The notes under the pieces are model-generated. The model was not told the DNA's origin. It saw only the letters and a program-made list of their open reading frames with translations, and did not search any database. A DNA stretch of 64,000 bases from Giardia intestinalis (taxonomy: Eukaryota): the NCBI GenBank assembly GCA_000002435.2, contig CM018790.1; one strand, 5' to 3'. Made by a program: the position numbers and the translations under genes. Positions within the stretch are counted from its first letter, which is position 1. Each line of letters starts with the position of its first letter. This document shows positions 1-64,000 of the stretch, piece after piece.

Positions 1-1
1 C

Positions 2-1045
2 TCCATGATGTTTATCAACTCCTACAAAATGAAGATGGCTGTTATAATCGGTATTCTTCAAATGATCTTTGGTATAGTTCTAAAGCTGCTTAACGTTATC
101 TATTCACGAGACATTGTCGGGCTCCTCACTTGCTGGATCCCCGAATTTCTCTTTATGACGTGCTTCTTTGGTTACATGGTCTTTTGTATTATCTACAAGT
201 GGCTTAATGAGTGGCCAGAGGGAAGCAATCCTCCTGCCCTGACAAGCCTACTCATCCAAATGTTTTTAAGTCCAGGGAGCATAAGTCCGGAGAGCTACTT
301 ATTCAACAATATTCCCCTTCAGACCAATCTTCAGCTGGCTCTTTTCGCTATTTGCATAATTTCTGTCTTGTGGCTAGCCGTGGCCAAGCCGGTATATGAG
401 GTTGTTCAATTGAAGAAGGCAGCCAAGAAGGGGCTTGCTCATGGAGTTCCCATTTTCTCTGGTCAGGCAGCATCGCATGAAGCGGCTCCAATCACATCTG
501 AGGCAGATTTGGCCAAGGCAGATACAGATGATGCTCAGACAGATAAGACGAACTTACTCGTGAGTGACGGTAAAGATGCACAAGGTCGTGGCAGCTCACG
601 AAAGGCGGACCAAGATGACGATGACGAAGCCCATGGAGTGGGTGACATAGTCGTTCACCAAGTGATACACACAATCGAGTATGTTCTGGGAGCCATTTCT
701 CATACTGCCTCTTACCTACGTCTGTGGGCCTTGTCCCTAGCACACGCACAGCTTTCAGAGGTCTTCTATGAGCAATTGTTTACTCTCTCGTACGGTTTTT
801 CTGTTTCCGAGAACAAGTGGCTCAGCGGGGTTGTTCAGGGGGTCTCCTTCTTTGTGACGTACTCTGCTTGGTTCGGAGTCACCATAGGCGTCATCATTCT
901 CATGGAGGCCTTGTCAGCTTTTCTCCATGGCCTCCGTCTTGCCTGGATAGAGTTCAACAGCAAGTTCTATCAGGCTGAAGGATACATATTCGAACCTCTG
1001 GCTCCGGTGGAGTACACTCTTTCTCTAGAGAAGCAGGACGAATAA
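2..1045 (+). CDS. V-type ATPase 116 kDa (subunit a, V0 sector), C-terminal part; 5' end outside the window
   Basis: The ORF runs in from the window edge. It contains the conserved V0-a C-terminal TM block, including YLRLWALSLAHAQLSEVF and multiple TM helices. Stop is at 1043-1045, followed by AGTGAAT (a polyadenylation-signal-like AGTRAAY). Confidence 0.85.
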   Translation, partial: SMMFINSYKMKMAVIIGILQMIFGIVLKLLNVIYSRDIVGLLTCWIPEFLFMTCFFGYMVFCIIYKWLNEWPEGSNPPALTSLLIQMFLSPGSISPESYLFNNIPLQTNLQLALFAICIISVLWLAVAKPVYEVVQLKKAAKKGLAHGVPIFSGQAASHEAAPITSEADLAKADTDDAQTDKTNLLVSDGKDAQGRGSSRKADQDDDDEAHGVGDIVVHQVIHTIEYVLGAISHTASYLRLWALSLAHAQLSEVFYEQLFTLSYGFSVSENKWLSGVVQGVSFFVTYSAWFGVTIGVIILMEALSAFLHGLRLAWIEFNSKFYQAEGYIFEPLAPVEYTLSLEKQDE

Positions 1046-1103
1046 GTGAATTCCAGGTTGATCTTGTGCGATTATTATCTTTGCTAAATTAATTTTGTCA
1101 AAA

Positions 1104-1661
1104 ATGTGGGGTTTAAACTTTTTTATTATGGCCGTACAGCGCCAAGTATTTCTCGATGAGCCTACCACGGGACTCGACCCTGTGACAAAGCGTGCAGTTT
1201 GGCGAACAATCGAAGAGGCCAAACAGGGCAAGACCATCATCTTAACAACGCATAGTATGGAGGAAGCTGACAGCCTTGCACAGTACATCGCAATCATGGC
1301 GGCTGGTCAGCTTCGATGCATTGGAACCAAGGAACGGTTGAAGGCTCGATTTGGCTCTGGCTACAGAGTCCAGATCATTCACGTCACAGAGTCAGTTGGC
1401 CGCGTCGACGCACTTCTTGTCTGCTCAGCACCTTATATCCGTCTTGAAAAGAGGGAGCATATCCCCAATGACAAAACGCACACTCGATCCTTCTACGTTG
1501 TTCCTCAAGGGCATCCAATCTCGTACCTCTATAAAGCCCTATATAGAGAGAAGTCCAGCGGGTCTGGACTAATAAAAGAGTTTGGAGTCTCATTCACAGG
1601 CCTCGAGGAGGTGTTTTTGACCATTGCACACATGGTAGAGCCGCCGCCAGAAGGAGTATAG
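1104..1661 (+). CDS. ABC transporter nucleotide-binding-domain C-terminal fragment (ABCA-like), a probable gene remnant
   Basis: Walker B (VFLDEPTTGLDP), D-loop and H-loop (IILTTHSMEEA) are present. Walker A, the Q-loop and the LSGGQ signature are absent, and there is no space for them upstream: the V-ATPase stop is at 1045 and only an AT-rich initiator-like sequence (aaaaATG) intervenes. The ORF-caller start at 1095 is TTG; the first ATG is at 1104. Confidence 0.5.
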   Translation: MWGLNFFIMAVQRQVFLDEPTTGLDPVTKRAVWRTIEEAKQGKTIILTTHSMEEADSLAQYIAIMAAGQLRCIGTKERLKARFGSGYRVQIIHVTESVGRVDALLVCSAPYIRLEKREHIPNDKTHTRSFYVVPQGHPISYLYKALYREKSSGSGLIKEFGVSFTGLEEVFLTIAHMVEPPPEGV

Positions 1662-1673
1662 ATACTTTGGATG

Positions 1674-3815
1674 TTATACCGTCATCTCTATCCAAGCAGG
1701 GTTTATCTCCGAGACTGTGCGCATATATGCAAACGAAGTTATCACTATTTCATTATAGAGAACAAAGTTAGGGTTCTGTTTGAGGCATGAAGCAGGGTGG
1801 ATTCTACACTCTCCTGATGACCCCTCGTACGTTCTGTGATCATTACTTAGCTTTGCAACGTTAGAGATATATCCCTTTAATATACAAAAGATCACCTTAT
1901 CCTCGTCGTCCATCTCTGTATATAGACCACAAGGAGGACTCTCAGTCTCGGCTCCCGCCCCCTTTCGGGAAGCCTTACAGTATGAGTTATAGATGTCAAT
2001 GAGCTGCCGATATACATTCTTTGCATATTCTAAGCTTTTATATGAAAGGTAGTACTTGGTGCACCATGCACGCTTGTTCTCAGACTCTTCACAGTATGCC
2101 TTCCAGATATTCAGTAAAGTGATGTGGTCACCCTTCAGAGAATAAAATTGGGTTCTGGCCAGTGCGCTCTGGTCCCGTGTCTCTATGTCCACAGATGATA
2201 CAAAGACCCCGTCACACGACAAGAGAGCTACAACTCCTACCACATCCTTTACTATCTTCTTCCCGAACTTGTGTGCAGTCAAAATCGATATTGCCAGCTC
2301 TGGATCGGTAGGGAACCGGACAACCTCCCTCCCCAAAGGCGATAGGATGAGCTGAGGCTCCATCTGCGACTGATTGTCAACACCATCTTCTGTCTTCTTT
2401 ATCTGGATGCACCCCATGCGAGAAAGCTTAACTATGGCTGCCTTTTTCGCTTGGCGCGGAGGGTCAGTAATAAATTCATATGTCACAGGATTTGTTATGC
2501 CAAACGCAATAATGGTTAAGAACACAGGCATGAGATCTGTCAGCATAATCTCGGGCACATCTTGAGGCTCTAAATTTGCATATGTTTCATGGGTGTAAAT
2601 GTGGTAGCATTCTCCCTCCATTAAACGGCCCGCCCTACCCGACCGCTGAAGTATCGACGCCTGTGAGCAGGGAAGGGTTATTAGCTCCGATGTGCCCGTT
2701 GTATGATGAAACTGCTTTTTTCGCACAAACCCGCAATCCACGACATAGCGGATATTAGGCACGGTAATACTGGTTTCTGCTATATTTGTGGCGACAATTA
2801 CTCGCCGCACATTCTCGGCTGCTGATGAGAAAACCCTCATCTGCTCTGTGGTTGGGAGATTGGCATAGAAAGGCAAAACTTCTATTAGTGATGCCTCACC
2901 AGGAAGTTGAACAGTGAACCCACCTGCAGGCTTTATGGCGTCTCTGTTGGAAAATAGAGGTCCTAAAGACAACCGGTCATCATCTTCAAGGCTCTCATTA
3001 TCGTCAATACAATTTGGCCTGTTATCATCAGCACCTTCAGGCTCATACAATACACCAAACTTAGCACAGTGATTCCTGATTGCAGCAACAACATTTCTGA
3101 TCTCTAGCTCACCTGGCATGAAAACTAAGATGTCTCCGCTTTTGCAGTCCTTACAGATCTGAAGCACAGCTGAGACACACGCTTCCTGATAGCTCTTAAC
3201 AGCTTCTAGAGTGAAGTAGTGCTTAATAGGATACTGTCTTCCTTTGATGGATAGGATGGCATTTGCTGCGTGTGCTCCAAAGTAACGAACAAAGCTGGCC
3301 GCAGCGATAGTGGCAGACATGACCACCACTCGCAACTTCGGGTTTTTATCGAGCGCTGTCTTAAGAAATCCAAACAGAAGGTCGGTGCTCACGCTTCGTT
3401 CATGAGCTTCATCTACTATGACAATACTGTCAGAGTGAAAGAGTGGATCAAGTAGCGCTTCTCTAATGACTACACCATCTGTTGCATACCGTATTCTGGT
3501 TGACTTGGAAACTTTTGCGTCAAATCGAACGCTGTATCCAACCTCCTGACCCAGAGACGCGCCTCTCTCTTGTGCTACACGCAGTGCAAGTGATATAGCC
3601 GCAACCCGACGGGGCTGTGTTACTGTTATTCTTTTGATTGATGCATTAGCGTCAATAAGGTATTGGGGAAGCTGAGTGCTCTTTCCACTGCCCGTTGAAC
3701 CCACAACAACCACAACGCGCTGTGGAGAGTGTAGGATAGAATCAATTAACTGTTTCTTAATGGGATATATGGGAAGGGCGCGCTGTTCGCTCTGTATTGT
3801 GGATTGAGAAGGCAT
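1674..3815 (-). CDS. DEAH-box (DExH) ATP-dependent RNA helicase
   Basis: Motifs GSTGSGKST (I), TQPRRVAA (Ia), DEAHER (II), SAT (III) and QRSGRAGR (VI), followed by an HA2/OB-like C-terminal region. ATG at complement(3813..3815) is preceded by an AT-rich initiator. Confidence 0.9.
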   Translation of the reverse strand: MPSQSTIQSEQRALPIYPIKKQLIDSILHSPQRVVVVVGSTGSGKSTQLPQYLIDANASIKRITVTQPRRVAAISLALRVAQERGASLGQEVGYSVRFDAKVSKSTRIRYATDGVVIREALLDPLFHSDSIVIVDEAHERSVSTDLLFGFLKTALDKNPKLRVVVMSATIAAASFVRYFGAHAANAILSIKGRQYPIKHYFTLEAVKSYQEACVSAVLQICKDCKSGDILVFMPGELEIRNVVAAIRNHCAKFGVLYEPEGADDNRPNCIDDNESLEDDDRLSLGPLFSNRDAIKPAGGFTVQLPGEASLIEVLPFYANLPTTEQMRVFSSAAENVRRVIVATNIAETSITVPNIRYVVDCGFVRKKQFHHTTGTSELITLPCSQASILQRSGRAGRLMEGECYHIYTHETYANLEPQDVPEIMLTDLMPVFLTIIAFGITNPVTYEFITDPPRQAKKAAIVKLSRMGCIQIKKTEDGVDNQSQMEPQLILSPLGREVVRFPTDPELAISILTAHKFGKKIVKDVVGVVALLSCDGVFVSSVDIETRDQSALARTQFYSLKGDHITLLNIWKAYCEESENKRAWCTKYYLSYKSLEYAKNVYRQLIDIYNSYCKASRKGAGAETESPPCGLYTEMDDEDKVIFCILKGYISNVAKLSNDHRTYEGSSGECRIHPASCLKQNPNFVLYNEIVITSFAYMRTVSEINPAWIEMTV

Positions 3816-3840
3816 CTTTTATTTTTAAATAAACTTTACT

Positions 3841-4885
3841 CTCCAAGGGATTTACTCTTCTTCATCAAGGTCGGCTTGCTAGCTCCTGTCCGAGTAAACC
3901 CGTCCAGGATCCGAAGCTCGGATGCCGCCCACTCTGGAGAAGAGCCTTGTGCCTCCTCGCCCGGGGAGCCGTTGGGTGCCCCACTATGCGCTCTGGGGCG
4001 TCTCTCCTCTCTGACTGGCTTGGGTCAACCATCGTCTGACATCTAGTGAGCACCCGCTGTCTCGGGCCTTGCGTCAGTCGTGGCGATCCAGTCTCGAGAG
4101 CAGTTAACTCTGGCCATGTACTCTGGAGTAGCTTTGTGGCCCTGGTGCTCTACGACGAGGATCGCACGCCACGACTTCGGGTGTCTACCCCGTTCCTCGG
4201 GTGCCTCTTTGTCTCCCCATGACGTGGATCATCGACCCTATTGTCGGAGGTGCGCTCCCCATACGCCTCCATCTTGGAGTCATAGTACGCGTTCGTGGAT
4301 GCCGATGGAGTACTCCTATGCGTTGTGTCGGGGGAGAAGTATGGCCCTCTGCTCATGGATCGCAGGGCGCTCTTGCAGGTGGTCAGTCACTCAGCACGAG
4401 ATCATGTCAGCGCTCACCCTGTGCAGTGCGTCTGGCTCGGTGACGTGTGGGCTGGTCCATCTGCACAGCACACTTGGGTGATGCTTCGGTCTGTCGAGGC
4501 GTCGTCCAAAGCATCAGAAGCGGTCAGGACCGGTTCATCGAGGTCGTCTCTCTACAACCGGCACCCGTCTACTCGAGGGTGTCAGGCACTGCCAGCTGCT
4601 GCGGCAGACGCCTGGCGGGTGGCCCAGGTCACCGCTCTCCGGTGTGGGCAGGATCAGTCCGCCTCTGCCAACCAGACACCCCAGGGGCCCCATCTCTTGT
4701 CGAGGGACTCACATAGGCCACGTGTGGGTCCATCCTGGCCAGTGGGCAGTGATTGGTGCCATCACTGGCTCCAGGCCCTCCGTTGCCCCCTCTATCGCCT
4801 CGGGGAAGGAGGCATAAATCTTCCCCGTCAGAAGCAGACGGCATCCGACTTCGGACTTCGGATTCTGGGTCTCAGCTGGTGAACA
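3841..4885 (+). repeat. GC-rich non-coding dispersed repeat, copy A (~1 kb); direct repeat of 54508..55525
   Basis: By eye this aligns along its whole length with 54508..55525. Nearly identical blocks: 4141-4320 vs 54771-54950 with about 2 differences, and 4561-4880 vs 55201-55520 with about 7 differences. The 5' block and middle are more diverged, with several indels including a ~35-40 nt length difference near 4060-4140. No ORF is conserved between copies because indels shift the frames. Confidence 0.85.
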
Positions 4886-5250
4886 AGCAAGGGGCTTGCC
4901 TGGTATAATAACCCGCATGGGGATTTGCTCGGATTAACTTCCGATATTCCTTAAAATGAAGACGGTACTCGGCAAAACCTCAAGTAGTCTATCTTACATG
5001 ATATCACGAACTTGATAAGAAGACATGAGGGCGGCATAATTAGCCGGTAGATCGACACTAGAAAAAAGAATACCTACTATCCTTACTTCAGAGCAAAACG
5101 ATACCAAGTTAATTGGCTTAAAGTGCAAGACACAAACATGAACGGCGACTCATGAAAAACCACACATTGGGTCAATAGTTGGTGGATTTTTTCATCAAGA
5201 CAAGTAAACAGTGAAGAAAATTGAAAGCTTATTTATTGAGAAATCTCACA

Positions 5251-7761
5251 ATGACTCTTGTCGTCTCTCTTCTTCTTTTGTACGGTATTTTCTCAGAATG
5301 CGCCCAGAACAGTGACTGCGGGGGTGCGACCGGCGTCTGCAACGTCACGATCGGCGGCAAGAAGTACTGCTCCAAGTGCGACGGAGCACGGGTCCCCGTC
5401 AACGGAGACTGCAGGCTGCTGAGCCTCTCGCGGAGCATATGCATAGTTCCTACAGATAGCACCCCCACTCCAGGCTCCTGCTCGGGCTGCATCCGTGACT
5501 TCCTCTTCTACAGGGGCGGGTGCTACCGCACGGCATCCCTGATCAACGCCATATGCAAGGAGAAGCACATCGTCGAGGAGGGGATGTACTGCGGGGCGTG
5601 CGCCATCGAGGGCGACGTCCCGATCGACGGGGTGTGCGTAGCAGCAAGCGCAGATAGCTCTGGAAACACGTGTGACAAGGGCGTGTGCACGACATGTGGC
5701 AACGGATACTTCTTCCACTACGGGTCGTGCTACAAGTTCGGAGGGTCCCCGGGTGCCAACATTTGCTCTGACAGTACTAGCACTACTGGCTCTGTCTGTG
5801 GCTCTTGCGGGTCGAAGTTTGTCAAGAACCCTAGTGCGGGCCCATCTGCCACCTCCTGCTTCGCGTGCTACGGCCTGGACGGGACCCTCTTCTGCGAGCG
5901 CTGCCGGATGAACGTGCTCACGAGCACAGATGTGAAGCCCACCCTCTGTACGAAATGTAAGTCGGGGCACATCCCCCTCGATGGACGATGCATCTCCGCC
6001 TTCTCTGCTGCTTCTGCACTCGCCGGCTGCTCCACCTACAAAGGTTCAGACAATGCCATGGGACTTTGCGAAACGTGCTCCTCCGGCTACATGCTCTTCT
6101 ACGGGAGCTGCTACTCTGTCAACGGCCCCCTCGCCCAGGCCATCTGCAAGACCGAGAACCAGATCTACCTCGGGGGAAGAGTCTTCTGCAAGCAGTGCGC
6201 CCAGACAGACCACTACCCCATCAACGGCTTATGCATTGCTGATAAGGGATCACATACGTGCGAGGCGGGCATCTGCACAGCATGCGACACCAGCACAACC
6301 CCCGTCGACAACTCCAAGGTTTTCCCGTTCTATAACGGCTGCTATGATGCAAACTCTGCAATCGGAAAGCTAATATGCCAGGAGGCGTCTAATGGAGCGT
6401 GCTCAACTTGCAATACAAACGAGACATCGAATATAATAGCTAATCCTAATTCTGCAGATGGCCAACCAAAATGTCTTGGATGTTGGGACGAGGCAGCTAC
6501 TGGGGTGGCCAACTGCGGAGGGTGTGCGACCGGCACAGACGGCGATTCCAAGATCGTCTGTAGCAAGTGCACCGACTCGACGGAACCCAAAGACAACACG
6601 TGCCCTCAGGCCCTCCCGCCCACAACGCCTGAAGGATGCGCCGTCCAGGGCTGCCAGGCGTGCTCGAAGGACTCTGCCACGACGTGCGACACTTGCTTCT
6701 CTCCACTTGTCATGAAGGAGGACAAGACGAAGTGCTTCGGGAGCTGCCTTGCGCTGGGTCTTGGCTACTACAACGACGCCGGTGTGTGTAGGCCATGCAC
6801 CAGCAAGTGCCTCACGTGCACAGACGGGACCACATGCACCCAATGCGCCGAAGGGTACTATCTCGAGGTGTCGGGCGCCGGCTCAACGACGGGGACCTGC
6901 AAGGCGTGTGCCGCTGGGTGCTCGACGTGTACTGGTGCTGGTGATAGCCTCTGCTCCACGTGCGTCACAGGGTACTACGCCGCATTCAACGTTAGGCAGG
7001 GAGGACCCGGAAAGTGCGTTCAATGCAGCGTCTCTGAGGACGGGTACACTGGCGTTGAGCATTGTGCAGCCTGCTACAGCACTACAGGGCAGACAACTGG
7101 TGCCAAGAATGTGGTCTGTGAGAGCTGCGAGGACGGGTACCTTAAAGAACATGTCGATAACAAGGTCGTCTGCAACCCACCAGCCCCGAAGTGCACGGTT
7201 CCGTTGTGCGCCATATGTGTCGAAAACGACGCGATGAGGTGCGAGCACTGCACGACCGGCGCGTACCTCTGCCCGCGGACGGCGGCGTGCACGAAGGACT
7301 GCGCCAGCTGCGGCGGCTCGATGTACCCCGACGAGGACCTCGGGGAGTGCCAGCCGTGCGACATCACAAACTGCCTGGTCTGCGCGACGGGGCTCAAGTG
7401 CGAGAGCTGCGCGGAGAACGCCGTCCCCATCTCCCCGGACGTCTACCATACGGCGTGCATGGGCTGCAGCGACACCGGGGGCATGGACGGCTGGGTGGGC
7501 CTCGCGGGGTGCACGACCTGCGAGCTGACCGACAAGGGCGGCGGGAGCGTCAACTGCCTCGACCCTGGCTACTACCGGCGGGGCGGGCTCGGCGGGGGAG
7601 CAATCGCCGCCATCGTCATCGTCGTCCTCCTCGTCCTGGCCGTCGCCGGCTTCCTCGTCTGGTGGTTCGTCTTCAGGAGGGGCGGCCGGCCCAAGCGCGG
7701 GGCGAAGTACACATCGCTCATGCGGGGCGAGTCCTACGACTACCGCCAGTCCCTAATATGA
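5251..7761 (+). CDS. High-cysteine membrane protein (HCMP), VSP-like cysteine-rich ectodomain
   Basis: N-terminal signal peptide MTLVVSLLLLYGIFSECAQ, dozens of CXXC/CXC and GCY-type motifs, a single C-terminal TM (AIAAIVIVVLLVLAVAGFLVWWFVF) and a basic cytoplasmic tail that does not end in CRGKA. The ORF-caller start at 5221 is TTG; the first ATG is at 5251. AGTAAAC lies 7 nt after the stop. Confidence 0.85.
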   Translation: MTLVVSLLLLYGIFSECAQNSDCGGATGVCNVTIGGKKYCSKCDGARVPVNGDCRLLSLSRSICIVPTDSTPTPGSCSGCIRDFLFYRGGCYRTASLINAICKEKHIVEEGMYCGACAIEGDVPIDGVCVAASADSSGNTCDKGVCTTCGNGYFFHYGSCYKFGGSPGANICSDSTSTTGSVCGSCGSKFVKNPSAGPSATSCFACYGLDGTLFCERCRMNVLTSTDVKPTLCTKCKSGHIPLDGRCISAFSAASALAGCSTYKGSDNAMGLCETCSSGYMLFYGSCYSVNGPLAQAICKTENQIYLGGRVFCKQCAQTDHYPINGLCIADKGSHTCEAGICTACDTSTTPVDNSKVFPFYNGCYDANSAIGKLICQEASNGACSTCNTNETSNIIANPNSADGQPKCLGCWDEAATGVANCGGCATGTDGDSKIVCSKCTDSTEPKDNTCPQALPPTTPEGCAVQGCQACSKDSATTCDTCFSPLVMKEDKTKCFGSCLALGLGYYNDAGVCRPCTSKCLTCTDGTTCTQCAEGYYLEVSGAGSTTGTCKACAAGCSTCTGAGDSLCSTCVTGYYAAFNVRQGGPGKCVQCSVSEDGYTGVEHCAACYSTTGQTTGAKNVVCESCEDGYLKEHVDNKVVCNPPAPKCTVPLCAICVENDAMRCEHCTTGAYLCPRTAACTKDCASCGGSMYPDEDLGECQPCDITNCLVCATGLKCESCAENAVPISPDVYHTACMGCSDTGGMDGWVGLAGCTTCELTDKGGGSVNCLDPGYYRRGGLGGGAIAAIVIVVLLVLAVAGFLVWWFVFRRGGRPKRGAKYTSLMRGESYDYRQSLI

Positions 7762-8571
7762 TTCCCCAGTAAACGGAGCTATCGCCTGCCGGTGCCTGTC
7801 TCTGAACGCGCATATCCCGGAGATGTCGACGGAGCCGAGGAGCCTCCGCACCCGCAAGCGCTCCCCCGGAAAGGGCTCGGTGTCCGCCGTCTTCGAGATC
7901 GACACGCTGCACTCTGCGGCATCCGACGCGACGCAGGAGAGGCCGTTGTGGAGCACCACCCGGGAGATCTCGCTGACGTGGACGGACAGCATGGGCCGCA
8001 GAATGCACACTCGATGCTTGGCCCTGCTGGCAAAGTCCATGACCTCGCAGTTGTAGTACCCCCGGAGCCCGAAGAAGGAGGCCCCGTGGACCCCGGTGAT
8101 CGCCAGGGTCTCCAGGTCGTCCAGCAGGTGGTGGCCGAGGGCCAGGGCGTCGTAGCCGCCGGCGGACACAAAGCTCGCCAGTGTTCCGCGGCGGCAGCGA
8201 GAGCAGACGCTGCACGCAGACGCCTTCCTGGCCTCCTGCCCCAATGCATCCAGGCGGGCGATCTTGGCTGAGACGTCCATCCCAACCACCTGCTGCTCGA
8301 ACGTCATGGCTCCCTCTGCGGCGTCGTCGATCGACAGCGCGCACGGGCAGAGGCTCCGTATCGTGTCCAGGATGAAGCCGGGTATCTTTGGGTCGAAGGT
8401 CACAGGGGTCACTTCCAGCGCCCCCAGGTCTCCTAGGCCGATGGGGTCAAACAGCCGCTTGATCATAGTAGCTGGAAGGAAGCCTACGCCTCTTCTGAAA
8501 GGACAAAAGTCGTCCGGTCTAGCCATCGGGACCAGTGGGTCAAACCGTTCAGCGTTAGAAGGAAAAGCCAT
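7753..8571 (-). CDS. Ncs6/Ctu1/TtcA-superfamily (tRNA 2-thiolation PP-loop ATPase family) homolog with a degenerate N-terminus
   Basis: The central block CSVCSRCRRGTLASFVSAGGYDALALGHHLLDDLETLAIT matches the Ctu1/Ncs6 block C..C..RR.AL..GA..L.TGHNADDIAETVLMN. LSIDDAAEG matches the SIDEG block. The expected upstream SGGKDS PP-loop and N-terminal CxxC zinc finger are not found in any frame. The gene overlaps the HCMP 3' end by 9 nt (convergent). Confidence 0.55.
   Translation of the reverse strand: MAFPSNAERFDPLVPMARPDDFCPFRRGVGFLPATMIKRLFDPIGLGDLGALEVTPVTFDPKIPGFILDTIRSLCPCALSIDDAAEGAMTFEQQVVGMDVSAKIARLDALGQEARKASACSVCSRCRRGTLASFVSAGGYDALALGHHLLDDLETLAITGVHGASFFGLRGYYNCEVMDFASRAKHRVCILRPMLSVHVSEISRVVLHNGLSCVASDAAECSVSISKTADTEPFPGERLRVRRLLGSVDISGICAFRDRHRQAIAPFTGESY
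7768..7774 (+). promoter_or_regulatory. Giardia-type polyadenylation signal AGTAAAC downstream of the HCMP stop
   Basis: AGTAAAC lies 7 nt after the TGA at 7759-7761. Consensus AGTRAAY is established for Giardia. Confidence 0.5.
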
Positions 8572-8953
8572 TCTCGGGCGTCGCTAGTCTGCTGCTGTGG
8601 ATCTCAGTGCGTTCCTACGTAGAACAAACCAATTACATGGCCAACGTGTAGCCGCGTCACGCTCTGAAACGCATGTGTCTGTAGACAGTTAGTATACGGT
8701 CCAGTCATCTCCGTGTGCAAAGACTGTCATTAGAAGCAATGGGCTGACAGCCTGGGGCAACATGGTTGAAGCACGCTTCCAAATAGTAGTGGGTGCAGGC
8801 CCGAACAGCAACCTTATGAACAAGTTACTTAAATTACAAGATTAAATTATGAGAATAATGTTCCACCCAGTATGCTCCGAGACGTTAGAGAGCATGCAGA
8901 TACAGGGTACAGTCTACAGAGCAAGCTGCAGTGCAAATTCATAAGTATTGGTT

Positions 8954-11900
8954 ATGACCTTTTGTTCTCATGGAGCTGTAGGGTTTCCCGTATGTGGTTC
9001 CTGTTTGATTGAGTCTATCCAAGACGGGCGGCCTTCTGCAATGCTGTATGGAATGTTAGCCAACGTTGAAAAAGAGATCAACCGATTCAGCGAACAGTGC
9101 CCTGTTTCTGAGCTACCACATACCATTCAGAAACTGTGTGACGTTATGTGCTATATTACAGCTGATATTTCACGCACCTACGGTCTGCGATTTCTATTTT
9201 ACGTGCGTGGCTATATTTCATTTGATTGTCTTTTGAAGGTACTGAACATGCTGGCTGAGCGAGTAGAAGTAGACCCTGATACTTGGGCTGTTACCCTATT
9301 AATTATTTTCTGCTTGGCACTACCGTGTAAGAATGCAACGGCCAAAGATCCAGCAGAGACATCAGTCGCCGGCCTTCTTCATGGCCTCCCTCAGTACATC
9401 AGAATGCTAAGAGTTTACATCGAAACCGGTGGCAAGGAGATGTTGATTGGAGCTCTACTGCTCGTTTACACCCTCGCTCTTCGTCTCTCAATTGCATTGC
9501 TAGGAAATCACAACCTGATCGTAGGTCATGAAGACGCACTGCGGCAGTTCCACAGAAAGATCCAGGAGTGCATCAAGTTATGTGAGGGGTTAGCGGTTGC
9601 TGATAGAATTGCAACCCAGGATACAACCCTTGCGTTGCTTTGTCAAGAGGCTATATTTTCCATTATCCCGCTAAGAGGAGGAGATAGAAAGAAAAAGGGA
9701 GCAAACAATAGATATCTTCAGGGACAGGTTGCTAAGGTCGATAAACCTGACGTGGAACCAGACTATAGGCGGATGTTAGCATCATTGACCGCGTGCTTCT
9801 CCACATCCTGTTTGGATGCGATAGATTTTAGTGGTGTCTGTTATACATCAACCGGCAATGCTGTGCATACCATCTATAGTTGTCTAGAGCCAATTTTATC
9901 TGAGGCCCGCGAAGGGTTTGGGATATTGCAGCAAACAGTTGAGCAATGTAACGTTAGTACACTGATTAACTTGTTTTTTCAATGTCAACTGCATGGAACC
10001 GTGACAAAGGCGGCAGTCCTCAAATTGCTGTCTGGGATAGTCGCCACATATGGTGTACAACAGTCTGGAGCCTTTTTCAATTCTACCCCTGCCTTCCTCA
10101 GAGATGCCTTCTTGATAGAACTCAATACCATGGTGAAACTAAAACTACTTCAGGAGGATACTGCATCGGCGTCTGTTGTTGTATCTGGCATTATATCTTC
10201 AAAAACCAGTTATTCTGCGTACTCTGCATGTATTGATTACTTGAACGAAGCTGTCGAACATCCCCTCACCCACGGTACAGCGGAGTTGCTGTCTCTGCCC
10301 ATCATTGTCAGTCGTGATGACTTCCCCTGTTTTGTCTCTAAAATCAAGTCTGGCCCAGACGATTCTGCAAACCAATTCATATGCAATACAAAAAGCATAC
10401 TCATTATGCGCCATATAAGTAGCAAGCTAAAGCAGGGGCGCGTTGCATCGGTAAGCACCCTAGTAGACCTCCTGGTTACATATTGTTCCGGCACGTCTCT
10501 ATTTGATGCTACAGCATGGAGAGAACTAAACGAGATAATTGAAGAAATGCTTGTATTAAAATTAGAACCAGAAGATTGGTATCGCCTATTTCAGCTTCTT
10601 TCCCCTTTATTACACATATTATTTGAGTCAGAAGCAAATGAGGAAGACATAAGGGATCAGGAAATACAGATTCTGAAGACTCAAGTGCTCGACCATTTGA
10701 TGAAGCTAACAGCACAATATTGGGGACTAAAGGACTGTCCATCCATAGCCCTCCTCGCCACTGCTATCGATAGTCTTAAGCTTTACGGGCGCGGAGCCCT
10801 TAATTCTATGGACAGCGTGCTATTCTGGATAGTTCTGTCGCACTTGGTCCAGAATAAGAAGCCATTCGACATCGTTGGAACCGTGAGCTTTATTCTTACC
10901 AGGCTTGATTTTTTACAAGAGGAACCAGACGGTGCTGCTACAGCCCAGCGATACCTTGCTGTTTTAATAGCAATCTATCTAGGTCAATCAGAAGAATATA
11001 GAACAGCTGAGACGGGAAGAAACCTTTATTCCCAGATATGGCGTCACCTTGCTCGCACTACAGGGCATTTATCATCCTGTTCGTGTGAAGAGGAAATGTT
11101 TTTGGTGTATGCATTGAAGAGTCGCGGTCTTCTTGTACAACGAGAGGAGAGTACACGCCAGAGAGTACAGCTAGTGTGTGCTTGGCTTGCAAGAAAGAAG
11201 CAGGTCAGACAGCAGCTTGGTCCGTCTCTCACAGTTCAGCTCTCCTTTCTTGATACGGCACAGAACTATCGTGAGGTGTATCCAGTCATGGATATTGTCT
11301 TCAATAGATACAAACCTGAAGAGTACCTTACAGATCTCTGCACTCTCCCTCCAATCGATGCTAAAGGCCTTTGTAACATTATAGGGCTATCAAGCATTAG
11401 TCCGGGCTTTTCCACAGTGTTTGCAGAATTGCTATTGTGCAAACTCTGCTGCGATCGTCTCCAGGATGCCGGTGTCATCAGAGGGACGGGCAGCGGCTCT
11501 AATTCTTTGCAAAGGACAGAGCCGTCACAGGCAGCGATGGACGCGCTTGAGCGTCTTTTTAAGCGTACGAGATCCAAGCAAACAACGAGTACTCTTCTGG
11601 GTATCCTACTTGTGTGCATGCATCTGTTAGACATCGACATTTCTGGCCAAAGTCGAACGATCATTGAAGCCATGCTACCAGCCAGAGAAGTGGATGGACC
11701 AATAGACCATGAAGTCTCCTGGTTGTACGCAGCTCTAACTCTGCTACTGTGCATAAAGACTTCGCAGGACAATTTTTCTACAGGGATGCTATCACATATT
11801 TCGGGAGAGCATGGTCCCAGCAGAAGCGATGAGGATCCTATTGTTATTTTGCTGGCCATCATGTGTCACCTCAGACACCCAATAACCATAGAGTCTGCTT

Positions 11901-12250
11901 GCAAGATTGGGGTGGCGATGGGAACGCTATCAATTCACATGTACAGATGGCACCATGCAACTCCAGGATATGTGGCTGAATATCTTCGCGAGATAGAGGG
12001 TAATATCGCTCACAATCATGCTGTAAAGGCTATGATTGACCAAGGCTTTGTCTTTTGCCCTGGTGAAACTGCTAGAAAATTCACCAAATTAGAAGAGAAA
12101 CTATCATGGAACGCTGTTATCAAAGGGAGCAACGAAACAGGGTGTCTTTCAGTGGCAAAACGATTACTCTTCCTTACGTTGACAAGGCAACTATGTGATA
12201 AATCGAAGGCGGTGACCATCGAGAAGCCTATTGCATCGTCGCCCGCTTGA
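8954..12250 (+). CDS. Large hypothetical protein (~1099 aa), no recognisable domain
   Basis: Long uninterrupted ORF in a ~47% GC background. The ORF-caller start at 8948 is TTG; the first ATG is at 8954. Confidence 0.7.
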   Translation: MTFCSHGAVGFPVCGSCLIESIQDGRPSAMLYGMLANVEKEINRFSEQCPVSELPHTIQKLCDVMCYITADISRTYGLRFLFYVRGYISFDCLLKVLNMLAERVEVDPDTWAVTLLIIFCLALPCKNATAKDPAETSVAGLLHGLPQYIRMLRVYIETGGKEMLIGALLLVYTLALRLSIALLGNHNLIVGHEDALRQFHRKIQECIKLCEGLAVADRIATQDTTLALLCQEAIFSIIPLRGGDRKKKGANNRYLQGQVAKVDKPDVEPDYRRMLASLTACFSTSCLDAIDFSGVCYTSTGNAVHTIYSCLEPILSEAREGFGILQQTVEQCNVSTLINLFFQCQLHGTVTKAAVLKLLSGIVATYGVQQSGAFFNSTPAFLRDAFLIELNTMVKLKLLQEDTASASVVVSGIISSKTSYSAYSACIDYLNEAVEHPLTHGTAELLSLPIIVSRDDFPCFVSKIKSGPDDSANQFICNTKSILIMRHISSKLKQGRVASVSTLVDLLVTYCSGTSLFDATAWRELNEIIEEMLVLKLEPEDWYRLFQLLSPLLHILFESEANEEDIRDQEIQILKTQVLDHLMKLTAQYWGLKDCPSIALLATAIDSLKLYGRGALNSMDSVLFWIVLSHLVQNKKPFDIVGTVSFILTRLDFLQEEPDGAATAQRYLAVLIAIYLGQSEEYRTAETGRNLYSQIWRHLARTTGHLSSCSCEEEMFLVYALKSRGLLVQREESTRQRVQLVCAWLARKKQVRQQLGPSLTVQLSFLDTAQNYREVYPVMDIVFNRYKPEEYLTDLCTLPPIDAKGLCNIIGLSSISPGFSTVFAELLLCKLCCDRLQDAGVIRGTGSGSNSLQRTEPSQAAMDALERLFKRTRSKQTTSTLLGILLVCMHLLDIDISGQSRTIIEAMLPAREVDGPIDHEVSWLYAALTLLLCIKTSQDNFSTGMLSHISGEHGPSRSDEDPIVILLAIMCHLRHPITIESACKIGVAMGTLSIHMYRWHHATPGYVAEYLREIEGNIAHNHAVKAMIDQGFVFCPGETARKFTKLEEKLSWNAVIKGSNETGCLSVAKRLLFLTLTRQLCDKSKAVTIEKPIASSPA

Positions 12251-13247
12251 GCTTGGACAGAGTCTCTATAAGGCTCTCGCTGACGGTCTGCTTGGATTGG
12301 GGGAGTTCTCCCTCTAAAATGGCTTGAAGAGAAATAGATCTTAGGTGGGGAGGGATCGTGATGAGGCTAACCTGCGCCAACCGCTGAAACTTATGGATTT
12401 GTTCGTCGAATCGTCGCTTTATCCGCTTTTTAATAGTGACAAACTCCCCGTTAATGAGATCCTTCAGAGCTTCAAACTGCCGCTCCCTACTCATCTGGTT
12501 GTGTCCCTCCAAACCAAGTGCAGTTGTATTGCCTGAAGAGGCCTGCCAGGAGAGGGTCTCTGTTTGCATTCCTGAGAAATTAAAGTTGGGTTTCTGCAGA
12601 CTCTCTGTTGTCTTTATGGCCGCAGAGTCAGCATATGTTTGAGACATGACAGACGATTCATTAATCGGCGGTACCTGCTGCATGCTCGGTGTACCGACAG
12701 AGGCACTACTTGCGTCCAAGACGTGAAACAGGCTGTCATTTCCTGGTTTGTCCTCTTGTTGAAGGGCCTCTGTCTGCTGCTGCACCCCTGAGGTCTCGCT
12801 GACCATAGGAACAGGAAGACCCGAGACCTTGATATGGTCCTGAAAGCGGCTCTGTGGCAGAGATGGTGACACCATTATCGCCACCTTTCCAGCGAACTGG
12901 ACGTATGGAACGTCTGGCTCATCGTTCTTGGGCGGCACGTGGATTACAGGCGTTTTAACCTGCTCTTCATTGTCGTCAGTAGAGGCCCGCGGACCTAGCC
13001 CATTGGGAGTCTCGGATGCTGCAGGTGCAGTAGCAGCTTGGGGCAGGATTGGGGTGAGCTGCGGAGTCTGTACCTGAGAAGAGTTATCTCTCTTATCAAG
13101 CCATGCTATCAACTCCTCATAAAGCTCATCGTTACGAGAATTTGCCCGTATTCCAGCCATTCTGGCGAAGCCTTGGAGTTCCCGTCGCTTGTACTCCTTG
13201 TTTATTAATTTCTCTCGTTCTGGGATACCTTCCTGTTGTTCGTCCAT
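12228..13247 (-). CDS. Hypothetical protein (339 aa); weak SAP/HeH-like motif at the N-terminus
   Basis: ATG at complement(13245..13247). The N-terminus KEYKRRELQGFARMAGIRANSRNDELYEELIAWL resembles a helix-extension-helix motif; this is a weak inference. The 3' end overlaps the preceding gene by 23 nt (convergent). Confidence 0.6.
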   Translation of the reverse strand: MDEQQEGIPEREKLINKEYKRRELQGFARMAGIRANSRNDELYEELIAWLDKRDNSSQVQTPQLTPILPQAATAPAASETPNGLGPRASTDDNEEQVKTPVIHVPPKNDEPDVPYVQFAGKVAIMVSPSLPQSRFQDHIKVSGLPVPMVSETSGVQQQTEALQQEDKPGNDSLFHVLDASSASVGTPSMQQVPPINESSVMSQTYADSAAIKTTESLQKPNFNFSGMQTETLSWQASSGNTTALGLEGHNQMSRERQFEALKDLINGEFVTIKKRIKRRFDEQIHKFQRLAQVSLITIPPHLRSISLQAILEGELPQSKQTVSESLIETLSKLKRATMQ

Positions 13248-13342
13248 CTACCAATCTGTAGTTTCGTGCTCCTTTATTGTTTTGAGCTAAACCTACTGCA
13301 ATTAGTTTTTTCCATTTTTGAAATAAAACTCTCAACACTTCA

Positions 13343-14611
13343 ATGGCATCCATTATCTCCACTGCACACAATAGCAGTGTCGGCAGACTCGATAGAGGAA
13401 TAAGCAGATCGTCCTCCTTTAAGTGTTCTAGCTACGTCTCGGAGAGAAGCGACTCTCACTTTAGTGAAACTATGGGCTCGATTCTTGGTTATATAGATGA
13501 CCCTGATGTGATCAACCTAGAGTCGACAAAGATGGCAACCCCGGTTACGTGTGTTGGTTCTCAGTTTCTTTTGCTATCCGACACACTTTTTTCATATGGA
13601 GGCGGCGAAAAGGCGTCTTCCACATATTATACCTATACAGGCTATGGGTCTGTCCTCAACGTGGGCTCTATACGGGGGAGCCCTATGACCATGCACGCTG
13701 CTGTTGCGTATGGAATTTACTATCTTTGCCACGGAGGATGCAGTGACTTGCGTACCTTCAGAAAAACCCTTTTATCTCCCCACAAGATGATGATTATTAA
13801 TTCTGTTACTCTTTCTGCGTACAAGAAGAAGATAAGTGGGGATGTTCCCTCTGCGCGCTTGTCGCACAAGATGTATCTTATCAAGCCTCACACGGTCTTT
13901 CTGGCAGGCGGGCTGGGGGCTAGTGGCTTCTGCAAAGATTGCTTCTTCATAAACCTTCTAACCATGGAGAGCGTCTACGCAGGAGACCTTCCCCTTCCTC
14001 TGGGGAACTTTAGTATTGTTGAGTGCAACTCCCAGGTTTACTTGATCGGGGGCCAGACAGATGGCTTTATTGTCTTCCCGGTGTTCTATAAAATATCATT
14101 TACAGACAAGCGGGAGCAAACTGATAGAACGGACGCAGGTCCGCCTTTTAATACAGCAGATGGCACTCCACCAACAAGTGACGCTCATGCTGCTGCTAAC
14201 AATAGAGAGACTAAGACACCCTTTTACACCAACAACTGGCGTGAACACAAGACAGAAAAGGCCCGAGAGCAAACCTCTGACAGCCCTCCCGTCCACGTCT
14301 CCTTTGAAAAACTTCCAGATCCACCATTCTTACCTAGAAGGGGGCATACGTGTGTTTCGATCGGTAAGTACATCCTGCTCTTCGGGGGCACAACCGGTAC
14401 CCGCTATTTCAATGACTTCTGGCTTTACGACAGTGTCTCGATGCAGTGGCGGGAAATCAACATTTATGGCGACCCTCCTAGCAAGCGCTACGGGGCCATG
14501 ATGGGCTTTCTCGACACAAGCATTATCGTTGCTGGCGGATCCAACGGCATCATGCAGCTCCACGACGCTTTCTACATCAACGCTACTGACCTGATAAATC
14601 AGAAGGCGTGA
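13343..14611 (+). CDS. Kelch-repeat (beta-propeller) protein
   Basis: Repeated Kelch-like units with GG doublets and W/Y spacing, e.g. YLIGGQTDGF and HTCVSIGKYILLFGGTTGTRYFNDFWLYDSVSMQWREI...AMMGFLDTSIIVAGGSNG. ATG at 13343. Confidence 0.7.
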   Translation: MASIISTAHNSSVGRLDRGISRSSSFKCSSYVSERSDSHFSETMGSILGYIDDPDVINLESTKMATPVTCVGSQFLLLSDTLFSYGGGEKASSTYYTYTGYGSVLNVGSIRGSPMTMHAAVAYGIYYLCHGGCSDLRTFRKTLLSPHKMMIINSVTLSAYKKKISGDVPSARLSHKMYLIKPHTVFLAGGLGASGFCKDCFFINLLTMESVYAGDLPLPLGNFSIVECNSQVYLIGGQTDGFIVFPVFYKISFTDKREQTDRTDAGPPFNTADGTPPTSDAHAAANNRETKTPFYTNNWREHKTEKAREQTSDSPPVHVSFEKLPDPPFLPRRGHTCVSIGKYILLFGGTTGTRYFNDFWLYDSVSMQWREINIYGDPPSKRYGAMMGFLDTSIIVAGGSNGIMQLHDAFYINATDLINQKA

Positions 14612-14655
14612 ACCACGTGCATTCCTTTTACTCCACGACTCAGGTCGCTGCACTG

Positions 14656-16299
14656 CTATATCTTTACTTTGCGAGTCGTCTGCTCTCGTGGCGCAGTCTC
14701 TGTCTCATTGTCTGATGTGCCTAGGTTGCCGTACTTGCTTATGTGGTCATTAACATCTTTATCGCCTCCCTTTCTCCGTGCATCGAGTGCTGCGCTTACA
14801 GCTGCCGCCTTCGCCGCTGCTTTCGCCGCTTCACGCTCCATGTTCTTGTACAGGCTAATGCCGGGTACATCGACTCGAGGAACCTCAGTAAGCCCAAAGC
14901 TCCGACCCAGGCACTCTAGGTCTATCTTATTGACGTTAAAGACTTTCTTTAGATGGTGAGAGGCGTATGCAGAGATGAAGGACCTGTACGCATTTTGGGC
15001 CTTCCGTCTTAGATAGTATATTGTAGCAATGAGGTTTTCCATCTCTGCCTGTACATTTATTATCTTGTCTGCTGGGAACTCAAATTCAAACAAAGACACG
15101 TTGTGAGCCTTCAAGAAACTGATGAACTTTGTCTCGTGGCTCATTAAAAAGAGAAGGCCAACACCCTTTTTGCCTGTGTCCCCCCTGCAGGCGCGGCCAG
15201 CCCTATGTATGTACGACTCCACAGACTCGGGCGGGTCGAACTGAATGACGTAGTCTATGGCAGGAAGGTCCAGCCCCCGCGCTGCCACATTGGTCGCCAG
15301 AAGCACACCACTCTGTGCGTTGCAGAATTTGTTATAAGTCTCCATCCGTTGCTTCTGCTTCATACCTCCGTCCAGCATCAGTATGCTGGCCATCCCAATA
15401 AACCGTAGGAATTCATAGTAGAACTCTACGCTATCTCTGCTGCTGAGGAATACTATTATCTTCTTATCCGACCGCCGCTTCATGAATGTGTATAGAAGGA
15501 GGAAGCGCTGCTCCGGCGGACAGATGATGTATCCCTGCTCGAAGTGGGCCCGCGTAGCAGCAGAGCTCTTGACGTCTGTGTTGATGCGTATGAGAGTCTC
15601 TTTGTCAACTTCCATGTGAGGTACCTCTAGACACTTGTCGCTCATCGTGGCACTAAAGAAGCAAACCTGACGCAACTTGGGGCCCGGAAGCATGCGTAGT
15701 ATCGCCTCTAGTTCTTGCTGGAAGCCATACTCGAGGAGCATGTCGGCCTCGTCCAGTATCAGCATGAAAAGCTTGTCGGTCTTGAATCCAGGGGTGTTGT
15801 TCAAGTGGTCACACAGCCGCCCTGGGGTTGCGATTACGACGCTTGCTCCTTTGCACAGGTGATTTGCCTCCTTCTGTCGCGACGTTCCGCCTATGGCTAG
15901 ACCCACAGTGATGTTTGTTGCGCTGATCAGCTGCGTGGCGACATTGTACAGCTGCAATGCAAGCTCTCGCGTCGGGGTCAGAACGATGACGCCCGTGCCG
16001 TGATGGAGCTTCATGTTGGCTTTGTGGATAAGGTCTATGGCTGGCAATAGAAAGGCCAGAGATTTTCCCGAGCCTGTGTGTGCCTTGGCAGTCATGTTCC
16101 TTCCGCTCAGGATTACAGGGATCGATGCCTCCTGTATCCTTGTCATGTTCTTGTGACCCATTGCATCGACAGCCTCCAGCAGGAACGGCGACAGGCTGGT
16201 CTCAGAAAATGGCGTTTCTGTCATTATCTCCTGGTACTTTGCGTTCTCTGTGTCACCGCCCTCAGCGGACTCCGGCGCATTTGGTGCCGAGGCAGGCAT
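14656..16299 (-). CDS. DEAD-box ATP-dependent RNA helicase (nucleolar Has1/Dbp4-like with DUF4217-type C-terminal domain)
   Basis: Q-motif, AHTGSGKSLAFLLP (I), PTRELA (Ia), DEAD (II), SAT (III) and HRAGRACRG (VI). The C-terminal ...YYLRRKAQNAYRSFISAYASH... is typical of the DDX18/DDX10 group. Confidence 0.9.
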   Translation of the reverse strand: MPASAPNAPESAEGGDTENAKYQEIMTETPFSETSLSPFLLEAVDAMGHKNMTRIQEASIPVILSGRNMTAKAHTGSGKSLAFLLPAIDLIHKANMKLHHGTGVIVLTPTRELALQLYNVATQLISATNITVGLAIGGTSRQKEANHLCKGASVVIATPGRLCDHLNNTPGFKTDKLFMLILDEADMLLEYGFQQELEAILRMLPGPKLRQVCFFSATMSDKCLEVPHMEVDKETLIRINTDVKSSAATRAHFEQGYIICPPEQRFLLLYTFMKRRSDKKIIVFLSSRDSVEFYYEFLRFIGMASILMLDGGMKQKQRMETYNKFCNAQSGVLLATNVAARGLDLPAIDYVIQFDPPESVESYIHRAGRACRGDTGKKGVGLLFLMSHETKFISFLKAHNVSLFEFEFPADKIINVQAEMENLIATIYYLRRKAQNAYRSFISAYASHHLKKVFNVNKIDLECLGRSFGLTEVPRVDVPGISLYKNMEREAAKAAAKAAAVSAALDARRKGGDKDVNDHISKYGNLGTSDNETETAPREQTTRKVKI

Positions 16300-16440
16300 A
16301 GATTACAATTAATTCGCTCGCCCTTTCTACATAATTATTGCCATTATTACCATTAACAATAGACTTTTAATTGAAATGTCCAGTAAGTGGCTAGTTTACG
16401 GCTGCTATTATATTACACACACTCCTAGAGATCTTTAAAA

Positions 16441-19400
16441 ATGGGTGTTACAGCCTTTGCTACGGCATTTTTTCCTGGTTTAACACTCACACAGCTGGCA
16501 CTATTGGCCTCAATGATTGTTGAGGGCCAGCCTGCTTCCAAATATCTTGAGCTGCTCACCCCTCAACTTGTTAGTTATTCTGTGGTTGTTGCAGTCCCAT
16601 GTATTCTAGGTATATTTCTCTTTGTCTTCTTGCTGTACATCCTTTTCGCCAGGCTATGTGGATGCGGTTCAAAGAGATGTAGAATTTGTCTTAGATGTAA
16701 TTCTTGCTGTTATGTTGTTCAGATAATTTCATGCATCGTAGGCCTTGCGGGATGCGTCGGTTTGATAATCGCGAGCACACAACCTCTTATCGGTTTCACA
16801 AATGCGTCCAAGGAGTTGCAAACGCTTACTGAAAGACTAGATGTCACCACCAAGGGTGCAGTGTCTGCTGGTGACAGCATACTAGACGCGCTCCTGATCT
16901 TCTCAAATGGCACAGAGCTGGGCTCCCCCGTCAGCAAGATGCTCGGCATGGATAGTCAACAATTGCCTGCCTACATAACTGATATCTCAACCCACACACT
17001 AATAGGACCACTCTACAAGGCAGTGGCTGCATCTGACAACAGCTTCGCTTCTAGTATCTCCTCTCTCCTCGATCCAAGTTGCAACGAGGCCTACAAGAGC
17101 ATCGATCTTGTTGAGGACTTTGCGAGCAATGCGAATATTAGATTGCAATTGATAGGATTGGAGGATAAACAAAAGGCAGTGATTGATGACCTGCAGACTA
17201 GAAAAGCTTATTCATACTTTGAAAATACAAGTAGTGCAAACAACGTCGATGACGTAAAGATCACTACATCATCTCTTGCTCACTTAAACCGAAAGTCCAT
17301 CGTTGGTGGGGCCGTCTATGCAATAAATAGCGTCGTCATGGGGGTTAATAATTCTCTGGAGCCTAAGACAAAAGCTGCTCCAGATCTTGCAGCGCAGTGG
17401 AAAGCAATAATAGAAGAGGCAAGCAAACAAGTCTTTTCGTCAGTTGAAGCTTATAATAAGTATAAATCTTCTCAAGATAGCCCTATTCCGCGGACAGATC
17501 TTAAGTTACCCGCATCACGCAGCGCAGCTGACATTATTGGTTTCATAAAAACTCATCTTGACAAGCTAGGCAATGACGAGGATAACAGGAAGCTGATTAG
17601 GGCCATTCTTGAGACTTTTACCGCTGGACAAGCAACAATTGGATCGTTCATTAAGACTCTCTGTGCTTCCGATCTCAAAAGCAAGTTCACTACTCTTTGC
17701 AGTGGGATAACAAGCAGTTCAACAGACACAGATATATCTTCCAGGCTCAACAGCTTGATAATCCCAACCGACAGCTTCACTGGTGCTCTTAAGGACCTCT
17801 TTGATGATCTCAGTGGGCTCCTTCCGTATCTGGACTATGTGCAGGAGCTGCAGTTACACAGGAAGGAACTAGAGCCCCAGTATGTCTTTGACGCCTTCGT
17901 TAACAACAGGACATGCCCGTACTTCATTTCTGGCCTCGCCCCACTACTGCATCCGGGGACAACAATAACCACTTGCACGCCAGAATTCATGGAGAAGCTT
18001 CCCTCTTGGGCAAAGAGCTACACTACCCTGACGCTTGCCTTTCCCTTAGCGACGGCCTTCATGCTTCTCTTTCCTCTAGCGAGCTTCACCCTGGGACTCT
18101 TGGGAGCATTTTGCAAGAAGAAGAGTCTGCTCACATGGGCCTTGATTTGCAACGCCTCTAGCATTCTCTGTGTGGTCATTCTTCTTGCCATCTTTGGCCT
18201 TCTTGCTGCGATCATCGGCAAGGTGCTTGTTGTCCAGGCATCTGCCCTCTTCAACAATCCAGAAACGTACATGGACGCAAACTACCCCCAGATTATGTCC
18301 ATTATTAATGCATCAATTCCAGAAGAGTACAGGAAGGTCTTTGTAAGCAACGTCTCCATAGATCTTTTATGCAACTCAGAGAATCAAGGGAATGTCTTCC
18401 CCACGCTTGCGTACACAACACCTAGCTGTATCCCCATAGATTGGAGCACCTATGCAGCACTCAAGGGCACGGGAAAGGGCGATGTGTGCACATCTTCATT
18501 GGGTGCTGTTGCCGATGCCGCTACTAAACTGTCATTACCCACAGACGATCCTCTTCGTTCTGCTGGCCTATCCTTTCCCTTGAATTTCTCTACACTTTCT
18601 CTAACCAATCTGATCTACTATAATAAGAAGACTCACAATAACAACCTGTTTCAACTCATAGGGCTTCCTGAGTTTTATCCACAGCTGAAGGAGTTGCTTC
18701 CAAACGCAGCCACGGCTCTTCTAACCCTGGGATCCGTTTTTGTTAACGGTGCAGAGGAGGTGATGGTCAGCACTATGGCTCCTGTTATTAAAGGCATTAG
18801 TGACTCTCTCAATAAAGCTGAGCTAAAGAAGATTAACTTATTCCTGCAAGCAAAGGATGGCTACGCCTTATATGCTGCAAACTATTCAAGTGAAGATATG
18901 AGGAGTGCACTCTACGGGTCCTCTGTGTCTTCTGAGCTATTTGACATTTATAAGGCATGCATTACATATGTGGAGAGCTACACAGGAGAACAGAAGCCGA
19001 ACGCACTCTCACTGCAAGAGGCCGTAGCTTCCGTGCGGGGACTCAGTGGGATCAAGGGGGAGTGCATTGCTCTCGCGCAGCTGCTACGTGGTGTAGCATT
19101 TGCAGCGGGCTGCGAGCTCACAACCTTTGATCAGACAATAAAATATACTATGGCCTTCAGTTTGGACGCATTGTGTGCAAAGGATGGTATTGCAGATTTT
19201 ATGAAGAGCTTGCGTACAGCACTAAATGCACTTAAAGCATCCTGCTCTGGTTATACTGGTGTTCTTACCAAAGTACTAAATAAGACCATGGAAGCAGAGG
19301 ATATTAGGCCGGGGTGTCAGAAGGGGAATACAAACGGCAATAGCCTAACAAATGAGAAAATTATCAGAACGTATCCGGCGTTCGCGGAGGCCATGATGGC

Positions 19401-20028
19401 CCTTCTTCCTCGCGGGCTCACTGTATTTGGATGGAACGCATCTATAACAAATGACGATGCATTTACCCTTATTCTTGATACTACACGGGCATACCAGAGG
19501 TTCACCGATGTATTTACTGGGTGGCAAGCATTCAACACAGACACGGTGACCTTTATCAGTGCATACTCTGACCTGATCTCTGCAATTTTGTCCCCAATCA
19601 CCATATTCTCTGACATACTCGAAACCAACATTATTGCGACCAGTCACACAGGCAGACTCACTCCTGGGTTTTCGCCTTGCTTCGACACAACTGTCTTGGC
19701 GTCCCTCCGTGCACTCATCAATGATACTATGCTGGTCCCTGTCAGCAGGGCTGTTGCAGCTTCCCTAGACGCAGCCGTGGGAGACAAGGGACTGATTACG
19801 CCATACACCTGGGAGGCTGTCTTTATTCTGTTCGATAAGCTTCTCTTCGGGGTCGGGATGCTGGAGAGCTTTGGAGCTGTCTTCCTGTGTCTGTACTTCA
19901 TCTGGGCAGGGTTCTTCTTCGCGGTCTTCGGCCAGAACAACTCCTGGATCTTTCTTTCTCACACAAGCGTAGGGCCGGCCGATGATAACAGCGAAAGGGT
20001 GCGACTTATGCCCAGCGCCTCACCCTAG
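16441..20028 (+). CDS. Large multi-pass membrane protein (1195 aa), hypothetical
   Basis: ATG at 16441 after the AT-rich gatctttaaaaATG. Hydrophobic helices lie at the N-terminus, around residues 520-600 and at the extreme C-terminus. No recognisable domain. Confidence 0.7.
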   Translation: MGVTAFATAFFPGLTLTQLALLASMIVEGQPASKYLELLTPQLVSYSVVVAVPCILGIFLFVFLLYILFARLCGCGSKRCRICLRCNSCCYVVQIISCIVGLAGCVGLIIASTQPLIGFTNASKELQTLTERLDVTTKGAVSAGDSILDALLIFSNGTELGSPVSKMLGMDSQQLPAYITDISTHTLIGPLYKAVAASDNSFASSISSLLDPSCNEAYKSIDLVEDFASNANIRLQLIGLEDKQKAVIDDLQTRKAYSYFENTSSANNVDDVKITTSSLAHLNRKSIVGGAVYAINSVVMGVNNSLEPKTKAAPDLAAQWKAIIEEASKQVFSSVEAYNKYKSSQDSPIPRTDLKLPASRSAADIIGFIKTHLDKLGNDEDNRKLIRAILETFTAGQATIGSFIKTLCASDLKSKFTTLCSGITSSSTDTDISSRLNSLIIPTDSFTGALKDLFDDLSGLLPYLDYVQELQLHRKELEPQYVFDAFVNNRTCPYFISGLAPLLHPGTTITTCTPEFMEKLPSWAKSYTTLTLAFPLATAFMLLFPLASFTLGLLGAFCKKKSLLTWALICNASSILCVVILLAIFGLLAAIIGKVLVVQASALFNNPETYMDANYPQIMSIINASIPEEYRKVFVSNVSIDLLCNSENQGNVFPTLAYTTPSCIPIDWSTYAALKGTGKGDVCTSSLGAVADAATKLSLPTDDPLRSAGLSFPLNFSTLSLTNLIYYNKKTHNNNLFQLIGLPEFYPQLKELLPNAATALLTLGSVFVNGAEEVMVSTMAPVIKGISDSLNKAELKKINLFLQAKDGYALYAANYSSEDMRSALYGSSVSSELFDIYKACITYVESYTGEQKPNALSLQEAVASVRGLSGIKGECIALAQLLRGVAFAAGCELTTFDQTIKYTMAFSLDALCAKDGIADFMKSLRTALNALKASCSGYTGVLTKVLNKTMEAEDIRPGCQKGNTNGNSLTNEKIIRTYPAFAEAMMALLPRGLTVFGWNASITNDDAFTLILDTTRAYQRFTDVFTGWQAFNTDTVTFISAYSDLISAILSPITIFSDILETNIIATSHTGRLTPGFSPCFDTTVLASLRALINDTMLVPVSRAVAASLDAAVGDKGLITPYTWEAVFILFDKLLFGVGMLESFGAVFLCLYFIWAGFFFAVFGQNNSWIFLSHTSVGPADDNSERVRLMPSASP

Positions 20029-20125
20029 CTTCATTACCCCTGATAGTTACCGCAATTCTTTCGCAGTGTAAATATTGTTCATATCAAATTAATCGAATGC
20101 TTTTTAAAAGACATTAACCTGTGTT

Positions 20126-21811
20126 ATGTCATCTCCATTAGATTTGCCCGTCAATCCCTCTTACCGCCCTTATGCAACGGCAGATGACCTCAGGGATGAT
20201 ATTGGCGAAAGTATTCGCGAGGGCGGTTCGTTTGGTGGGGTGTTTCGTCTCAAGAGTACGAGGGACAGGGTGGTCCAGAAGATCGTGGATAATAGCACAA
20301 GCTGTTCTACAGTAGCAAAGGATATGGAGCTGCTTCTTAATGCCGATAGTCATCTTTTAATAAAGTGTCATCAGATTGTGGTGGACAGCAGCGCTTGCTG
20401 CGTCTACGCCATCCTGGATTATTATCCTAAATACCTTCTAGATATTCTCAATAGCAGGAAAGCATATGGCACGGCTGTGGACCTCAGTACCTTTCTTGCT
20501 ATTGCTTACGATATTGCTCAGGGTCTAGCCTATTTCCACACTCGTCACTACACAGATTCTAACCGGGACAAGAATAACATCTCAACGCGCACATATTTCC
20601 ATGGCAATCTAAACTCTTCAACCATTATGTTCAATGAGGATGAAACTCACTGCGTTCTTACCTATCCAAAATTCCACGTAAGGACTTTAAAAGAAAACAA
20701 AGCAGCATCTAGTAATGCAAGATACGCTGCTCCAGAAATCAGGGCTGGCGCAGAGTACAGCTCGGCAGCAGATATGTGGTGTCTTGGAGTCGTCCTCTAT
20801 GAGCTCGTGGGCGGCAACCTTAAGCTCCTTCCAACTAGCACTCTGCCATTTGCAGAATCACAAGATGAGGCGTTTCTGGATGCATTGTCTGTCAATGACA
20901 CCTTCATCAGGAAAGTGTTGGGCTATTTGCTTAAGCTGAATCCCCACGAGCGTATCACAGTTATGCCTTTACTCCATATTCTGGAACTTTATCGTGATAA
21001 TCTGAAGAAGGTTAGTGAGATCAAGGAGCTTGAAGAAGCGGCTAGGCGGTTAGAGCAGGATAGTCTGATATTCATGATGAAAGGAAAGAGGGAGAGCTGC
21101 AGCGGGGGTACCAACGCCCATAGCACACTAGCTCAAACAGATGCTAATGGCAGAGCTAGAACTGAGCATGACCCGGGTACACTCAATAGTCATCACCAAT
21201 CGATTGAAGGTCAATCAGAGGAGGAAGATGGCGTCACTGCTCTGATGAGATTTGCAGACAGTGGTAATCTTTGGTTTACCCGCCTGTATCTACCAATGCA
21301 GGCAGGGAAGGTGACCACTGCTGGGGAAAACATTAAAGGCTGGGGTCTGAAAGGCCGAACGGCTCTTATGGGAGCGGCCCTACACAACAGACTCGAGATA
21401 GTGGAAATACTTGCACCATATGAGGCGGGGATGCAGCAGAGCTGTGATAACGCTACCGCCCTCATGATGGCGGCCTTCATGGGACACGAAGAGGTTGTCA
21501 ACATACTCGTGGACCGAGAGAAGTGCATGGTAGATGATTCGGGGTACACGGCTCTGATGTATGCTGTTTTACAGAAGCATCTATCGATCGTCTCTACTTT
21601 AGTATCGTGTGAAGCGGGAGCTCAGTCCAAGGACGGATCAACTGCATTGATGATGGCCGCATCCATCAACTATATTGATGCAGCTAGTATCCTTGTGTCC
21701 CACGAGGCGGGATTGAAAAACGACAAAGGATGTACCGCGAGAACGATTGCAAGACAAAATGGATTCAATGATTTAGAGAAGTTGCTTGCCGAATATGAGG
21801 GTGTAGACTAA
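20126..21811 (+). CDS. NEK-like protein kinase with C-terminal ankyrin repeats; predicted catalytically inactive (pseudokinase)
   Basis: Has a G-loop (GGSFGGVF), APE (YAAPEI) and subdomain IX (DMWCLGVVLYELV). The catalytic loop reads FHGNLNSSTIMF rather than HRDxKxxN, and there is no DFG. Four or more ankyrin units follow, e.g. TALMGAALHNRLEIVEILA and TALMMAAFMGHEEVVNIL. Confidence 0.8.
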   Translation: MSSPLDLPVNPSYRPYATADDLRDDIGESIREGGSFGGVFRLKSTRDRVVQKIVDNSTSCSTVAKDMELLLNADSHLLIKCHQIVVDSSACCVYAILDYYPKYLLDILNSRKAYGTAVDLSTFLAIAYDIAQGLAYFHTRHYTDSNRDKNNISTRTYFHGNLNSSTIMFNEDETHCVLTYPKFHVRTLKENKAASSNARYAAPEIRAGAEYSSAADMWCLGVVLYELVGGNLKLLPTSTLPFAESQDEAFLDALSVNDTFIRKVLGYLLKLNPHERITVMPLLHILELYRDNLKKVSEIKELEEAARRLEQDSLIFMMKGKRESCSGGTNAHSTLAQTDANGRARTEHDPGTLNSHHQSIEGQSEEEDGVTALMRFADSGNLWFTRLYLPMQAGKVTTAGENIKGWGLKGRTALMGAALHNRLEIVEILAPYEAGMQQSCDNATALMMAAFMGHEEVVNILVDREKCMVDDSGYTALMYAVLQKHLSIVSTLVSCEAGAQSKDGSTALMMAASINYIDAASILVSHEAGLKNDKGCTARTIARQNGFNDLEKLLAEYEGVD

Positions 21812-22178
21812 TCTTGCCTCTCCAATCCCGCCTCGGAACCTTTCACTCCATGGGTTCTAATCTTGTGTCTCAAATTTAAAAAATACGTCTCACAGAGGGT
21901 CAGAGGGCCTGCGGGTGCCCGAGGAGGTTACACGTTACCCATACAAGGAGCCGACGTGGTTCATCGCTCGGACATCACATTCCACTAGAAAAGCTTGTGC
22001 GTCGCCAACAAGAACCACCTCAATCAAGGGGTCTCCGATCAGAACCCAGGGGTCACCGGTTCAGCTTCGCACCATTGGCGTTCCTTCGGGACAGAGCGCT
22101 AGGAGGAGCATAAATACTCCGAGGCAAGACCATGCAGGTATCACTAGCCACCAACTTCCCGACCTTACTTCAGTGGCC

Positions 22179-22844
22179 ATGCTTACTAACAATCAGGCGC
22201 ACCAGCAGCCATTTCGTACTGTCTCACTTAGTTACCAGCGGGGGTCGATTCCATCGGCTTCTCCTATTTCTCATGCGTGGGGGCACAGAGTTGTGCTGAA
22301 CCAGGTGACAGCGAACTCCAATGATCCTTCTACTGGGCATCCATCCGGCAGATCCTCCCGTAGCTGCGCACACAGACAAACTAGTGAGCATGTGGTGCCG
22401 CTCTTAGTGACTGTGAAACCTTTGGTAGTGGATACTGACCAGCGAGTGTCTCATGGATCTGCAAGGTCTGTGTCGCCGCTGGCTTTGCGTGCAACGAGCC
22501 AGAGCACGTACAGGCTTGTTCCGGTTGACAATACCGCGCGTCTTCTTCGCCAGCATCCGCCAGGATCCTCCTTCAGGCCCCTTACCACGTCTCTTACCTC
22601 AATGGCCCCACCTTCAACGTCTTCAACTACGGAGCGCCTTCCGCATGCTGTCGACACAGCCGATGCTAGTGCTAGGTTTGTTGAGAGGGAGCCCGATCCA
22701 GATATTAAATCGGGGCAACCCACTGAGCCTATGGCCGAGGGGCCGGAGGCATCAGAGTCCAGGATGTATGTGCGAGGAAGGTTTATTTACACTCCAGAAG
22801 AGACGGATATCAACGACAATAGCTGCATAAGCTTTGCATACTGA
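22179..22844 (+). CDS. Hypothetical low-complexity S/T/P-rich protein (~221 aa); uncertain
   Basis: The ORF-caller start at 21915 is GTG; the first ATG is at 22179. This is the only sizeable ORF in a ~1 kb gap between convergent genes. It has a low-complexity composition and overlapping alternative-frame ORFs. Confidence 0.3.
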   Translation: MLTNNQAHQQPFRTVSLSYQRGSIPSASPISHAWGHRVVLNQVTANSNDPSTGHPSGRSSRSCAHRQTSEHVVPLLVTVKPLVVDTDQRVSHGSARSVSPLALRATSQSTYRLVPVDNTARLLRQHPPGSSFRPLTTSLTSMAPPSTSSTTERLPHAVDTADASARFVEREPDPDIKSGQPTEPMAEGPEASESRMYVRGRFIYTPEETDINDNSCISFAY

Positions 22845-22873
22845 CGACAGATGTGCAGGGAGCGGCTCGACAC

Positions 22874-25800
22874 TCATATACGCAGTTCCTGGATTATGCT
22901 CTTGGCCAGTTCTGTATCCGGTGCTGTCCATAGAAAGTTCTTCTGGGCTAGATATACGTGTAATAGAGACAGCTTGAGACTATCTAGTTCGGCTCTGAAT
23001 AGAGAGCGGTATCGGTCTATGGCTATTTCCAAGGACCGGTTGCTCTGCACTGCGTCAATATTGAGTATATATTTGGGTATGTCGCCGCGGCCGGCAGCGA
23101 CGTGAATGACTCCCCGTTCTGCAAAGGCCATATTGACGAGCTGCCACAGAGAACTGCATACCAGTACATATGAGTTTTTACGGCCCTTGATTTGGGCCCA
23201 CTCAAAGTATTGCGAGGTTGAGCCATTATATGGAAGAAAAGATCCTGGGCTTCTCTTTGAGTCGTCAGTGCTCTTGTTTAACCTGTGCGATTCCTCCTCG
23301 CCTATGATGTCTATGCCCATTATCTGCGTCAGCTTCTGTGTCAGCTCTGTCCTAGAAGCTGTGTTGTGGCTCTTTTGCGCAGAAAACATCGGCATGGAAA
23401 AGCCGGTGGCGTTATACTTGAAGCAGCCGGGTCTCCCTACTATGTCGTCCAACTGTGGCTCTATGGGATGATCCATTATGATGTTCGAGACCCTAGACAG
23501 TAATAGCTTTATCAGGCAATACCACAGTGCCAGCGAATTGACCGTGCATTCATCAGTAAAGTCTATAGGCAGCGGAGGCTGTGACTGCTGCTGGGTACCC
23601 TCCTTTTTGATTGTTTGCTCCGTACACAGGGTGTACTCATCCGCCCTTAGTGTCACAGAATTGATTATGCTGATGTGCCCAGCTTTTGCAAATGCAAAAC
23701 TCACAGTTTGGATGAATGTCGCAGGCACGTAGAGACCGTAGATAGATCGGCCCCTTTGCAGGATGGCAGATATTTCTTCCTGAAAAGGCTCTGTAGAACT
23801 GCAAAAACACACATAATTGATAGCGCTGCGATACTTCCAGTAATTGCTAGCGACCAGCAGGTGGGACGTAGCTGATGGGGGGACTTGCTGAAAGTACCGC
23901 AACTGAGTAAGCTCGTGTGGGCTTGGGTCTTTATAGCAACCGCCACAAGATATTGTTTTCACAGCGCGGTAGCACCAGTTGTAATATTTGAGGTTGTGCA
24001 TTTTATTAGCCAGATCTTCAAGTGAAGAGCCCTTGACGACTGTCATATCGCACCGAGGGCTATAGTAAATGGTTGTATCCTTGAGATGAGGCGGAAGGGG
24101 GTACTTTATAACTTTGGCTCGCCCGTCTGTCACCAGTTTGTCGGCAGACTCGTAGTCTTCGATGGCGTTCTGTAGGTCGGGCGCCAATTTCCCACTCTTG
24201 AATAGGAGAAGGGCCACCAGCTCCTCGTCCTCGCCTGTCACAATTGGCTTTAGCAGCTTTAGCTTGGCAGAAGCCTCTTCTTCTATTATTCTCAGCTTAG
24301 CTGGGAATGAGAAGTTCAGAATTTTGAGTATGGTAGGCAGCTGGGCCTCAATACGGTAACTGTAGCATAGCATCTTGATAAAGGTGGAGAAGGCGAAGGA
24401 GCTTACCTTTGTTCGGCCAGCTCCCCTAATGTAAGAGAGGGTGGACCTAGCTAGTCCTGCATCCACGAGCACTAGGCTCCGAATGGACGGCAGATACCGG
24501 AGCCTGCGCCTACTGATGGATGCTCCTGATGAATTTTTATACAACTGGATCCAATATGCCAATAATGGGGTGAGAAATTGATATTTCAGAAAAGCCATTC
24601 TATTAATAGAGTACAGGAGAGACTCTATGTGAAATCCTTTAGCAGTGAAGAGGTAGAACAGCATCGAATAGTGTCTTTGGACGTGAGAAATCTCAATCAA
24701 GCGATATACCCCGTTGAACACATAAAAGTCCACAACATAGAGCAGGCCCCGGCTCGTCACATCGATGGGACACGGGTGGACTCCTATGTATGCCTTCATG
24801 AAGTATCCAACGCAGGCGCTCGTGAATAGAGTTACTCTCTTTGATAAGATAGTAGAGATGTCGCAAGTCTGCTGGTTACCTGTGTCTAGAGTCTTATACG
24901 TTTCCAAAATAAGCGCTACGATGTTATAATGGTTCTGGCAGAACTGTTGCAGAGCGTTTTGTTCCTCTGTATGAGGCTGTCCAGTGTATGGAGCATGAAT
25001 ATTGAGGAGTTCGATTGGCTGTGAAAGCTCCAGATAGCTGTGTAATTGAGACTCTATGGCCAAGAGTTTGTTAAGCGCAGCTTTGGGTGAAAGCTCAGAC
25101 TTCTGATCTGCTTGTCGGCCAATGCATCCCGTACTTTGCTTACCCTGAGAGACTAGGAAGCTATCATCGCTTATGTCTCCTACCAAACTGAGAGACGTAG
25201 AAATAGTCTCGCGATTGAAGCGAGCGCGTGCCCGCTTTCGGAGTGAGGAAAGGGACACACGTTGCTTATTGTCGGGCGCTGGCAAGGCGTCGAGAGGGTC
25301 GGAATTTATGTCAATTAGCTCTACTTGCTTGTCAGCCGAAGAATTGGACACATTGTCATCGTGGTGAAAGTCTATCTCTAAAATCTTGCCATGAAACGAA
25401 GTTAGTTGAGTGAAGATCTTCATGTTAGCCTGCAAAAGTGTGCACACTCGAGGCATTCCATTGTCCCTCTGCTCCTGCTTTGACCACTGATGCAATACAG
25501 AACTGTCAGCGGAGATAGTACAAGAGCTTACATTTAAGCTGTGATCTAGTTTGCTCAGCGAAATAACCATGATTGTGTAGTACTCCTCCTCCTGGGCCTG
25601 AGTAAATTCAGAGAATGACAAACTACCAAACTGAGGCACCACAATAGGAGACCGTAAGTGCGCATGTGATGGATCTATCAGCCCTTCACTCCCTTCGTGT
25701 GCAAGGAAATATGTGTAGGTTGCGAAAAAGCGAGTCAACTGAGTAAACTTGGTTAATTTTTGTCGCAGGTTCTTGGAAACAAGCGTTGGAAGATCGTCTC

Positions 25801-28800
25801 TGAGCGTGTCTAGAGAGGCAAGTATGTCCTCAACGGCCTTTGTCAGTGCATGCAGACTGGTGGTTGTGTTGAACAGTGAGGCCAGTGCCCGGGTTGATAC
25901 TTTGCCAAGTTTTGCTGGTTTGAGCCTGGTGTTAAGATGATCGAAATATTCTAAAACGAGCAGTCGTAGTAGATTAGAAAGACGCTTTTCAATAGAGTCG
26001 GTTGAAGGAGAAACCATAAGATCAGAAAGATGAGAAGAAAGCTCTTTCCACGGATGATCGGTGCTATTCTGGAGAATGTCATAAAGATTATGCTCATGAA
26101 ACCTCCTGTACTCGTCCATGAAGTGCTCAGTAAGCGTAGGCTCCACTCTAGTGATGATGCCGTGAATGAACTGAAAAGGGTCGCGAAGGGTAGGCACAGT
26201 CCTGGACGCCCAAAGATGACGCAGCTTTGCGAAAGTTTCAGGCTTGTCCACTGAGCACCCCAATGCCACCATGCAGCGTCCAACAAGTTCCGCCACAGAA
26301 GGGTAGACATTCAAGAGCGAACATGCTTCCGAAAGCTCACACAGATGCACGGTTGCTAGCCAAAAGCTAACGATATCACAGCTTATCTTTTCTGTCAAGT
26401 TTCCCGCAATATCATCCCACGTAGAGACACAACCGATCATCGTGAGCACAGTCTCCAGAAGAGAGAGGGTCAGCGTCAGTCCAAAGTTGACAACCTCACG
26501 AACCACAAAGAAAATCAGAAGTGAAAACGAAGGCACGATCAGGCACATCTGCTCCAGAGACGCCCCCCTGCTCCTTGCGCAAAGGGTGATAAGGAAGATG
26601 TATAGCACTAATTTCTTGCGCTCTGGGAGATCGTTAAGTAAGTCATATACGCTGAGCAGCTCTGCAAGCGCAAAGGAGGACGTGGCTTCACATGTAACAG
26701 GAAGTTCCTCTGCTATTGCCATCTTATATGCAGAGTGCTCTGCACCTAGTGCATCATAATGTACAGAAAGATATTGCAAGACATCAATCCAGGTCATCGT
26801 CACCATCTGATAAAAGCCTGCAGAGCGATCTAGTTCTCTGTCCACCAGAGTCGAGCCAAGCTTGTGACTTAGCTCCTGTATACCACTCGATGTGGACACA
26901 CCCTTGAGAATACCTCCGTCAGAAATGAGTAAGAAGAATATAGAAAAGCTTACATGGTATCGATATACAGAGACAGAATCAGATTGGTTGTCTAGACTCT
27001 TATAAATTAGCATAACCAACTCTAGATGATCAGTACTTATCTTAATATGTCCCCTAATGCCATTCAGATATGATAATACAATAGGTTGATGATGCTCAGC
27101 GGGCAGTGCGTAGACCACCACCAAGATCACAAGAAGTAGTTCGGTGAATAGAGTGGCTGAGTTCAGAGAGCTCGTGTCTGTGAGACGTTGTTTAGACTCA
27201 AGGCTGGAAGTTAGAGATAGCACATCTTGTATAGATAACGCTTTCAGCAACACTTCTAAACATGTATGACACATGTGACATAGCGGCTCTGTGTTAAGGT
27301 CTCTCTGATATGCCTCTGGAAATATCTTCTGGCAAGTACCTATCAGAGTGTCTGGATAAGGCATTCTGGTACAATCAGAAGGTACCTCTTCAGAGCCCAG
27401 CGTGCCAATAATAGCTACATATAACATGTACCTACTGAACTTTGCAATTTCAAAGTACATAGCTGCACCACCCATCAATTTATCAGAGAAAGTAGTGAGC
27501 AGGAGCCCTGTGATCTTCAATACCACGACAGTCGTGGCGTACACATTGCACTGTTCATTCCGCACTGGGATGTAATGAGTATCATCGCTCAGCAAGAATG
27601 AGACAAATGTAATTAATGTAGAAAGCTCTTTGCCGGCGCCAACGTGATGATCAATAAACAGAGATAGAATGCAGAGACTCAAAGAAGGAATACATCTACA
27701 GAATTCTGCTGTTTTTGGGAAAAGGCCGATTGAAGTGGATTGCACAGATGACGAAACACAGCCAACACAGCTCCCCAGACCGCTGATATGGTTTAGCAGC
27801 TCATTGTACTTGTTTGACAATAAAATAGATTGCATAATGGAGATAATTTGTGCCAGAATATCAGCCAGAACGACATCAGCAGCATCAACATTAATATCAG
27901 CAGCAGTAGCTGTTAGCTGCAGTAAAAGAGTTTGCAAAGTAGTGTGCAGACAGGTTACTTCATGCTCACTGAGATAGTCTATGCAAACAGCCTTCAAGAT
28001 ATGCAGCACAAGGCGCAGTGCTTCTAAAGCTGATAATGTGCCGGCATATCTGTCTCTGCATGCATTTAAAATAGCATATGCGTGTGTAGGCTGCATAGTA
28101 GGCTCTGACGGCCTGAAGATGGCACTATATTCTTCAGAAAATAGGAAGTCCCAGGAAGAGAGGAGTGATAAAAAGATGTTGGCAGAACAAGTGTCTGCTG
28201 AAGGGAAAGGGGGGTCAAGCAGAGTGTTATTGATACGTAAAGTAAAGCTGCTCTTCTCTATCTCAGCTGAACCATGTTGATACGTGTGCATGCGATACAA
28301 GAAGATGTGCAGCTGAAGCGTCAAGACACAGCTCACCGTATCTAGCTCAGTAGTGTCCCGGCCCAGCAAACACAAATTGCATAGCTTGATGACATCCTGC
28401 TGACTTTCCTCTAGATCATCAAGAAATGGAAGCGTATCAAAATTATGAGAACTCAATTGCTGAAAGATGTTACTAGTTAAGGCAGAGAGCATGGAACGAT
28501 CGCTGTGAATAGGGCAAGATAGTTGCAAGGCTAGAGCATTTAAAATTATAGATATAGCGTGAAAAATGCATAGCCAGTAAACGAATGTACAAAGACGATC
28601 ATTGACAAAGCAAACACGAAATTCGCGAGATCCGGTAAGGCATAGACTGGAAAAGCGTGAAACCAGTAACTCTACACGGACAGAAAGACTGTCTGTGTCC
28701 ACCAAATTAACTGCCTGCTCTCTCAATGAGACCAGACCGCGGTGGAGAGAAAGTAGAGATGAGTAGATGTAAATACTAACCAAGTCCGAATCAGCCTTGT

Positions 28801-29629
28801 GCTGAAGCTCTTTACACAAACAACTAAAGATGCCATTGTTAAAGTTCTGAGTGAACCCCAAGGTCTCCTTTTCTAACAGTAAGACAAAGGGCCCAATTGC
28901 TGCCACCGTACTGGGAAGAAGATCACATATTGTCAGTAGTCTTTTTTCCGGAAGGCTTTCGCCAGAAGAAGATGAAGATAATGACCCGTACATTGATTTC
29001 AGGGCTTTTTGTACACGTACGCTGTCTAGATAGAGATGATAGCACTCAGTTGACTCCAGAAGAAACTCAAAGCCAATGGGAGTGAGCTCTAAGAGGAGAG
29101 ATCGGAAGGTCCGGAGCTTCGTGTCTGTCATGATGTCTTCTGGAGAAGTCAACTCGGTGTAATGTGAAGATACAAGCAAAAGCAATTGTTCCATTTTGGA
29201 GTAGATCGTTGGCCCAGCAGAGGAAAAATGGGAATAATAATGCCTAGACAGGACTAAAAGCATGTTGTGCAACTCACCAAATCCGTCATGGCCAGCAGCA
29301 GACACCTGCCGAGTCAGCGCAAGAAGACACTTGATCAGAGTAAAAGCAGCAGTAGGCTGATTGCTTGAGAAGCGCTGAATTATGGCCTGTCGTGCATCCG
29401 ACAACCCATCCACTGTGAGTGCCCAGGTGTAAACATGAAACACAACTGTTGGAGTCACTGAGGCTATGTGGTGAATAACAGAACAAATCAGGTCATCAAC
29501 TTGGCTTGCGTCGTAGCTTAACCTCGAAAACTCACGCGTGAACTCTTGACCCTCAAAGCTAACAAACCGCACCACAAGGGATTTTCCGGGATCAAGAAGT
29601 GCCTCCAGCGGGAGAGAGGGCTCACCCAT
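22874..29629 (-). CDS. Giant hypothetical protein (~2251 aa), no recognisable domain
   Basis: Continuous 6.8 kb ORF. The ORF-caller start at complement(29696..29698) is GTG, so I moved the start to the first ATG at complement(29627..29629) (MGEPSLPLEALL...). Confidence 0.7.
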   Translation of the reverse strand: MGEPSLPLEALLDPGKSLVVRFVSFEGQEFTREFSRLSYDASQVDDLICSVIHHIASVTPTVVFHVYTWALTVDGLSDARQAIIQRFSSNQPTAAFTLIKCLLALTRQVSAAGHDGFGELHNMLLVLSRHYYSHFSSAGPTIYSKMEQLLLLVSSHYTELTSPEDIMTDTKLRTFRSLLLELTPIGFEFLLESTECYHLYLDSVRVQKALKSMYGSLSSSSSGESLPEKRLLTICDLLPSTVAAIGPFVLLLEKETLGFTQNFNNGIFSCLCKELQHKADSDLVSIYIYSSLLSLHRGLVSLREQAVNLVDTDSLSVRVELLVSRFSSLCLTGSREFRVCFVNDRLCTFVYWLCIFHAISIILNALALQLSCPIHSDRSMLSALTSNIFQQLSSHNFDTLPFLDDLEESQQDVIKLCNLCLLGRDTTELDTVSCVLTLQLHIFLYRMHTYQHGSAEIEKSSFTLRINNTLLDPPFPSADTCSANIFLSLLSSWDFLFSEEYSAIFRPSEPTMQPTHAYAILNACRDRYAGTLSALEALRLVLHILKAVCIDYLSEHEVTCLHTTLQTLLLQLTATAADINVDAADVVLADILAQIISIMQSILLSNKYNELLNHISGLGSCVGCVSSSVQSTSIGLFPKTAEFCRCIPSLSLCILSLFIDHHVGAGKELSTLITFVSFLLSDDTHYIPVRNEQCNVYATTVVVLKITGLLLTTFSDKLMGGAAMYFEIAKFSRYMLYVAIIGTLGSEEVPSDCTRMPYPDTLIGTCQKIFPEAYQRDLNTEPLCHMCHTCLEVLLKALSIQDVLSLTSSLESKQRLTDTSSLNSATLFTELLLVILVVVYALPAEHHQPIVLSYLNGIRGHIKISTDHLELVMLIYKSLDNQSDSVSVYRYHVSFSIFFLLISDGGILKGVSTSSGIQELSHKLGSTLVDRELDRSAGFYQMVTMTWIDVLQYLSVHYDALGAEHSAYKMAIAEELPVTCEATSSFALAELLSVYDLLNDLPERKKLVLYIFLITLCARSRGASLEQMCLIVPSFSLLIFFVVREVVNFGLTLTLSLLETVLTMIGCVSTWDDIAGNLTEKISCDIVSFWLATVHLCELSEACSLLNVYPSVAELVGRCMVALGCSVDKPETFAKLRHLWASRTVPTLRDPFQFIHGIITRVEPTLTEHFMDEYRRFHEHNLYDILQNSTDHPWKELSSHLSDLMVSPSTDSIEKRLSNLLRLLVLEYFDHLNTRLKPAKLGKVSTRALASLFNTTTSLHALTKAVEDILASLDTLRDDLPTLVSKNLRQKLTKFTQLTRFFATYTYFLAHEGSEGLIDPSHAHLRSPIVVPQFGSLSFSEFTQAQEEEYYTIMVISLSKLDHSLNVSSCTISADSSVLHQWSKQEQRDNGMPRVCTLLQANMKIFTQLTSFHGKILEIDFHHDDNVSNSSADKQVELIDINSDPLDALPAPDNKQRVSLSSLRKRARARFNRETISTSLSLVGDISDDSFLVSQGKQSTGCIGRQADQKSELSPKAALNKLLAIESQLHSYLELSQPIELLNIHAPYTGQPHTEEQNALQQFCQNHYNIVALILETYKTLDTGNQQTCDISTILSKRVTLFTSACVGYFMKAYIGVHPCPIDVTSRGLLYVVDFYVFNGVYRLIEISHVQRHYSMLFYLFTAKGFHIESLLYSINRMAFLKYQFLTPLLAYWIQLYKNSSGASISRRRLRYLPSIRSLVLVDAGLARSTLSYIRGAGRTKVSSFAFSTFIKMLCYSYRIEAQLPTILKILNFSFPAKLRIIEEEASAKLKLLKPIVTGEDEELVALLLFKSGKLAPDLQNAIEDYESADKLVTDGRAKVIKYPLPPHLKDTTIYYSPRCDMTVVKGSSLEDLANKMHNLKYYNWCYRAVKTISCGGCYKDPSPHELTQLRYFQQVPPSATSHLLVASNYWKYRSAINYVCFCSSTEPFQEEISAILQRGRSIYGLYVPATFIQTVSFAFAKAGHISIINSVTLRADEYTLCTEQTIKKEGTQQQSQPPLPIDFTDECTVNSLALWYCLIKLLLSRVSNIIMDHPIEPQLDDIVGRPGCFKYNATGFSMPMFSAQKSHNTASRTELTQKLTQIMGIDIIGEEESHRLNKSTDDSKRSPGSFLPYNGSTSQYFEWAQIKGRKNSYVLVCSSLWQLVNMAFAERGVIHVAAGRGDIPKYILNIDAVQSNRSLEIAIDRYRSLFRAELDSLKLSLLHVYLAQKNFLWTAPDTELAKSIIQELRI

Positions 29630-29694
29630 GAGTGCCAAAGGCGGGGCAGGACAGGGCTTATGGAGAAGATAGTTGAGCAAATTTAAAACCAAAT

Positions 29695-30480
29695 TCACCG
29701 TTTACTCAGCATGGCAGATATAGTCGACTTTACGCTTTCCAGCTGAGTCGAATCCAGCTCATTAAGAAGAGAAATGATGGCTGTCATGACGTGTTGGCTC
29801 CCTCGGCTGAGACTGGGACCAGAGCTCTGCTTGTTGAGCTGATGTGAGCGCGAATCCCTGTCCTGGGCCGTTGGATGTGCCGGTTCTCCCCAGCCCTGGC
29901 GTCTTTGACTATTTGGACTGCGGTCCTGATAAGCTGCAGCTGCAGGCTGTGGCTGATTATCTTGTGGCGGCTGGCTATATCGTCTCGGCGGCGGCAGTGA
30001 GGGAGCAGCATTCGCACTTGCGCTTGTCACGTTCGCAGCACTTGAGGGAAGCTCAATGGGAACTGTGAACCTTGTGCGTGCGGCCTCTTGAATCTCGGCC
30101 TGTGTGATATCGACGTCATCCAAGCGCTTCAGTTGTGGAAGGGCCTTGATTACATAACTTCGATACTGGGGATGGTCGGCGATGGGATTCTCACACAGCC
30201 AGAGCACGCTCAAATTGCGCAGGCCGCGCAAGTAAACGACCTCGCGGAGATCTGTAATGGCGTTTTTGCGAAGATATATCTCTGTCAGTGCGTGACACTG
30301 TGCAAAATCGGAGAGGGAATTGATGGAATTAACAGATAGGCTGAGAACCTCAACATTGATGAGTTCCCTGAGTACAGACACGTCACGAAGCTCGCTACCC
30401 CATATGTTAAGGTGTTTGACGTCCTTTAGGTCAGACTTCTTAGTCTTTGCAAGAATATAGTTACGAGTCAAAGTACTCAT
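29695..30480 (-). CDS. Leucine-rich repeat protein with LRRcap (CEP72/LRRC36/TilB-like) and a Q/P-rich C-terminus
   Basis: LRR units ...VKHLNIWGSELRDVSVLRELINVEVLSLSVNSINSLSDF...LTEIYLRKNAITDL, followed by an LRRcap-like VVYLRGLRNLSVLWLCENPIADHPQYRSYVIKALPQLKRLDDVDIT. ATG at complement(30478..30480). Confidence 0.75.
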   Translation of the reverse strand: MSTLTRNYILAKTKKSDLKDVKHLNIWGSELRDVSVLRELINVEVLSLSVNSINSLSDFAQCHALTEIYLRKNAITDLREVVYLRGLRNLSVLWLCENPIADHPQYRSYVIKALPQLKRLDDVDITQAEIQEAARTRFTVPIELPSSAANVTSASANAAPSLPPPRRYSQPPQDNQPQPAAAAYQDRSPNSQRRQGWGEPAHPTAQDRDSRSHQLNKQSSGPSLSRGSQHVMTAIISLLNELDSTQLESVKSTISAMLSKR

Positions 30481-31211
30481 TTTTAGTTTTTGGGATCTTT
30501 TCTGTACCCCAACCGGACCTCAGTTGGCCAGCGGATGCTTGCGCACGATGATCCGATAAGTAAGTTAGTGTGGGAATGGGCCACTAAGGTAGACGTTGTA
30601 GTTTGCTCTTCAACAAAACGCTTTTTGGGTCCTGCTTTTTAAATAAGGTGATTACCCTCTACTGCGAGGTTCGTAAGAGCGCAGGTAACTCTTTAGCAAA
30701 CCTGGGAAATTGAAAATTTGATTTAAATTCCCCACTTTAGGCGTGATTCTAGTCTTTGCAAAGCTCAACGTATGCAGCACAATGTGATCACTAGTTTTCC
30801 ATCTTTGCCAATTACAATCCAGTAGATTCGAATATCCTGGCCGAGATATGTGAAGGTTTGTTGCATTAGCACTTCCAACTAAGAAAAAAGAGATTTTGTA
30901 GTGGAGGAAATCGACGAGCAGGGCCTTAGTGTACATCTGCAATTAACACTCTAACACGTCCACGGAGTTCTGGACCATGAAAGCTCACTTCAGCGTTGCA
31001 GACTCCAGCGTGCGAATGTAGGGGGCATACCTCTAGGCATGAAGTGTATGGGAAGGGTTATCAAAAGATTTTGTCGCTATAGCAGCAGGTATTTCTTACA
31101 AAGGGGGTGAGTAGTGTGTAGTGGCCACTGTGGAAGCGCTGGATTGTTATGGTGACGCCAGCTAATAATTTTACTCCCAGTCCCCTGCAGCTTTATATTA
31201 ACTAAAAAAAT

Positions 31212-31979
31212 ATGAGCTACGATTCCGATGTTGCAACGTTCAGCCCCACAGGAAAGCTAAATCAGATTACCTACGCAATGGAGGCGCCAAGCTTTGGGTC
31301 GCCCTCCGTGGGTCTTGCCTCGAAGGACGCTGTTGTGCTGGTGGCTGTCCGACGTCAGACAACGCCTCTCAGCTCCTTCCAGGATAAGCTTTTCGAAGTT
31401 GACAAGCACATAGGCATCTGCATCAGTGGGATATACGCTGATGCCTACAAGATGCTTCGTTTACTGCGCGATGAGTGCACCGAATACACCTATGTATACG
31501 ATACACCTCACCCCGTTGGCCCCCTGGTCGCTAAACTTGCCGAGGATGCACAGGCGCGCACGCAGTTCTGGGGCTACAGGCCTTACGGCGCATCTCTCCT
31601 TATTGGAGGAATCGATACTCGCAACAATAAGCAAACACCTCGTCTCTACGTGCTTTCTCCCAATGCTGTATTCAAGGAGTATAGGGCAGTATCACTCGGA
31701 ATGGGCTCCCAGACAATCAATACTCATCTGAAAAGCCATGTAGATGAGTATGAGAACGCATCCGTTGAGCGTCTTATAGCATTGGCTCTTGATTCTCTTG
31801 GAACGGGCGTCAAAGATTGCAGGCCTTCAGAAAAGAATCTCAGCATTGGCGTGCTGGACAGAACCACGGGCGGCGTCCTGCGCATATTGACGAAGGAGGA
31901 GATTCTGCCGCATATACAGAGATTCGAATTAGACAATCCTCTGCAAGATATTGACCAAGATTCTGATAACTTGGACTGA
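31212..31979 (+). CDS. 20S proteasome alpha-type subunit
   Basis: The N-terminal alpha-subunit signature YDSDVATFSPTGKLNQITYAMEA matches the Y(D)xxxxxFSPxGrLxQvEYAxEA motif. Ntn-hydrolase fold, 255 aa. ATG is preceded by actaaaaaaat. Confidence 0.9.
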   Translation: MSYDSDVATFSPTGKLNQITYAMEAPSFGSPSVGLASKDAVVLVAVRRQTTPLSSFQDKLFEVDKHIGICISGIYADAYKMLRLLRDECTEYTYVYDTPHPVGPLVAKLAEDAQARTQFWGYRPYGASLLIGGIDTRNNKQTPRLYVLSPNAVFKEYRAVSLGMGSQTINTHLKSHVDEYENASVERLIALALDSLGTGVKDCRPSEKNLSIGVLDRTTGGVLRILTKEEILPHIQRFELDNPLQDIDQDSDNLD

Positions 31980-32035
31980 CGTTGTGGGTAAACCTTGCTA
32001 GGACTCGTTGGGAAGAAGCTTACATCTCATCTGTG

Positions 32036-35000
32036 TCAAATGATGATCTCGTGCTCCTGCTCTACTAGGTCATTCAGCTTCCATAGGTTGCCTCGCACTC
32101 TGCTGCATTCTGTAAACGCGACATGGTAGTCTAAGCATATGCTTAGTGCACGTAATCCATCAATGTCCAGGTAGCAGTACTTCACGAGAATCGAATGGTT
32201 ACGGTGCATTATCCGCAAGAGAAGCTCATCCTGGTTTGTTTCATATGCTAGACGGAACTCCCGATTGGCCATTTTGCGCAGCAACCTGAGAGGATTGCCT
32301 CCATAAATCTCGTTGGCTAGAATACGGTCAAACTTTTCCTCAGGCATCGCCACAAAGACGTAAGCCAAGAACGTCGACGAGAGGAAACCCATGTAGCGAA
32401 GAGCACGGAGTCGCTCTGCAAACGTCAATTCTACATCAACCTCTCTAATGTGCTCCACTGCACGTTGAAAGTACCTGCAATAGTCGATAAACTTGTATCT
32501 AAATGCCTGTATCTTGCTGGGGACAAATCCCAGGGGCACGATGCGCGTGTCTGCATGCTTCTCCATTCTATGCTCGTCCAGAAATGTGAGAAGTGTCGAC
32601 AGGATGTCTTTGCTGATGCCGAAAAATCGCTCATAGCCGTGCATAATGAACAGCAACGAGAAGAGCTGTATGCCCGGCGTGTACCGCTCGGAGAAAAGAT
32701 GAGAAATGGGGCCGCTTGGCCGAGCAGCATCTGCCCCTGTGACACGAAGGAGCAGCAAGGGGAGCAGAGGAAGGGTCGCATCGGTTATGCTCTGCGGCGT
32801 CACTCCCGCTTCTACCAACTGCTTAACGGTGACTATGGCCCTTTCTGGCGCCAGATGTAGAGACCCAGGAGCCATGCGAAGAGCGAGATAAGTCAGGTTC
32901 CTGTACGGGGCCGGCACGACAGTGCGCTGAATGTATCCATAAAGCCTGTTGGGCAACTTCTTCGAGAGGTTGGCTGTCTGGTATTGTAGATCATTATACT
33001 CTTTTTCAAAGTTAGTGTTTGGCTTGTAATCCACCTTTTCAGGCCTGACAAGCCGCTCCGGCTCTTCAAAGTTGAACATAGTTAGCTCTGCAAATGAGAC
33101 ATTCGCGTCAGATTTGGAGGGGGCGAAGGAATGAAGCTCGGCTTCATGTCCTTTGAAAATCACGGCCTCGTACGTGGCACATGGCTCCAATAACAGTTCT
33201 AGGAAGATGTCGCCAAACAGCACCGGGCAGATCTCTGCCTTGTCTATGGCGTAGCGGTTAATAGCATCAGTTACGTCACCTATATAATCCATTGCTTCCT
33301 TCTTTGTCTCACTCGTCCCTACTTTTGCGAGAATTTTGGTGCTAACCTTGGCGCAATCAATGGAGTTTAGCGTACAGAACAAAATGGGGTCTGAGACAGC
33401 CTTGTCCAGTGCAGCATGCAAAAATGGGTAGATTGAGCTGATAAGGCATAGAATATCTGGATTATCTGCTGCAGGCTCAAGTGTCTGTAATTGAGTGGCT
33501 ATTGCAGACGATATGTGGCCGCCAGAGAAGAGGCTGCTCGGAGAGTACCCATAGATATCACTGAGAGAAAAACCAGCTCTACAGAGATATGAAAAGAGTA
33601 GGATGGTATAGACATTTTGATGCGAATCCATGGTACCGTTGTGTAGAAACAACAACACATGAATGTAAGGGATGAATATGAGATGATCTAGAGAGCCTTC
33701 CGAGCCCAACAGAGCTGATGAATTGATAAGTATTGGATAACCGGCCACATTGATCACATCTTGAAGAGGAGCAGATCCATTGGACAGGGTCTGTGCAGTA
33801 ATATTTGTTACAAGGGTCAGTGCAGTGGAAAGAAAGTTTCTCGTATGCTGAACAAGCGGATGGGGCACGAGGTTCAGAACTGTCTCAACAAAGCATTGAT
33901 ACTCCGACAGGTTAATCGACCGTACTGTAGAGATCGAGTCTTCGCTTGGTATAGAAATATCTTTCCATGAATAAAGACTGTGAATGTGCGCATTGAGCTC
34001 ACCTGTAAACAAAAGTAAAGGCCTCACTGAGACTGGGGAACGAGACATCACCCTGCCGAGATATGTATTTATGTACTCCAACTGCAGGGGTATACTTGCA
34101 CCAATCCTGTCCATGTTCTGGCTGGGAATCATCCTCTGGACGGTGTCTGTGCTGACCTTGGAACTCAAGAGTTGAGAGGAGGAGAGGTCCATAGTTCGCA
34201 TAAGATCTATGCACCTATTCAAAAGCTTGGACTGGCACACTTGGTACTTTCCCAGAAAGATGCAGTTCTTGACGGTCGAATCTGTGTTGTTAGCTGCGGC
34301 CAATCCGTAGGTATTAAGAAGAATAAACGATAAAAGAACAGAAACCAGGTCTTCGATGACACTGGCTTTAGAGTCGTCGGCAAGTGCTGGTGCATTATCT
34401 GGCAGATTGGCCGTCAAAAAGTTTATGCAGAACAGAAGGACCTCTGTGAGAAGAGCGTCTTCCCAATAAAGCATATTTCTGATAGTAATGAAGAAATTGG
34501 ACAATCGCTTGTGTATTGGGCTGTCTTTCTTAATATGTGTGCGGCGTGTTATAAGCTGCCCATCGATGGCAATGGCATTTGAGGTTGCTATTGATGGCCC
34601 ACTGCCAGGAGAATTATTGATGAAATTGTCCATTGGGAAGGCCACAACTATGGAGGAGATAGAGAACTCGCCTGGTTGCGTGGGCAGCATCAAAAGATGT
34701 AGAAATGAAGTTGCGGCATGGATTGAGTCCACAGCTATTTGCCTTTGGAGAGCAAGGAGCACAAGAGCGAAGAGAATGGAGCATCCCCCCAAGGCATCAA
34801 CCAATGACTTCAAAGATTGGTGTAGTGCATCGCACAACCTTTCCTTTTCACCTGAGAAGGAAACGTACTCTGAAGCAAGCAATACTTTGGCAGCATCTTC
34901 ACATAGCGCCCTCGTATCGAGCTGAGCAGCTAATTCTTCTAGCTTTTGCTGACTAAATTTGTGCATCGAAGGGTGAAGTAAGACACTAGATTCTGCTAGT

Positions 35001-37645
35001 AGGTCGCAGACCATTTGCGCAAGATCCTGACTGAAGCGACAGCGCTCCCCGATCATCAAGGACATAGACCCCGAAAGAAGTACGGTAAGGGGCGACGGTT
35101 GATCTTCAGAAAGATCGATCTGCAGGAGATCTTGGAAGCGTCTAGTCAAGATGCCAAGATGGCAATTATCAAACCGCCTATAGAGCTTCCGCTGAGCGAT
35201 AAGGTCTGCCCTCAATATGCTGAGGTCGACGTAACCGTCAGTGGTCGCCATATCCTTCGGTATCCACTTTCCATCATTGAGGCTATAGAGACTTAGAGGT
35301 CCAAAAGTGCAGTTGTAAAGAAGCGCCATGTTACTGAAGCACGTGTAGAGATATAGGCCGATGACGCCCAGCCGTTCTGCAACCTCATCCGCATCCTTTC
35401 CCGCATCAAGGCACACCTTCTCGGTATAAGTAATAATCCTCTCCACTTGCCCCCGAATGCTCGAAATGGAAGGCAGCAGACGACGAACAGCGGAGAAGAG
35501 GGCCTGGTCCGGCCGGTGAAGCATGCATCTCTTTATCACAGCCGTATACGTCTCTAGAATTAATCCAAGGGAGAGAAACTGCATTGCTAGAGGTGAGTCG
35601 CATAACCCGTGGAACAACAAATCGAAGGAACTAGGAAAGTATTTTATCAGAAGCTTGGGGACATGCTCCCCTGGCACCGAAAGGCTTATGTACTTGCCAA
35701 AAGAATCATACTTGGTGCGTTCAGAGCCAGCAGAGAGAATCTTTTTGATCTTATCGAGTCCCTGGAGCATAAACGTGTAAAACCCGTCCGCAGCTGAATA
35801 CATCCGTGTTGGCCGCGTGGCAAAGAAGGTATACGAGAAGCTGAAGAAGCCACCACCCGTGCTAACGGCCAGGATGTGCTCTGGATAACGGTCGCTAGGA
35901 GACTGAAGCAATATCCGGTCGTTATCTGGCCGTAGAACAGCGGGGACAAGGACTTGAAGATCTTCAGAGAGCTTCCTCTGATACTCTGCTACCTCCTGCA
36001 TCTGCATCTGCGACGTGTTCAAGATATCCACTTCCTTGTGAACATTCGAGTTGTTGTCTATTCGTGCGTGTCTGAGGCAAAGGGAAAGATCAAACTTAGA
36101 ATTCTGTGGGAAGAAGTGGTTGCTGTGGACGCCACCGCCCGATAAGTCAAGCGTATTGCTAACTGAGTTGGAGTCTAAAGGGTCCCTTAGCGACGCTATA
36201 AGTATACGCAGAAGTTGAAGGTACGTACTAATCGTGGTGAAATCTTCAGAGCCAACAATGTCTCTGCTATTTTTAGCAAAGAATGGCAGCTTTGCGACAT
36301 GCTTGATGGAACTGGGATTGGTTTGTGAAATGAATTGAAATAGTTTGACGAGATGAGTCGCCTTAGCAAAATCGGTTGATGAGAAAATAGAGTTCAGTAT
36401 AGAGCACAGCATTTCGAGTATCTTAATCGCAGAAGATCGCGAGGTCCGATGAATCCAAGAGGAGAGCTCCACAGACGGACCCTCCGAGCTATATGTGCCT
36501 GAGCCGTCATCAAATGAGTATCCATTAACGACCAGCGCATCATACATAGTGGCTTTCCGAGGCTCTAAAATGAACTGCTCATTGGTGCCGCCACGAGTTT
36601 CGATTTGCAACTGTCGCTCTGTAGGTGACGCGTTAGCGATTATTGGTCGAACAAAATCAAAATACGTTTGGATGGCTCTGGCCATTAGAGGTGATTTGCA
36701 ATAAAACGAGTCAGTTCCCAACTTGAGTACCGATACGAGCTGTTGAACTGGAAGAGGCCCCAACTCCAGAACAACTCCCTTGTCCGCATTAGCTCCCTGA
36801 AGCATACTGTAGTAATCTAACACACTGATGAGCTTGACGCGCTTCATAATGGCCAGAAGCGCGTAGGCGAGTTCATTTTGCGCTTCAGTTGGCATGCAGT
36901 GGAGGGATTTCTGAACGAGCAAGACAACCGTTTTCAAGTTGTATACAGATATGACGCGTTGGATGAAGAGAGGATTACAATAGGAGAAGAGATTGCCAAT
37001 GAACGAAATCACTCTAAACTTGGGGCCCTTAAATATATCGTCCCTGGAATAAACGCGGACAACGTCATCCTTATGTCCTCTCAGGACCACGTGATCGGCA
37101 CTCTTGAACTGATTTAAGTTCCCAATGGAGACGCGGGTATACACAGGAGACGGACAGTCGGCCAGGCGTGGGAGAAGCATGCTGCCCGGTGGAACCAAGG
37201 ACACAAGCGCGTGAATACTCATGGACGGATATAGCTTGAACAGCTTGGTAATCATCTGAACAACAAGAGTGATGGGAGGAAAAATAACCTTGTAAGCCTC
37301 CATCTCTTTTTCTATTGGCTTCCAAAGAGGCCCTACCCACTGCATCTTTTCAATTTTGGCGATTATCAGCTTTGTCTGTGCAAAGTGCCTAATAGAGTCC
37401 AAAACCGCGTTACATAGTTCTAGCTGAGCAATCAGATGGGTGTAATCATCCAGCTCGAGCGTTTCGGGGAATGCGTAATCCAGCGCATCAGAGTTTCCCA
37501 ATAGAGCATCAACAAGAGACCAATCACTGGGGGGAGCCTTTTGCTCCTGTAAAAGCGCATCTCTGAACGCGTGCAGAGCTGAGATACGCCCGTGTGTTCC
37601 TGCAGACCACGTCGCGTGCTCTGAGAAGAACGCGACGCTTTGCAT
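32036..37645 (-). CDS. Giant hypothetical protein (1869 aa), no recognisable domain
   Basis: Continuous 5.6 kb ORF with ATG at complement(37643..37645). Confidence 0.7.
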   Translation of the reverse strand: MQSVAFFSEHATWSAGTHGRISALHAFRDALLQEQKAPPSDWSLVDALLGNSDALDYAFPETLELDDYTHLIAQLELCNAVLDSIRHFAQTKLIIAKIEKMQWVGPLWKPIEKEMEAYKVIFPPITLVVQMITKLFKLYPSMSIHALVSLVPPGSMLLPRLADCPSPVYTRVSIGNLNQFKSADHVVLRGHKDDVVRVYSRDDIFKGPKFRVISFIGNLFSYCNPLFIQRVISVYNLKTVVLLVQKSLHCMPTEAQNELAYALLAIMKRVKLISVLDYYSMLQGANADKGVVLELGPLPVQQLVSVLKLGTDSFYCKSPLMARAIQTYFDFVRPIIANASPTERQLQIETRGGTNEQFILEPRKATMYDALVVNGYSFDDGSGTYSSEGPSVELSSWIHRTSRSSAIKILEMLCSILNSIFSSTDFAKATHLVKLFQFISQTNPSSIKHVAKLPFFAKNSRDIVGSEDFTTISTYLQLLRILIASLRDPLDSNSVSNTLDLSGGGVHSNHFFPQNSKFDLSLCLRHARIDNNSNVHKEVDILNTSQMQMQEVAEYQRKLSEDLQVLVPAVLRPDNDRILLQSPSDRYPEHILAVSTGGGFFSFSYTFFATRPTRMYSAADGFYTFMLQGLDKIKKILSAGSERTKYDSFGKYISLSVPGEHVPKLLIKYFPSSFDLLFHGLCDSPLAMQFLSLGLILETYTAVIKRCMLHRPDQALFSAVRRLLPSISSIRGQVERIITYTEKVCLDAGKDADEVAERLGVIGLYLYTCFSNMALLYNCTFGPLSLYSLNDGKWIPKDMATTDGYVDLSILRADLIAQRKLYRRFDNCHLGILTRRFQDLLQIDLSEDQPSPLTVLLSGSMSLMIGERCRFSQDLAQMVCDLLAESSVLLHPSMHKFSQQKLEELAAQLDTRALCEDAAKVLLASEYVSFSGEKERLCDALHQSLKSLVDALGGCSILFALVLLALQRQIAVDSIHAATSFLHLLMLPTQPGEFSISSIVVAFPMDNFINNSPGSGPSIATSNAIAIDGQLITRRTHIKKDSPIHKRLSNFFITIRNMLYWEDALLTEVLLFCINFLTANLPDNAPALADDSKASVIEDLVSVLLSFILLNTYGLAAANNTDSTVKNCIFLGKYQVCQSKLLNRCIDLMRTMDLSSSQLLSSKVSTDTVQRMIPSQNMDRIGASIPLQLEYINTYLGRVMSRSPVSVRPLLLFTGELNAHIHSLYSWKDISIPSEDSISTVRSINLSEYQCFVETVLNLVPHPLVQHTRNFLSTALTLVTNITAQTLSNGSAPLQDVINVAGYPILINSSALLGSEGSLDHLIFIPYIHVLLFLHNGTMDSHQNVYTILLFSYLCRAGFSLSDIYGYSPSSLFSGGHISSAIATQLQTLEPAADNPDILCLISSIYPFLHAALDKAVSDPILFCTLNSIDCAKVSTKILAKVGTSETKKEAMDYIGDVTDAINRYAIDKAEICPVLFGDIFLELLLEPCATYEAVIFKGHEAELHSFAPSKSDANVSFAELTMFNFEEPERLVRPEKVDYKPNTNFEKEYNDLQYQTANLSKKLPNRLYGYIQRTVVPAPYRNLTYLALRMAPGSLHLAPERAIVTVKQLVEAGVTPQSITDATLPLLPLLLLRVTGADAARPSGPISHLFSERYTPGIQLFSLLFIMHGYERFFGISKDILSTLLTFLDEHRMEKHADTRIVPLGFVPSKIQAFRYKFIDYCRYFQRAVEHIREVDVELTFAERLRALRYMGFLSSTFLAYVFVAMPEEKFDRILANEIYGGNPLRLLRKMANREFRLAYETNQDELLLRIMHRNHSILVKYCYLDIDGLRALSICLDYHVAFTECSRVRGNLWKLNDLVEQEHEIII

Positions 37646-37687
37646 TTATTAGTAGATTAAACGAAAAAAGGAAGAGACCAGCCAGAA

Positions 37688-39415
37688 ATGGCTCAAAGGT
37701 ACATCGAGGCATGCGAAAAGCTCGGGATACGCCCGCGAGAGTTAATCGTAAGCTTCCTGAAAAACTCCTCTACCCGATTGAATCTCTATGGGGCTCAGAA
37801 AGAACTTTATATGAATAGGCTTGTAGACAAAGATGTAGAGGCGTTGCAGCTAGGACTCGCGGATGCGCGTCTGTCAGAATTCGTTATAGATCTCAGCTGC
37901 AATGATTTGACAGATATTTCTCTTGTGTATTTGGGCTCCATTGTTTCCACCTGTCCTCTGATAGGCTTGTCCATCAGAGGAAACAAGTTCACGAGAAAAG
38001 GTGCCATTGAGCAACTAGCCTCTGAATCATTCCTGATGGCTACCACGTGTCAATTGCAGTATCTAGATTTGTCTGAAAACAGTTTCGAAAGCAGTGGAAC
38101 AGCCGCCATCATGCGAGCCATCCTCAATTCAGAGCCTCTGCATTACGGGGTGTACACCGAAACACCCTATATGGCTCCCAAAATCACACGTGTTCGTGCC
38201 TACGGGTATCTGCAGTATTTGGACTTATCTAGCACTGGATTTGGAGAGCAGGCAAATCTCTATCTTTGCGATTATATGCGTTCACGATTTTGTGGCTTAC
38301 GAGAACTGAAGCTGTCTGCCTGTCAATACTCTGCTGTAGCTAACTATAGCACCGACACAGATGAAGACTATAGTGGCTTCTTCAGGTTCGCTGATGCACT
38401 CAAAAGAAATACAAGCCTTGAGGCGCTGAGTCTACGCTCTAACAAGTGCCTCGACAATGAAGCAGCTGTGCGCATCATCCGGGCATTGGTGGCAGAAGTC
38501 CCGGAGCTGGATAAAAAGCAGGATAATGTTGACAACCCAGGATGCTTGCGCCGCATAGAAGAGTACAGGCATTTCTATAGACTAGGAACAGGACTAACGG
38601 AGCAGAACCTGGTTGCAGGTCCTAGAAATACGGAGTCGTGCTTGCCGGCAGCTCTTCCATCGAAGGCAGAGTATGACAAGCGAATATCAGAACTGGAAGC
38701 TCGAGCGAATGGAGGCAATGTAGCACAGGTGAAATTAGCAGATATGTCCATATATTGTCAGGAAGATAAAACGAGTCCAGTTAAGGTTGCGGTGACTCCT
38801 CTTCGCTATATAGATTTATCATGCAACAATCTGTGCTTTGATGTAGCAAATGCTATTGCAGACCATTTGCGTAGTCCAGATTCAGTCCTGTCTGTCCTGG
38901 TTCTAGATGGGGTTTCTCTAAGAAACAGGGGGATCAATGCCCTTGCCAAAGCACTGATTGCATACGCTCCTAGCGCGATTATTCTTGACGAGCTAGCTCA
39001 TAAGCATGTTGATGAGCAAGGCATTCCTGTCTTCAATTCCGAGATAGAATTCTTCGGTTGTCTTGGAAAGACCTCTGCCGGAATCTGTCTGAGCCTACGC
39101 AGATCTTCAATAAGGGGACAGGGACTGGCAACCCTTGCCCTCCTGTGCCGCCACAACCAACTGATCGACTACGTTGCTATTGAGGGGTGTACCCTGGCAC
39201 CAGAGGAGGGAGAAGCTGGCACGGTTAATGAGGGTAAGCGGTGGGCTCCAGACATCGAGTGGGAGGCGACGTTCATAGCACGCAACGAAGCCATGAGGCC
39301 CATACGGTGTGACTTTGGATTAAGGCGTAACAGTGATGGGGTTCTTCAGTTTTATAAGGAGGATGCATTGATTCTGTGCGGAATTTATGCTTTCCAGCCT
39401 AGGTACTTGTCCTGA
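37688..39415 (+). CDS. Leucine-rich repeat protein (ribonuclease-inhibitor-like LRR)
   Basis: Repeated LxxLxLSxNxL-type units, e.g. LQYLDLSENSFESSGTAAI, LQYLDLSSTGFGEQ and LEALSLRSNKCLDNEAAVRII. ATG at 37688. Confidence 0.7.
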   Translation: MAQRYIEACEKLGIRPRELIVSFLKNSSTRLNLYGAQKELYMNRLVDKDVEALQLGLADARLSEFVIDLSCNDLTDISLVYLGSIVSTCPLIGLSIRGNKFTRKGAIEQLASESFLMATTCQLQYLDLSENSFESSGTAAIMRAILNSEPLHYGVYTETPYMAPKITRVRAYGYLQYLDLSSTGFGEQANLYLCDYMRSRFCGLRELKLSACQYSAVANYSTDTDEDYSGFFRFADALKRNTSLEALSLRSNKCLDNEAAVRIIRALVAEVPELDKKQDNVDNPGCLRRIEEYRHFYRLGTGLTEQNLVAGPRNTESCLPAALPSKAEYDKRISELEARANGGNVAQVKLADMSIYCQEDKTSPVKVAVTPLRYIDLSCNNLCFDVANAIADHLRSPDSVLSVLVLDGVSLRNRGINALAKALIAYAPSAIILDELAHKHVDEQGIPVFNSEIEFFGCLGKTSAGICLSLRRSSIRGQGLATLALLCRHNQLIDYVAIEGCTLAPEEGEAGTVNEGKRWAPDIEWEATFIARNEAMRPIRCDFGLRRNSDGVLQFYKEDALILCGIYAFQPRYLS

Positions 39416-39688
39416 TTCGCTAGCTGAATGATGGTGAACATTTGCGTGTGCCACATCACTGACCACCAGCTGTCACCGATAATTTGATATAAGTCTTATG
39501 TCTATGAAAGAAGTGAATGTCGATTGAGTTTTGATTTCAAGGGACACCTTTGCGAAAATTCTACTCTCCAGAGAGTATGTCTTCCACAACAAAAGGGATA
39601 AATAGTAAAGTAAAGCTATGTTATCCACGCACATCAGATTGCAATTAATCTCAAAGTTCAAAAACTTCGGACGATCCGTTTTGGATCC

Positions 39689-40654
39689 ATGGGAGAAGAC
39701 GACGGCACCCCCTCGTGTAGCATTTTTCAGCTAATTGTTACTACTGGAGTGAACGGCTGCATGCTTCTCAGCTCCATTGTACTTCTGGGAATATTTCTTC
39801 GGTCTTGTAGGCACTACGATCACAAAGAGGGTAAGCGGTACATTCTTGCCCATACAGTTCTTGTCTTTCTCTATCTGATTCGCATTGTGTGGGCGATAAT
39901 AGGGCTAACTCTTGTAGCCTATCCATCTAGTGATGCATTGAAAGGGGTATCTAAGTTTTTGAATCGCGTTGCATGTCTCCTTTTTTACCTATCCCTCAGC
40001 TACTATGCCAGAAACTGGCTTTATGTGCTGCTTTACTTGAAGTGGCGACGGGCAGCAAGTTTATGCAGAATAGCGTTCATACTGATTGACTCTTTCTTGA
40101 GCTTGTTTGTGCTCATTGCAGCCATAATAAAGCTACTTCCCGTTGAGAAGGACTCATACCCCAACCTCTTAGCGTATAGCACCCAGATTATTGGGTATTC
40201 GTCGCTGGCCATTGTTTTGTTCTACACAATCATTGGCACCATCGTACTGTGTCTCTGGCGCGAACATATTGTTGGAAGAACAGTCGTTAAGCAGTTCTAT
40301 ATTGTAGCTATCATATTTATCCTAAGCTCTGTTTTGCGTATGGTGCTTTTCAATTGGCACCAATGGTTTGATGCTTATGTTCCTTGTGACGTTTTCAATA
40401 TCGCTTGCATCGCACTACCTGACTGCTGTGTTGGAGGATGCCTCATGAAAGTGTACTATGTCTCACTATGCACTAACCTTGATCCAATGACCAGCGAGTC
40501 ATCACAAACCAGGTCTTCTGCACTGAGATTTAAGAAGGTTTATTCTGCCAACTCTATTGAGCCTATTCAGCGTTTAGATTCTTCCACACCGAGAGACACT
40601 ACTCACAATCAGTTCAGTGAAGACTATTATTCTTATCATTCCCTGCTTAACTGA
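39689..40654 (+). CDS. Predicted 7-TM-like polytopic membrane protein, hypothetical
   Basis: About seven hydrophobic helices in the first 250 aa and a hydrophilic S/T-rich C-terminal tail. ATG at 39689. Confidence 0.65.
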   Translation: MGEDDGTPSCSIFQLIVTTGVNGCMLLSSIVLLGIFLRSCRHYDHKEGKRYILAHTVLVFLYLIRIVWAIIGLTLVAYPSSDALKGVSKFLNRVACLLFYLSLSYYARNWLYVLLYLKWRRAASLCRIAFILIDSFLSLFVLIAAIIKLLPVEKDSYPNLLAYSTQIIGYSSLAIVLFYTIIGTIVLCLWREHIVGRTVVKQFYIVAIIFILSSVLRMVLFNWHQWFDAYVPCDVFNIACIALPDCCVGGCLMKVYYVSLCTNLDPMTSESSQTRSSALRFKKVYSANSIEPIQRLDSSTPRDTTHNQFSEDYYSYHSLLN

Positions 40655-40685
40655 TTCCCTGCGCGGTTGCGGATTTTAGAAAATT

Positions 40686-41477
40686 ATGATTAAGCGTGAC
40701 TCTGTTTCTAGACTGCTCTATATCTGTAATCTATCCTTCAGTTGTTGTCTCTTGGTAGTAGTTTGTGCTCTCTACGTTATGGAGTACTTTACTGGTAGGG
40801 AATCATCCACCTTTACTCTGTCTTATTATGCGCTATTTTTAATATTAGCTTTCATCGTTGGCGGAACGCTCTTCATGGGAATAATCCAACTAAGAAAAAC
40901 AGTATTGAACTGGTTTGTTTGCAGATATATATCATGTGGCCTTAACATATATGGGCTACTTGTGCATGCCATCTATCTAATCTTTGTAATTTGGTTCGTT
41001 CCTTTGGCTAGATTATTAGCAAGCGGGCTCTGCGTCTTTATAGAAACGTTACACACCATTCTGCTATTTAACTATGCTAGCAGCATACACTATACTGCAG
41101 CTTATGCTACACGACTTGCTCTTGTGGGTTGCCTGTTCATTGACCAGATGGTCCAGTTCATTGAGCTGTCAACTAACATATCTGGAAACGAAACCAATCA
41201 TAAATATATGCTTATAGAGGCATCTATCTTATATACCGTGATCGTTATAGGCTCATCTGCTGCCTTAAGGTCTCTTTCTATGTCATTTGTTAGCTCCATA
41301 GTGCTGCTCTCTTGGACACTTTCTTCATCAGTCGAAGGGACTCTTCACTTGGTCTTGATAATTGAGTCTATTATCTCTATAATATCGCTAGGAGCTATTA
41401 GCGCATATCATGGTCTCCAGTTTCGGAGACGAAAAAGAGCTATTCATTTAGAAGAGCCCAGCTATGCTACAGATTAG
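40686..41477 (+). CDS. Predicted polytopic (about 7-TM) membrane protein, hypothetical; tandem to 39689..40654
   Basis: About seven hydrophobic segments in 263 aa. It starts 31 nt after the preceding membrane-protein gene on the same strand. Confidence 0.6.
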   Translation: MIKRDSVSRLLYICNLSFSCCLLVVVCALYVMEYFTGRESSTFTLSYYALFLILAFIVGGTLFMGIIQLRKTVLNWFVCRYISCGLNIYGLLVHAIYLIFVIWFVPLARLLASGLCVFIETLHTILLFNYASSIHYTAAYATRLALVGCLFIDQMVQFIELSTNISGNETNHKYMLIEASILYTVIVIGSSAALRSLSMSFVSSIVLLSWTLSSSVEGTLHLVLIIESIISIISLGAISAYHGLQFRRRKRAIHLEEPSYATD

Positions 41478-42123
41478 TAGACTCTACTATGGGTTTTCCT
41501 GAGGGCACTTTTGCTTTCGTAGTTGTGAAATTAGCAGTTGATGCATGAGAAAGAGGCTGAGAGGTTGAGAATTGAGAGGGTTCGTGCCAAATTTCATCCA
41601 GATTACTGGTGCTCATTTCTATCTTGGCCCTGAGAACTTGTGATGCCTGAGAACGACTCGCATCATTTGCCATTTTGGTCGCCATGTCATCAATGGTTAG
41701 CGCATACTGTAGATTTGGGGAGCGCAATTGATCTGCCCTTTCAGGTCCATTCTGTGCCGCAGGACTCTTGCCTTCTATCTCTCTAAAATGTTCACCGACT
41801 GAAGAAGGCTTACTGGCCCGTGAATACATGAGTCTTGAACTATTATAGCTATCATTTGTGCTCAACATATCTGCTGGGGCCTGTATATCTGCAACTCCGA
41901 GCTTCGAGAGGATAGCAGAGGCATCTCGAGCCGATTGACGGGTCCTTACAGTGGAATGACGCTTCATTTCTGTGGTCTGGACCTCGTGGAGGAAGTCTTT
42001 CTTTAGCGGGCCTTCCTGCCTTCCTACCTCCTTGTTTGTCTTTCCCTTAATCCTCTGAGGGGGTTTTTGTTCTGTTGAGCGTTTTACAAGCGCGTCAAGG
42101 CCTTTAAACAGATCCGCAGGCAT
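41467..42123 (-). CDS. Hypothetical protein (~218 aa)
   Basis: The ORF-caller start at complement(42376..42378) is TTG and would overlap the kinase gene by 220 nt. The first ATG, at complement(42121..42123), leaves a 33-bp AT-rich divergent promoter to the kinase ATG at 42157. The 3' end overlaps the preceding gene by 11 nt. Confidence 0.5.
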   Translation of the reverse strand: MPADLFKGLDALVKRSTEQKPPQRIKGKTNKEVGRQEGPLKKDFLHEVQTTEMKRHSTVRTRQSARDASAILSKLGVADIQAPADMLSTNDSYNSSRLMYSRASKPSSVGEHFREIEGKSPAAQNGPERADQLRSPNLQYALTIDDMATKMANDASRSQASQVLRAKIEMSTSNLDEIWHEPSQFSTSQPLSHASTANFTTTKAKVPSGKPIVESTNL

Positions 42124-42156
42124 AGCAACTTTTGTTAAAAAACCTGTCTCAGCTGC

Positions 42157-44409
42157 ATGGCGAAGCTCCCGGACAGATACTTTGAGATTGGGAAAATCGC
42201 AACAGGAGGATTCGCAACAATCTACCGAGCCGTAGATCTGGAGACAGGCTTGGTCGTAGCTCTCAAGGATACCATATATAATTGCTCGTCCAGGTCTGCG
42301 ACGAAAGCGATGCGTCGGGAAATCGCAATCTTGCGGAATATTCAACACTGCAATATTGTAAGGTGCTATGATATCCAAAGAGCCACTGAAGAGTCTAGAT
42401 ATTTCATTTCTATGGAGCTTTGTAATTGCGATTTACATGACTTCATTCGGGCCTTTCGTCATAAGAGGCGACGCATTCCCGAAGCTACAGTGCTCACGAT
42501 GATCAAGGATATTGCATCCGCATTAGCATTTCTCCATAATCCCATTAATTTTACGACTATCGATTCGCTCGACGCCGACGAAGACTCTATACGGGTCATA
42601 ATCCACAGGGACGTGAAGCCTGGGAATATAATGTTGGCAAATGACGGCTTCTTCAAGCTTTGTGACTTCAACTTGGCACGAGAAATCAACACGGTTACTG
42701 GGGCTATGTCTAACACCGGTACCATTGCGTACATGGCGCCTGAGCTTCTTGATGGCAAGAAATATGATGAGAAAGTTGACCTGTGGTCTCTTGGATGCAC
42801 AATTCACGAAATGTGCATGTATTACTCCCCATTTCACAATCAGTCTATAACTCAAGCTTTGAATAATATTATGATGGGCAGATACGACTCTATATGTAAT
42901 TTTTATTCTGAACGTTTACGAAAGCTGGTTCAGATGCTTCTCTCCATCAATCCACTAGACAGACCAAGCGCAGCAGAGCTCTTGGGGCATCCTCTCTTAG
43001 CAGATATCCGTAAAAACCTGGGAGAGCCTTCTCAAGCACGCTCAGATGACGACCGAATGGGAAGACTTGTAAAGAGGGCTGGGCCATCGAACAAATCCAC
43101 TGATTCTGAACACAGGCAGCCCTTCCCGCGGCAATCGGCCCCCGAACATGAGAAGCCTCTTACACCTACAAGGTCTCCGTACATGAAGCAGCTAACGCAA
43201 GTATCCAATGGAAAAGCAGCCCAGCTGCTGAACCTAGAGAAGAAGGTAGAACGTACCCAAACACCAGGACGAGTATTCAAGCAATTAAAGTATCCAATTA
43301 TAATACCTGATAAACATATAGATGAACCTAGGATTGAGGATACTCCGACTGTGCGCGCTAAGACACCAAGCGAGGGCAATCAGGAGCGGGAACAAGAGGA
43401 TACCAAGCAACCTCAACATATTCCTTATACACCTACATATAAGCTAGGATCTGAAACTCAGCATGTTCAAAGTTATCCTACGTTACAACACACATCCAAT
43501 TCTCCACGACGGCAAGGTGTGATAAGTGCAGGGTCAACTGGTGTCACCAAAGTATCGGCTCAACAATACGGTCAGGTAGGTGCACCCGATCTCCATCATC
43601 CTCAATTGCAGGTTGAGGACCGCGGCCAGCACCAACACACCCTTCTGGCGTCTTCTGCGGGACGGAGGTTGTCTGAACATGCCCTTAAGCGCTCCCAATC
43701 GAACCTCCAAACCAAACCGGAGGCACTGCAATCTCCAGTAGAGACAGCATTAATTGTAGCTGCTACCCAAAATAATAAAAAGGGTGTTACTTTGAATTTA
43801 AAGCAGGCGGGCTCGTATAATTCAGCTGGGATGACAGCACTTCATATTGCAGCCCACAACAACTACTACAGCATAATCCCGCTTCTCTTAGAGAAGGAAG
43901 GTAGAATGACCATGATTCGTGCATACAAATACAGGGGGGTTCGCTACCAGGGCTTGACAGCGCTCCATATTGCAGCAATCAATGGCTACGTTGAGTCAGT
44001 GTCAGTTTTGGCAACCACAGAAGCTAAGCAACAGGATGCACTGAACTCGCAAACCGCCCTGATGCTGTGCGCCATTCACAATCACATAGAGTGTGCGCGG
44101 ATTCTTATAGCTTACGAACGAGCCTGTCGCGATGCCAATGGAATGACGGCCCTGATTCACGCTATTGACTCTGAGAACATAGAACATGTGCGGCTACTAG
44201 CTCACTTGGAGAACACTGTCGAAGATACCAATGGTAGAACTCCTTTGACATATGCTGTAGCAAAGGGAAACACCGATATCATACGTGTTTTGCTTCCACT
44301 GCATAATAAGAGCGACGTCAGCAAATCCATTGACACGGTTCGCCAAGCAAAGCTCCTCTCGGACCGGAAACTCGATGAAATTGAGCGTTACATGAGGAAG
44401 TATGTGTAG
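42157..44409 (+). CDS. NEK-family serine/threonine protein kinase with C-terminal ankyrin repeats; predicted active
   Basis: Complete kinase: VVALKD (VAIK), IIHRDVKPGNIML (catalytic loop), DFN (DFG variant), YMAPE and DLWSLGCTIHEM. A long S/T/P/Q-rich linker follows, then five or more ankyrin units (TALHIAAHNNYYSIIPLLL, TALHIAAINGYVESVSVLA, TALMLCAIHNHIECARILI...). Confidence 0.85.
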   Translation: MAKLPDRYFEIGKIATGGFATIYRAVDLETGLVVALKDTIYNCSSRSATKAMRREIAILRNIQHCNIVRCYDIQRATEESRYFISMELCNCDLHDFIRAFRHKRRRIPEATVLTMIKDIASALAFLHNPINFTTIDSLDADEDSIRVIIHRDVKPGNIMLANDGFFKLCDFNLAREINTVTGAMSNTGTIAYMAPELLDGKKYDEKVDLWSLGCTIHEMCMYYSPFHNQSITQALNNIMMGRYDSICNFYSERLRKLVQMLLSINPLDRPSAAELLGHPLLADIRKNLGEPSQARSDDDRMGRLVKRAGPSNKSTDSEHRQPFPRQSAPEHEKPLTPTRSPYMKQLTQVSNGKAAQLLNLEKKVERTQTPGRVFKQLKYPIIIPDKHIDEPRIEDTPTVRAKTPSEGNQEREQEDTKQPQHIPYTPTYKLGSETQHVQSYPTLQHTSNSPRRQGVISAGSTGVTKVSAQQYGQVGAPDLHHPQLQVEDRGQHQHTLLASSAGRRLSEHALKRSQSNLQTKPEALQSPVETALIVAATQNNKKGVTLNLKQAGSYNSAGMTALHIAAHNNYYSIIPLLLEKEGRMTMIRAYKYRGVRYQGLTALHIAAINGYVESVSVLATTEAKQQDALNSQTALMLCAIHNHIECARILIAYERACRDANGMTALIHAIDSENIEHVRLLAHLENTVEDTNGRTPLTYAVAKGNTDIIRVLLPLHNKSDVSKSIDTVRQAKLLSDRKLDEIERYMRKYV

Positions 44410-44446
44410 ATCGCAGTTTACACGAACAACCAAGTGACAAATTACA

Positions 44447-47400
44447 TCATTGGATATTCAGGCTTGATAGTCTGGGATCACGTCTTAACCTATTTTCTAG
44501 CTCTGCAAAGCGCTTAATCGAGTCTTCCTCGTGCTTTCTGCTACGCATCTCTAGTATATCAATCCTAAAGACGCATTCTCGTATTTCGTTGAGGAGTGCA
44601 TCTCTATCTTCCTGGGATATCTGGTCTGACGATTTGTTGTAGACGGCTCGGCGACGCTTCAAGTGCTCTGCTTCTGCCTCCATTCGAGAAGAGATGATGC
44701 TGGCGCGTTCAACGAGGCGTGTTCTCAGTGCGTCTAGGGCGGCACCCCGGGTGATCATGGCGATATTCTGTGGCAGCGGTTCGGTAAGGCTCCAACCTTT
44801 ATACTCGTCTGGGAGATAGATGTACAAGTAGTCCGTATTGGTCGTCTCTTCTTCTTCGTGGGCTTTAATAGTGGTTTGAAACTCAAAGCGGTCCTGGGTT
44901 CCCTGAAGCTTTAGTGCGTGCCTAGCTATCTCCAAATCACGTGGAGAAAATTTCAGTCCAAGCCTGTTCCCTGACTTAAGGGTCTGACAAACAGTTATAT
45001 TGGCCGACTGGTCGACGCTGTTTCCGGCAGGCAGAAACTCACTCTCTGGTAACTTTGTTTCGGATTTGCATTCGATGGCGTGGAAGAGCTCCAACAGGAA
45101 TATATAGTCAAGCTTCATATTGGAAATGGTCCACTTCTCCCGCGACGATACCTGTGTGTATTCATCGCTGATATTTGCAACGGTCTTCTGCTGGTTCTTG
45201 GCAACTGCGGAAGAGTCAATGGTCCCGAGCTCCTTAGTTATCAAAGTGATACTCTTTCCTAAGTTAGCAATGTCCTGGCGTGCTACTGCTGTGCGTATAC
45301 TTTCTGCGGTGTAGGAGTCAGAGGCAGACAGATCTGCCATCATAAGAGATGCCTCTCCGGACTGCTTGTTAAATATCCTCTTCTCAGACATCAAATGTGG
45401 GCGCGTCATAGACTCCACAACCTCAATGTAATTATTCAACAGGTCGTATCGAATATGGTCATACGAAACAGCGCGCTTCATGACTACGCCGACGTTCCGT
45501 ACAGCAGAAGTCGTGGTATCGAAATGCGGTAGGATGGGTAGCTCTCTGGACTTAAGTAAATTGACATAGTTTAGGTAATTGAAGATCCCGGGGCTCGGGT
45601 CGTATAACTTGGGCATGTGCTTGATGTAGAAGGAGGGCGCTGTCTTCGAAAGCTCATTGTCAGTGATAAGAGCAAGATTATACGTGGGATAGAGAGCGGC
45701 AACCCCGGCAGGAACATTCGACGTGTTCTTTGTATTCATGAGAGCATAGACATCTCCAAGTAGCTCCTTGAGAGACCCAGATTTATTAGCCGATGGTGTA
45801 TCTGCTGCTGTTCGACTGAGAAGGCTCATATTCAATCCACGAGAACGGCCTGTCCTCTTTTCAGACCCTTGGAGCCAGAAGCCAGGCCCCCCTTCTCGGT
45901 GCTTATGAGTGTCAGCATCAGGAACACGCTCTGTATCTGCAGCGTTATCGTCTAAGTCATCGGGGTTATCGTCTGCGCTTTTCTTGGCGTCAGCCGCCTT
46001 TAGTATCTCGGGACTGAGGTGATAGGCCATCTCTAAGAGTGCCTCGTGGCGCGAAAGCAAGGAAGTCACTCCACAGTTCAAGTCATACTCAGAGGAATAA
46101 TAGGAACCAACGTCATGAGAAAAGAGAAGCCGCTGAGATTGGAATGATCTATATGCTGCACGTGATAAGTTTGCTTCAAACTCTTCAAATAAATCAAGAT
46201 TCGTAAGCGCATCCTCATTCTCAAGTACCGAGAGGCTTAAGGGATCTGATGGGCCCATGCTGGTCTGAGACTTTCCTGATTTTTCGCCCATTGAGGCCTG
46301 CGACGTACTGCGGTTTTGAGCCGTAGATTGATCGTCTACTACTTCGGTTGTTTCTAATGTCGTGTTATCGCCAGAACGAATAACAGTTGAGTCACGCTCT
46401 TGGTTGCTTACTGTCATAGAGGTACCATCATTGATTGTTGCATCACTAATGCTCGGAGCACTTGCCTGGGTCTTGTAGTCCGTCAGCAGCTGCTTGGTTT
46501 CGGCTTCTAGAATCTTGTCCTTACTGAAAATAAGCTTTCTTCGACGTCTACGCATATATCTATCGATAGAAGCTAGATTGGCAAACCTTTCAACAACCTT
46601 GCAACCTGAAACAGAGCACCTTTGGAACGTGTTAGTGTTAGGCAGGATTTCGAAAGAATCAAAAAGGATGGTATTGATGCTAAGAACCTTACTTTGTGGT
46701 GCAGATCTCTGGCCTCCTGCTACATTCTTGGCTGATGCCTGGCGCGAGGATACAGACGCTAGAGATGGGTCTGTGGATGTTGACGCAGATACTAACTCAT
46801 ATGCAATAACCTTGGTGCTCAGTCCATCTTCACGCAAGCAATCGTAGTAGCGTAGCTCGATGCTTCTGCCAATTAGGTGCTCTATAAACCCGCAGCTATC
46901 TTCTCTCCCAGGATAGAACCACAGCTTACGGGTCCGTACCTCCCCACTGATGTTTAGCACATGCTGCTTTAGGTAATCAGACCTTCCATAGTTAAAGAAC
47001 TGCTTTTGGAATGTCAACAGAAGAGGCAATTCGAAGGTAAATTCCTCTGGCATTTGGGTATCTCCGTCTTGCATGCTCTGGAATCCATGCGAGTCTGCCT
47101 CATCGAAGCCCTCAATGACCTCATTTGCATCTTCTACTGTGCCGCTGTCTGTGTCCCCCTTGCTGTGTCTAGTTCCGTGGACTGCACTCACTTTTCTCGA
47201 TGCCAAGCGACTGCCGACAGACACAGACGTTCGTCCATCACCTGAGTCGTGCTCTCTCATGGAAAGGTTACTGTCAATGACAGTCTTCTTTAACAGCGAG
47301 TCATCTACATCCAACGCCTCCCCTTGATCGATCTCTATAGGAGAAATCTCCTTCTTAACACGCCTGGTGAAGCAGGTAAACGAGGACTTAAAGGCCGTGT

Positions 47401-50038
47401 GGGCTGTCTTCTCATCAAGATCAGGATCACCCATTTCGTCTAACTCTTCTCCCAAATAGCACCAGATGGGAAACTCCTTGACGCCATCTATGTACGTTCT
47501 ATAGTATGTATCTAAGAGGGTTAGTGTCTCTCCTCCGTCATTGAAGCGGGTAAAGTAATCATAAACCTCAGGATTTGATAGATCAATCTTCACGTCGTCA
47601 TGATTGATTTCATATTGGCACGTTCGTAAAGAAAGCTTGTCGTGCCTGTCACTAAAGAGCTGAATGCGAAGAAGACGCCACGCTACAACCCGTTTGTCTA
47701 TAACGTCCATGTCTTCATCGGCAGAAATCATATACACTGGCCTGGGACGACAAACAATTGAGGCTATGCACCCACTACGCAGATTGAATCTAGGATACAA
47801 CCGGAGGAAGCAATCTGAATAGAGCGTGGCTCTTTCTGCTATGACCTTGTCACATGTCCCCAGGGCAACCAACTCCCTGGGACTGGCAACTCGCCGAGGA
47901 TATTGCCAAGCAAGACGCAGTTCGGAAAGACTAGTGGCCACACTCCACGGAGCAGGCAAGGACGACAAGAGGATCTCTATTGGTTCTACGGAATCCCACC
48001 TCTTTAAATACTTTTTAGCCTGCTCTCCTATCCCGAACATAGCATACTGCGCCTTGAGAGCCTCTAATCTGTTGTTTTCCTTTTCCACATTGGCCTCCTT
48101 GGCCCACCGCGTTGTATCAAAGCCCTGTTCTACCACCTTCTGCTGATGAATCTCTGCTTCACGCTCACGTTTGAGCTGATTTTGCCTGTCTTGAATAGCT
48201 CTTGGTAACTTGATCCCTGCCTCAAGCCTTTGGCGTGCGCCCTTGACGCCAAGCTGAGAGAGAAAGCGCTGGTTTCCACCTGCCTGCTTCACAATTTGAT
48301 CTGTGACCCCATTTTTGTTTAAATAGGCAAGTTGGCGGGCGCGCAGGTCAACCAACTCTTGGGTCATTAAGCAGATGCACCAGTTATCAATGTTATAAAA
48401 GTCAAAAGAGCAGTAATCGTTGGAGAGCTCACGCTTGTCCACTTGTAGATTAACGAAATAATTGTTCTGGTTAAAGACTGCTTCGATGAACCGAAATAGC
48501 GGGCAGTTCATGGTGTAGAACGAACCCGATGCAGGGTCAATGAAAAAGCCTGACTTCGTGGTCGAAGGGGTTTTGGCTTGGGCTATGATACTATTTATGT
48601 CTTCCTCCACATAATGCTTTTCTGTGACACCGGCATTGGTGCTACCCATCTGTAAGTCTTCAGTCGGGGCGACGTACACCCACGAATACACGCGTTGTCC
48701 ATGAAGCGGATCCGCTGTTAGCTCTTGTATTCGGAGCTTATTTTCTTGCCTAATAGAGTTGAGAGCACGGTCCTGTTCTTGCTTCTGCTGTATTCCCGCT
48801 TTTCCTGGGACAAGTACATCTTTTAGAAGATCGGCCGAACGCAGGCTGTCTATGATAAGAGATTCTATCTCTTTTTCTGAGGCACCAATGAGAGCAAGCT
48901 TATTTCGGAATCGTGTACGTTCATCAAACGCTGACGGTCGAATAAGATTTTTCGGTTTTAGATACTTATTTTTGAACAATCCGCCAATCAGCACATTCTC
49001 ATGTGGTATCTCCCTGTTGAATTCCTTCTCCTTTTTCCTATCGGCCCCTCTACCCTCCAGGACATTTGTCAGGGTATCTTCGAACGGCTCTTTGTCTGTT
49101 TCCGTTTCGGGGGCCACGATGAGAGAGCAGCCATTTGTGGTGGGATTCATAGAGATATTCTCTGCACCACCGGACATAACATAACGGCATCCACTGATAG
49201 ATTTAGTTTCTATGTCCGCAGGTGTTGAGAGTAACTTGTATGCACCGGATAAACCCCAGGGGTTCTTGACAGTGGCCCCTCCACTGATATCAACAGTGAT
49301 TGCTGCCCGCTCATTTTGACACTCCTGAACACCGCACCTAAGGAATACATTTTCGATGTCTTTCGAGGGGGAGTGAAGGCGCTTCAGAAGACCTCCCTCT
49401 GACGTGAAGTCCTGCTTATCTATGTGCGTATCATTAACCTCTCTACAGTAGCGTGCATCCACCTTATAAATTCCCAGTGGACGCTTTGAAAAGGCGGCTT
49501 CAGATGAAAATGACTGGACAGTATAGGTCGCATAGAGATTCAAGGGCTCACAACTTTCTGCCACTTGAAGATGAGTCTGCTGTTCTGTTAGCATTTTGTC
49601 TGCGTAGCCAATACAAACATAGGCATTGTATCCCGCCCCAATAAGAAGAGAGGCTAACAATATGGATAGATCGAAGCAGTCTCCTGTTTGCCATTCCAGG
49701 GTTGTTTGAGGAGATACTATGTAATCTGGGGGAAGATGAGGGTGCTCCAAAGGTTCGTAATTGATAGAATTTGCGACAAATTTGGCCAAGAAACCGGCAT
49801 CGCAAAGAGCAGGATCGGCCAAAATTGCCGGCCTGAGAGTAGTTGGAAGAAACTTCCGCACCCCACACTCATTGTGTGGCGCCAAGAGCAGCTGTTTTCT
49901 TGAAGGATTAAGAGTTAAAAATGTCGTTTCAAAATTGGCTATATAGTTCAGTAAGAGTTCTTCTCTGGCTGACACAGACGTGTATGATGAGGGAAGATCT
50001 GCTTTATTGACAGAAAAGATGCGATCAAGCTTATTCAT
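44447..50038 (-). CDS. Giant hypothetical protein (~1863 aa) with an N-terminal transglutaminase-like (papain-fold) motif
   Basis: The ORF-caller start is TTG; the first ATG is at complement(50036..50038). EWQTGDCFDLSILLASLLIGAGYNAYVCIGYA resembles the catalytic-Cys core of the transglutaminase-like superfamily; this is a weak inference. Confidence 0.65.
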   Translation of the reverse strand: MNKLDRIFSVNKADLPSSYTSVSAREELLLNYIANFETTFLTLNPSRKQLLLAPHNECGVRKFLPTTLRPAILADPALCDAGFLAKFVANSINYEPLEHPHLPPDYIVSPQTTLEWQTGDCFDLSILLASLLIGAGYNAYVCIGYADKMLTEQQTHLQVAESCEPLNLYATYTVQSFSSEAAFSKRPLGIYKVDARYCREVNDTHIDKQDFTSEGGLLKRLHSPSKDIENVFLRCGVQECQNERAAITVDISGGATVKNPWGLSGAYKLLSTPADIETKSISGCRYVMSGGAENISMNPTTNGCSLIVAPETETDKEPFEDTLTNVLEGRGADRKKEKEFNREIPHENVLIGGLFKNKYLKPKNLIRPSAFDERTRFRNKLALIGASEKEIESLIIDSLRSADLLKDVLVPGKAGIQQKQEQDRALNSIRQENKLRIQELTADPLHGQRVYSWVYVAPTEDLQMGSTNAGVTEKHYVEEDINSIIAQAKTPSTTKSGFFIDPASGSFYTMNCPLFRFIEAVFNQNNYFVNLQVDKRELSNDYCSFDFYNIDNWCICLMTQELVDLRARQLAYLNKNGVTDQIVKQAGGNQRFLSQLGVKGARQRLEAGIKLPRAIQDRQNQLKREREAEIHQQKVVEQGFDTTRWAKEANVEKENNRLEALKAQYAMFGIGEQAKKYLKRWDSVEPIEILLSSLPAPWSVATSLSELRLAWQYPRRVASPRELVALGTCDKVIAERATLYSDCFLRLYPRFNLRSGCIASIVCRPRPVYMISADEDMDVIDKRVVAWRLLRIQLFSDRHDKLSLRTCQYEINHDDVKIDLSNPEVYDYFTRFNDGGETLTLLDTYYRTYIDGVKEFPIWCYLGEELDEMGDPDLDEKTAHTAFKSSFTCFTRRVKKEISPIEIDQGEALDVDDSLLKKTVIDSNLSMREHDSGDGRTSVSVGSRLASRKVSAVHGTRHSKGDTDSGTVEDANEVIEGFDEADSHGFQSMQDGDTQMPEEFTFELPLLLTFQKQFFNYGRSDYLKQHVLNISGEVRTRKLWFYPGREDSCGFIEHLIGRSIELRYYDCLREDGLSTKVIAYELVSASTSTDPSLASVSSRQASAKNVAGGQRSAPQSKVLSINTILFDSFEILPNTNTFQRCSVSGCKVVERFANLASIDRYMRRRRRKLIFSKDKILEAETKQLLTDYKTQASAPSISDATINDGTSMTVSNQERDSTVIRSGDNTTLETTEVVDDQSTAQNRSTSQASMGEKSGKSQTSMGPSDPLSLSVLENEDALTNLDLFEEFEANLSRAAYRSFQSQRLLFSHDVGSYYSSEYDLNCGVTSLLSRHEALLEMAYHLSPEILKAADAKKSADDNPDDLDDNAADTERVPDADTHKHREGGPGFWLQGSEKRTGRSRGLNMSLLSRTAADTPSANKSGSLKELLGDVYALMNTKNTSNVPAGVAALYPTYNLALITDNELSKTAPSFYIKHMPKLYDPSPGIFNYLNYVNLLKSRELPILPHFDTTTSAVRNVGVVMKRAVSYDHIRYDLLNNYIEVVESMTRPHLMSEKRIFNKQSGEASLMMADLSASDSYTAESIRTAVARQDIANLGKSITLITKELGTIDSSAVAKNQQKTVANISDEYTQVSSREKWTISNMKLDYIFLLELFHAIECKSETKLPESEFLPAGNSVDQSANITVCQTLKSGNRLGLKFSPRDLEIARHALKLQGTQDRFEFQTTIKAHEEEETTNTDYLYIYLPDEYKGWSLTEPLPQNIAMITRGAALDALRTRLVERASIISSRMEAEAEHLKRRRAVYNKSSDQISQEDRDALLNEIRECVFRIDILEMRSRKHEEDSIKRFAELENRLRRDPRLSSLNIQ

Positions 50039-50528
50039 CCACAAATGGGAGCCGGAGTTTTTTACTTGGAAGGATTTGCTTTGTTTTGGTGAGGGGCCAT
50101 CTTTTCTCAACGGGATAATCTATCATGTGTGAAGCAGTCGTATTCAGTGGTAGGACCTGATGCTGAGTATAGGCCAATTTTATCGGGGAGTCAATCCCCT
50201 GCTATCACTTGCATCCATAAGACAACTTAGCCTCATTAGCTTTACAGCACTCAATACCAGACGCTATCTTGCAGATGGAACAATTATCAACAGAGTTATG
50301 TTCTGTTTTGGAGTTATAAGCAGGAGTGCAATCCTCGTAATACTAGTAGTGAACTGGTGTAAGAGAGGATTATTAGTTCAGACTGCATCAGGTCTAGCTT
50401 GTTGATAGAGCACCGTGGCTGACCTCTTGGATCTTCTAGGCGCCAATGATTTCGCTGCAATCCAAAAAGACTCGACTCCCAAGCCCCGCCTTCCGGCCAC
50501 TGAAACAGTGGGCGTGGCACGTAAGCGC

Positions 50529-50543
50529 GTTTACTACCTAAGT
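50529..50543 (-). promoter_or_regulatory. Extended VSP-type polyadenylation signal ACTTAGGTAGTAAAC
   Basis: The reverse complement of 50529..50543 reads ACTTAGGTAGTAAAC. It lies about 12 nt downstream of the VSP stop and matches the ACTYAGRTAGTRAAY motif established for Giardia vsp genes. Confidence 0.7.
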
Positions 50544-50554
50544 CATATTTAAAT

Positions 50555-51814
50555 CTATGCCTTTCCGCGGCAGAGGAACCACCAGCAGAGGAAGCCGACA
50601 AGCCCTCCGACGACAACGATCACGGCGACGGAGATACCCGCGATGGCGCCAGTGGAGAGCCCGCTCCTGTTCGTGCTTCCGCCGGTACTGTCACCGTTCT
50701 TGAGGTAGCAGAGGACGGAGCCTTGATTATTAGATGGAGGAGCGCAGCTCATGCAGCCAGCAACTCCCTTGACACTTCCACTGTCACTTTCACATGATGT
50801 GCATGTCCCAGGATCTAATCCAACCATGTAGTACCCAGTTGCACACGTTGTACAAGCATTTGCAGAATTAGCATCACGACATGTCTTGCAGGTCGAATGA
50901 CACGAGGGGCATGCTCCATTATTAGGCTGAAGACTATTGGCGCACGTCTGACATCCACCATTGCTATCAGCTAGTGTGCATATCTGCTCACCGGGCTGTC
51001 TGCCGAGTTTATAGCAGCCTCCATCTTGAAGGAAATGATCTGCAGCACACTGAGTGCATACGCCACCTGCTGCGTTCGTGCAGAATGAATTCCTTGTTAC
51101 TGAATTAGCGCACACGCCATTCTGAGGTGCCCACTTATCTTCCTTGCATTTTGAACAGTACTTCGTACCGCCGATTACCGCTCCACACTCTGCACACCCG
51201 TCCACCTCTGCTTTGCACTCATCTACACAAGATCCACCTTGATTAGGATCATCATTGGTGTATTTTAGCATTTTCCCGGGAGGACAAGCTGTGCACTTCG
51301 CTGGTCCCTTTGTGGTGCACCCAGCACAGCTAGGATCACAAGGCTCGCACTCTTTGTCTCCGTTGTAGTAGCTTCCTATTGCTCCGCAGCTCTGCGTGCA
51401 CTGCTTTGTCGGGGTGAGGTAGTTGCCATCATTACATTCGGTGCAGATTTCGTTGTCTGTTTTGGGGTTGTCACATGCCTTGCAGTTGGGAGTATTGCAC
51501 TGCGTGTTAGAGGCCTTCTCGCACGCGGTCTTCCCATTGTTCAGGCTGAATCCCGGGTTGCACACGCAGACGTTCTGGTCGTTGGCTGCAGAGTTCTGGG
51601 GGCAAGTGGCGTCGCAGCTTACTCCATTGAGCTGCACCTTCTTTCCGCCGCCGCAGGTGAGGCACGTCTGGTCCTGGCCCACACCAGTGCAGGTCTCGCA
51701 GCCCGCCTGGGTCAGTCTTTCTTCGCATGCCGTGTTAGAGGCCTTCTCGCAGCCGTTCTTTCCGTTGTGCTTTGCCAGCACGGTTGCACAAACTAGGAGA
51801 AATCCTACCAACAT
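50555..51814 (-). CDS. Variant-specific surface protein (VSP)
   Basis: N-terminal signal peptide MLVGFLLVCATVLA, numerous CXXC motifs, a single C-terminal TM and the invariant cytoplasmic tail CRGKA. The extended VSP polyadenylation motif follows the stop. Confidence 0.9.
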   Translation of the reverse strand: MLVGFLLVCATVLAKHNGKNGCEKASNTACEERLTQAGCETCTGVGQDQTCLTCGGGKKVQLNGVSCDATCPQNSAANDQNVCVCNPGFSLNNGKTACEKASNTQCNTPNCKACDNPKTDNEICTECNDGNYLTPTKQCTQSCGAIGSYYNGDKECEPCDPSCAGCTTKGPAKCTACPPGKMLKYTNDDPNQGGSCVDECKAEVDGCAECGAVIGGTKYCSKCKEDKWAPQNGVCANSVTRNSFCTNAAGGVCTQCAADHFLQDGGCYKLGRQPGEQICTLADSNGGCQTCANSLQPNNGACPSCHSTCKTCRDANSANACTTCATGYYMVGLDPGTCTSCESDSGSVKGVAGCMSCAPPSNNQGSVLCYLKNGDSTGGSTNRSGLSTGAIAGISVAVIVVVGGLVGFLCWWFLCRGKA

Positions 51815-52446
51815 TAGCCGGGTTCGTGTGCCACTGCTCTTCCATCAGGCTGGTGTGTTGCCGCGAGCAGTGAGAGACAGCCGCTCTTGCTCTCTTGATC
51901 AGTTGGACCGGAGAAGGACGAGATAGGAGCACACCAACCAGAGGCCAGCTGATAGTGTAGTTCTCTCTGACTTCCATAGGAACAGGACCAGTGAGGGCCA
52001 GACTCAGACCGCACCTCTCTTGTGGAGTGATTGCTCGGGGCGCACTCCTGTACATTGCTGTCACTGTATCACTGACCCCGCCTGCAGGTGCGCTCAGAGG
52101 TCTCATGGGTAAGCTGCGCCCACTTCTCGACCGTCCGGAGACGATGGCTGGTTGTGGATAACATGACGAGAGTTCTCCCTAGTGATGCATCCAGAGCTCA
52201 GTGTGGTCCCTGATCGGCATACTCTGTCTGGGGCACTCCGCGTCGGCCTCCAGGATCCGGCCTGCTTAAGGCCATACAAGCCGTTAGTATGCCTCTCCTT
52301 GGCCTGCCATCGACAGCTCACACTGGGCGCCTTGCTCGGGTAGTAGCCAAGGCCACTCCAAAGGATGGCTCCGGATTGCAGTTAAAATCAGCTGCGGCTG
52401 TTGACTCCACTCCCTGTCCCAGCCACCGCAGAGGGCGCCCTAGGAG

Positions 52447-54567
52447 TTGCTAGTAACAGTGCAGTTAGCGGCTTTGCAGAGCCGATGGGCGCTGGTGGCA
52501 TCCCCGTGCTCAGCGGGGGCCTTCAGTGTTATCTACTCTCCCAAGGGATGCCCCCACCTCACTGTGAAGGAGATCCGGCTCGACGGTCTGGATCAGCACG
52601 GTGTGGATGCTATTAAGCGTAGGCTGGCCGCCCTTCTTAACATCTTTCACCCGGGTCCTCAAGTATCATCAAGTAGTCGAGGACGAGGGCCTCATCTACG
52701 TCGTCACGGACCGGCACGACAAGACCCTCGAGCACCTCCTCGCCGAGCACAAACGAAGGAAGACCCCCGTCCCCATTACTATGATCCTCTCCGTCATGAA
52801 GCAGGTCGCCGCCGCCCTCGCCTACCTCCACGGCCTCAGCGAGGTAAGTGCTAACAGGCTTGTCCACCGCGACCTCAGGCCTACCAATATCCTCATCAGC
52901 GCAGATGGTGAACACTTCGTCATCGCCGACTTCGGCCTCTGCAAGGACGCCCTGTGGAGTGGGAGTACTCTCATGGGAGTGGCGTACATGGCCCCCGAGA
53001 TTCTCCTCCGTAATGAGACCAGCCATGCTTCCGACATGTGGAGCCTCGGGGCCATCATTTATGAATTAGTAACTCTGAGGAGACCGGACTTCTTGGGGGG
53101 CAAGGAGCCGGCAGAGGTCTTCGTCGATGGGTGGAGACCAGACCTGAGCGGTCTCACTGATGGCTTCATGCAGAATGTTCTGGAGGGGATATTCGTATTG
53201 GAGCCAGAGAGGAGGCCGACGGCCAGGGAGCTGCACGAGACGCTCGCTACATTCGACATCCCAGTTGGTGAGTTGGGAGGTCAGTGCGTGATGCTGAAGT
53301 ATAAGTGCGGATCCTTGGAGGCTGCGCTGAATGGCGCTAACGCCAGGATCGCGTTGCTGGAAGAGGATGTTAAGATTAAATCTACTAAGATCGACGCACT
53401 TGAAGACCAAAGTAAGGAACATCTAGCTATGATTAAGGCACTGGAGAATAAGCTTGCACAGTTCGATGACAGGATGAACACGACTGACCCTCAGTCCAGC
53501 CTCTTTTTGTTGCCCGGGCTGATGCGTGCCGCGCATACGAATAGCACGGAGACCGTCTGGATGCTGCTTGAAGAAAGACTCGGTGTTGGTCAGCGCGACG
53601 AGCAGGGGCGCATCAGTCCCGTCGAGTTGCTTGTTGGGGAGGAGAACGGTCTCCAGGACAAGAATGGCTGGACTACCTGATGATCGCCACAGAGGAGGAC
53701 TATGCAAGAGCTGCCTCCCTTCTGGTCCCATATGAGAAGGACCGGATCGGCAGCGAAGGCAAGACGGCCTTGGTGATGCGGCAGAGGCAGGACATGGAAC
53801 CGTGGTGGAGGCCATCGACCCAACCGATGAGAATGGCATCACAGCACTCATGCGAGCTGTTAATAGAAACGACGCGGGGGCTGTGAAGGCAGTCATACTT
53901 AGCCAGAGAAGGAGGAAAACATACAAAGAGGTCACAAGAAGCGGATGGTACATGCGCAAAGGAACAGCTCTGATGATGGCTGCGGCAATGGATACGCAGA
54001 AATAGTAGAACTGCTAGCAGAGCACGAAAAGGGAGAGAAAGTAGGCGGTTGGGCCGCTCTCGTATTCGCGGCACTGTGCAATCGTTCCAATGACCCCCTG
54101 GTGGACTATATTGGGCACGTTGAGCTTTTGATGGAGTATGAGAGCAGTATCTCAGGGTGGACGGAGCTCATGTATGCAGCAGCACGAGGGCACGAAGGAA
54201 TCGTAGAGCTACTCGAGCAGGAGACTGGCATAAGGAACAACGAGCATCAGACTGTCCTCACATGGACGGTGTGCAATGGCCATCCAGAGTGTGTCAGACC
54301 CCTGCTGAAGGACGAAGGCGGCATGCAAACGACCAAGGGGGGATCGCCCTTATGAACGCAGCATATAGCAACGCCGTGGAGTGTGTAAGGCTTCCTAAAG
54401 AAAACGAGAAGGATCTGAAGACAACCTGCAGTTGCTATGATCACTCGCCCGGTACCACTGCTTTCGACATCGCTAAGAAGAAGGATCACAAAGAGATGGT
54501 AGGCATCCTCTCAAACGAGATCTACTCTGTTTCAACAATGTCGGCTTGCCAGCTCCTGTCCGAGTAA
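52447..54567 (+). pseudogene. NEK-ankyrin kinase pseudogene with multiple frameshifts
   Basis: Recognisable kinase and ankyrin segments: GAFSVIY...TVKEI (52447 frame), HRDLRPTNILI...DFGLCKD...YMAPE...DMWSLGAIIYEL (52601 frame), a coiled coil, then ankyrin units (GKTALV.., NGITALMRAVNRNDAGAV.., GWTELMYAAARGHEGIVELL.., GGIALMNAAYSNAVECV..). These are split over at least six reading-frame segments (frames 1,2,1,0,2,1), implying five or more frameshifts. The last codons and stop lie inside repeat copy B. Confidence 0.75.
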
Positions 54568-55525
54568 ACCCGTCCAGAGTCCGAAGCTCGGATGCCGTCC
54601 ACTCTGGAGAAGAGCCTTGTGCATCCCGCCTGGGAGCCGTTGGGTGCCCCACTATGCGCTTCGGGGCGTCCCTTCTCTCTGGTCCGTCGGGGTCAGCCAT
54701 CGTCTGACATCTATTGAGCTCCTGCTGTCCCGGGCCTGCCGTCGGTCACAGCAGCCTGGCCTCCACGTGGCCCTGGTGCTCTACGACGAGGATCGCACGC
54801 CACGACCTCGGGTGTCTACCCCGTTCCTCGGGTGCCTCTTTGTCTCCCCATGACGTGGATCATCGACCCTATTGTCGGAGGTGCGCTCCCCATACGCCTC
54901 CATCTTGGAGTCATAGTACGCGTTCGTGGATGCCGATGGAGTACTCCCATGCGTTGTGTCGGGGAGAGGTCCGGCCCTCTGCTCACGGATCGCAGGGCGC
55001 TTTTGCAGGTGGTCCGTCACCCAGCACGAGATCATGTCAGCGCTCACCCTGTGCAGTGCGTCTGGCTCAGTGACGTGTGGGCTGGTCCATCTGCACCGCA
55101 CAGCACGCTTGGGGGAATGATTCGGTCTGTCGAGGCGTCATCCGAGGCATCAGAAGCGATCAGGACCGGTTCGCCGCTTGGTTGTCCCGCTCGGCAGCCG
55201 GCACCCGTCTACTCGAGGGTGTCAGGCACTGCCAGCTGCTGCGGCAGACGCCTGGCGGGTGGCCCAGGTCACCGCTCTCCGGTGTGGGCAGGATCAGTCC
55301 GCCTCTGCCAACCAGACACCCCAGGGGCCCCATCTCTTGTCGAGGGATTCACATGGGTCACGTGTGGGTCCATCCCGGCCAGTGGGCAGTGATTGGTGCC
55401 ATCACTGGCTCCAGGCCCTCCGTTGCCTTCTCTATCGCCTCGGGGAAGGAGGCATAAATCTTCCCCGTCAGAAGCAGACGGCATCCGACTTCGGACTTCG
55501 GATTCTGGGTCTCGGCTGGTGAACA
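54508..55525 (+). repeat. GC-rich non-coding dispersed repeat, copy B; direct repeat of 3841..4885
   Basis: See copy A. The 5' end overlaps the last ~20 codons, the stop and the AGTAAAC signal of the NEK-ankyrin pseudogene. The 3' end abuts the Kelch gene. Confidence 0.85.
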
Positions 55526-55655
55526 AACGAGAGACTGCCAGCCTAGTGCGGCGGTGGCTCGCACGAGGGGGTTTATCCGGGTAGCAGTCGGCAAACCGAC
55601 CTTTTTGAACAGAGTAAATGGGAGACAAGTCTCAAAAAAGCAAATTGCCAAGGTC

Positions 55656-58448
55656 ATGCCAGTTTCCCTTTCTTGGGTTCAGGTTACTACTCCAGGAGCA
55701 CCAACTCCGCGCTACGGATGTTCCATGGTCCCAACGGCTGATGGGATTCAAATCTTTGGCGGCTATTCAACGCATTATCTCAACGAGTCTTTATCTTTTC
55801 AGTCACAATCAGAGCCTAAAAAGTGGCGTCTGCGGCGGCGATCCCGGCCATACCCTGCAGGGAGACGAGGACATATCATGGTAGGACTTGATGAATGCCA
55901 GCTTTTATTTGGAGGAGACTTAGGCTCCGCATGCGTCAATGATCTGTGGATATGCACTGGCAGCGAATGGCGTCAGATCTTTGGGCATTCAGATACAGGA
56001 TCTTCGCCTTCTGGTCGCTATGGCCACGCCGGCTGCGTTCAAAATTCGTGTCTGTATGTGTTCGGCGGAGCCGATCGCTATCAGCAAACGTCTATGTTTG
56101 GTGACCTTTGGGTATTGGATCTTACTACCTTACGTTGGAACAGAGGGCCAGAAGGCCCATCTCCAAGATATGGGCACTCAATGGTCACAGTGGGCAAAGA
56201 TATTTTCGTAATTGGTGGAATGACCCAGAGCGGACTTGCTGGGGATGTCTGGCGCTTGTGTGTCAATGAGAGTCATGCGCTGTCGTGGGTACAGCTAGAC
56301 CCTGTTTCCAAGACTCAGATTTTTCCGCCACGAACAGAGTTTTTCGCTACCGAGCTTTCTCCTTCCTCAGTGTTGCTATTCGGTGGTTCATCAGCACAAG
56401 CACCGCTTAATGACATGTGGATTCTCAATCTTAATACTCAGCAACATCTATACACTCCAGTCTGTCTTCAGATACCCTCTACGCTTCCCGTCCCCAGACA
56501 CGCCTTTGGTGCCATAACCACATCAACCGGTACCATCTCCTCTGCGCATGGGTCTGAAATAGCTGCAGAATTTGGAGGACGTGATCAGTCGTTAATCTGG
56601 CTGACAGACTTGGGATCAGTGTACACTCCTGACCATACCAGCAGCAGCTCCTACACATTATTTAATGGCTCATTTATAAAGCTATATATATTCGGAGGCA
56701 GAGGAGCAGATTCTTCCTTGAATGATCTCTGGGAATGTACGGTATGCTTGCTTGAAGAAACGGCAATGACTTACGGTATCCAGGAGACCAAGCTTACAGA
56801 CCGGAACAGACTTGCAAACCTTGGTACTAGCTTTAGTAATATCAACTATCCCCCCAACTCCGACATCGATCTTTATCGCAGCGGAGATTCGTTTGGAGAA
56901 TACAATAGCCGCACTCTTGGGGCACCAAGTACAGACATTTATATATCTCATTTGACTGAAGAAAGGTCTTTTCTATATGATAAGCCAAGCATTCAATTGC
57001 CCACTGATTCCTTCAAGCCTAACGTTCCACGGTTTCCTGAAGCACAAGAAGAGAAAGAGAAATCCTCTATTACTAAGCGTATGTCCTCTGCTAAAGACAA
57101 TGATGTACATAAGGCAAGCTTCATGGAGCACGCTAGTATCAATGACCCGTCTTTATTAAGCAACAATATATCTAGAGAGGATCACGATGCTAATGAGTCT
57201 ATAACTCCGTTTATTCACAAACCACAGCAGGCTCTAGTACGCGAAACTCTGAAGCAGCAGAGCCGCCCGTCATCTGGGGGGACCGGATCTCCTTACCGTA
57301 TGACCACATCCAATCCAGATCAGCCCGTTCAGCCCACAGATGAGGTGCAGAAGTACTTGCTAACTCAGATGGTAACCATCAATGAAAACCTTCTGAAGAT
57401 GGAGGCGGCATTCGAGGCGGCCGAACTGGCACGAAAATTCTCGGAGGATCTGGCGGAGCAATCCTCAGCTGTGGACGATCTTGCTCTAGCAGTTTCAGAG
57501 TTTAAAAATGATGTTATGCATGCCATTGAAGGCCTCTCTCAAAAGTTATCAGGATATGCAATTACCCAACAAGGACACGAAGAGGACATAGTTGAATTGA
57601 ATGGAAAATTAAATGAACTAGATAATCTAATTATTGAGCGGGCTAGTGACACTACGAGAGATGAGCTTTTTATGGAAATGCAAGTGCGAATTGCTAGTTT
57701 AACTAAGGAGAATAAAGCACTGACAGCCAGACTTACTAACGTAGAATCTTTGCTGATCGCCACAACACTTGCAAACAACCCCACTGACGAGATATTGGCT
57801 TTACTAAATGCAGTGGTCAATCAATCTGCAACTCTTCCTCTAGACATAACGACACAGCCGGTTACGGGTGTATCCAAGGAGAGCCTCAAGCCTGACACGG
57901 CTACTACCTCAGCATCGTCACAGGTCACTGGAGCAACACTGCAAGGTGTATTCGATGAGCTTCAAGAAATGGGAAAGAAACTCAATGCGCTAAGCAATAG
58001 TATTGGAACAAAATCACAACTCTCTATGCTGCCTAGCGATATTGGGGATGAGAAGGTTACAATTCAATTTGATCAACCCAGACAACGGGGCCAGCCACAA
58101 CAAGCTCGACAATTCCAAACACCGTATCGAAACGAACAGATGGCGCCACATTTTGACAGTCAACAGCGTATGCAACAAAGAGTAGAACCCAGGACACGTC
58201 AAGGTGCAGTAATCTCCCCCCGTTCAGCGGTGACGCGCACTTCAGCCATGTCACGAAGTTCCGGATCACTTTCTACATATGTAGCTGGGGAAGATCAGCG
58301 TGACACTGGTAGGCCAACGTCTGCATTTCTGTCAGCCCAGGGACGGCCGCGGTCTTTCTCTGCCTCTACTTCTCGAAAACCAAGTAATGAGTCACTTGCC
58401 ATGATAGCAAAGGTGCTTAATGCACCAGATGAACTTTCGGATGATTGA
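55656..58448 (+). CDS. Kelch-repeat protein with a long C-terminal coiled-coil region
   Basis: The ORF-caller start at 55554 is GTG; the first ATG is at 55656. Kelch units: IQIFGGYS, QLLFGGDLG..NDLWIC, GRYGHAGCVQNSCLYVFGGAD...DLWVLDLTTLRW, YGHSMVTVGKDIFVIGG and LLFGGSSAQAPLNDMWILN. The C-terminal ~350 aa are heptad-rich and acidic. Confidence 0.75.
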   Translation: MPVSLSWVQVTTPGAPTPRYGCSMVPTADGIQIFGGYSTHYLNESLSFQSQSEPKKWRLRRRSRPYPAGRRGHIMVGLDECQLLFGGDLGSACVNDLWICTGSEWRQIFGHSDTGSSPSGRYGHAGCVQNSCLYVFGGADRYQQTSMFGDLWVLDLTTLRWNRGPEGPSPRYGHSMVTVGKDIFVIGGMTQSGLAGDVWRLCVNESHALSWVQLDPVSKTQIFPPRTEFFATELSPSSVLLFGGSSAQAPLNDMWILNLNTQQHLYTPVCLQIPSTLPVPRHAFGAITTSTGTISSAHGSEIAAEFGGRDQSLIWLTDLGSVYTPDHTSSSSYTLFNGSFIKLYIFGGRGADSSLNDLWECTVCLLEETAMTYGIQETKLTDRNRLANLGTSFSNINYPPNSDIDLYRSGDSFGEYNSRTLGAPSTDIYISHLTEERSFLYDKPSIQLPTDSFKPNVPRFPEAQEEKEKSSITKRMSSAKDNDVHKASFMEHASINDPSLLSNNISREDHDANESITPFIHKPQQALVRETLKQQSRPSSGGTGSPYRMTTSNPDQPVQPTDEVQKYLLTQMVTINENLLKMEAAFEAAELARKFSEDLAEQSSAVDDLALAVSEFKNDVMHAIEGLSQKLSGYAITQQGHEEDIVELNGKLNELDNLIIERASDTTRDELFMEMQVRIASLTKENKALTARLTNVESLLIATTLANNPTDEILALLNAVVNQSATLPLDITTQPVTGVSKESLKPDTATTSASSQVTGATLQGVFDELQEMGKKLNALSNSIGTKSQLSMLPSDIGDEKVTIQFDQPRQRGQPQQARQFQTPYRNEQMAPHFDSQQRMQQRVEPRTRQGAVISPRSAVTRTSAMSRSSGSLSTYVAGEDQRDTGRPTSAFLSAQGRPRSFSASTSRKPSNESLAMIAKVLNAPDELSDD

Positions 58449-58514
58449 TCTCCGGTGATATACGCCGTTTGGACATGATGTAAATTTTCGAGACTTCAAC
58501 AAGCAAAAACTTAA

Positions 58515-60029
58515 ATGCGTTTTCTTTTCTGTGGAGATATCCATGGGAACGAGCAGCAACTGAGCGCAATTGTACGCTATACGTGGAAGCACAAGATTGA
58601 TGTTTTTGTTTTTCTCGGAGATTTTTCTCCCAATAGGTTTATGTACGAAAGCCCTCCAAAAGCAGATGCATTCAATAGGGACACGATTTTCCCCCTTTTT
58701 AGAGCTATCAATGCTAGATATAAGTTTGTTATGCCAGGTAATACAGACTTTGCCACTAACTCCACTATCTATGAGAACGAATTTACTGATCCTAGATTTG
58801 GCCTTTTTGAATACATTAGGCACGGAGTTCGGTACATAGACGGTAAAATTGGTGTGCTCTTTTCATCATACACTAATATATCTCCACACTCTCTCAAGGA
58901 CTCTGAGTGCGTGGATGTGGAGCGAGACAAAGTAATCCCACCAGGAAACTCCTCTCACGCACGCATGGGCACGCGCCAAACAACCCGTGTTATTGTTGAC
59001 TATGAAGAGTGTCCACGTTGTGGGCCGAACTGCATCTGCAAGGTAAAGGAAGACATCATTACTACACACAGAGATATAGAGCGGCACGCAAAGATCAAGT
59101 ATGTAGTCGCAGAGAGTCTTGCGGTTAAGGGTGTAATTAGCAAAGAACCAGATCCTAATGAGCTCTCTGATGACCCTTCCGTCGAGCCTATTATGCTCTC
59201 CGACGCCCTGGCATACAGCAAGAAGTACTTTGAGGTGGTAGATGTTATGGACCCTAGAACCCAACCGGAATGGTATCGAATTCAGCAGCAGACAACCATA
59301 TGCACCAAGATGAAAGCAACTCTTCTCAGCCTCTGTGGACTGTATGATAAGGCAGGCTATATGCAAGGTCTCAACCTGCCTCTAGAGCAGATACCAGAGG
59401 CAAATAATGTGAAGTTTGTGACTAATGAGCGAATAAAGAAGTTCGATGTTGTGGAGTGGCATAATGAGTGTTGCACTGAGTTAGTAGGTCGCTCTTTTGG
59501 AGAAGAGGAAACTTTTAAGTGGACAGACTCCAAGGACGCTTCAGGCACAGAGGTGTACATGCCACTACATTTGCGGCGTCGCATGCCGCCTCCTGTTGTG
59601 CTCTGGGCAACTCACGGCCCCACATTCAATACCACCGCTGATCGACTACGATCTGGAGACCATTGTGGAAGTAAGGGATATAGAAATATTCTCAATCTCT
59701 TGCCTTTTGAGTACATGCCAGACATCCAAATCAGCGGTCATATCCATGAGGCAGCTCGCGACGGAACATTCAGTTCATCAGAGGCGTTCACCAAAGACTG
59801 CGGAGACAAGCTGGTTGAGTTCACTAGTATTGGTAATGAAGGGCTTGTTGTCCCTTTCTGTCTCAATGTAGCATTCATTCTAATGGACTTCGATGATACC
59901 GGGAAGCTTCTTGATTACCAGCGCGTCGTTATCCCTGTTCAGCCGTACAGAGACAGTGAGGAAGCAGTGAAGCGTTTTCGGGCTAGTCTTTCTAGGGTAA
60001 CAAACATCAAAAGAGGCGACAGGGGCTGA
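58515..60029 (+). CDS. Calcineurin-like metallophosphoesterase domain protein
   Basis: N-terminal metal-binding motifs LFCGDIHGN (GDxHG), FLGDFSP (GDxx) and MPGNTDF (GNH[D/E] variant). ATG at 58515. Confidence 0.65.
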   Translation: MRFLFCGDIHGNEQQLSAIVRYTWKHKIDVFVFLGDFSPNRFMYESPPKADAFNRDTIFPLFRAINARYKFVMPGNTDFATNSTIYENEFTDPRFGLFEYIRHGVRYIDGKIGVLFSSYTNISPHSLKDSECVDVERDKVIPPGNSSHARMGTRQTTRVIVDYEECPRCGPNCICKVKEDIITTHRDIERHAKIKYVVAESLAVKGVISKEPDPNELSDDPSVEPIMLSDALAYSKKYFEVVDVMDPRTQPEWYRIQQQTTICTKMKATLLSLCGLYDKAGYMQGLNLPLEQIPEANNVKFVTNERIKKFDVVEWHNECCTELVGRSFGEEETFKWTDSKDASGTEVYMPLHLRRRMPPPVVLWATHGPTFNTTADRLRSGDHCGSKGYRNILNLLPFEYMPDIQISGHIHEAARDGTFSSSEAFTKDCGDKLVEFTSIGNEGLVVPFCLNVAFILMDFDDTGKLLDYQRVVIPVQPYRDSEEAVKRFRASLSRVTNIKRGDRG

Positions 60030-60210
60030 ACTGAATAGTTGAGCAGCAGAAGAGAGCAAAGTGAACAGGGCAATGAATTTGAGAGAAGACCGATACTCTG
60101 TCGACGACAGAGCGAAATCAAAAGCTGTGGTGTTTACTTAAGTGCCAACGCGTTGCGCAAAAGCACTCTTCAACCACCTTCTAGCCCAGCTGGAAAATCA
60201 CGGGCAGATG

Positions 60211-61503
60211 CTAGGAATTCCTTGGACGGATGGCGTCGGACAAATGCGGGATGATGTCCGAATCCACGACGCTGGCGTCGTAGAGATCAAGGGGTATTTC
60301 TGAGGGATCTTTAGGAAGGATATGAATCATAGAGTTGGCCTGCCCCTGTATGTAGCTATCTATAGTGAGGAAGCGTCTCTTTTCGTTGTCCCCAGCCACC
60401 ATTGTAATTGCAATACCCAGGTGTCCATAGCGGCCCGAACGACCTATCCTGTGCAGGTAAGCATCGGCAGACAGAGGTGTATCGAAGTTCACCACCACGT
60501 TAACCATCCTAATATCTATTCCGCGCGTAAATAGCTCGGTAGCTATCAAGAGGCGAGCTTGGCCATGAATAAAGTTGTCGTAGATACGAGAACGCTCTTC
60601 GGGGCTCATCCTGCTGTGCGTGTATAAACACGGAACACGGAACTCATCACAAATACTCCTGTAGAGCGCCTCGCAGCGCTGTACCGAATTGACAAAAACT
60701 ATACATTGATTGATCTTAAGGTGCTTCATCAGGAGAGAAAGGAGCTTGAGTTTATACCTATCTTCCTTAAGCATGCAAACGTATTGCGTAACACCTCTGA
60801 GCAGCAACGAGTCTTGCATGGCATTGACGTACTCAGGGTCCCTAAGGTGCTTGTCACAAAATTCCTTAAGAGAATTGGAAAACGTGGCACTGAAGAAGAG
60901 AGTCTGGCGTCTCTTATTCGAGCAGGCAGCGAGACAATTCTCTATTGAGCGGATGAAATTCTGTGAAAGAAGCATGTCGGCTTCATCGAGCACCACGATT
61001 GAACAGTCACGAAAATTGAGAATTTCTTCATCTATGAGCTGCTGCAGGCGTCCAGGAGTTGCCAGGACGACAAGTGGCTTCTCCCTGGCACGCTCGCGAT
61101 CTTCGGCTATCGAAACGCCTCCAATTGCACACATGATTCTGCCGGTGACATCTGGCATATTCTTCGAAAGAGTCTTAGCCACCTTTGCTGTCTGCATAGC
61201 CAATTCGCGCGTATGCAGAAGGACAAGAGCTTGGATGTGATCTTTCGCTGGATTGACCATCTGCAGGATGGGGATCAGAAAGGACCCCGTCTTTCCTGTC
61301 CCGTTCTTGGCACGGGCAACGACGTCCCTTCTTGCAAGGATATGGGGTATCGCCAATTCCTGCACTGGCGTGAGCTGCTGGAAGCCCTCTTGCGTTAGGC
61401 CCATGAGAAGCTCCTGCTTGAGGCCGAGGCTACTAAACAGGACCCCGGACCCCTTAACATCGTCGGTTGTGATGCGAGTATCTCTAGCACTTGTAAAAGC
61501 CAT
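60211..61503 (-). CDS. DEAD-box RNA helicase, Dhh1/DDX6-like
   Basis: AKNGTGKTGSFLIP (I), DEAD (II), SAT (III) and HRIGRSGRYGHLGIAITMV (VI). The last motif is characteristic of the DDX6/Dhh1 subfamily. ATG at complement(61501..61503). Confidence 0.85.
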   Translation of the reverse strand: MAFTSARDTRITTDDVKGSGVLFSSLGLKQELLMGLTQEGFQQLTPVQELAIPHILARRDVVARAKNGTGKTGSFLIPILQMVNPAKDHIQALVLLHTRELAMQTAKVAKTLSKNMPDVTGRIMCAIGGVSIAEDRERAREKPLVVLATPGRLQQLIDEEILNFRDCSIVVLDEADMLLSQNFIRSIENCLAACSNKRRQTLFFSATFSNSLKEFCDKHLRDPEYVNAMQDSLLLRGVTQYVCMLKEDRYKLKLLSLLMKHLKINQCIVFVNSVQRCEALYRSICDEFRVPCLYTHSRMSPEERSRIYDNFIHGQARLLIATELFTRGIDIRMVNVVVNFDTPLSADAYLHRIGRSGRYGHLGIAITMVAGDNEKRRFLTIDSYIQGQANSMIHILPKDPSEIPLDLYDASVVDSDIIPHLSDAIRPRNS

Positions 61504-61538
61504 TAAGCAATTTTCTTTTTAATTTTATTCACACTGAG

Positions 61539-63974
61539 TTAATCTGTTATTACACGACGGTCGCTAGAGGGCGCGTTAGGCATGGTTATAGCACCAAAAG
61601 CTACAGATATGCGTGGCCTTCTCCTTTCTGCGTCATGGTTTGCCTTGAACGTGCTGCTTTCGGAGGAGTGGCCGGAGCTGTCTCTTCGTAGAGGTATAGA
61701 AGTAGCCGTTTTGGGGCGGACCATCTTCGAATACTTTTCAGATGTGAGTCGCCGCCCTCCACGTGCGTTGGGAATAGAATGAATACCGGTGTCTAATACT
61801 TCCAATAAATCAGGTGTTTGTTCCGATTGTAACCGCTTAATTTGCGCCTCCGGCCCAAATTCCGACAGTACAGAATCTGGATTAGGCATCCATTTCTCAG
61901 GAGGGTCAACGATTTTTCGAGAAGCAGCCTTGTTAAAAGAATAGAGCGGAGGCTTGTTTTGGCTTAACCGCTCCAAATATTTTGCCATCGTGGCTCCTTT
62001 GAAAGCCGTTCTATGTAATGGAAGCTCCACTTGCTCAACTACCCGTTGTTCGTTGTTGTATTCAACGTATACAGGTTGAAAATGCTCCTGAGGCTGTGTC
62101 TTTAATGAACATACTTGGGGAGGGATATGCCTTATTTTGTCAAGGAGGTTCTTAGCAAATGGGTGTTCCAAGAGGTGTGGTGCAATAACGTCTGTGGAGT
62201 CTTCGGGTACATGTGTGGCTGAATAGGGGGGGCGCCGCCTTAGGTACTCACGTTGATGTAACGCTTCGAGATCTATATGAAGGGGATGTTTCAAGGAAGG
62301 TATTGTCTTACACCCGCGTTCATAGATCACATCGTCGTGAGTAAGAGTTGCAGTGGCTCCATAGTCACTAGCATGAGTCAGTATAGCTCTGAGGCTAGAC
62401 TCATGGATATCTTCGGCACTGGGTCGCAGATCGGGGGGACCAAGCATCCGTAAAACAAGTGTGCGAATGTCTCGACTATAAATTGCAGAAAGCTGCTTTT
62501 GGACCCGTTCCATGTCAATCTGCTGATAATCTTCGAGACACATGAGCTCTAACACAGAGACTCCAAGTGCATAGATGTCCATTGCTGTGATATTATTTCC
62601 TTCTGCCATCTCCTTGGGCATATAGTTGGGTGTTCCAAGAATAGTTATTGTGCCCGAACCGTCGGGCAACAAAACTTTCTGTGATCTTGCTTTAAAGGTA
62701 GAATATGTATTCTGCGGAGGTTCGAGGTAGTATGGCAAAGTGTCACGTGCGCGCGGATTACACTGATCAAGCGTCGTTGTTAGCTTGGTAGGATAATTTG
62801 GATTGTTTGGATTGCACGAAATCTCCTCCCTTCTCCAAAGCTCCTCTAAGTCACGAAGCTGTTGTTCTTCGTCGTTAATCTTTGGCATAGCTGATTTTCC
62901 TCTATCTATTTGAAACGGGTTCTTCTTTGGAGAAGATTCTAGTCGAGCTTGGCTAACCTTTCCCAGTGAGCTAGTTGTTGCAGGCCGAAGGGCAACAGTT
63001 TGTGATATACTCCGTGTTCCAAACTTACCAAGAGTTGGCTTGATAAGCTTAAATTCAATATCGTCTTCAGATTCTACAGTTGCATACATATTGGTGCCCT
63101 CTGGAAATATGTTGCGTCTCTTTTCCAGCTCCTTTCTAATTTTATGATTACGAAGGGCTTTTTCAAAGGGATCCAATCTGGTGAATCGCGCCATGTTCTG
63201 AACATAATCAAACTTGCCATGGTCGATAGAATTTTGGCTTCTAGTGCTGACAGATGTGCGAGAAGAGTGAATGTAGTGTCGCCCAGGGCTATCCGATAGC
63301 ATCGGGGGAACAGACATATCCGGTCTGTTAATATTTGAGAGATCTGTCAAGCCACGCCGAAATGTTGGTGAGGCTGATTGCACATAGCTACCTACTAGAA
63401 GTGTATCTGGTCTGCTATCCGTAGGGATATTGATAGGTCGGTCGACTGTAATACTAATAGCCCGCGGGATTGGAAGGGACGGTGACGCGCTTCTAGAGAT
63501 ACTCCTTGAAGCAGTTCTAGATATACTTGGAGACGCACTCCGTGATGCACTGCGAGAGGTGTTCATGGACTGAGAGCCATAATTCGATCCACACAACGAC
63601 CCACTTCTGGAAGCAGCGCGGAGCTCCTCGCGAATTTCAGGATTGAGAATCGTACTATCACTCATGTGGCCTGTGACATTCTCGTATTCCTTTTGGATCG
63701 CCATCTGCTTATTAGGCGACCGAGCTGAGTAAGGAAGATTGTGATCCTCGTTATAGATCTTCTGGGCTGCAGTAGACATAACTTTCTTTCTGCCATCTAT
63801 ATGTGTATCCTCTGTTATATCATAGTAGATCCTGTTCTGAAGGGCTTGAAGAAAGGAAATTGTCGGTTGTTGACTAGGAGTAGTGACATCTACTCCAGGA
63901 GTGCATTCATAATCAGTATCTGGTAGCGAAGCGGTGTCTGTTGCATAATCACTAGGTATAAACTGGTTCGACAT
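61539..63974 (-). CDS. Hypothetical protein (811 aa) with a degenerate protein-kinase-like C-lobe segment
   Basis: S/T/R-rich low-complexity N-terminal half. Then ...ILGTPNYMPKEMAEG...DIYALGVSVLELM... resembles kinase subdomains VIII-IX, with no G-loop/VAIK/HRD upstream. ATG at complement(63972..63974). Confidence 0.6.
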   Translation of the reverse strand: MSNQFIPSDYATDTASLPDTDYECTPGVDVTTPSQQPTISFLQALQNRIYYDITEDTHIDGRKKVMSTAAQKIYNEDHNLPYSARSPNKQMAIQKEYENVTGHMSDSTILNPEIREELRAASRSGSLCGSNYGSQSMNTSRSASRSASPSISRTASRSISRSASPSLPIPRAISITVDRPINIPTDSRPDTLLVGSYVQSASPTFRRGLTDLSNINRPDMSVPPMLSDSPGRHYIHSSRTSVSTRSQNSIDHGKFDYVQNMARFTRLDPFEKALRNHKIRKELEKRRNIFPEGTNMYATVESEDDIEFKLIKPTLGKFGTRSISQTVALRPATTSSLGKVSQARLESSPKKNPFQIDRGKSAMPKINDEEQQLRDLEELWRREEISCNPNNPNYPTKLTTTLDQCNPRARDTLPYYLEPPQNTYSTFKARSQKVLLPDGSGTITILGTPNYMPKEMAEGNNITAMDIYALGVSVLELMCLEDYQQIDMERVQKQLSAIYSRDIRTLVLRMLGPPDLRPSAEDIHESSLRAILTHASDYGATATLTHDDVIYERGCKTIPSLKHPLHIDLEALHQREYLRRRPPYSATHVPEDSTDVIAPHLLEHPFAKNLLDKIRHIPPQVCSLKTQPQEHFQPVYVEYNNEQRVVEQVELPLHRTAFKGATMAKYLERLSQNKPPLYSFNKAASRKIVDPPEKWMPNPDSVLSEFGPEAQIKRLQSEQTPDLLEVLDTGIHSIPNARGGRRLTSEKYSKMVRPKTATSIPLRRDSSGHSSESSTFKANHDAERRRPRISVAFGAITMPNAPSSDRRVITD

Positions 63975-64000
63975 GAGTTTAGAATTGCTACGACTTGGCG

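What the first reader, a model, noticed from the sequence alone, without database searches (positions are those of the whole stretch)
3841..4885. Direct ~1 kb GC-rich non-coding repeat, two copies ~50 kb apart
Segments 3841-4885 and 54508-55525 align end to end on the same strand. Both are markedly more GC-rich than the flanking DNA. Neither has an ORF conserved between copies: indels shift the frames, and substitutions in the short shared ORFs are not biased toward synonymous sites. This does not look like a coding gene family, rRNA or a VSP fragment. It could be a non-autonomous mobile or segmentally duplicated element, or an unannotated structured ncRNA family. Copy A sits 5' of an HCMP gene; copy B sits between a NEK pseudogene and a Kelch gene, with a VSP gene 3 kb away.
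Basis: seen in the sequence. Interest (0 to 1): 0.6.

Follow-up and report, generated by a model that had tools for sequence, protein, structure and literature searches.

The report
Decayed mobile-element copies in Giardia
The two GC-rich 1-kb repeats are real, but they are two shortened, non-coding copies of a many-copy dead mobile-element family in Giardia, probably the published GilD/Genie 2 family, so the finding is largely ordinary.

Summary
Window 3839-4886 and 54508-55526 align on the same strand at 88.8% identity. Indels break the reading frames, substitutions show no codon periodicity, and the copies are 60-62% GC.

It is not a two-copy curiosity. Related copies (74-88% identical) lie on at least five contigs of isolate DH. 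A third WB locus exists, and there are many in other Giardia assemblies.

Full-length relatives are about 3.1-3.2 kb and end in imperfect inverted repeats of about 50-170 bp. Copies A and B keep both ends and share one internal deletion of about 2 kb.

Isolate P15 (assemblage E) has the element at both orthologous sites. Assemblage B contigs show none. The P15 copy at locus B is the long form, so WB copy B probably took on the A-type structure by ectopic gene conversion. Patchwork identity among copies fits that.

No reverse transcriptase, transposase, Pfam domain or Rfam family was found.

My best reading is dead mobile-element remnants, most likely the published GilD/Genie 2 family. I could not test that identity directly. 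Interest is low to moderate.

The parts
3839..4967 (+). Copy A: internally deleted element, about 1.1 kb and 59.8% GC, lying between the helicase start codon and the HCMP upstream region
   Evidence: BLASTN pair 3839-4886 / 54508-55526. The right arm extends to 4967. GC.
3851..3929 (+). Copy A left inverted-repeat arm: outer block 3851-3901 and inner block 3904-3929, which contains the palindrome ATCCGAAGCTCGGAT. About 60 nt present between these blocks in full-length copies is deleted here.
   Evidence: Alignment of element ends A2, pairwise arm alignment, exact positions.
3986..4787 (+). Core of copy A shared with all other family copies (74-88% identity to L002-L011)
   Evidence: BLASTN against loci.
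4802..4826 (+). Junction of the ~2 kb internal deletion relative to full-length copies (GGGGAAGGAGGC|ATAAATCTTCCCC). The identical junction is present in copy B and a homologous one in P15 locus A.
   Evidence: Mapping onto L009/L011/L007 full-length copies. P15 alignment A3.
4837..4967 (+). Copy A right inverted-repeat arm: inner block 4837-4868 and a degenerate outer block 4919-4967
   Evidence: It pairs with the left arm in the predicted fold.
54508..55631 (+). Copy B: internally deleted element, about 1.1 kb and 62.1% GC, lying between the 3' end of the NEK pseudogene and the Kelch promoter
54521..54599 (+). Copy B left inverted-repeat arm: outer block 54521-54571 and inner block 54574-54599
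   Evidence: BLASTN self-hit 54520-54571 against 55619-55569, 77% over 52 nt..
54671..55429 (+). Core of copy B shared with the rest of the family
   Evidence: L011 2957-3712 matches window 54671-55429 at 88.7%. Also.
55442..55466 (+). Same internal-deletion junction as in copy A
   Evidence: identical 25-mer..
55477..55619 (+). Copy B right inverted-repeat arm: inner block 55477-55508 and outer block 55569-55619, with the ~60 nt GCAAGCC..GGCAAGC-type middle block retained
   Evidence: It pairs with the left arm in the predicted fold.
1674..3815 (-). Context: DEAH-type RNA helicase (XP_001707156.1). Its start codon lies about 35 nt from the left end of copy A.
5251..7761 (+). Context: HCMP (VSP-domain protein) downstream of copy A. 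In an assemblage-B-like contig its orthologue sits head to head with the Kelch gene.
55656..58448 (+). Context: Kelch-repeat protein. Its ATG lies about 25 nt from the right end of copy B.

Best explanation
Both segments are dead, non-coding, internally deleted copies of a dispersed mobile-element family of Giardia assemblages A and E.

The full-length form is about 3.1-3.2 kb, about 61% GC, and bounded by imperfect inverted terminal repeats. In the best-preserved copies these reach about 150-170 bp. Copies A and B keep both ends plus about 0.95 kb of the left interior. They have lost the same ~2 kb.

The family's anatomy, decay pattern and neighbourhood fit the published 'dead' non-LTR retrotransposon family GilD (Arkhipova & Morrison 2001), which I equate from memory with Genie 2 of Burke et al. 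2002. That equation and the identity itself are inferred, not shown.

The element does nothing for the cell. It persists as neutral DNA in the variable VSP/HCMP/NEK regions. Its copies exchange sequence by ectopic gene conversion. That is why A and B, two insertions older than the A/E split, are 89% identical overall and 97-100% identical in patches.

Shown: the family, its ends, the shared deletion, the ancient occupancy of both sites, and the absence of coding or RNA-family signal.

Inferred: mobility by reverse transcription, gene conversion as the homogenising process, and identity with GilD/Genie 2.
For: Family:
- An ORF from copy A finds 19 orphan ORFs from Giardia, including GL50803_30984 and five DHA2_ genes.
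- An exhaustive profile search finds 55 clusters. All but one are short ORFs of 57-315 aa, and the exception is an unrelated fn3 protein.
- DNA copies at 74-88% identity lie in L002-L011.
- P0011, a WB gene, is only 79.5% identical to the window, so it marks a third WB locus.

Anatomy:
- L009 5135-5177 and 8294-8336 form a 43-nt inverted repeat, 84% complementary and 3116 nt apart.
- The alignment of ends shows homologous left and right arms in L005-L011, WB_A and WB_B.
- L007 and L011 are collinear with L009 over about 2.9 kb.

Deletion:
- A and B correspond to L009 element positions ~130-1137 plus 3120-3290, with an identical junction 25-mer.

Age:
- nhmmer family profiles hit the P15 DNA upstream of the helicase (5e-24) and upstream of Kelch (1e-82). 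They find nothing in the assemblage-B equivalents at E <= 10.

Conversion:
- The nearest neighbour changes from one 100-nt window to the next. WB_A is 97-99% identical to WB_B in four windows but closest to L005, L007 or ENA_oA in others.
- The DH orthologue of A is 54-82% identical to WB_A in the interior windows 101-300 but 99-100% at the right-hand end.
- P15 locus B is the long form, whereas WB locus B has the locus-A deletion.

Dead:
- No Pfam hit in six frames of L009 5201-8400, in four of the six frames of the 3-copy consensus, or in the flanks. The only exception was a chance IL17 match at E = 0.13.

Insertion signature:
- An 11-nt direct repeat ATAATAAAGAA flanks the L009 copy, whose left arm is truncated (0 of 500 shuffles reach this length). 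This fits target-primed reverse transcription with 5' truncation.

Literature:
[quoted passage not shown] - The copies here sit beside an HCMP, VSPs and a NEK pseudogene and in gene-poor contigs (L009, L007).
- From my own memory, not checked: the Burke et al. 2002 abstract says all Genie 2 copies contain inverted repeats of up to 172 bp and that there are about ten degenerate copies.
Against: - No reverse-transcriptase or endonuclease remnant was found in any copy, in the consensus, or by motif search. GilD was originally recognised through reverse-transcriptase similarity.
- Two independent loci (L009, and L007/L011) have the same RT-less 3.1-kb structure.
- Terminal inverted repeats are unusual for non-LTR retrotransposons and typical of DNA transposons.
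- Only one of five complete copies shows a flanking direct repeat.
- No GilD/Genie 2 sequence or primary paper could be consulted.
- Part of the mosaic pattern could be chimeric assembly of repeats in short-read assemblies (DH, ENA).
Confidence: 0.6

Rival explanations
1. An undescribed, non-autonomous DNA-transposon-like or foldback/MITE-like family. The inverted terminal repeats would be the sites recognised by a now-lost transposase, and A and B would be deletion derivatives that kept both ends.
For: Inverted terminal repeats occur on every complete copy. Deletion derivatives retain both ends. No reverse-transcriptase trace was found anywhere. A well-conserved ~35-nt inner repeat with an embedded palindrome looks like a protein-binding site.
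Against: No transposase domain was found in any frame (same Pfam calls). There is no fixed-length target-site duplication, since four of five complete copies have none. The one flanking repeat is 11 nt long and adjoins a truncated left arm, which suits reverse transcription better. The arms are only 65-84% complementary. From my memory of the Arkhipova & Morrison abstract, no transposase-related sequences were found in this genome. The literature description of GilD fits the location and the decay pattern.
Confidence: 0.25
2. A functional non-coding RNA locus. Read-through transcription would give an RNA whose ends pair into a long panhandle. Giardia Dicer would process it into small RNAs, perhaps acting on the neighbouring VSP/HCMP genes.
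For: In the minimum-free-energy folds of A and B, the first ~100 nt pair with the last ~100-170 nt. A 27-pair inner stem is kept in six copies, and 10 of the 47 predicted pairs show a change on both sides in at least one copy. The copies lie next to VSP-family genes. Giardia makes small RNAs from retroposon double-stranded RNA (PMC2875222).
Against: The pairing follows automatically from the inverted DNA repeats. The covariation term is only -1.85 kcal/mol. L007 carries different arm variants at its two ends. The interior is lost or replaced freely. The element is absent at both sites in assemblage B. There were no Rfam hits. No expression data are available here.
Confidence: 0.05
3. A decayed protein-coding pseudogene fragment, for example of a VSP, HCMP, NEK or protein 21.1 gene, duplicated along with its neighbourhood.
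For: The copies are GC-rich like VSP/HCMP genes and lie among such genes and a NEK pseudogene.
Against: No Pfam domain was found in any frame of any copy tested. Two of the six frames of the consensus were not scanned. Cysteine content is ordinary, 7-16 per ~349 codons. There is no codon periodicity. The profile search finds only orphan short ORFs. The consensus restores no ORF.
Confidence: 0.04
4. A simple local segmental duplication of about 1 kb with only these two copies.
For: End-to-end same-strand alignment within one 64-kb window. A and B also share about 12 nt beyond the family's left terminus.
Against: Related copies lie on at least five DH contigs, at a third WB locus and on several ENA contigs. 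Both sites are already occupied in P15.
Confidence: 0.01

Closest known systems
GilD (Arkhipova & Morrison 2001, PNAS 98:14497), which I equate from memory with Genie 2 (Burke, Malik, Rich & Eickbush 2002, Mol Biol Evol 19:619): the 'dead' non-LTR retrotransposon family of Giardia WB
   Same: Same organism and isolate. All copies are dead, with substitutions, frameshifting indels and internal deletions. The copies sit in gene-poor regions next to VSP-family genes, as stated for GilD in PMC2861651. About ten or fewer loci per genome were seen. Inverted repeats of up to about 150-170 bp match my recollection of 'inverted repeats up to 172 bp' for Genie 2. One copy has an 11-nt flanking duplication with a truncated 5' side.
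   Different: No reverse-transcriptase or restriction-like endonuclease remnant could be detected in three ~3.1-kb copies, their consensus or their flanks. Identity to the deposited sequences was not testable. The equation of GilD with Genie 2 and the 172-bp figure rest on my memory.
GilM and GilT (Genie 1 / 1A), the telomere-associated non-LTR retrotransposons of Giardia
   Same: Same genome. They are reported to have unusually long 3' untranslated regions (PMC5537684), so a long non-coding element body has a precedent.
   Different: Those are about 6 kb, encode reverse transcriptase, lie in head-to-tail arrays at chromosome ends and may be active (PMC10999387). The copies here are internal, isolated, RT-less and decayed. 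The published Genie 1 primers have no match within 3 mismatches in the window or in the nine loci held at that point, L001-L009.
MITEs and internally deleted non-autonomous DNA transposons
   Same: Short derivatives that keep both inverted ends of a longer element and lack coding capacity.
   Different: No autonomous partner, no transposase and no consistent target-site duplication. The arms are long and poorly matched.
Girep-1 transcribed intergenic tandem repeat of Giardia (Chen et al. 2007, PMC1950533)
   Same: Non-coding Giardia repeat associated with VSP genes.
   Different: Girep-1 is a tandem array of 222-nt units carrying a 32-nt VSP-complementary block. The present element is dispersed, not tandem, and the Girep-1 primers do not match it.

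Membership tests
GilD / Genie 2 dead non-LTR retrotransposon of Giardia | Remnants of a reverse-transcriptase (and restriction-like endonuclease) ORF | tested here: inconclusive
   Pfam hmmscan was run on six frames of L009 5201-8400, on four of six frames of a 3-copy consensus, on L009 1-5150, and on L007 3000-6250 plus L009 8300-9361. No RT, endonuclease or any other credible domain was found. A regex search for RT motifs A, B and C and for the endonuclease PD motif found none. Frameshifted, decayed copies, or copies that have lost the ORF by deletion, could escape these tests.
GilD / Genie 2 dead non-LTR retrotransposon of Giardia | Nucleotide identity to the deposited GilD / Genie 2 sequences | not testable with these tools
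   No Giardia nucleotide database or Repbase is available. The primary papers are not held.
GilD / Genie 2 dead non-LTR retrotransposon of Giardia | All copies dead: substitutions, frameshifts and multiple internal deletions | tested here: met
   Copies are 74-88% identical. Frameshifting indels are present. There is a ~2 kb deletion in A and B, and other deletions in P15_A and L006.
GilD / Genie 2 dead non-LTR retrotransposon of Giardia | Located in gene-poor regions next to VSP genes, not at telomeres (PMC2861651) | tested here: met
   A lies next to an HCMP. B is 2.7 kb from a VSP and next to a NEK pseudogene. L006 and L007 lie next to VSP genes. L009 and L007 are contigs without long ORFs.
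GilD / Genie 2 dead non-LTR retrotransposon of Giardia | Inverted repeats of up to ~172 bp in all copies (my recollection of the Burke et al. 2002 abstract) | tested here: met
   Arms are present at every available end. L009 has 43 nt at 84% within a ~96-nt alignment, and the alignment of ends spans about 150-170 columns. The criterion itself is unverified.
Class II (DNA) transposon / MITE | Transposase ORF in an autonomous member | tested here: not met
   No transposase domain in any frame of the longest copies. The profile search returns only short orphan ORFs.
Class II (DNA) transposon / MITE | Target-site duplication of fixed length at both ends | tested here: not met
   There is no flanking direct repeat above chance for WB_A, WB_B, L007 or L011: none of 6 nt or longer for WB_A and L007, and only chance-level 7- and 6-mers for WB_B and L011. 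L009 has one 11-nt repeat. Old insertions may have lost theirs.
Structured ncRNA family | Conserved secondary structure supported by covariation, or a match to a curated family | tested here: not met
   Rfam gave 0 hits at gathering threshold and at E <= 1. The covariation term for the terminal stem is -1.85 kcal/mol, and the interiors are not conserved.

The most novel reading that the evidence does not exclude
The family is not GilD/Genie 2. It is instead an undescribed repeat family, free of reverse transcriptase and bounded by inverted repeats, in a genome reported to have no DNA transposons. Its copies are rapidly homogenised by ectopic gene conversion, even between sub-assemblages A1 and A2. 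They mark the borders of rearranged VSP/HCMP/NEK blocks. Here they mark the two ends of a ~50-kb block, and one border of that block is a demonstrated synteny break with assemblage B.
Probability: 0.25. Interest if true: 0.55.

Novelty: new member of a known kind. Interest (0 to 1): 0.28.

Why it matters
As a catalogue item it matters little. Dead transposon remnants are expected, and this family was probably described in 2001-2002.

Three side results are worth keeping.

1. Short-read Giardia assemblies break at this element. The P15 contigs, the ENA contigs L004, L005, L007, L008 and L010, and the DH contigs all end inside it. The two assemblage-B contigs also end just upstream of the same genes, although no element was detected there. 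Annotators have called dozens of spurious 'hypothetical proteins' inside the element.

2. Copies at orthologous sites differ far more than their flanks and show patchwork similarity to other copies. If long reads confirm this, the family is a convenient reporter of ectopic gene conversion. That process is thought to shape the VSP repertoire in an organism with no observed meiosis.

3. The two window copies bracket a 50-kb block. Its HCMP end lies head to head with the Kelch gene in assemblage B. This ties the repeats to a synteny breakpoint.

Tried and rejected
1. rRNA or a known RNA family. Rfam gathering scan of the whole window and E-value scans of both copies gave 0 hits.

2. Hidden coding capacity.
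- Six-frame inspection, a codon-position test and consensus ORF reconstruction from 9 and from 3 copies.
- tblastx between full-length copies showed no favoured frame.
- Pfam scans of elements and flanks were negative, as was an RT-motif regex.
- An exhaustive HMMER profile search of 1.84 billion proteins returned only short orphan ORFs plus one chance fn3 protein.

3. Link to Genie 1 or Girep-1 through published primers: no match.

4. More copies from JGI metagenomes using a conserved 20-mer: 5 chance matches with no extended similarity.

5. Primary literature on GilD/Genie 2 is not held. Text searches gave only secondary mentions.

6. Target-site duplications: only L009 has one.

7. Microhomology at the A/B deletion junction could not be resolved because the copies are too diverged.

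8. A simple inversion between the two copies as the origin of the 50-kb rearrangement. I rejected it as stated, because A and B are direct repeats and recombination between direct repeats deletes rather than inverts. The real history cannot be reconstructed from the contigs available.

9. RIP-like hypermutation as the cause of the WB/DH difference at locus A. There is a C>T / G>A excess in alignment columns 100-300, but the polarity is confounded by A/B homogenisation, so I did not pursue it.

Full report
**Source and observation**

The window comes from Giardia intestinalis WB. The 713-aa helicase at 1674-3815 (minus strand) is exactly XP_001707156.1.

A self-comparison of the window gives one repeat pair: 3839-4886 against 54508-55526, same strand, 88.8% identity over 1059 columns. 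There is no third copy in the window.

The copies are 59.8% and 62.1% GC, against 48.8% for the window.

No ORF is shared between them.
- The longest ORFs are 195 and 186 aa, in different frames.
- Seven indels (1, 1, 2, 2, 2, 6 and 37 nt) shift the frames.
- The 82 substitutions fall 28/23/31 over the three codon positions.

Divergence is strikingly uneven: 1.5% over 4135-4329 and 22% over 3960-4097.

**It is a family, not a pair**

I used the 195-aa ORF of copy A as a handle. It retrieved 19 orphan ORFs, all from Giardia. They include GL50803_30984 (WB) and five 'hypothetical proteins' of isolate DH on different contigs.

I fetched the DNA around these hits and around the flanking helicase. 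This gave copies at 74-88% identity:
- in DH contigs AHGT01000008, 092, 043, 126 and 131;
- in several contigs of ENA assemblies.

P0011 (GL50803_30984) is only 79.5% identical to the window, so WB has at least a third locus.

A profile of these ORFs, run against 1.84 billion representative proteins, finds 55 clusters. All are short ORFs of 57-315 aa except one unrelated fn3 protein.

Short-read contigs repeatedly end inside the element: P15, L004, L005, L007, L008 and L010. This is typical of a dispersed repeat. The assemblage-B contigs also end just upstream of the helicase and Kelch genes, but no element was detected in them.

**Anatomy**

Three copies are much longer than A and B:
- L009 5100-8400;
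- L007 about 170-3165;
- L011, the orthologue of L007, about 2730-5745.

They are collinear over about 2.9-3.2 kb.

L009 is bounded by an inverted repeat at 5135-5177 and 8294-8336. It is 43 nt long, 84% complementary, with 3116 nt between the arms.

An alignment of all available left ends with the reverse complements of all available right ends shows that they are homologous over about 150-170 columns.
- An outer block reads ...TTTACTCTGTTTCA..GGTCGGCTTGCCAGCTCCTGTCCGAGTAAACC.
- A middle block reads GCAAGCCACCGCCACCCTGGGCAAGC.
- An inner block, CCAGAATCCGAAGCTCGGATGCCGTC, contains a perfect palindrome.

Copies A and B carry these arms at both ends.
- A left arm: 3851-3929. A right arm: 4837-4967, with a degenerate outer part.
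- B left arm: 54521-54599. B right arm: 55477-55619.

Mapped on the long copies, A and B correspond to element positions ~130-1137 joined to ~3120-3290. They have the same ~2 kb internal deletion and an identical 25-nt junction (4802-4826 and 55442-55466).

**No coding or RNA-family signal**

Pfam scans gave no reverse transcriptase, endonuclease, transposase or any other credible domain. They covered:
- all six frames of the L009 element;
- four of the six frames of a three-copy consensus;
- the 5 kb to the left of the L009 element;
- the 3 kb to the right of the L007 element.

Other tests agreed.
- RT motif patterns are absent.
- tblastx between long copies favours no frame.
- Consensus sequences restore no ORF.
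- Rfam finds nothing at either threshold.

As RNA, each copy is predicted to pair its first ~100 nt with its last ~100-170 nt. This follows directly from the inverted DNA repeats.

An alignment of the arms of six copies keeps a 27-pair inner stem, but the covariation term is only -1.85 kcal/mol. One copy (L007) has different arm variants at its two ends. I see no evidence for selection on an RNA structure.

**Age and history**

In isolate P15 (assemblage E), the DNA upstream of the helicase orthologue is a homologous copy. It has the same ends and the same deletion junction (nhmmer E = 5e-24).

The DNA upstream of the P15 Kelch orthologue is also a copy, but of the long form. It is collinear with the right 1.3 kb of the full-length element (nhmmer E = 1e-82). 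Both sites were therefore occupied before assemblages A and E split.

WB copies A and B are nevertheless 89% identical, reach 97-100% in several 100-nt windows, and share the locus-A deletion. So one copy must have been overwritten by the other after that split.

More generally, the nearest relative of each copy changes from window to window.
- The DH orthologue of copy A is 99-100% identical to WB at the right-hand end, 93% in the left-hand window, and only 54-82% in the interior windows 101-300.
- Two A2-type assemblies (DH and an ENA metagenome assembly) also differ there, at 83-100%.

Ectopic gene conversion among family members explains this best. One caveat applies: DH and the ENA contigs are short-read assemblies, so some mosaics could be assembly chimeras.

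**Assemblage B and the 50-kb block**

The sequence upstream of Kelch in an assemblage-B-like contig (SRR3177763) is 45% GC. The sequence upstream of the helicase in assemblage B (SRR3177862) is 41% GC. Neither has a detectable match to the family profiles at E <= 10.

In the SRR3177763 contig, the gene lying head to head with Kelch, about 750 bp away, is the orthologue of the HCMP gene. Its nucleotides match window 5562-5218 at 72%. In WB that HCMP gene lies 50 kb away, just downstream of copy A.

So the two copies sit at the two ends of a ~50-kb block, and one border of that block is a synteny break between assemblages. The exact rearrangement cannot be reconstructed. A plain recombination between A and B would delete the block, not invert it, because they are direct repeats.

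**Mechanism of spread**

Only one complete copy shows a flanking duplication. L009 has the 11-mer ATAATAAAGAA on both sides (0 of 500 shuffles), and its left arm lacks the outer ~60 nt.

A variable-length target duplication next to a truncated 5' side is what target-primed reverse transcription produces. It is not what a cut-and-paste transposase produces. This is a single case. The older copies (A, B, L007/L011) show nothing above chance.

**Comparison with what is known**

Giardia WB is reported to contain three retroposon families (PMC10999387). Two of them encode reverse transcriptase (PMC2875222). [quoted passage not shown]

The family described here has exactly that decay pattern and neighbourhood.

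From memory only, Burke et al. 2002 described about ten degenerate copies of 'Genie 2', all with inverted repeats of up to 172 bp. This matches the arms found here, but I could not check it.

Against membership stands the absence of any reverse-transcriptase trace in the copies I could reach. I therefore treat identity with GilD/Genie 2 as the most likely reading, at roughly 0.6. An undescribed inverted-repeat-bounded family is the main alternative, at roughly 0.25. The test that would settle it is a BLASTN against the deposited sequences.

**Verdict**

It is best explained as two internally deleted, dead copies of a dispersed mobile-element family, kept similar by gene conversion.

It is not a structured RNA gene, not a pseudogene of a known protein family, and not a private two-copy duplication.

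Interest is low to moderate. The element itself is ordinary and probably already published. The gene-conversion mosaics and the association with a synteny breakpoint are the parts worth following up.

Noticed in passing
L013 1-1100 (Logan SRR3177763 contig 144) compared with window 5218-5562 and 55610-55717: In an assemblage-B-like genome the HCMP orthologue and the Kelch gene lie head to head about 750 bp apart, with a 45% GC spacer and no element. In WB they are 50 kb apart, each preceded by one repeat copy. This is a synteny break whose two WB borders carry the repeat.
   Followed up: partly
window 52601-54564: This is a NEK-type pseudogene. A kinase domain (Pkinase, 3e-28) lacking its N-terminal part is followed by ankyrin repeats split over two reading frames (53945-54352 and 54157-54564). 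The last ORF runs into the left arm of copy B.
   Followed up: partly
L009 5116-5126 and 8391-8401: An 11-nt direct repeat ATAATAAAGAA flanks a full-length copy whose left arm is truncated. It is a possible target-site duplication and the only one found among five complete copies.
   Followed up: yes
L009 1-5100 (ENA ERZ28528424 NODE_3463) and L007 3100-6190: These are several kilobases with no long ORF and no Pfam signal next to full-length copies. The L009 and L011 contigs have about twice the read coverage of single-copy contigs from the same sample (48-52x against 22x). They are gene-poor, possibly duplicated regions of unknown nature.
   Followed up: partly
L007 1-1900 against L011 2563-4395, and L007 1903-6373 against L011 4514-8962: Two assemblies of what appears to be the same locus are 82% identical across the left half of the element but 95% identical from its right half onward. 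This is another apparent conversion tract or an assembly chimera.
   Followed up: no
window 3904-3929, 4837-4868, 54574-54599, 55477-55508: The best-conserved part of the inverted arms contains a perfect palindrome (ATCCGAAGCTCGGAT on the left, and ATCCGACTTCGGACTTCGGAT with a 6-nt duplication on the right). It is kept in copies from assemblages A and E and is a possible protein-binding or hairpin site.
   Followed up: partly
window 55612-55655, L012 1377-1421, L013 1045-1090: The motif CAGAGTAAA lies about 40 nt upstream of the Kelch ATG and forms the outermost tip of the element's right arm in WB. It is also present at the same place in the assemblage-B-like contig that lacks the element. 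It could be a remnant, a target-site microhomology or part of the promoter. A similar tip lies about 35 nt from the helicase ATG.
   Followed up: partly
alignment A3 columns 100-300 (window ~3905-4060 against L002): The WB and DH copies at locus A differ at 59 of 157 aligned sites. There is a strong excess of C>T and G>A in DH relative to WB: 34, against 8 in the reverse direction. This could mean a decayed donor or local hypermutation. The polarity is uncertain.
   Followed up: partly
window 7718-8571 (minus strand): Two overlapping ORFs of 208 and 272 aa lie in the GC-rich stretch just downstream of the HCMP gene. I did not examine them.
   Followed up: no

Follow-up and report, generated by a model that had tools for sequence, protein, structure and literature searches.

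A repeat pair in Giardia duodenalis, one copy joined to a NEK-ankyrin pseudogene, as probable dead and internally deleted non-LTR retrotransposons

Two related GC-rich segments of ~1 kb, copies A and B, lie 50.6 kb apart in direct orientation within a 64,000-nt stretch of Giardia duodenalis isolate WB (hereafter the window), assigned by exact matches of its proteins to the 1.54-Mb WB chromosome. Both are very likely dead, internally deleted copies of a non-LTR (LINE-type) retrotransposon, antisense to the plus strand; the link to LINEs comes through related copies in isolates P15 (assemblage E) and DH, at 60–65% nucleotide identity. They are ordinary transposon debris of a probably known family, not the trace of a lost kinase gene. 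A sequence-only reading of the window had proposed an ancestral unit made of a NEK-ankyrin 3′ end plus ~1 kb of downstream DNA. We find that the downstream segment is better described as a deletion derivative of the retrotransposon. Our comparison covered WB, DH, P15 and assemblage B.

Results

Copy A (3839–4886) and copy B (54508–55526) aligned at 88.8% identity over 1059 columns (blastn, E = 0), and MAFFT agreed, so the repeat homology described by the sequence-only reading stands. An ungapped repeat search returned the pair as six blocks of 83–99% identity. The two copies differ by indels of 2, 37, 1, 6, 2 and 2 nt, sizes indicating a plus strand free of coding constraint. Global alignment of the 60-nt junction in A and B scored 34, against −8.9 ± 4.0 for shuffled sequences (n = 2000, maximum 5); the earlier proposal had been staked on this similarity being significant, which it is. 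Besides the four termini of A and B the window contained no further copies, and its repeat search found no direct terminal repeats (LTRs). No family reached gathering score in an Rfam scan of the whole window, which ruled out an rDNA or ncRNA relic as the identity of the repeat. That the duplication is an artefact of the WB reference assembly is extremely improbable, since both copies occur with their own unique flanks on one 199-kb DH contig, copy A is present in an ENA assembly (L007), and the copies differ by 11% and several indels. An artefact would nonetheless fit the short-read (Logan) contigs that end inside copy A, and the P15, DH and assemblage B contigs that end at or near these elements.

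The unit has a discrete edge. BLAST similarity reaches 54508, but a recurrent boundary is found at ~54517–54520 (GAG followed by ATCTACTCT), 48–51 nt before the end of the copy B stop codon. Copy B does begin within the NEK-ankyrin 3′ end and include AGTAAAC, as first noticed, with its start now refined to this edge. From terminus alignments and a deletion map against the P15 element P1, copy B is delimited as a short-form, presumably dead non-LTR retrotransposon at 54517–55622 on the minus strand, with its 3′ end at the NEK junction and its 5′ end 34–37 nt from the ATG of a Kelch gene.

The two ends of the unit are inverted repeats of each other. These were undetected in the window by the ungapped repeat search and required gapped alignment. 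In copy B, 54520–54571 pairs with 55569–55619 (77%) and 54573–54626 with 55448–55502 (73%). The arms of P1 (P15 contig L001, 4963–9313) comprise 136 nt at 93% plus 62 nt at 92%, or alternatively 193 nt at 93%. Terminal inverted repeats measure ~170–190 nt in fuller copies and ~110–190 nt overall. Such repeats are atypical for LINEs. Twin priming was rejected as their origin, since it inverts upstream element sequence and does not duplicate the 3′ end. Inverted matches and an alignment of 15 termini from three isolates place the copy B 3′ repeat at 54520–54626 (plus strand), its outer part (54520–54571) being the "NEK tail" with TAA and AGTAAAC. The 5′ repeat, of a long type, spans 55448–55619 (minus strand, inverted matches) and includes a third, inverted copy of the tail at 55569–55619, past the end of the A/B BLAST alignment (55526).

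The copy B outer boundary ATCTACTCT is the reverse complement of AGAGTAGAT, in place of which most other termini carry the poly(A)-signal-like AGAGTAAA(T/C). Read on the element sense strand, most termini finish with ...CAGAGTAAA(T/C), whereas the junction of copy B with the NEK gene has ...AGAGTAGAT. The outer boundary (A/G)TTTACTCT is constant, and the tail, i.e. the outermost ~50 nt, occurs at nine termini with unrelated, non-NEK flanks, among them the promoters of the helicase and Kelch genes and a VSP-side fragment. No target-site duplications were seen flanking the copies. Copies retain both ends and differ by internal deletions, with no pattern of variable 5′ truncation, which departs from most LINEs yet agrees with the account of GilD (PMC2861651); the short-type 3′ repeat has lost 66 nt between ACCC microhomologies. 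DH contains an additional short-form copy (L014), 74.9% identical over 1049 nt, whose outermost termini are degenerate and which does not adjoin a NEK gene.

Longer P15 copies identify the core. In these, an ORF with zinc fingers and RVT_1 is followed by a CCHC/endonuclease-like ORF end and then by the sequence repeated in the window. An ORF at L001 5771–7744 encodes zf-C2H2 and RVT_1; the latter continues out of frame via YADD to ~7940 and scores above the Pfam cut-off. Within L001, 1471–3455 is colinear with 6992–8941 at 67% (the 3′ part of the RT ORF and downstream sequence), and 7418–9313 matches 18019–16165 at 85.5%. The repeat core is thus colinear with an RT/CCHC-endonuclease ORF in three related copies. 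The window cores match these elements at nucleotide E values of 1e-36 to 1e-61. A conceptual P15 peptide of the ORF end detected relics on the minus strand of both copies by tblastn. The copy B relic (54814–55107), a degenerate ORF C-terminus covering the putative CCHC/restriction-like endonuclease region, matched at 34% over 124 aa (E = 4e-10). The copy A relic (4097–4338; ...YYDSKMEAYGERT..., ...ILVVEHQGHKATPEYMARVNCS...) matched at E = 6e-11, with the relic of the ORF stop at 4043–4045.

As in LINEs, LTRs are lacking, and the 3′ terminus of the units is defined and bears a polyadenylation signal. The RT domain is found in the related copies; in the window copies this part is deleted, and tblastn with two P15 RT ORFs found no RT sequence in the window. 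At L001 2900–3510 an uninterrupted ORF end reads CVLCGARMHEDHIQNC...RHD...KPGLFL...IDVGIV...YYRAKIQAYG, then stop. We assign it as a putative CCHC/PD-(D/E)XK-like endonuclease from motifs read by eye and the features of R2-type elements. This region matched no Pfam family, and its best PDB hit, influenza PA endonuclease, was insignificant (E = 0.44). Phmmer with the copy B relic ORF retrieved 10 other short Giardia relic ORFs; across 1.84 billion representatives, the search returned short relic ORFs and three repetitive false positives, with no intact element protein. Relic ORFs annotated as hypothetical in WB and DH include GL50803_0024471, _24701, _38224 and DHA2_151797. Degenerate NEK, VSP or HCMP pseudogenes were excluded as the source of the cores by empty tblastn searches with 97 NEKs and all window ORFs of ≥150 aa, the HCMP and VSP among them. 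A 247-aa ORF in the P15 spacer has no protein-level conservation with the window (E ~0.8) and is considered a spurious ORF of GC-rich DNA.

Inverted repeats of ~110–190 nt, a discrete outer boundary and the recurrence of a short form of uniform length (~1.1 kb) at several loci would suit a non-autonomous DNA transposon (MITE or foldback-like) unrelated to retroelements. This reading is refuted for practical purposes and retains very little probability, because three copies are colinear with the RT/CCHC-endonuclease ORF between their repeats and RT is encoded by longer copies that share these termini. Neither target-site duplication nor a transposase-like ORF was found.

The deletion map shows what the probable retrotransposon copies have lost. 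In copy B, 55602–55491 corresponds to the P1 5′ terminal inverted repeat, 55445–55389 to L001 7999–8058, and the core (55403–54626) to L001 8101–9090. Missing from the window copies is ~2.9 kb comprising the 5′ UTR, zinc fingers and RT. Another P15 copy, P3, carries a different deletion, and element ORFs are frameshifted. The P15 ortholog of the copy B 5′ repeat, upstream of the P15 Kelch gene, adjoins a relic of the RT-ORF N-terminus, which identifies the Kelch-side end as the 5′ end of the element.

Copy B lies between a NEK-ankyrin gene and the Kelch motif-containing protein KAE8302222 (55656–58448, plus strand). The NEK-ankyrin gene (52447–54567, plus strand) was delineated by three-frame translation and has a kinase domain, coiled coil and ankyrin repeats. 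At least five frame changes between 52447 and 54567, and an equally broken gene in DH, mark it as a pseudogene. Upstream of it is "VSP with INR" KAE8302221 (50555–51814, minus strand), and the annotation has no protein between this and the Kelch gene. The pseudogene frame ends ...ILSNEIYSVSTMSACQLLSE, then stop, with TAA at 54565–54567 and AGTAAAC at 54563–54569; its last 16 codons and stop fall inside the inverted repeat of the element. We retrieved 97 NEK homologs, all from Giardia, of which the best full-length match was P0002 of P15 (58% identity, 100% coverage). P0002, an intact NEK of 769 aa, terminates in ...EIYSISSRQVCQLLSE, and a copy of the element lies downstream of it. An intact NEK gene followed by this segment, on which the sequence-only reading had also relied, therefore exists in assemblage E. 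The shared 50–60 nt are, as read from the predicted frames, the coding 3′ end of one NEK gene lineage.

The tail nevertheless probably arose in the element rather than in the NEK gene. In a comparison with the eight closest canonical NEK paralogues, the 16-aa extension occurs only in the window NEK and P0002, and the eight end ILS(G/K/E) or ILQ exactly where the tail starts. The join (...ILS(N/G), then E-IYS...) thus sits at the normal stop codon position. The inner end of the tail, CTCCTGTCCGAGTAAAC (LLSE, stop and poly(A) signal), resembles canonical NEK ends such as that of P0051, CTCCTCTCGGAGTAAAT, so the element terminus might ultimately derive from a NEK gene. In addition, VSP, NEK pseudogene, tail and segment recur in DH as a paralogous block, 87% identical to the window, which ties the region to NEK/VSP rearrangements.

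Copy A is a short-form element at 3849–4940 (minus strand), placed by alignments between a helicase promoter and a high cysteine membrane protein gene (Group 3, KAE8302202; 5251–7761, plus strand). Its 3′ repeat (3849–3966, plus strand), resolved by gapped inverted-repeat and termini alignments, holds the tail relic with TAA at 3895–3897. The sequence-only reading had correctly seen the same stretch here with TAG (3880–3882) for the CAG of copy B (54550–54552), but its coordinates, 3841–3900, are shifted by ~3 nt. In DH, the ortholog of copy A keeps CAG. The 5′ repeat (4798–4940, minus strand) is 95% identical to copy B in its inner part, whereas its outer part is degenerate, the tail having shrunk to ...TCCGAGCAAATCC.... 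On the other side, the putative DEAH-type RNA helicase KAE8302201 (713 aa; 1674–3815, minus strand) has its ATG at 3813–3815, 34 nt from the copy A boundary, with the AT-rich initiator directly upstream of copy A, as originally described.

A kinase gene was said to have been replaced or deleted at copy A. We found no trace of one: with 97 NEK proteins as queries, tblastn detected nothing NEK- or ankyrin-like within copy A, next to it, or in either core. Copy A occupies the orthologous site in DH (L006) and P15 (L005), the P15 site is likewise without kinase sequence, and the element is absent from the site in assemblage B. With a kinase-free position in P15 and both sites empty in assemblage B, no kinase gene need ever have accompanied copy A. 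These data weigh heavily on the proposal that a NEK-ankyrin 3′ end and ~1 kb of downstream DNA were segmentally duplicated, with copy A later losing its kinase. This reading can draw on the coding tail of the intact P15 NEK, the DH paralogous block, a BLAST alignment running ~10 nt deeper into the ILSN codons, and a tail inner end resembling a canonical NEK end (LLSE, stop, AGTAAA). It is nevertheless largely refuted and improbable: the tail is inverted at both unit ends, the same outer boundary adjoins helicase, Kelch, VSP-side and other flanks, the core is a probable retroelement ORF relic, copy A and its P15 site are kinase-less, and canonical NEKs end where the tail begins.

Comparison of isolates indicates how the A/B similarity is maintained. 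Within the unit, identity was 75% for WB-A/DH-A, 88% for WB-A/WB-B (blocks of 99–100%) and 80% for DH-A/DH-B, against 99.3% and 98.9% for adjacent genes between WB and DH. More broadly, WB and DH share 75–90% inside the elements and the VSP-NEK block versus 99% in adjacent genes, and WB and P15 share 60–66% inside the element versus 88% in the flanks. The identity mosaic follows the genome of residence, not the locus. As WB-A is only 75% identical to its DH ortholog between 99% flanks, we attribute the 88% identity of A and B to gene conversion. Of the earlier suggestion that the pair records a duplication or rearrangement involving the NEK family, the tie to NEK/VSP rearrangements is retained and a recent segmental duplication is not.

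In the synteny comparison, both sites are occupied in A1, A2 and E, and both are empty in assemblage B. In assemblage B, an HCMP-like gene adjoins the Kelch gene. A ~50-kb inversion relative to assemblage B may account for this adjacency; the helicase side shows no clear fit, and the B contigs end there. As for neighbours, the window copies lie near the HCMP Group 3 gene and "VSP with INR", and VSP genes accompany the elements at L004, L001 and L014. Selection on a conserved functional non-coding element (a long ncRNA, regulatory region or terminator cassette) could explain the blocks of 99–100% identity between A and B, positions conserved in A1, A2 and E, and the location of both copies ~35 nt from a neighbouring ATG. 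It is very unlikely, however, given orthologs that diverge more than their flanks (75% vs 99% for WB/DH, 60–66% vs 88% for WB/P15), empty sites in assemblage B, the lack of Rfam matches, and a mosaic by genome rather than locus, the signature of gene conversion.

Discussion

The following history of the retrotransposon copies is proposed. The fuller element would comprise a 5′ inverted repeat, 5′ UTR, one ORF, a short 3′ UTR and a 3′ inverted repeat, its single ORF encoding C2H2 zinc fingers, reverse transcriptase and a putative CCHC plus restriction-like endonuclease region. The window copies would have lost the ~2.9 kb from the 5′ UTR to the end of RT, keeping both inverted repeats and a degenerate part of the endonuclease. 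Because the element ends are mutual inverted repeats, a gene entering from either end would read identical sequence. The NEK-ankyrin gene, abutting the element at its normal stop position, would therefore read 16 codons into the repeat, to an in-repeat TAA that overlaps the AGTAAAC poly(A) signal. Copy A is probably a separate, old insertion by the helicase promoter, which has the same 50 nt because this stretch is the terminus of the element; as a change in DNA that codes for nothing, its TAG would carry no meaning. The likeness of A and B would then be maintained by conversion between scattered members of the family, and the short form may have spread by conversion or by mobilisation in trans.

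The family is most probably the known GilD (Genie-type), judged from architecture and the published description. Arkhipova and Morrison reportedly described GilD in 2001 as a "dead" non-LTR retrotransposon family of Giardia lamblia, and Burke et al. are said to have reported the Genie elements in 2002, with Genie 2 carrying flanking inverted repeats of up to ~172 bp. Arms in the window and P15 would be of a comparable size. To our knowledge, published GilD/Genie descriptions contain neither read-through of a NEK ORF into a terminus nor gene conversion between copies 50 kb apart. Our elements share with GilD/Genie the status of a Giardia LINE with a single ORF of zinc fingers and RT and, putatively, a C-terminal CCHC/restriction-like endonuclease. 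They also lie at chromosome-internal sites adjoining VSP/HCMP genes, copy B by the VSP-NEK block and copy A by an HCMP gene. GilD copies themselves adjoin VSP genes and carry microhomology-mediated deletions (PMC2861651). As in GilD, inactivation appears to have proceeded by internal deletions, frameshifts and substitutions, not by 5′ truncation (PMC2861651).

The domain order, with zinc fingers at the N-terminus, RT in the middle and CCHC plus a putative PD...D/E...K-like motif last, recalls site-specific R2-type LINEs, as do the motifs CVLCGARMHEDHIQNC, RHD, KPGLFL, IDVGIV and K..Y in L001 2900–3510. Our copies gave no sign of insertion at a single fixed target, R2 elements are not known to carry terminal inverted repeats, and our endonuclease is motif-based. 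The NEK junction resembles gene–TE chimeras in which the final codons, stop and poly(A) signal of a host ORF are supplied by a TE, with the chimeric ORF intact in P0002. It differs in that no splicing is involved, the host gene is a pseudogene in WB and DH, and use of the tail is predicted from sequence. In Giardia variable gene-family regions, synteny breaks at VSP/HCMP/NEK/21.1 genes and non-allelic gene conversion of dispersed repeats have been reported (PMC3091692). Our pair, in a VSP/NEK/HCMP island, similarly shows the mark of concerted evolution, within-genome paralogs being more alike than between-isolate orthologs. Here, however, the converted sequence is apparently non-functional TE debris, with partners 50.6 kb apart in direct orientation.

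A wider combination of these ideas is doubtful when taken as a whole. It would hold that an inverted-repeat terminus of a dead LINE was co-opted to supply an intact assemblage E NEK with its C-terminus, stop and poly(A) signal, that the element prefers NEK/ankyrin stop codons in either orientation, and that the two relics are converting now, perhaps marking the breakpoints of the ~50-kb inversion relative to assemblage B.

The value of this analysis is mainly corrective. What looked like evidence of duplication in the NEK family turns out to be transposon debris, and the 16 residues called the "NEK tail" are best explained by read-through into a retroelement inverted repeat. For the annotation of Giardia genomes the consequences are modest: a number of the relic ORFs currently stand as hypothetical proteins, many assemblies have contig breaks at the elements, and gene conversion blurs orthology calls near them. 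The pair also provides a small example of a host ORF ending in a TE terminus and of a LINE probably inactivated by internal deletion with both ends retained. It likewise illustrates how dead TE copies can evolve in concert in an organism whose sexuality is debated.

Results and Discussion

Copies A (3839–4886) and B (54508–55526) aligned by blastn with 88.8% identity over 1059 columns, so the repeat claimed in the sequence-only reading is real. MAFFT alignment and a repeat search were concordant, with identity blocks of 83–99% and indels of 2, 37, 1, 6, 2 and 2 nt. As also claimed, copy B starts within the final codons of the NEK-ankyrin frame, which ends ...ILSNEIYSVSTMSACQLLSE, with the stop TAA at 54565–54567 and AGTAAAC at 54563–54569. 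The same stretch is found in copy A with the expected CAG to TAG change (3880–3882), and 34 nt separate copy A from the helicase ATG on the minus strand. Formal alignment of the 60-nt junction was significant (score 34 versus −8.9 ± 4.0 for 2000 shuffles). Copy A is flanked by genes for the helicase (KAE8302201) and a Group 3 high cysteine membrane protein (HCMP; KAE8302202, 5251–7761), and copy B by that for a Kelch protein (KAE8302222); 'VSP with INR' (KAE8302221) is a further flanking gene. Exact protein matches for these four genes locate the window on the 1.54-Mb chromosome of G. duodenalis WB.

Gapped self-comparison of copy B revealed two inverted matches, 54520–54571 with 55569–55619 (77%) and 54573–54626 with 55448–55502 (73%). 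The 'NEK tail', the ~50–60 nt at the pseudogene 3' end, is therefore also present at the Kelch-side end; this third, inverted occurrence sits beside the Kelch promoter, outside the A/B BLAST alignment. The far end of copy A carries a degenerate version. Alignment of 15 termini from isolates WB, DH (assemblage A2) and P15 (assemblage E) yielded one common end module. Its outer boundary is constant, (A/G)TTTACTCT, and reads AGAGTAAA on the opposite strand, a Giardia-type poly(A) signal. What lies outside this boundary varies between termini and includes NEK coding sequence, the promoters of the helicase and Kelch genes, a fragment from the VSP side and further unrelated sequence. The 'NEK tail' is thus the outer ~50 nt of the inverted repeat of an element. 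The inner part of the terminus (CTCCTGTCCGAGTAAAC) is similar to canonical NEK ends, and the terminus itself may once have derived from a NEK 3' end. A stretch of ~66 nt present on the Kelch side (55503–55568) and in P15 copies is absent from the NEK-side repeat (54571–54573), the gap being bounded by short ACCC microhomologies. Part of this stretch is retained in the DH ortholog of copy A, and WB copy A therefore seems to have been overwritten by copy-B-type sequence.

Longer copies of the element occur in P15 locus L001, where self-comparison aligned 1471–3455 with 6992–8941 (67%) and 7418–9313 with 18019–16165 (85.5%), and placed the window-repeat sequence colinear with the 3' part of reverse transcriptase (RT) ORFs. 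The fuller copy P1 (L001 4963–9313, 4.35 kb) is bounded by terminal inverted repeats that match over 136 nt (93%) and 62 nt (92%). Its ORF comprises C2H2 zinc fingers and the Pfam RT domain RVT_1, which runs on out of frame through YADD. Another L001 copy has an open ORF end, CVLCGARMHEDHIQNC...RHD...KPGLFL...IDVGIV...YYRAKIQAYG...stop, whose motif pattern we take to be the CCHC and restriction-like endonuclease of R2-type LINEs; profile searches gave no confirming match to this region. In tblastn, the conceptual peptide of this ORF end matched the minus strand of copy B at 55107–54814 (E = 4e-10) and of copy A at 4338–4097 (E = 6e-11). In P15, the inverted repeat upstream of Kelch adjoins a relic of the RT-ORF N-terminus, which identifies the Kelch-side end as the element 5' end. 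When copy B is mapped onto P1, a single internal deletion emerges, ~2.9 kb long and reaching from the 5' UTR to the RT end. This deletion, the RT-ORF colinearity and the ORF relics argue that the window repeats are short, dead deletion derivatives with both termini kept. The same short form occurs in DH without NEK nearby (L014; 74.9% over 1049 nt), and relic ORFs elsewhere in WB and DH are filed as hypothetical proteins.

In the GC-rich relics, both strands contain long spurious ORFs (54781–55101, minus; 4295–4882 and 54832–55392, plus). Equivalents are annotated as hypothetical (GL50803_0024471, GL50803_24701, GL50803_38224 and DHA2_151797, and also 209–247-aa P15 ORFs). L001 (ACVC01000108, 1–18300) is densely packed with element copies and NEK/ankyrin genes. 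Among the copies are two with RT, a deletion derivative of 2.06 kb and a short form flanked by two NEK genes in convergent orientation; a 135-nt flank is duplicated at 100% identity (3570–3704 and 9318–9452). Many independent assemblies have contigs that end in or beside these elements, among them contigs from Logan (L002, L003, L008) and NCBI (L004, L005, L010, L012, L013). One Logan contig starting in copy A spans 50,630 nt, equal to the A-to-B spacing, but runs in the opposite direction, so this match is probably coincidence.

NEK homologs of the window gene were all from Giardia. The gene is interrupted by five or more frame changes (52447–54567) and is equally fragmented in DH, so it is a pseudogene. 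The P15 protein P0002 is an intact 769-aa NEK with C-terminus ...EILSGEIYSISSRQVCQLLSE. Since the eight closest canonical paralogues end directly after ILS[GKE] or ILQ, the window NEK and P0002 are each longer by 16 residues, the extension starting exactly at the normal stop position. The tail is genuine NEK coding sequence, but in one lineage only. An L001 ankyrin ORF (3848–4864) has a canonical ILSN stop ~80 nt short of an element terminus.

Any gene abutting either element end reads the same 16 codons, then TAA overlapping AGTAAAC. Such read-through accounts for the NEK pseudogene end in WB and DH, and for the intact P0002 end in P15, P0002 abutting the element 5' end and the WB pseudogene the 3' end. 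The copy A relic is likewise explained as an element terminus, for which no kinase gene was ever needed. No NEK or ankyrin similarity was found in or beside copy A, and the proposed replacement or deletion of a kinase gene at this site is not borne out. Of the suggested ancestral unit, a NEK 3' end plus downstream segment, the NEK junction stands, but the repeated unit is retrotransposon debris. The original observation is confirmed and its interpretation partly supported.

Copy A and its tail relic occupy the orthologous position in DH and P15 (the P15 copy 60–72% identical to WB), and the inverted relic upstream of Kelch is also found in P15. In assemblage B, the element is absent from both sites. 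Both insertions are therefore older than the assemblage A/E split. The elements end 34–37 nt from the neighbouring ATG (helicase side, 3816–3849; Kelch side, 55619–55656), immediately beyond each gene's short, AT-rich Giardia initiator. This suggests that insertions were tolerated only where the minimal promoter was spared.

Inside the unit, the paralogs WB-A and WB-B are 88% identical, with blocks of 99–100%, and DH-A and DH-B 80%, compared with 75% for the orthologs WB-A and DH-A and 89.9% for WB-B and DH-B. The helicase and Kelch genes are 99.3% and 98.9% identical between WB and DH, and 88.6% and 87.4% between WB and P15. This mosaic, a signature of gene conversion, points to repeated non-allelic conversion among family members as the source of A/B similarity; recent duplication is not upheld.

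The VSP-NEK pseudogene block (51785–55647) is ~88% identical between WB and its DH positional ortholog (L009) and 87% to a paralogous block found in DH on a different contig (L004), versus ~99% for the neighbouring Kelch and helicase genes between WB and DH. The block seems, from these values, to have been exchanged or converted between paralogous loci. A kinase-ORF stop after ...GWTT is common to the window and the DH paralog. In L011 (1–1310; Logan SRR3177763, probably assemblage B), an HCMP-like 5' end lies, in divergent orientation, ~1 kb upstream of Kelch. It is 72% identical to the WB HCMP beside copy A (compared with window 5218–5562; the Kelch part with 55610–55967). This fits a ~50-kb inversion with breakpoints at the two elements, but could equally reflect a paralogous HCMP; the helicase side in assemblage B gives no clear fit to the inversion. 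The HCMP Group 3 gene (5251–7761) has a paralog of at least 90% identity (KAE8303703) on the 2.76-Mb WB chromosome, and its DH ortholog is annotated as VSP.

The window elements fit GilD/Genie when likened by described features, not by consensus sequence. Burke et al. (2002) reportedly described, for one Genie family, inverted repeats reaching 172 bp, which would match those seen here. Three non-LTR families have been reported in Giardia; GilD is dead, disrupted by microhomology-mediated deletions, and adjoins VSP genes (PMC2861651). Synteny breaks are documented around VSP, HCMP, NEK and 21.1 genes and retroelement fragments (PMC3091692). Only two points may so far be undescribed: a NEK C-terminus of transposable-element origin that is intact in assemblage E, and the likeness, driven by conversion, of two relics 50.6 kb apart.
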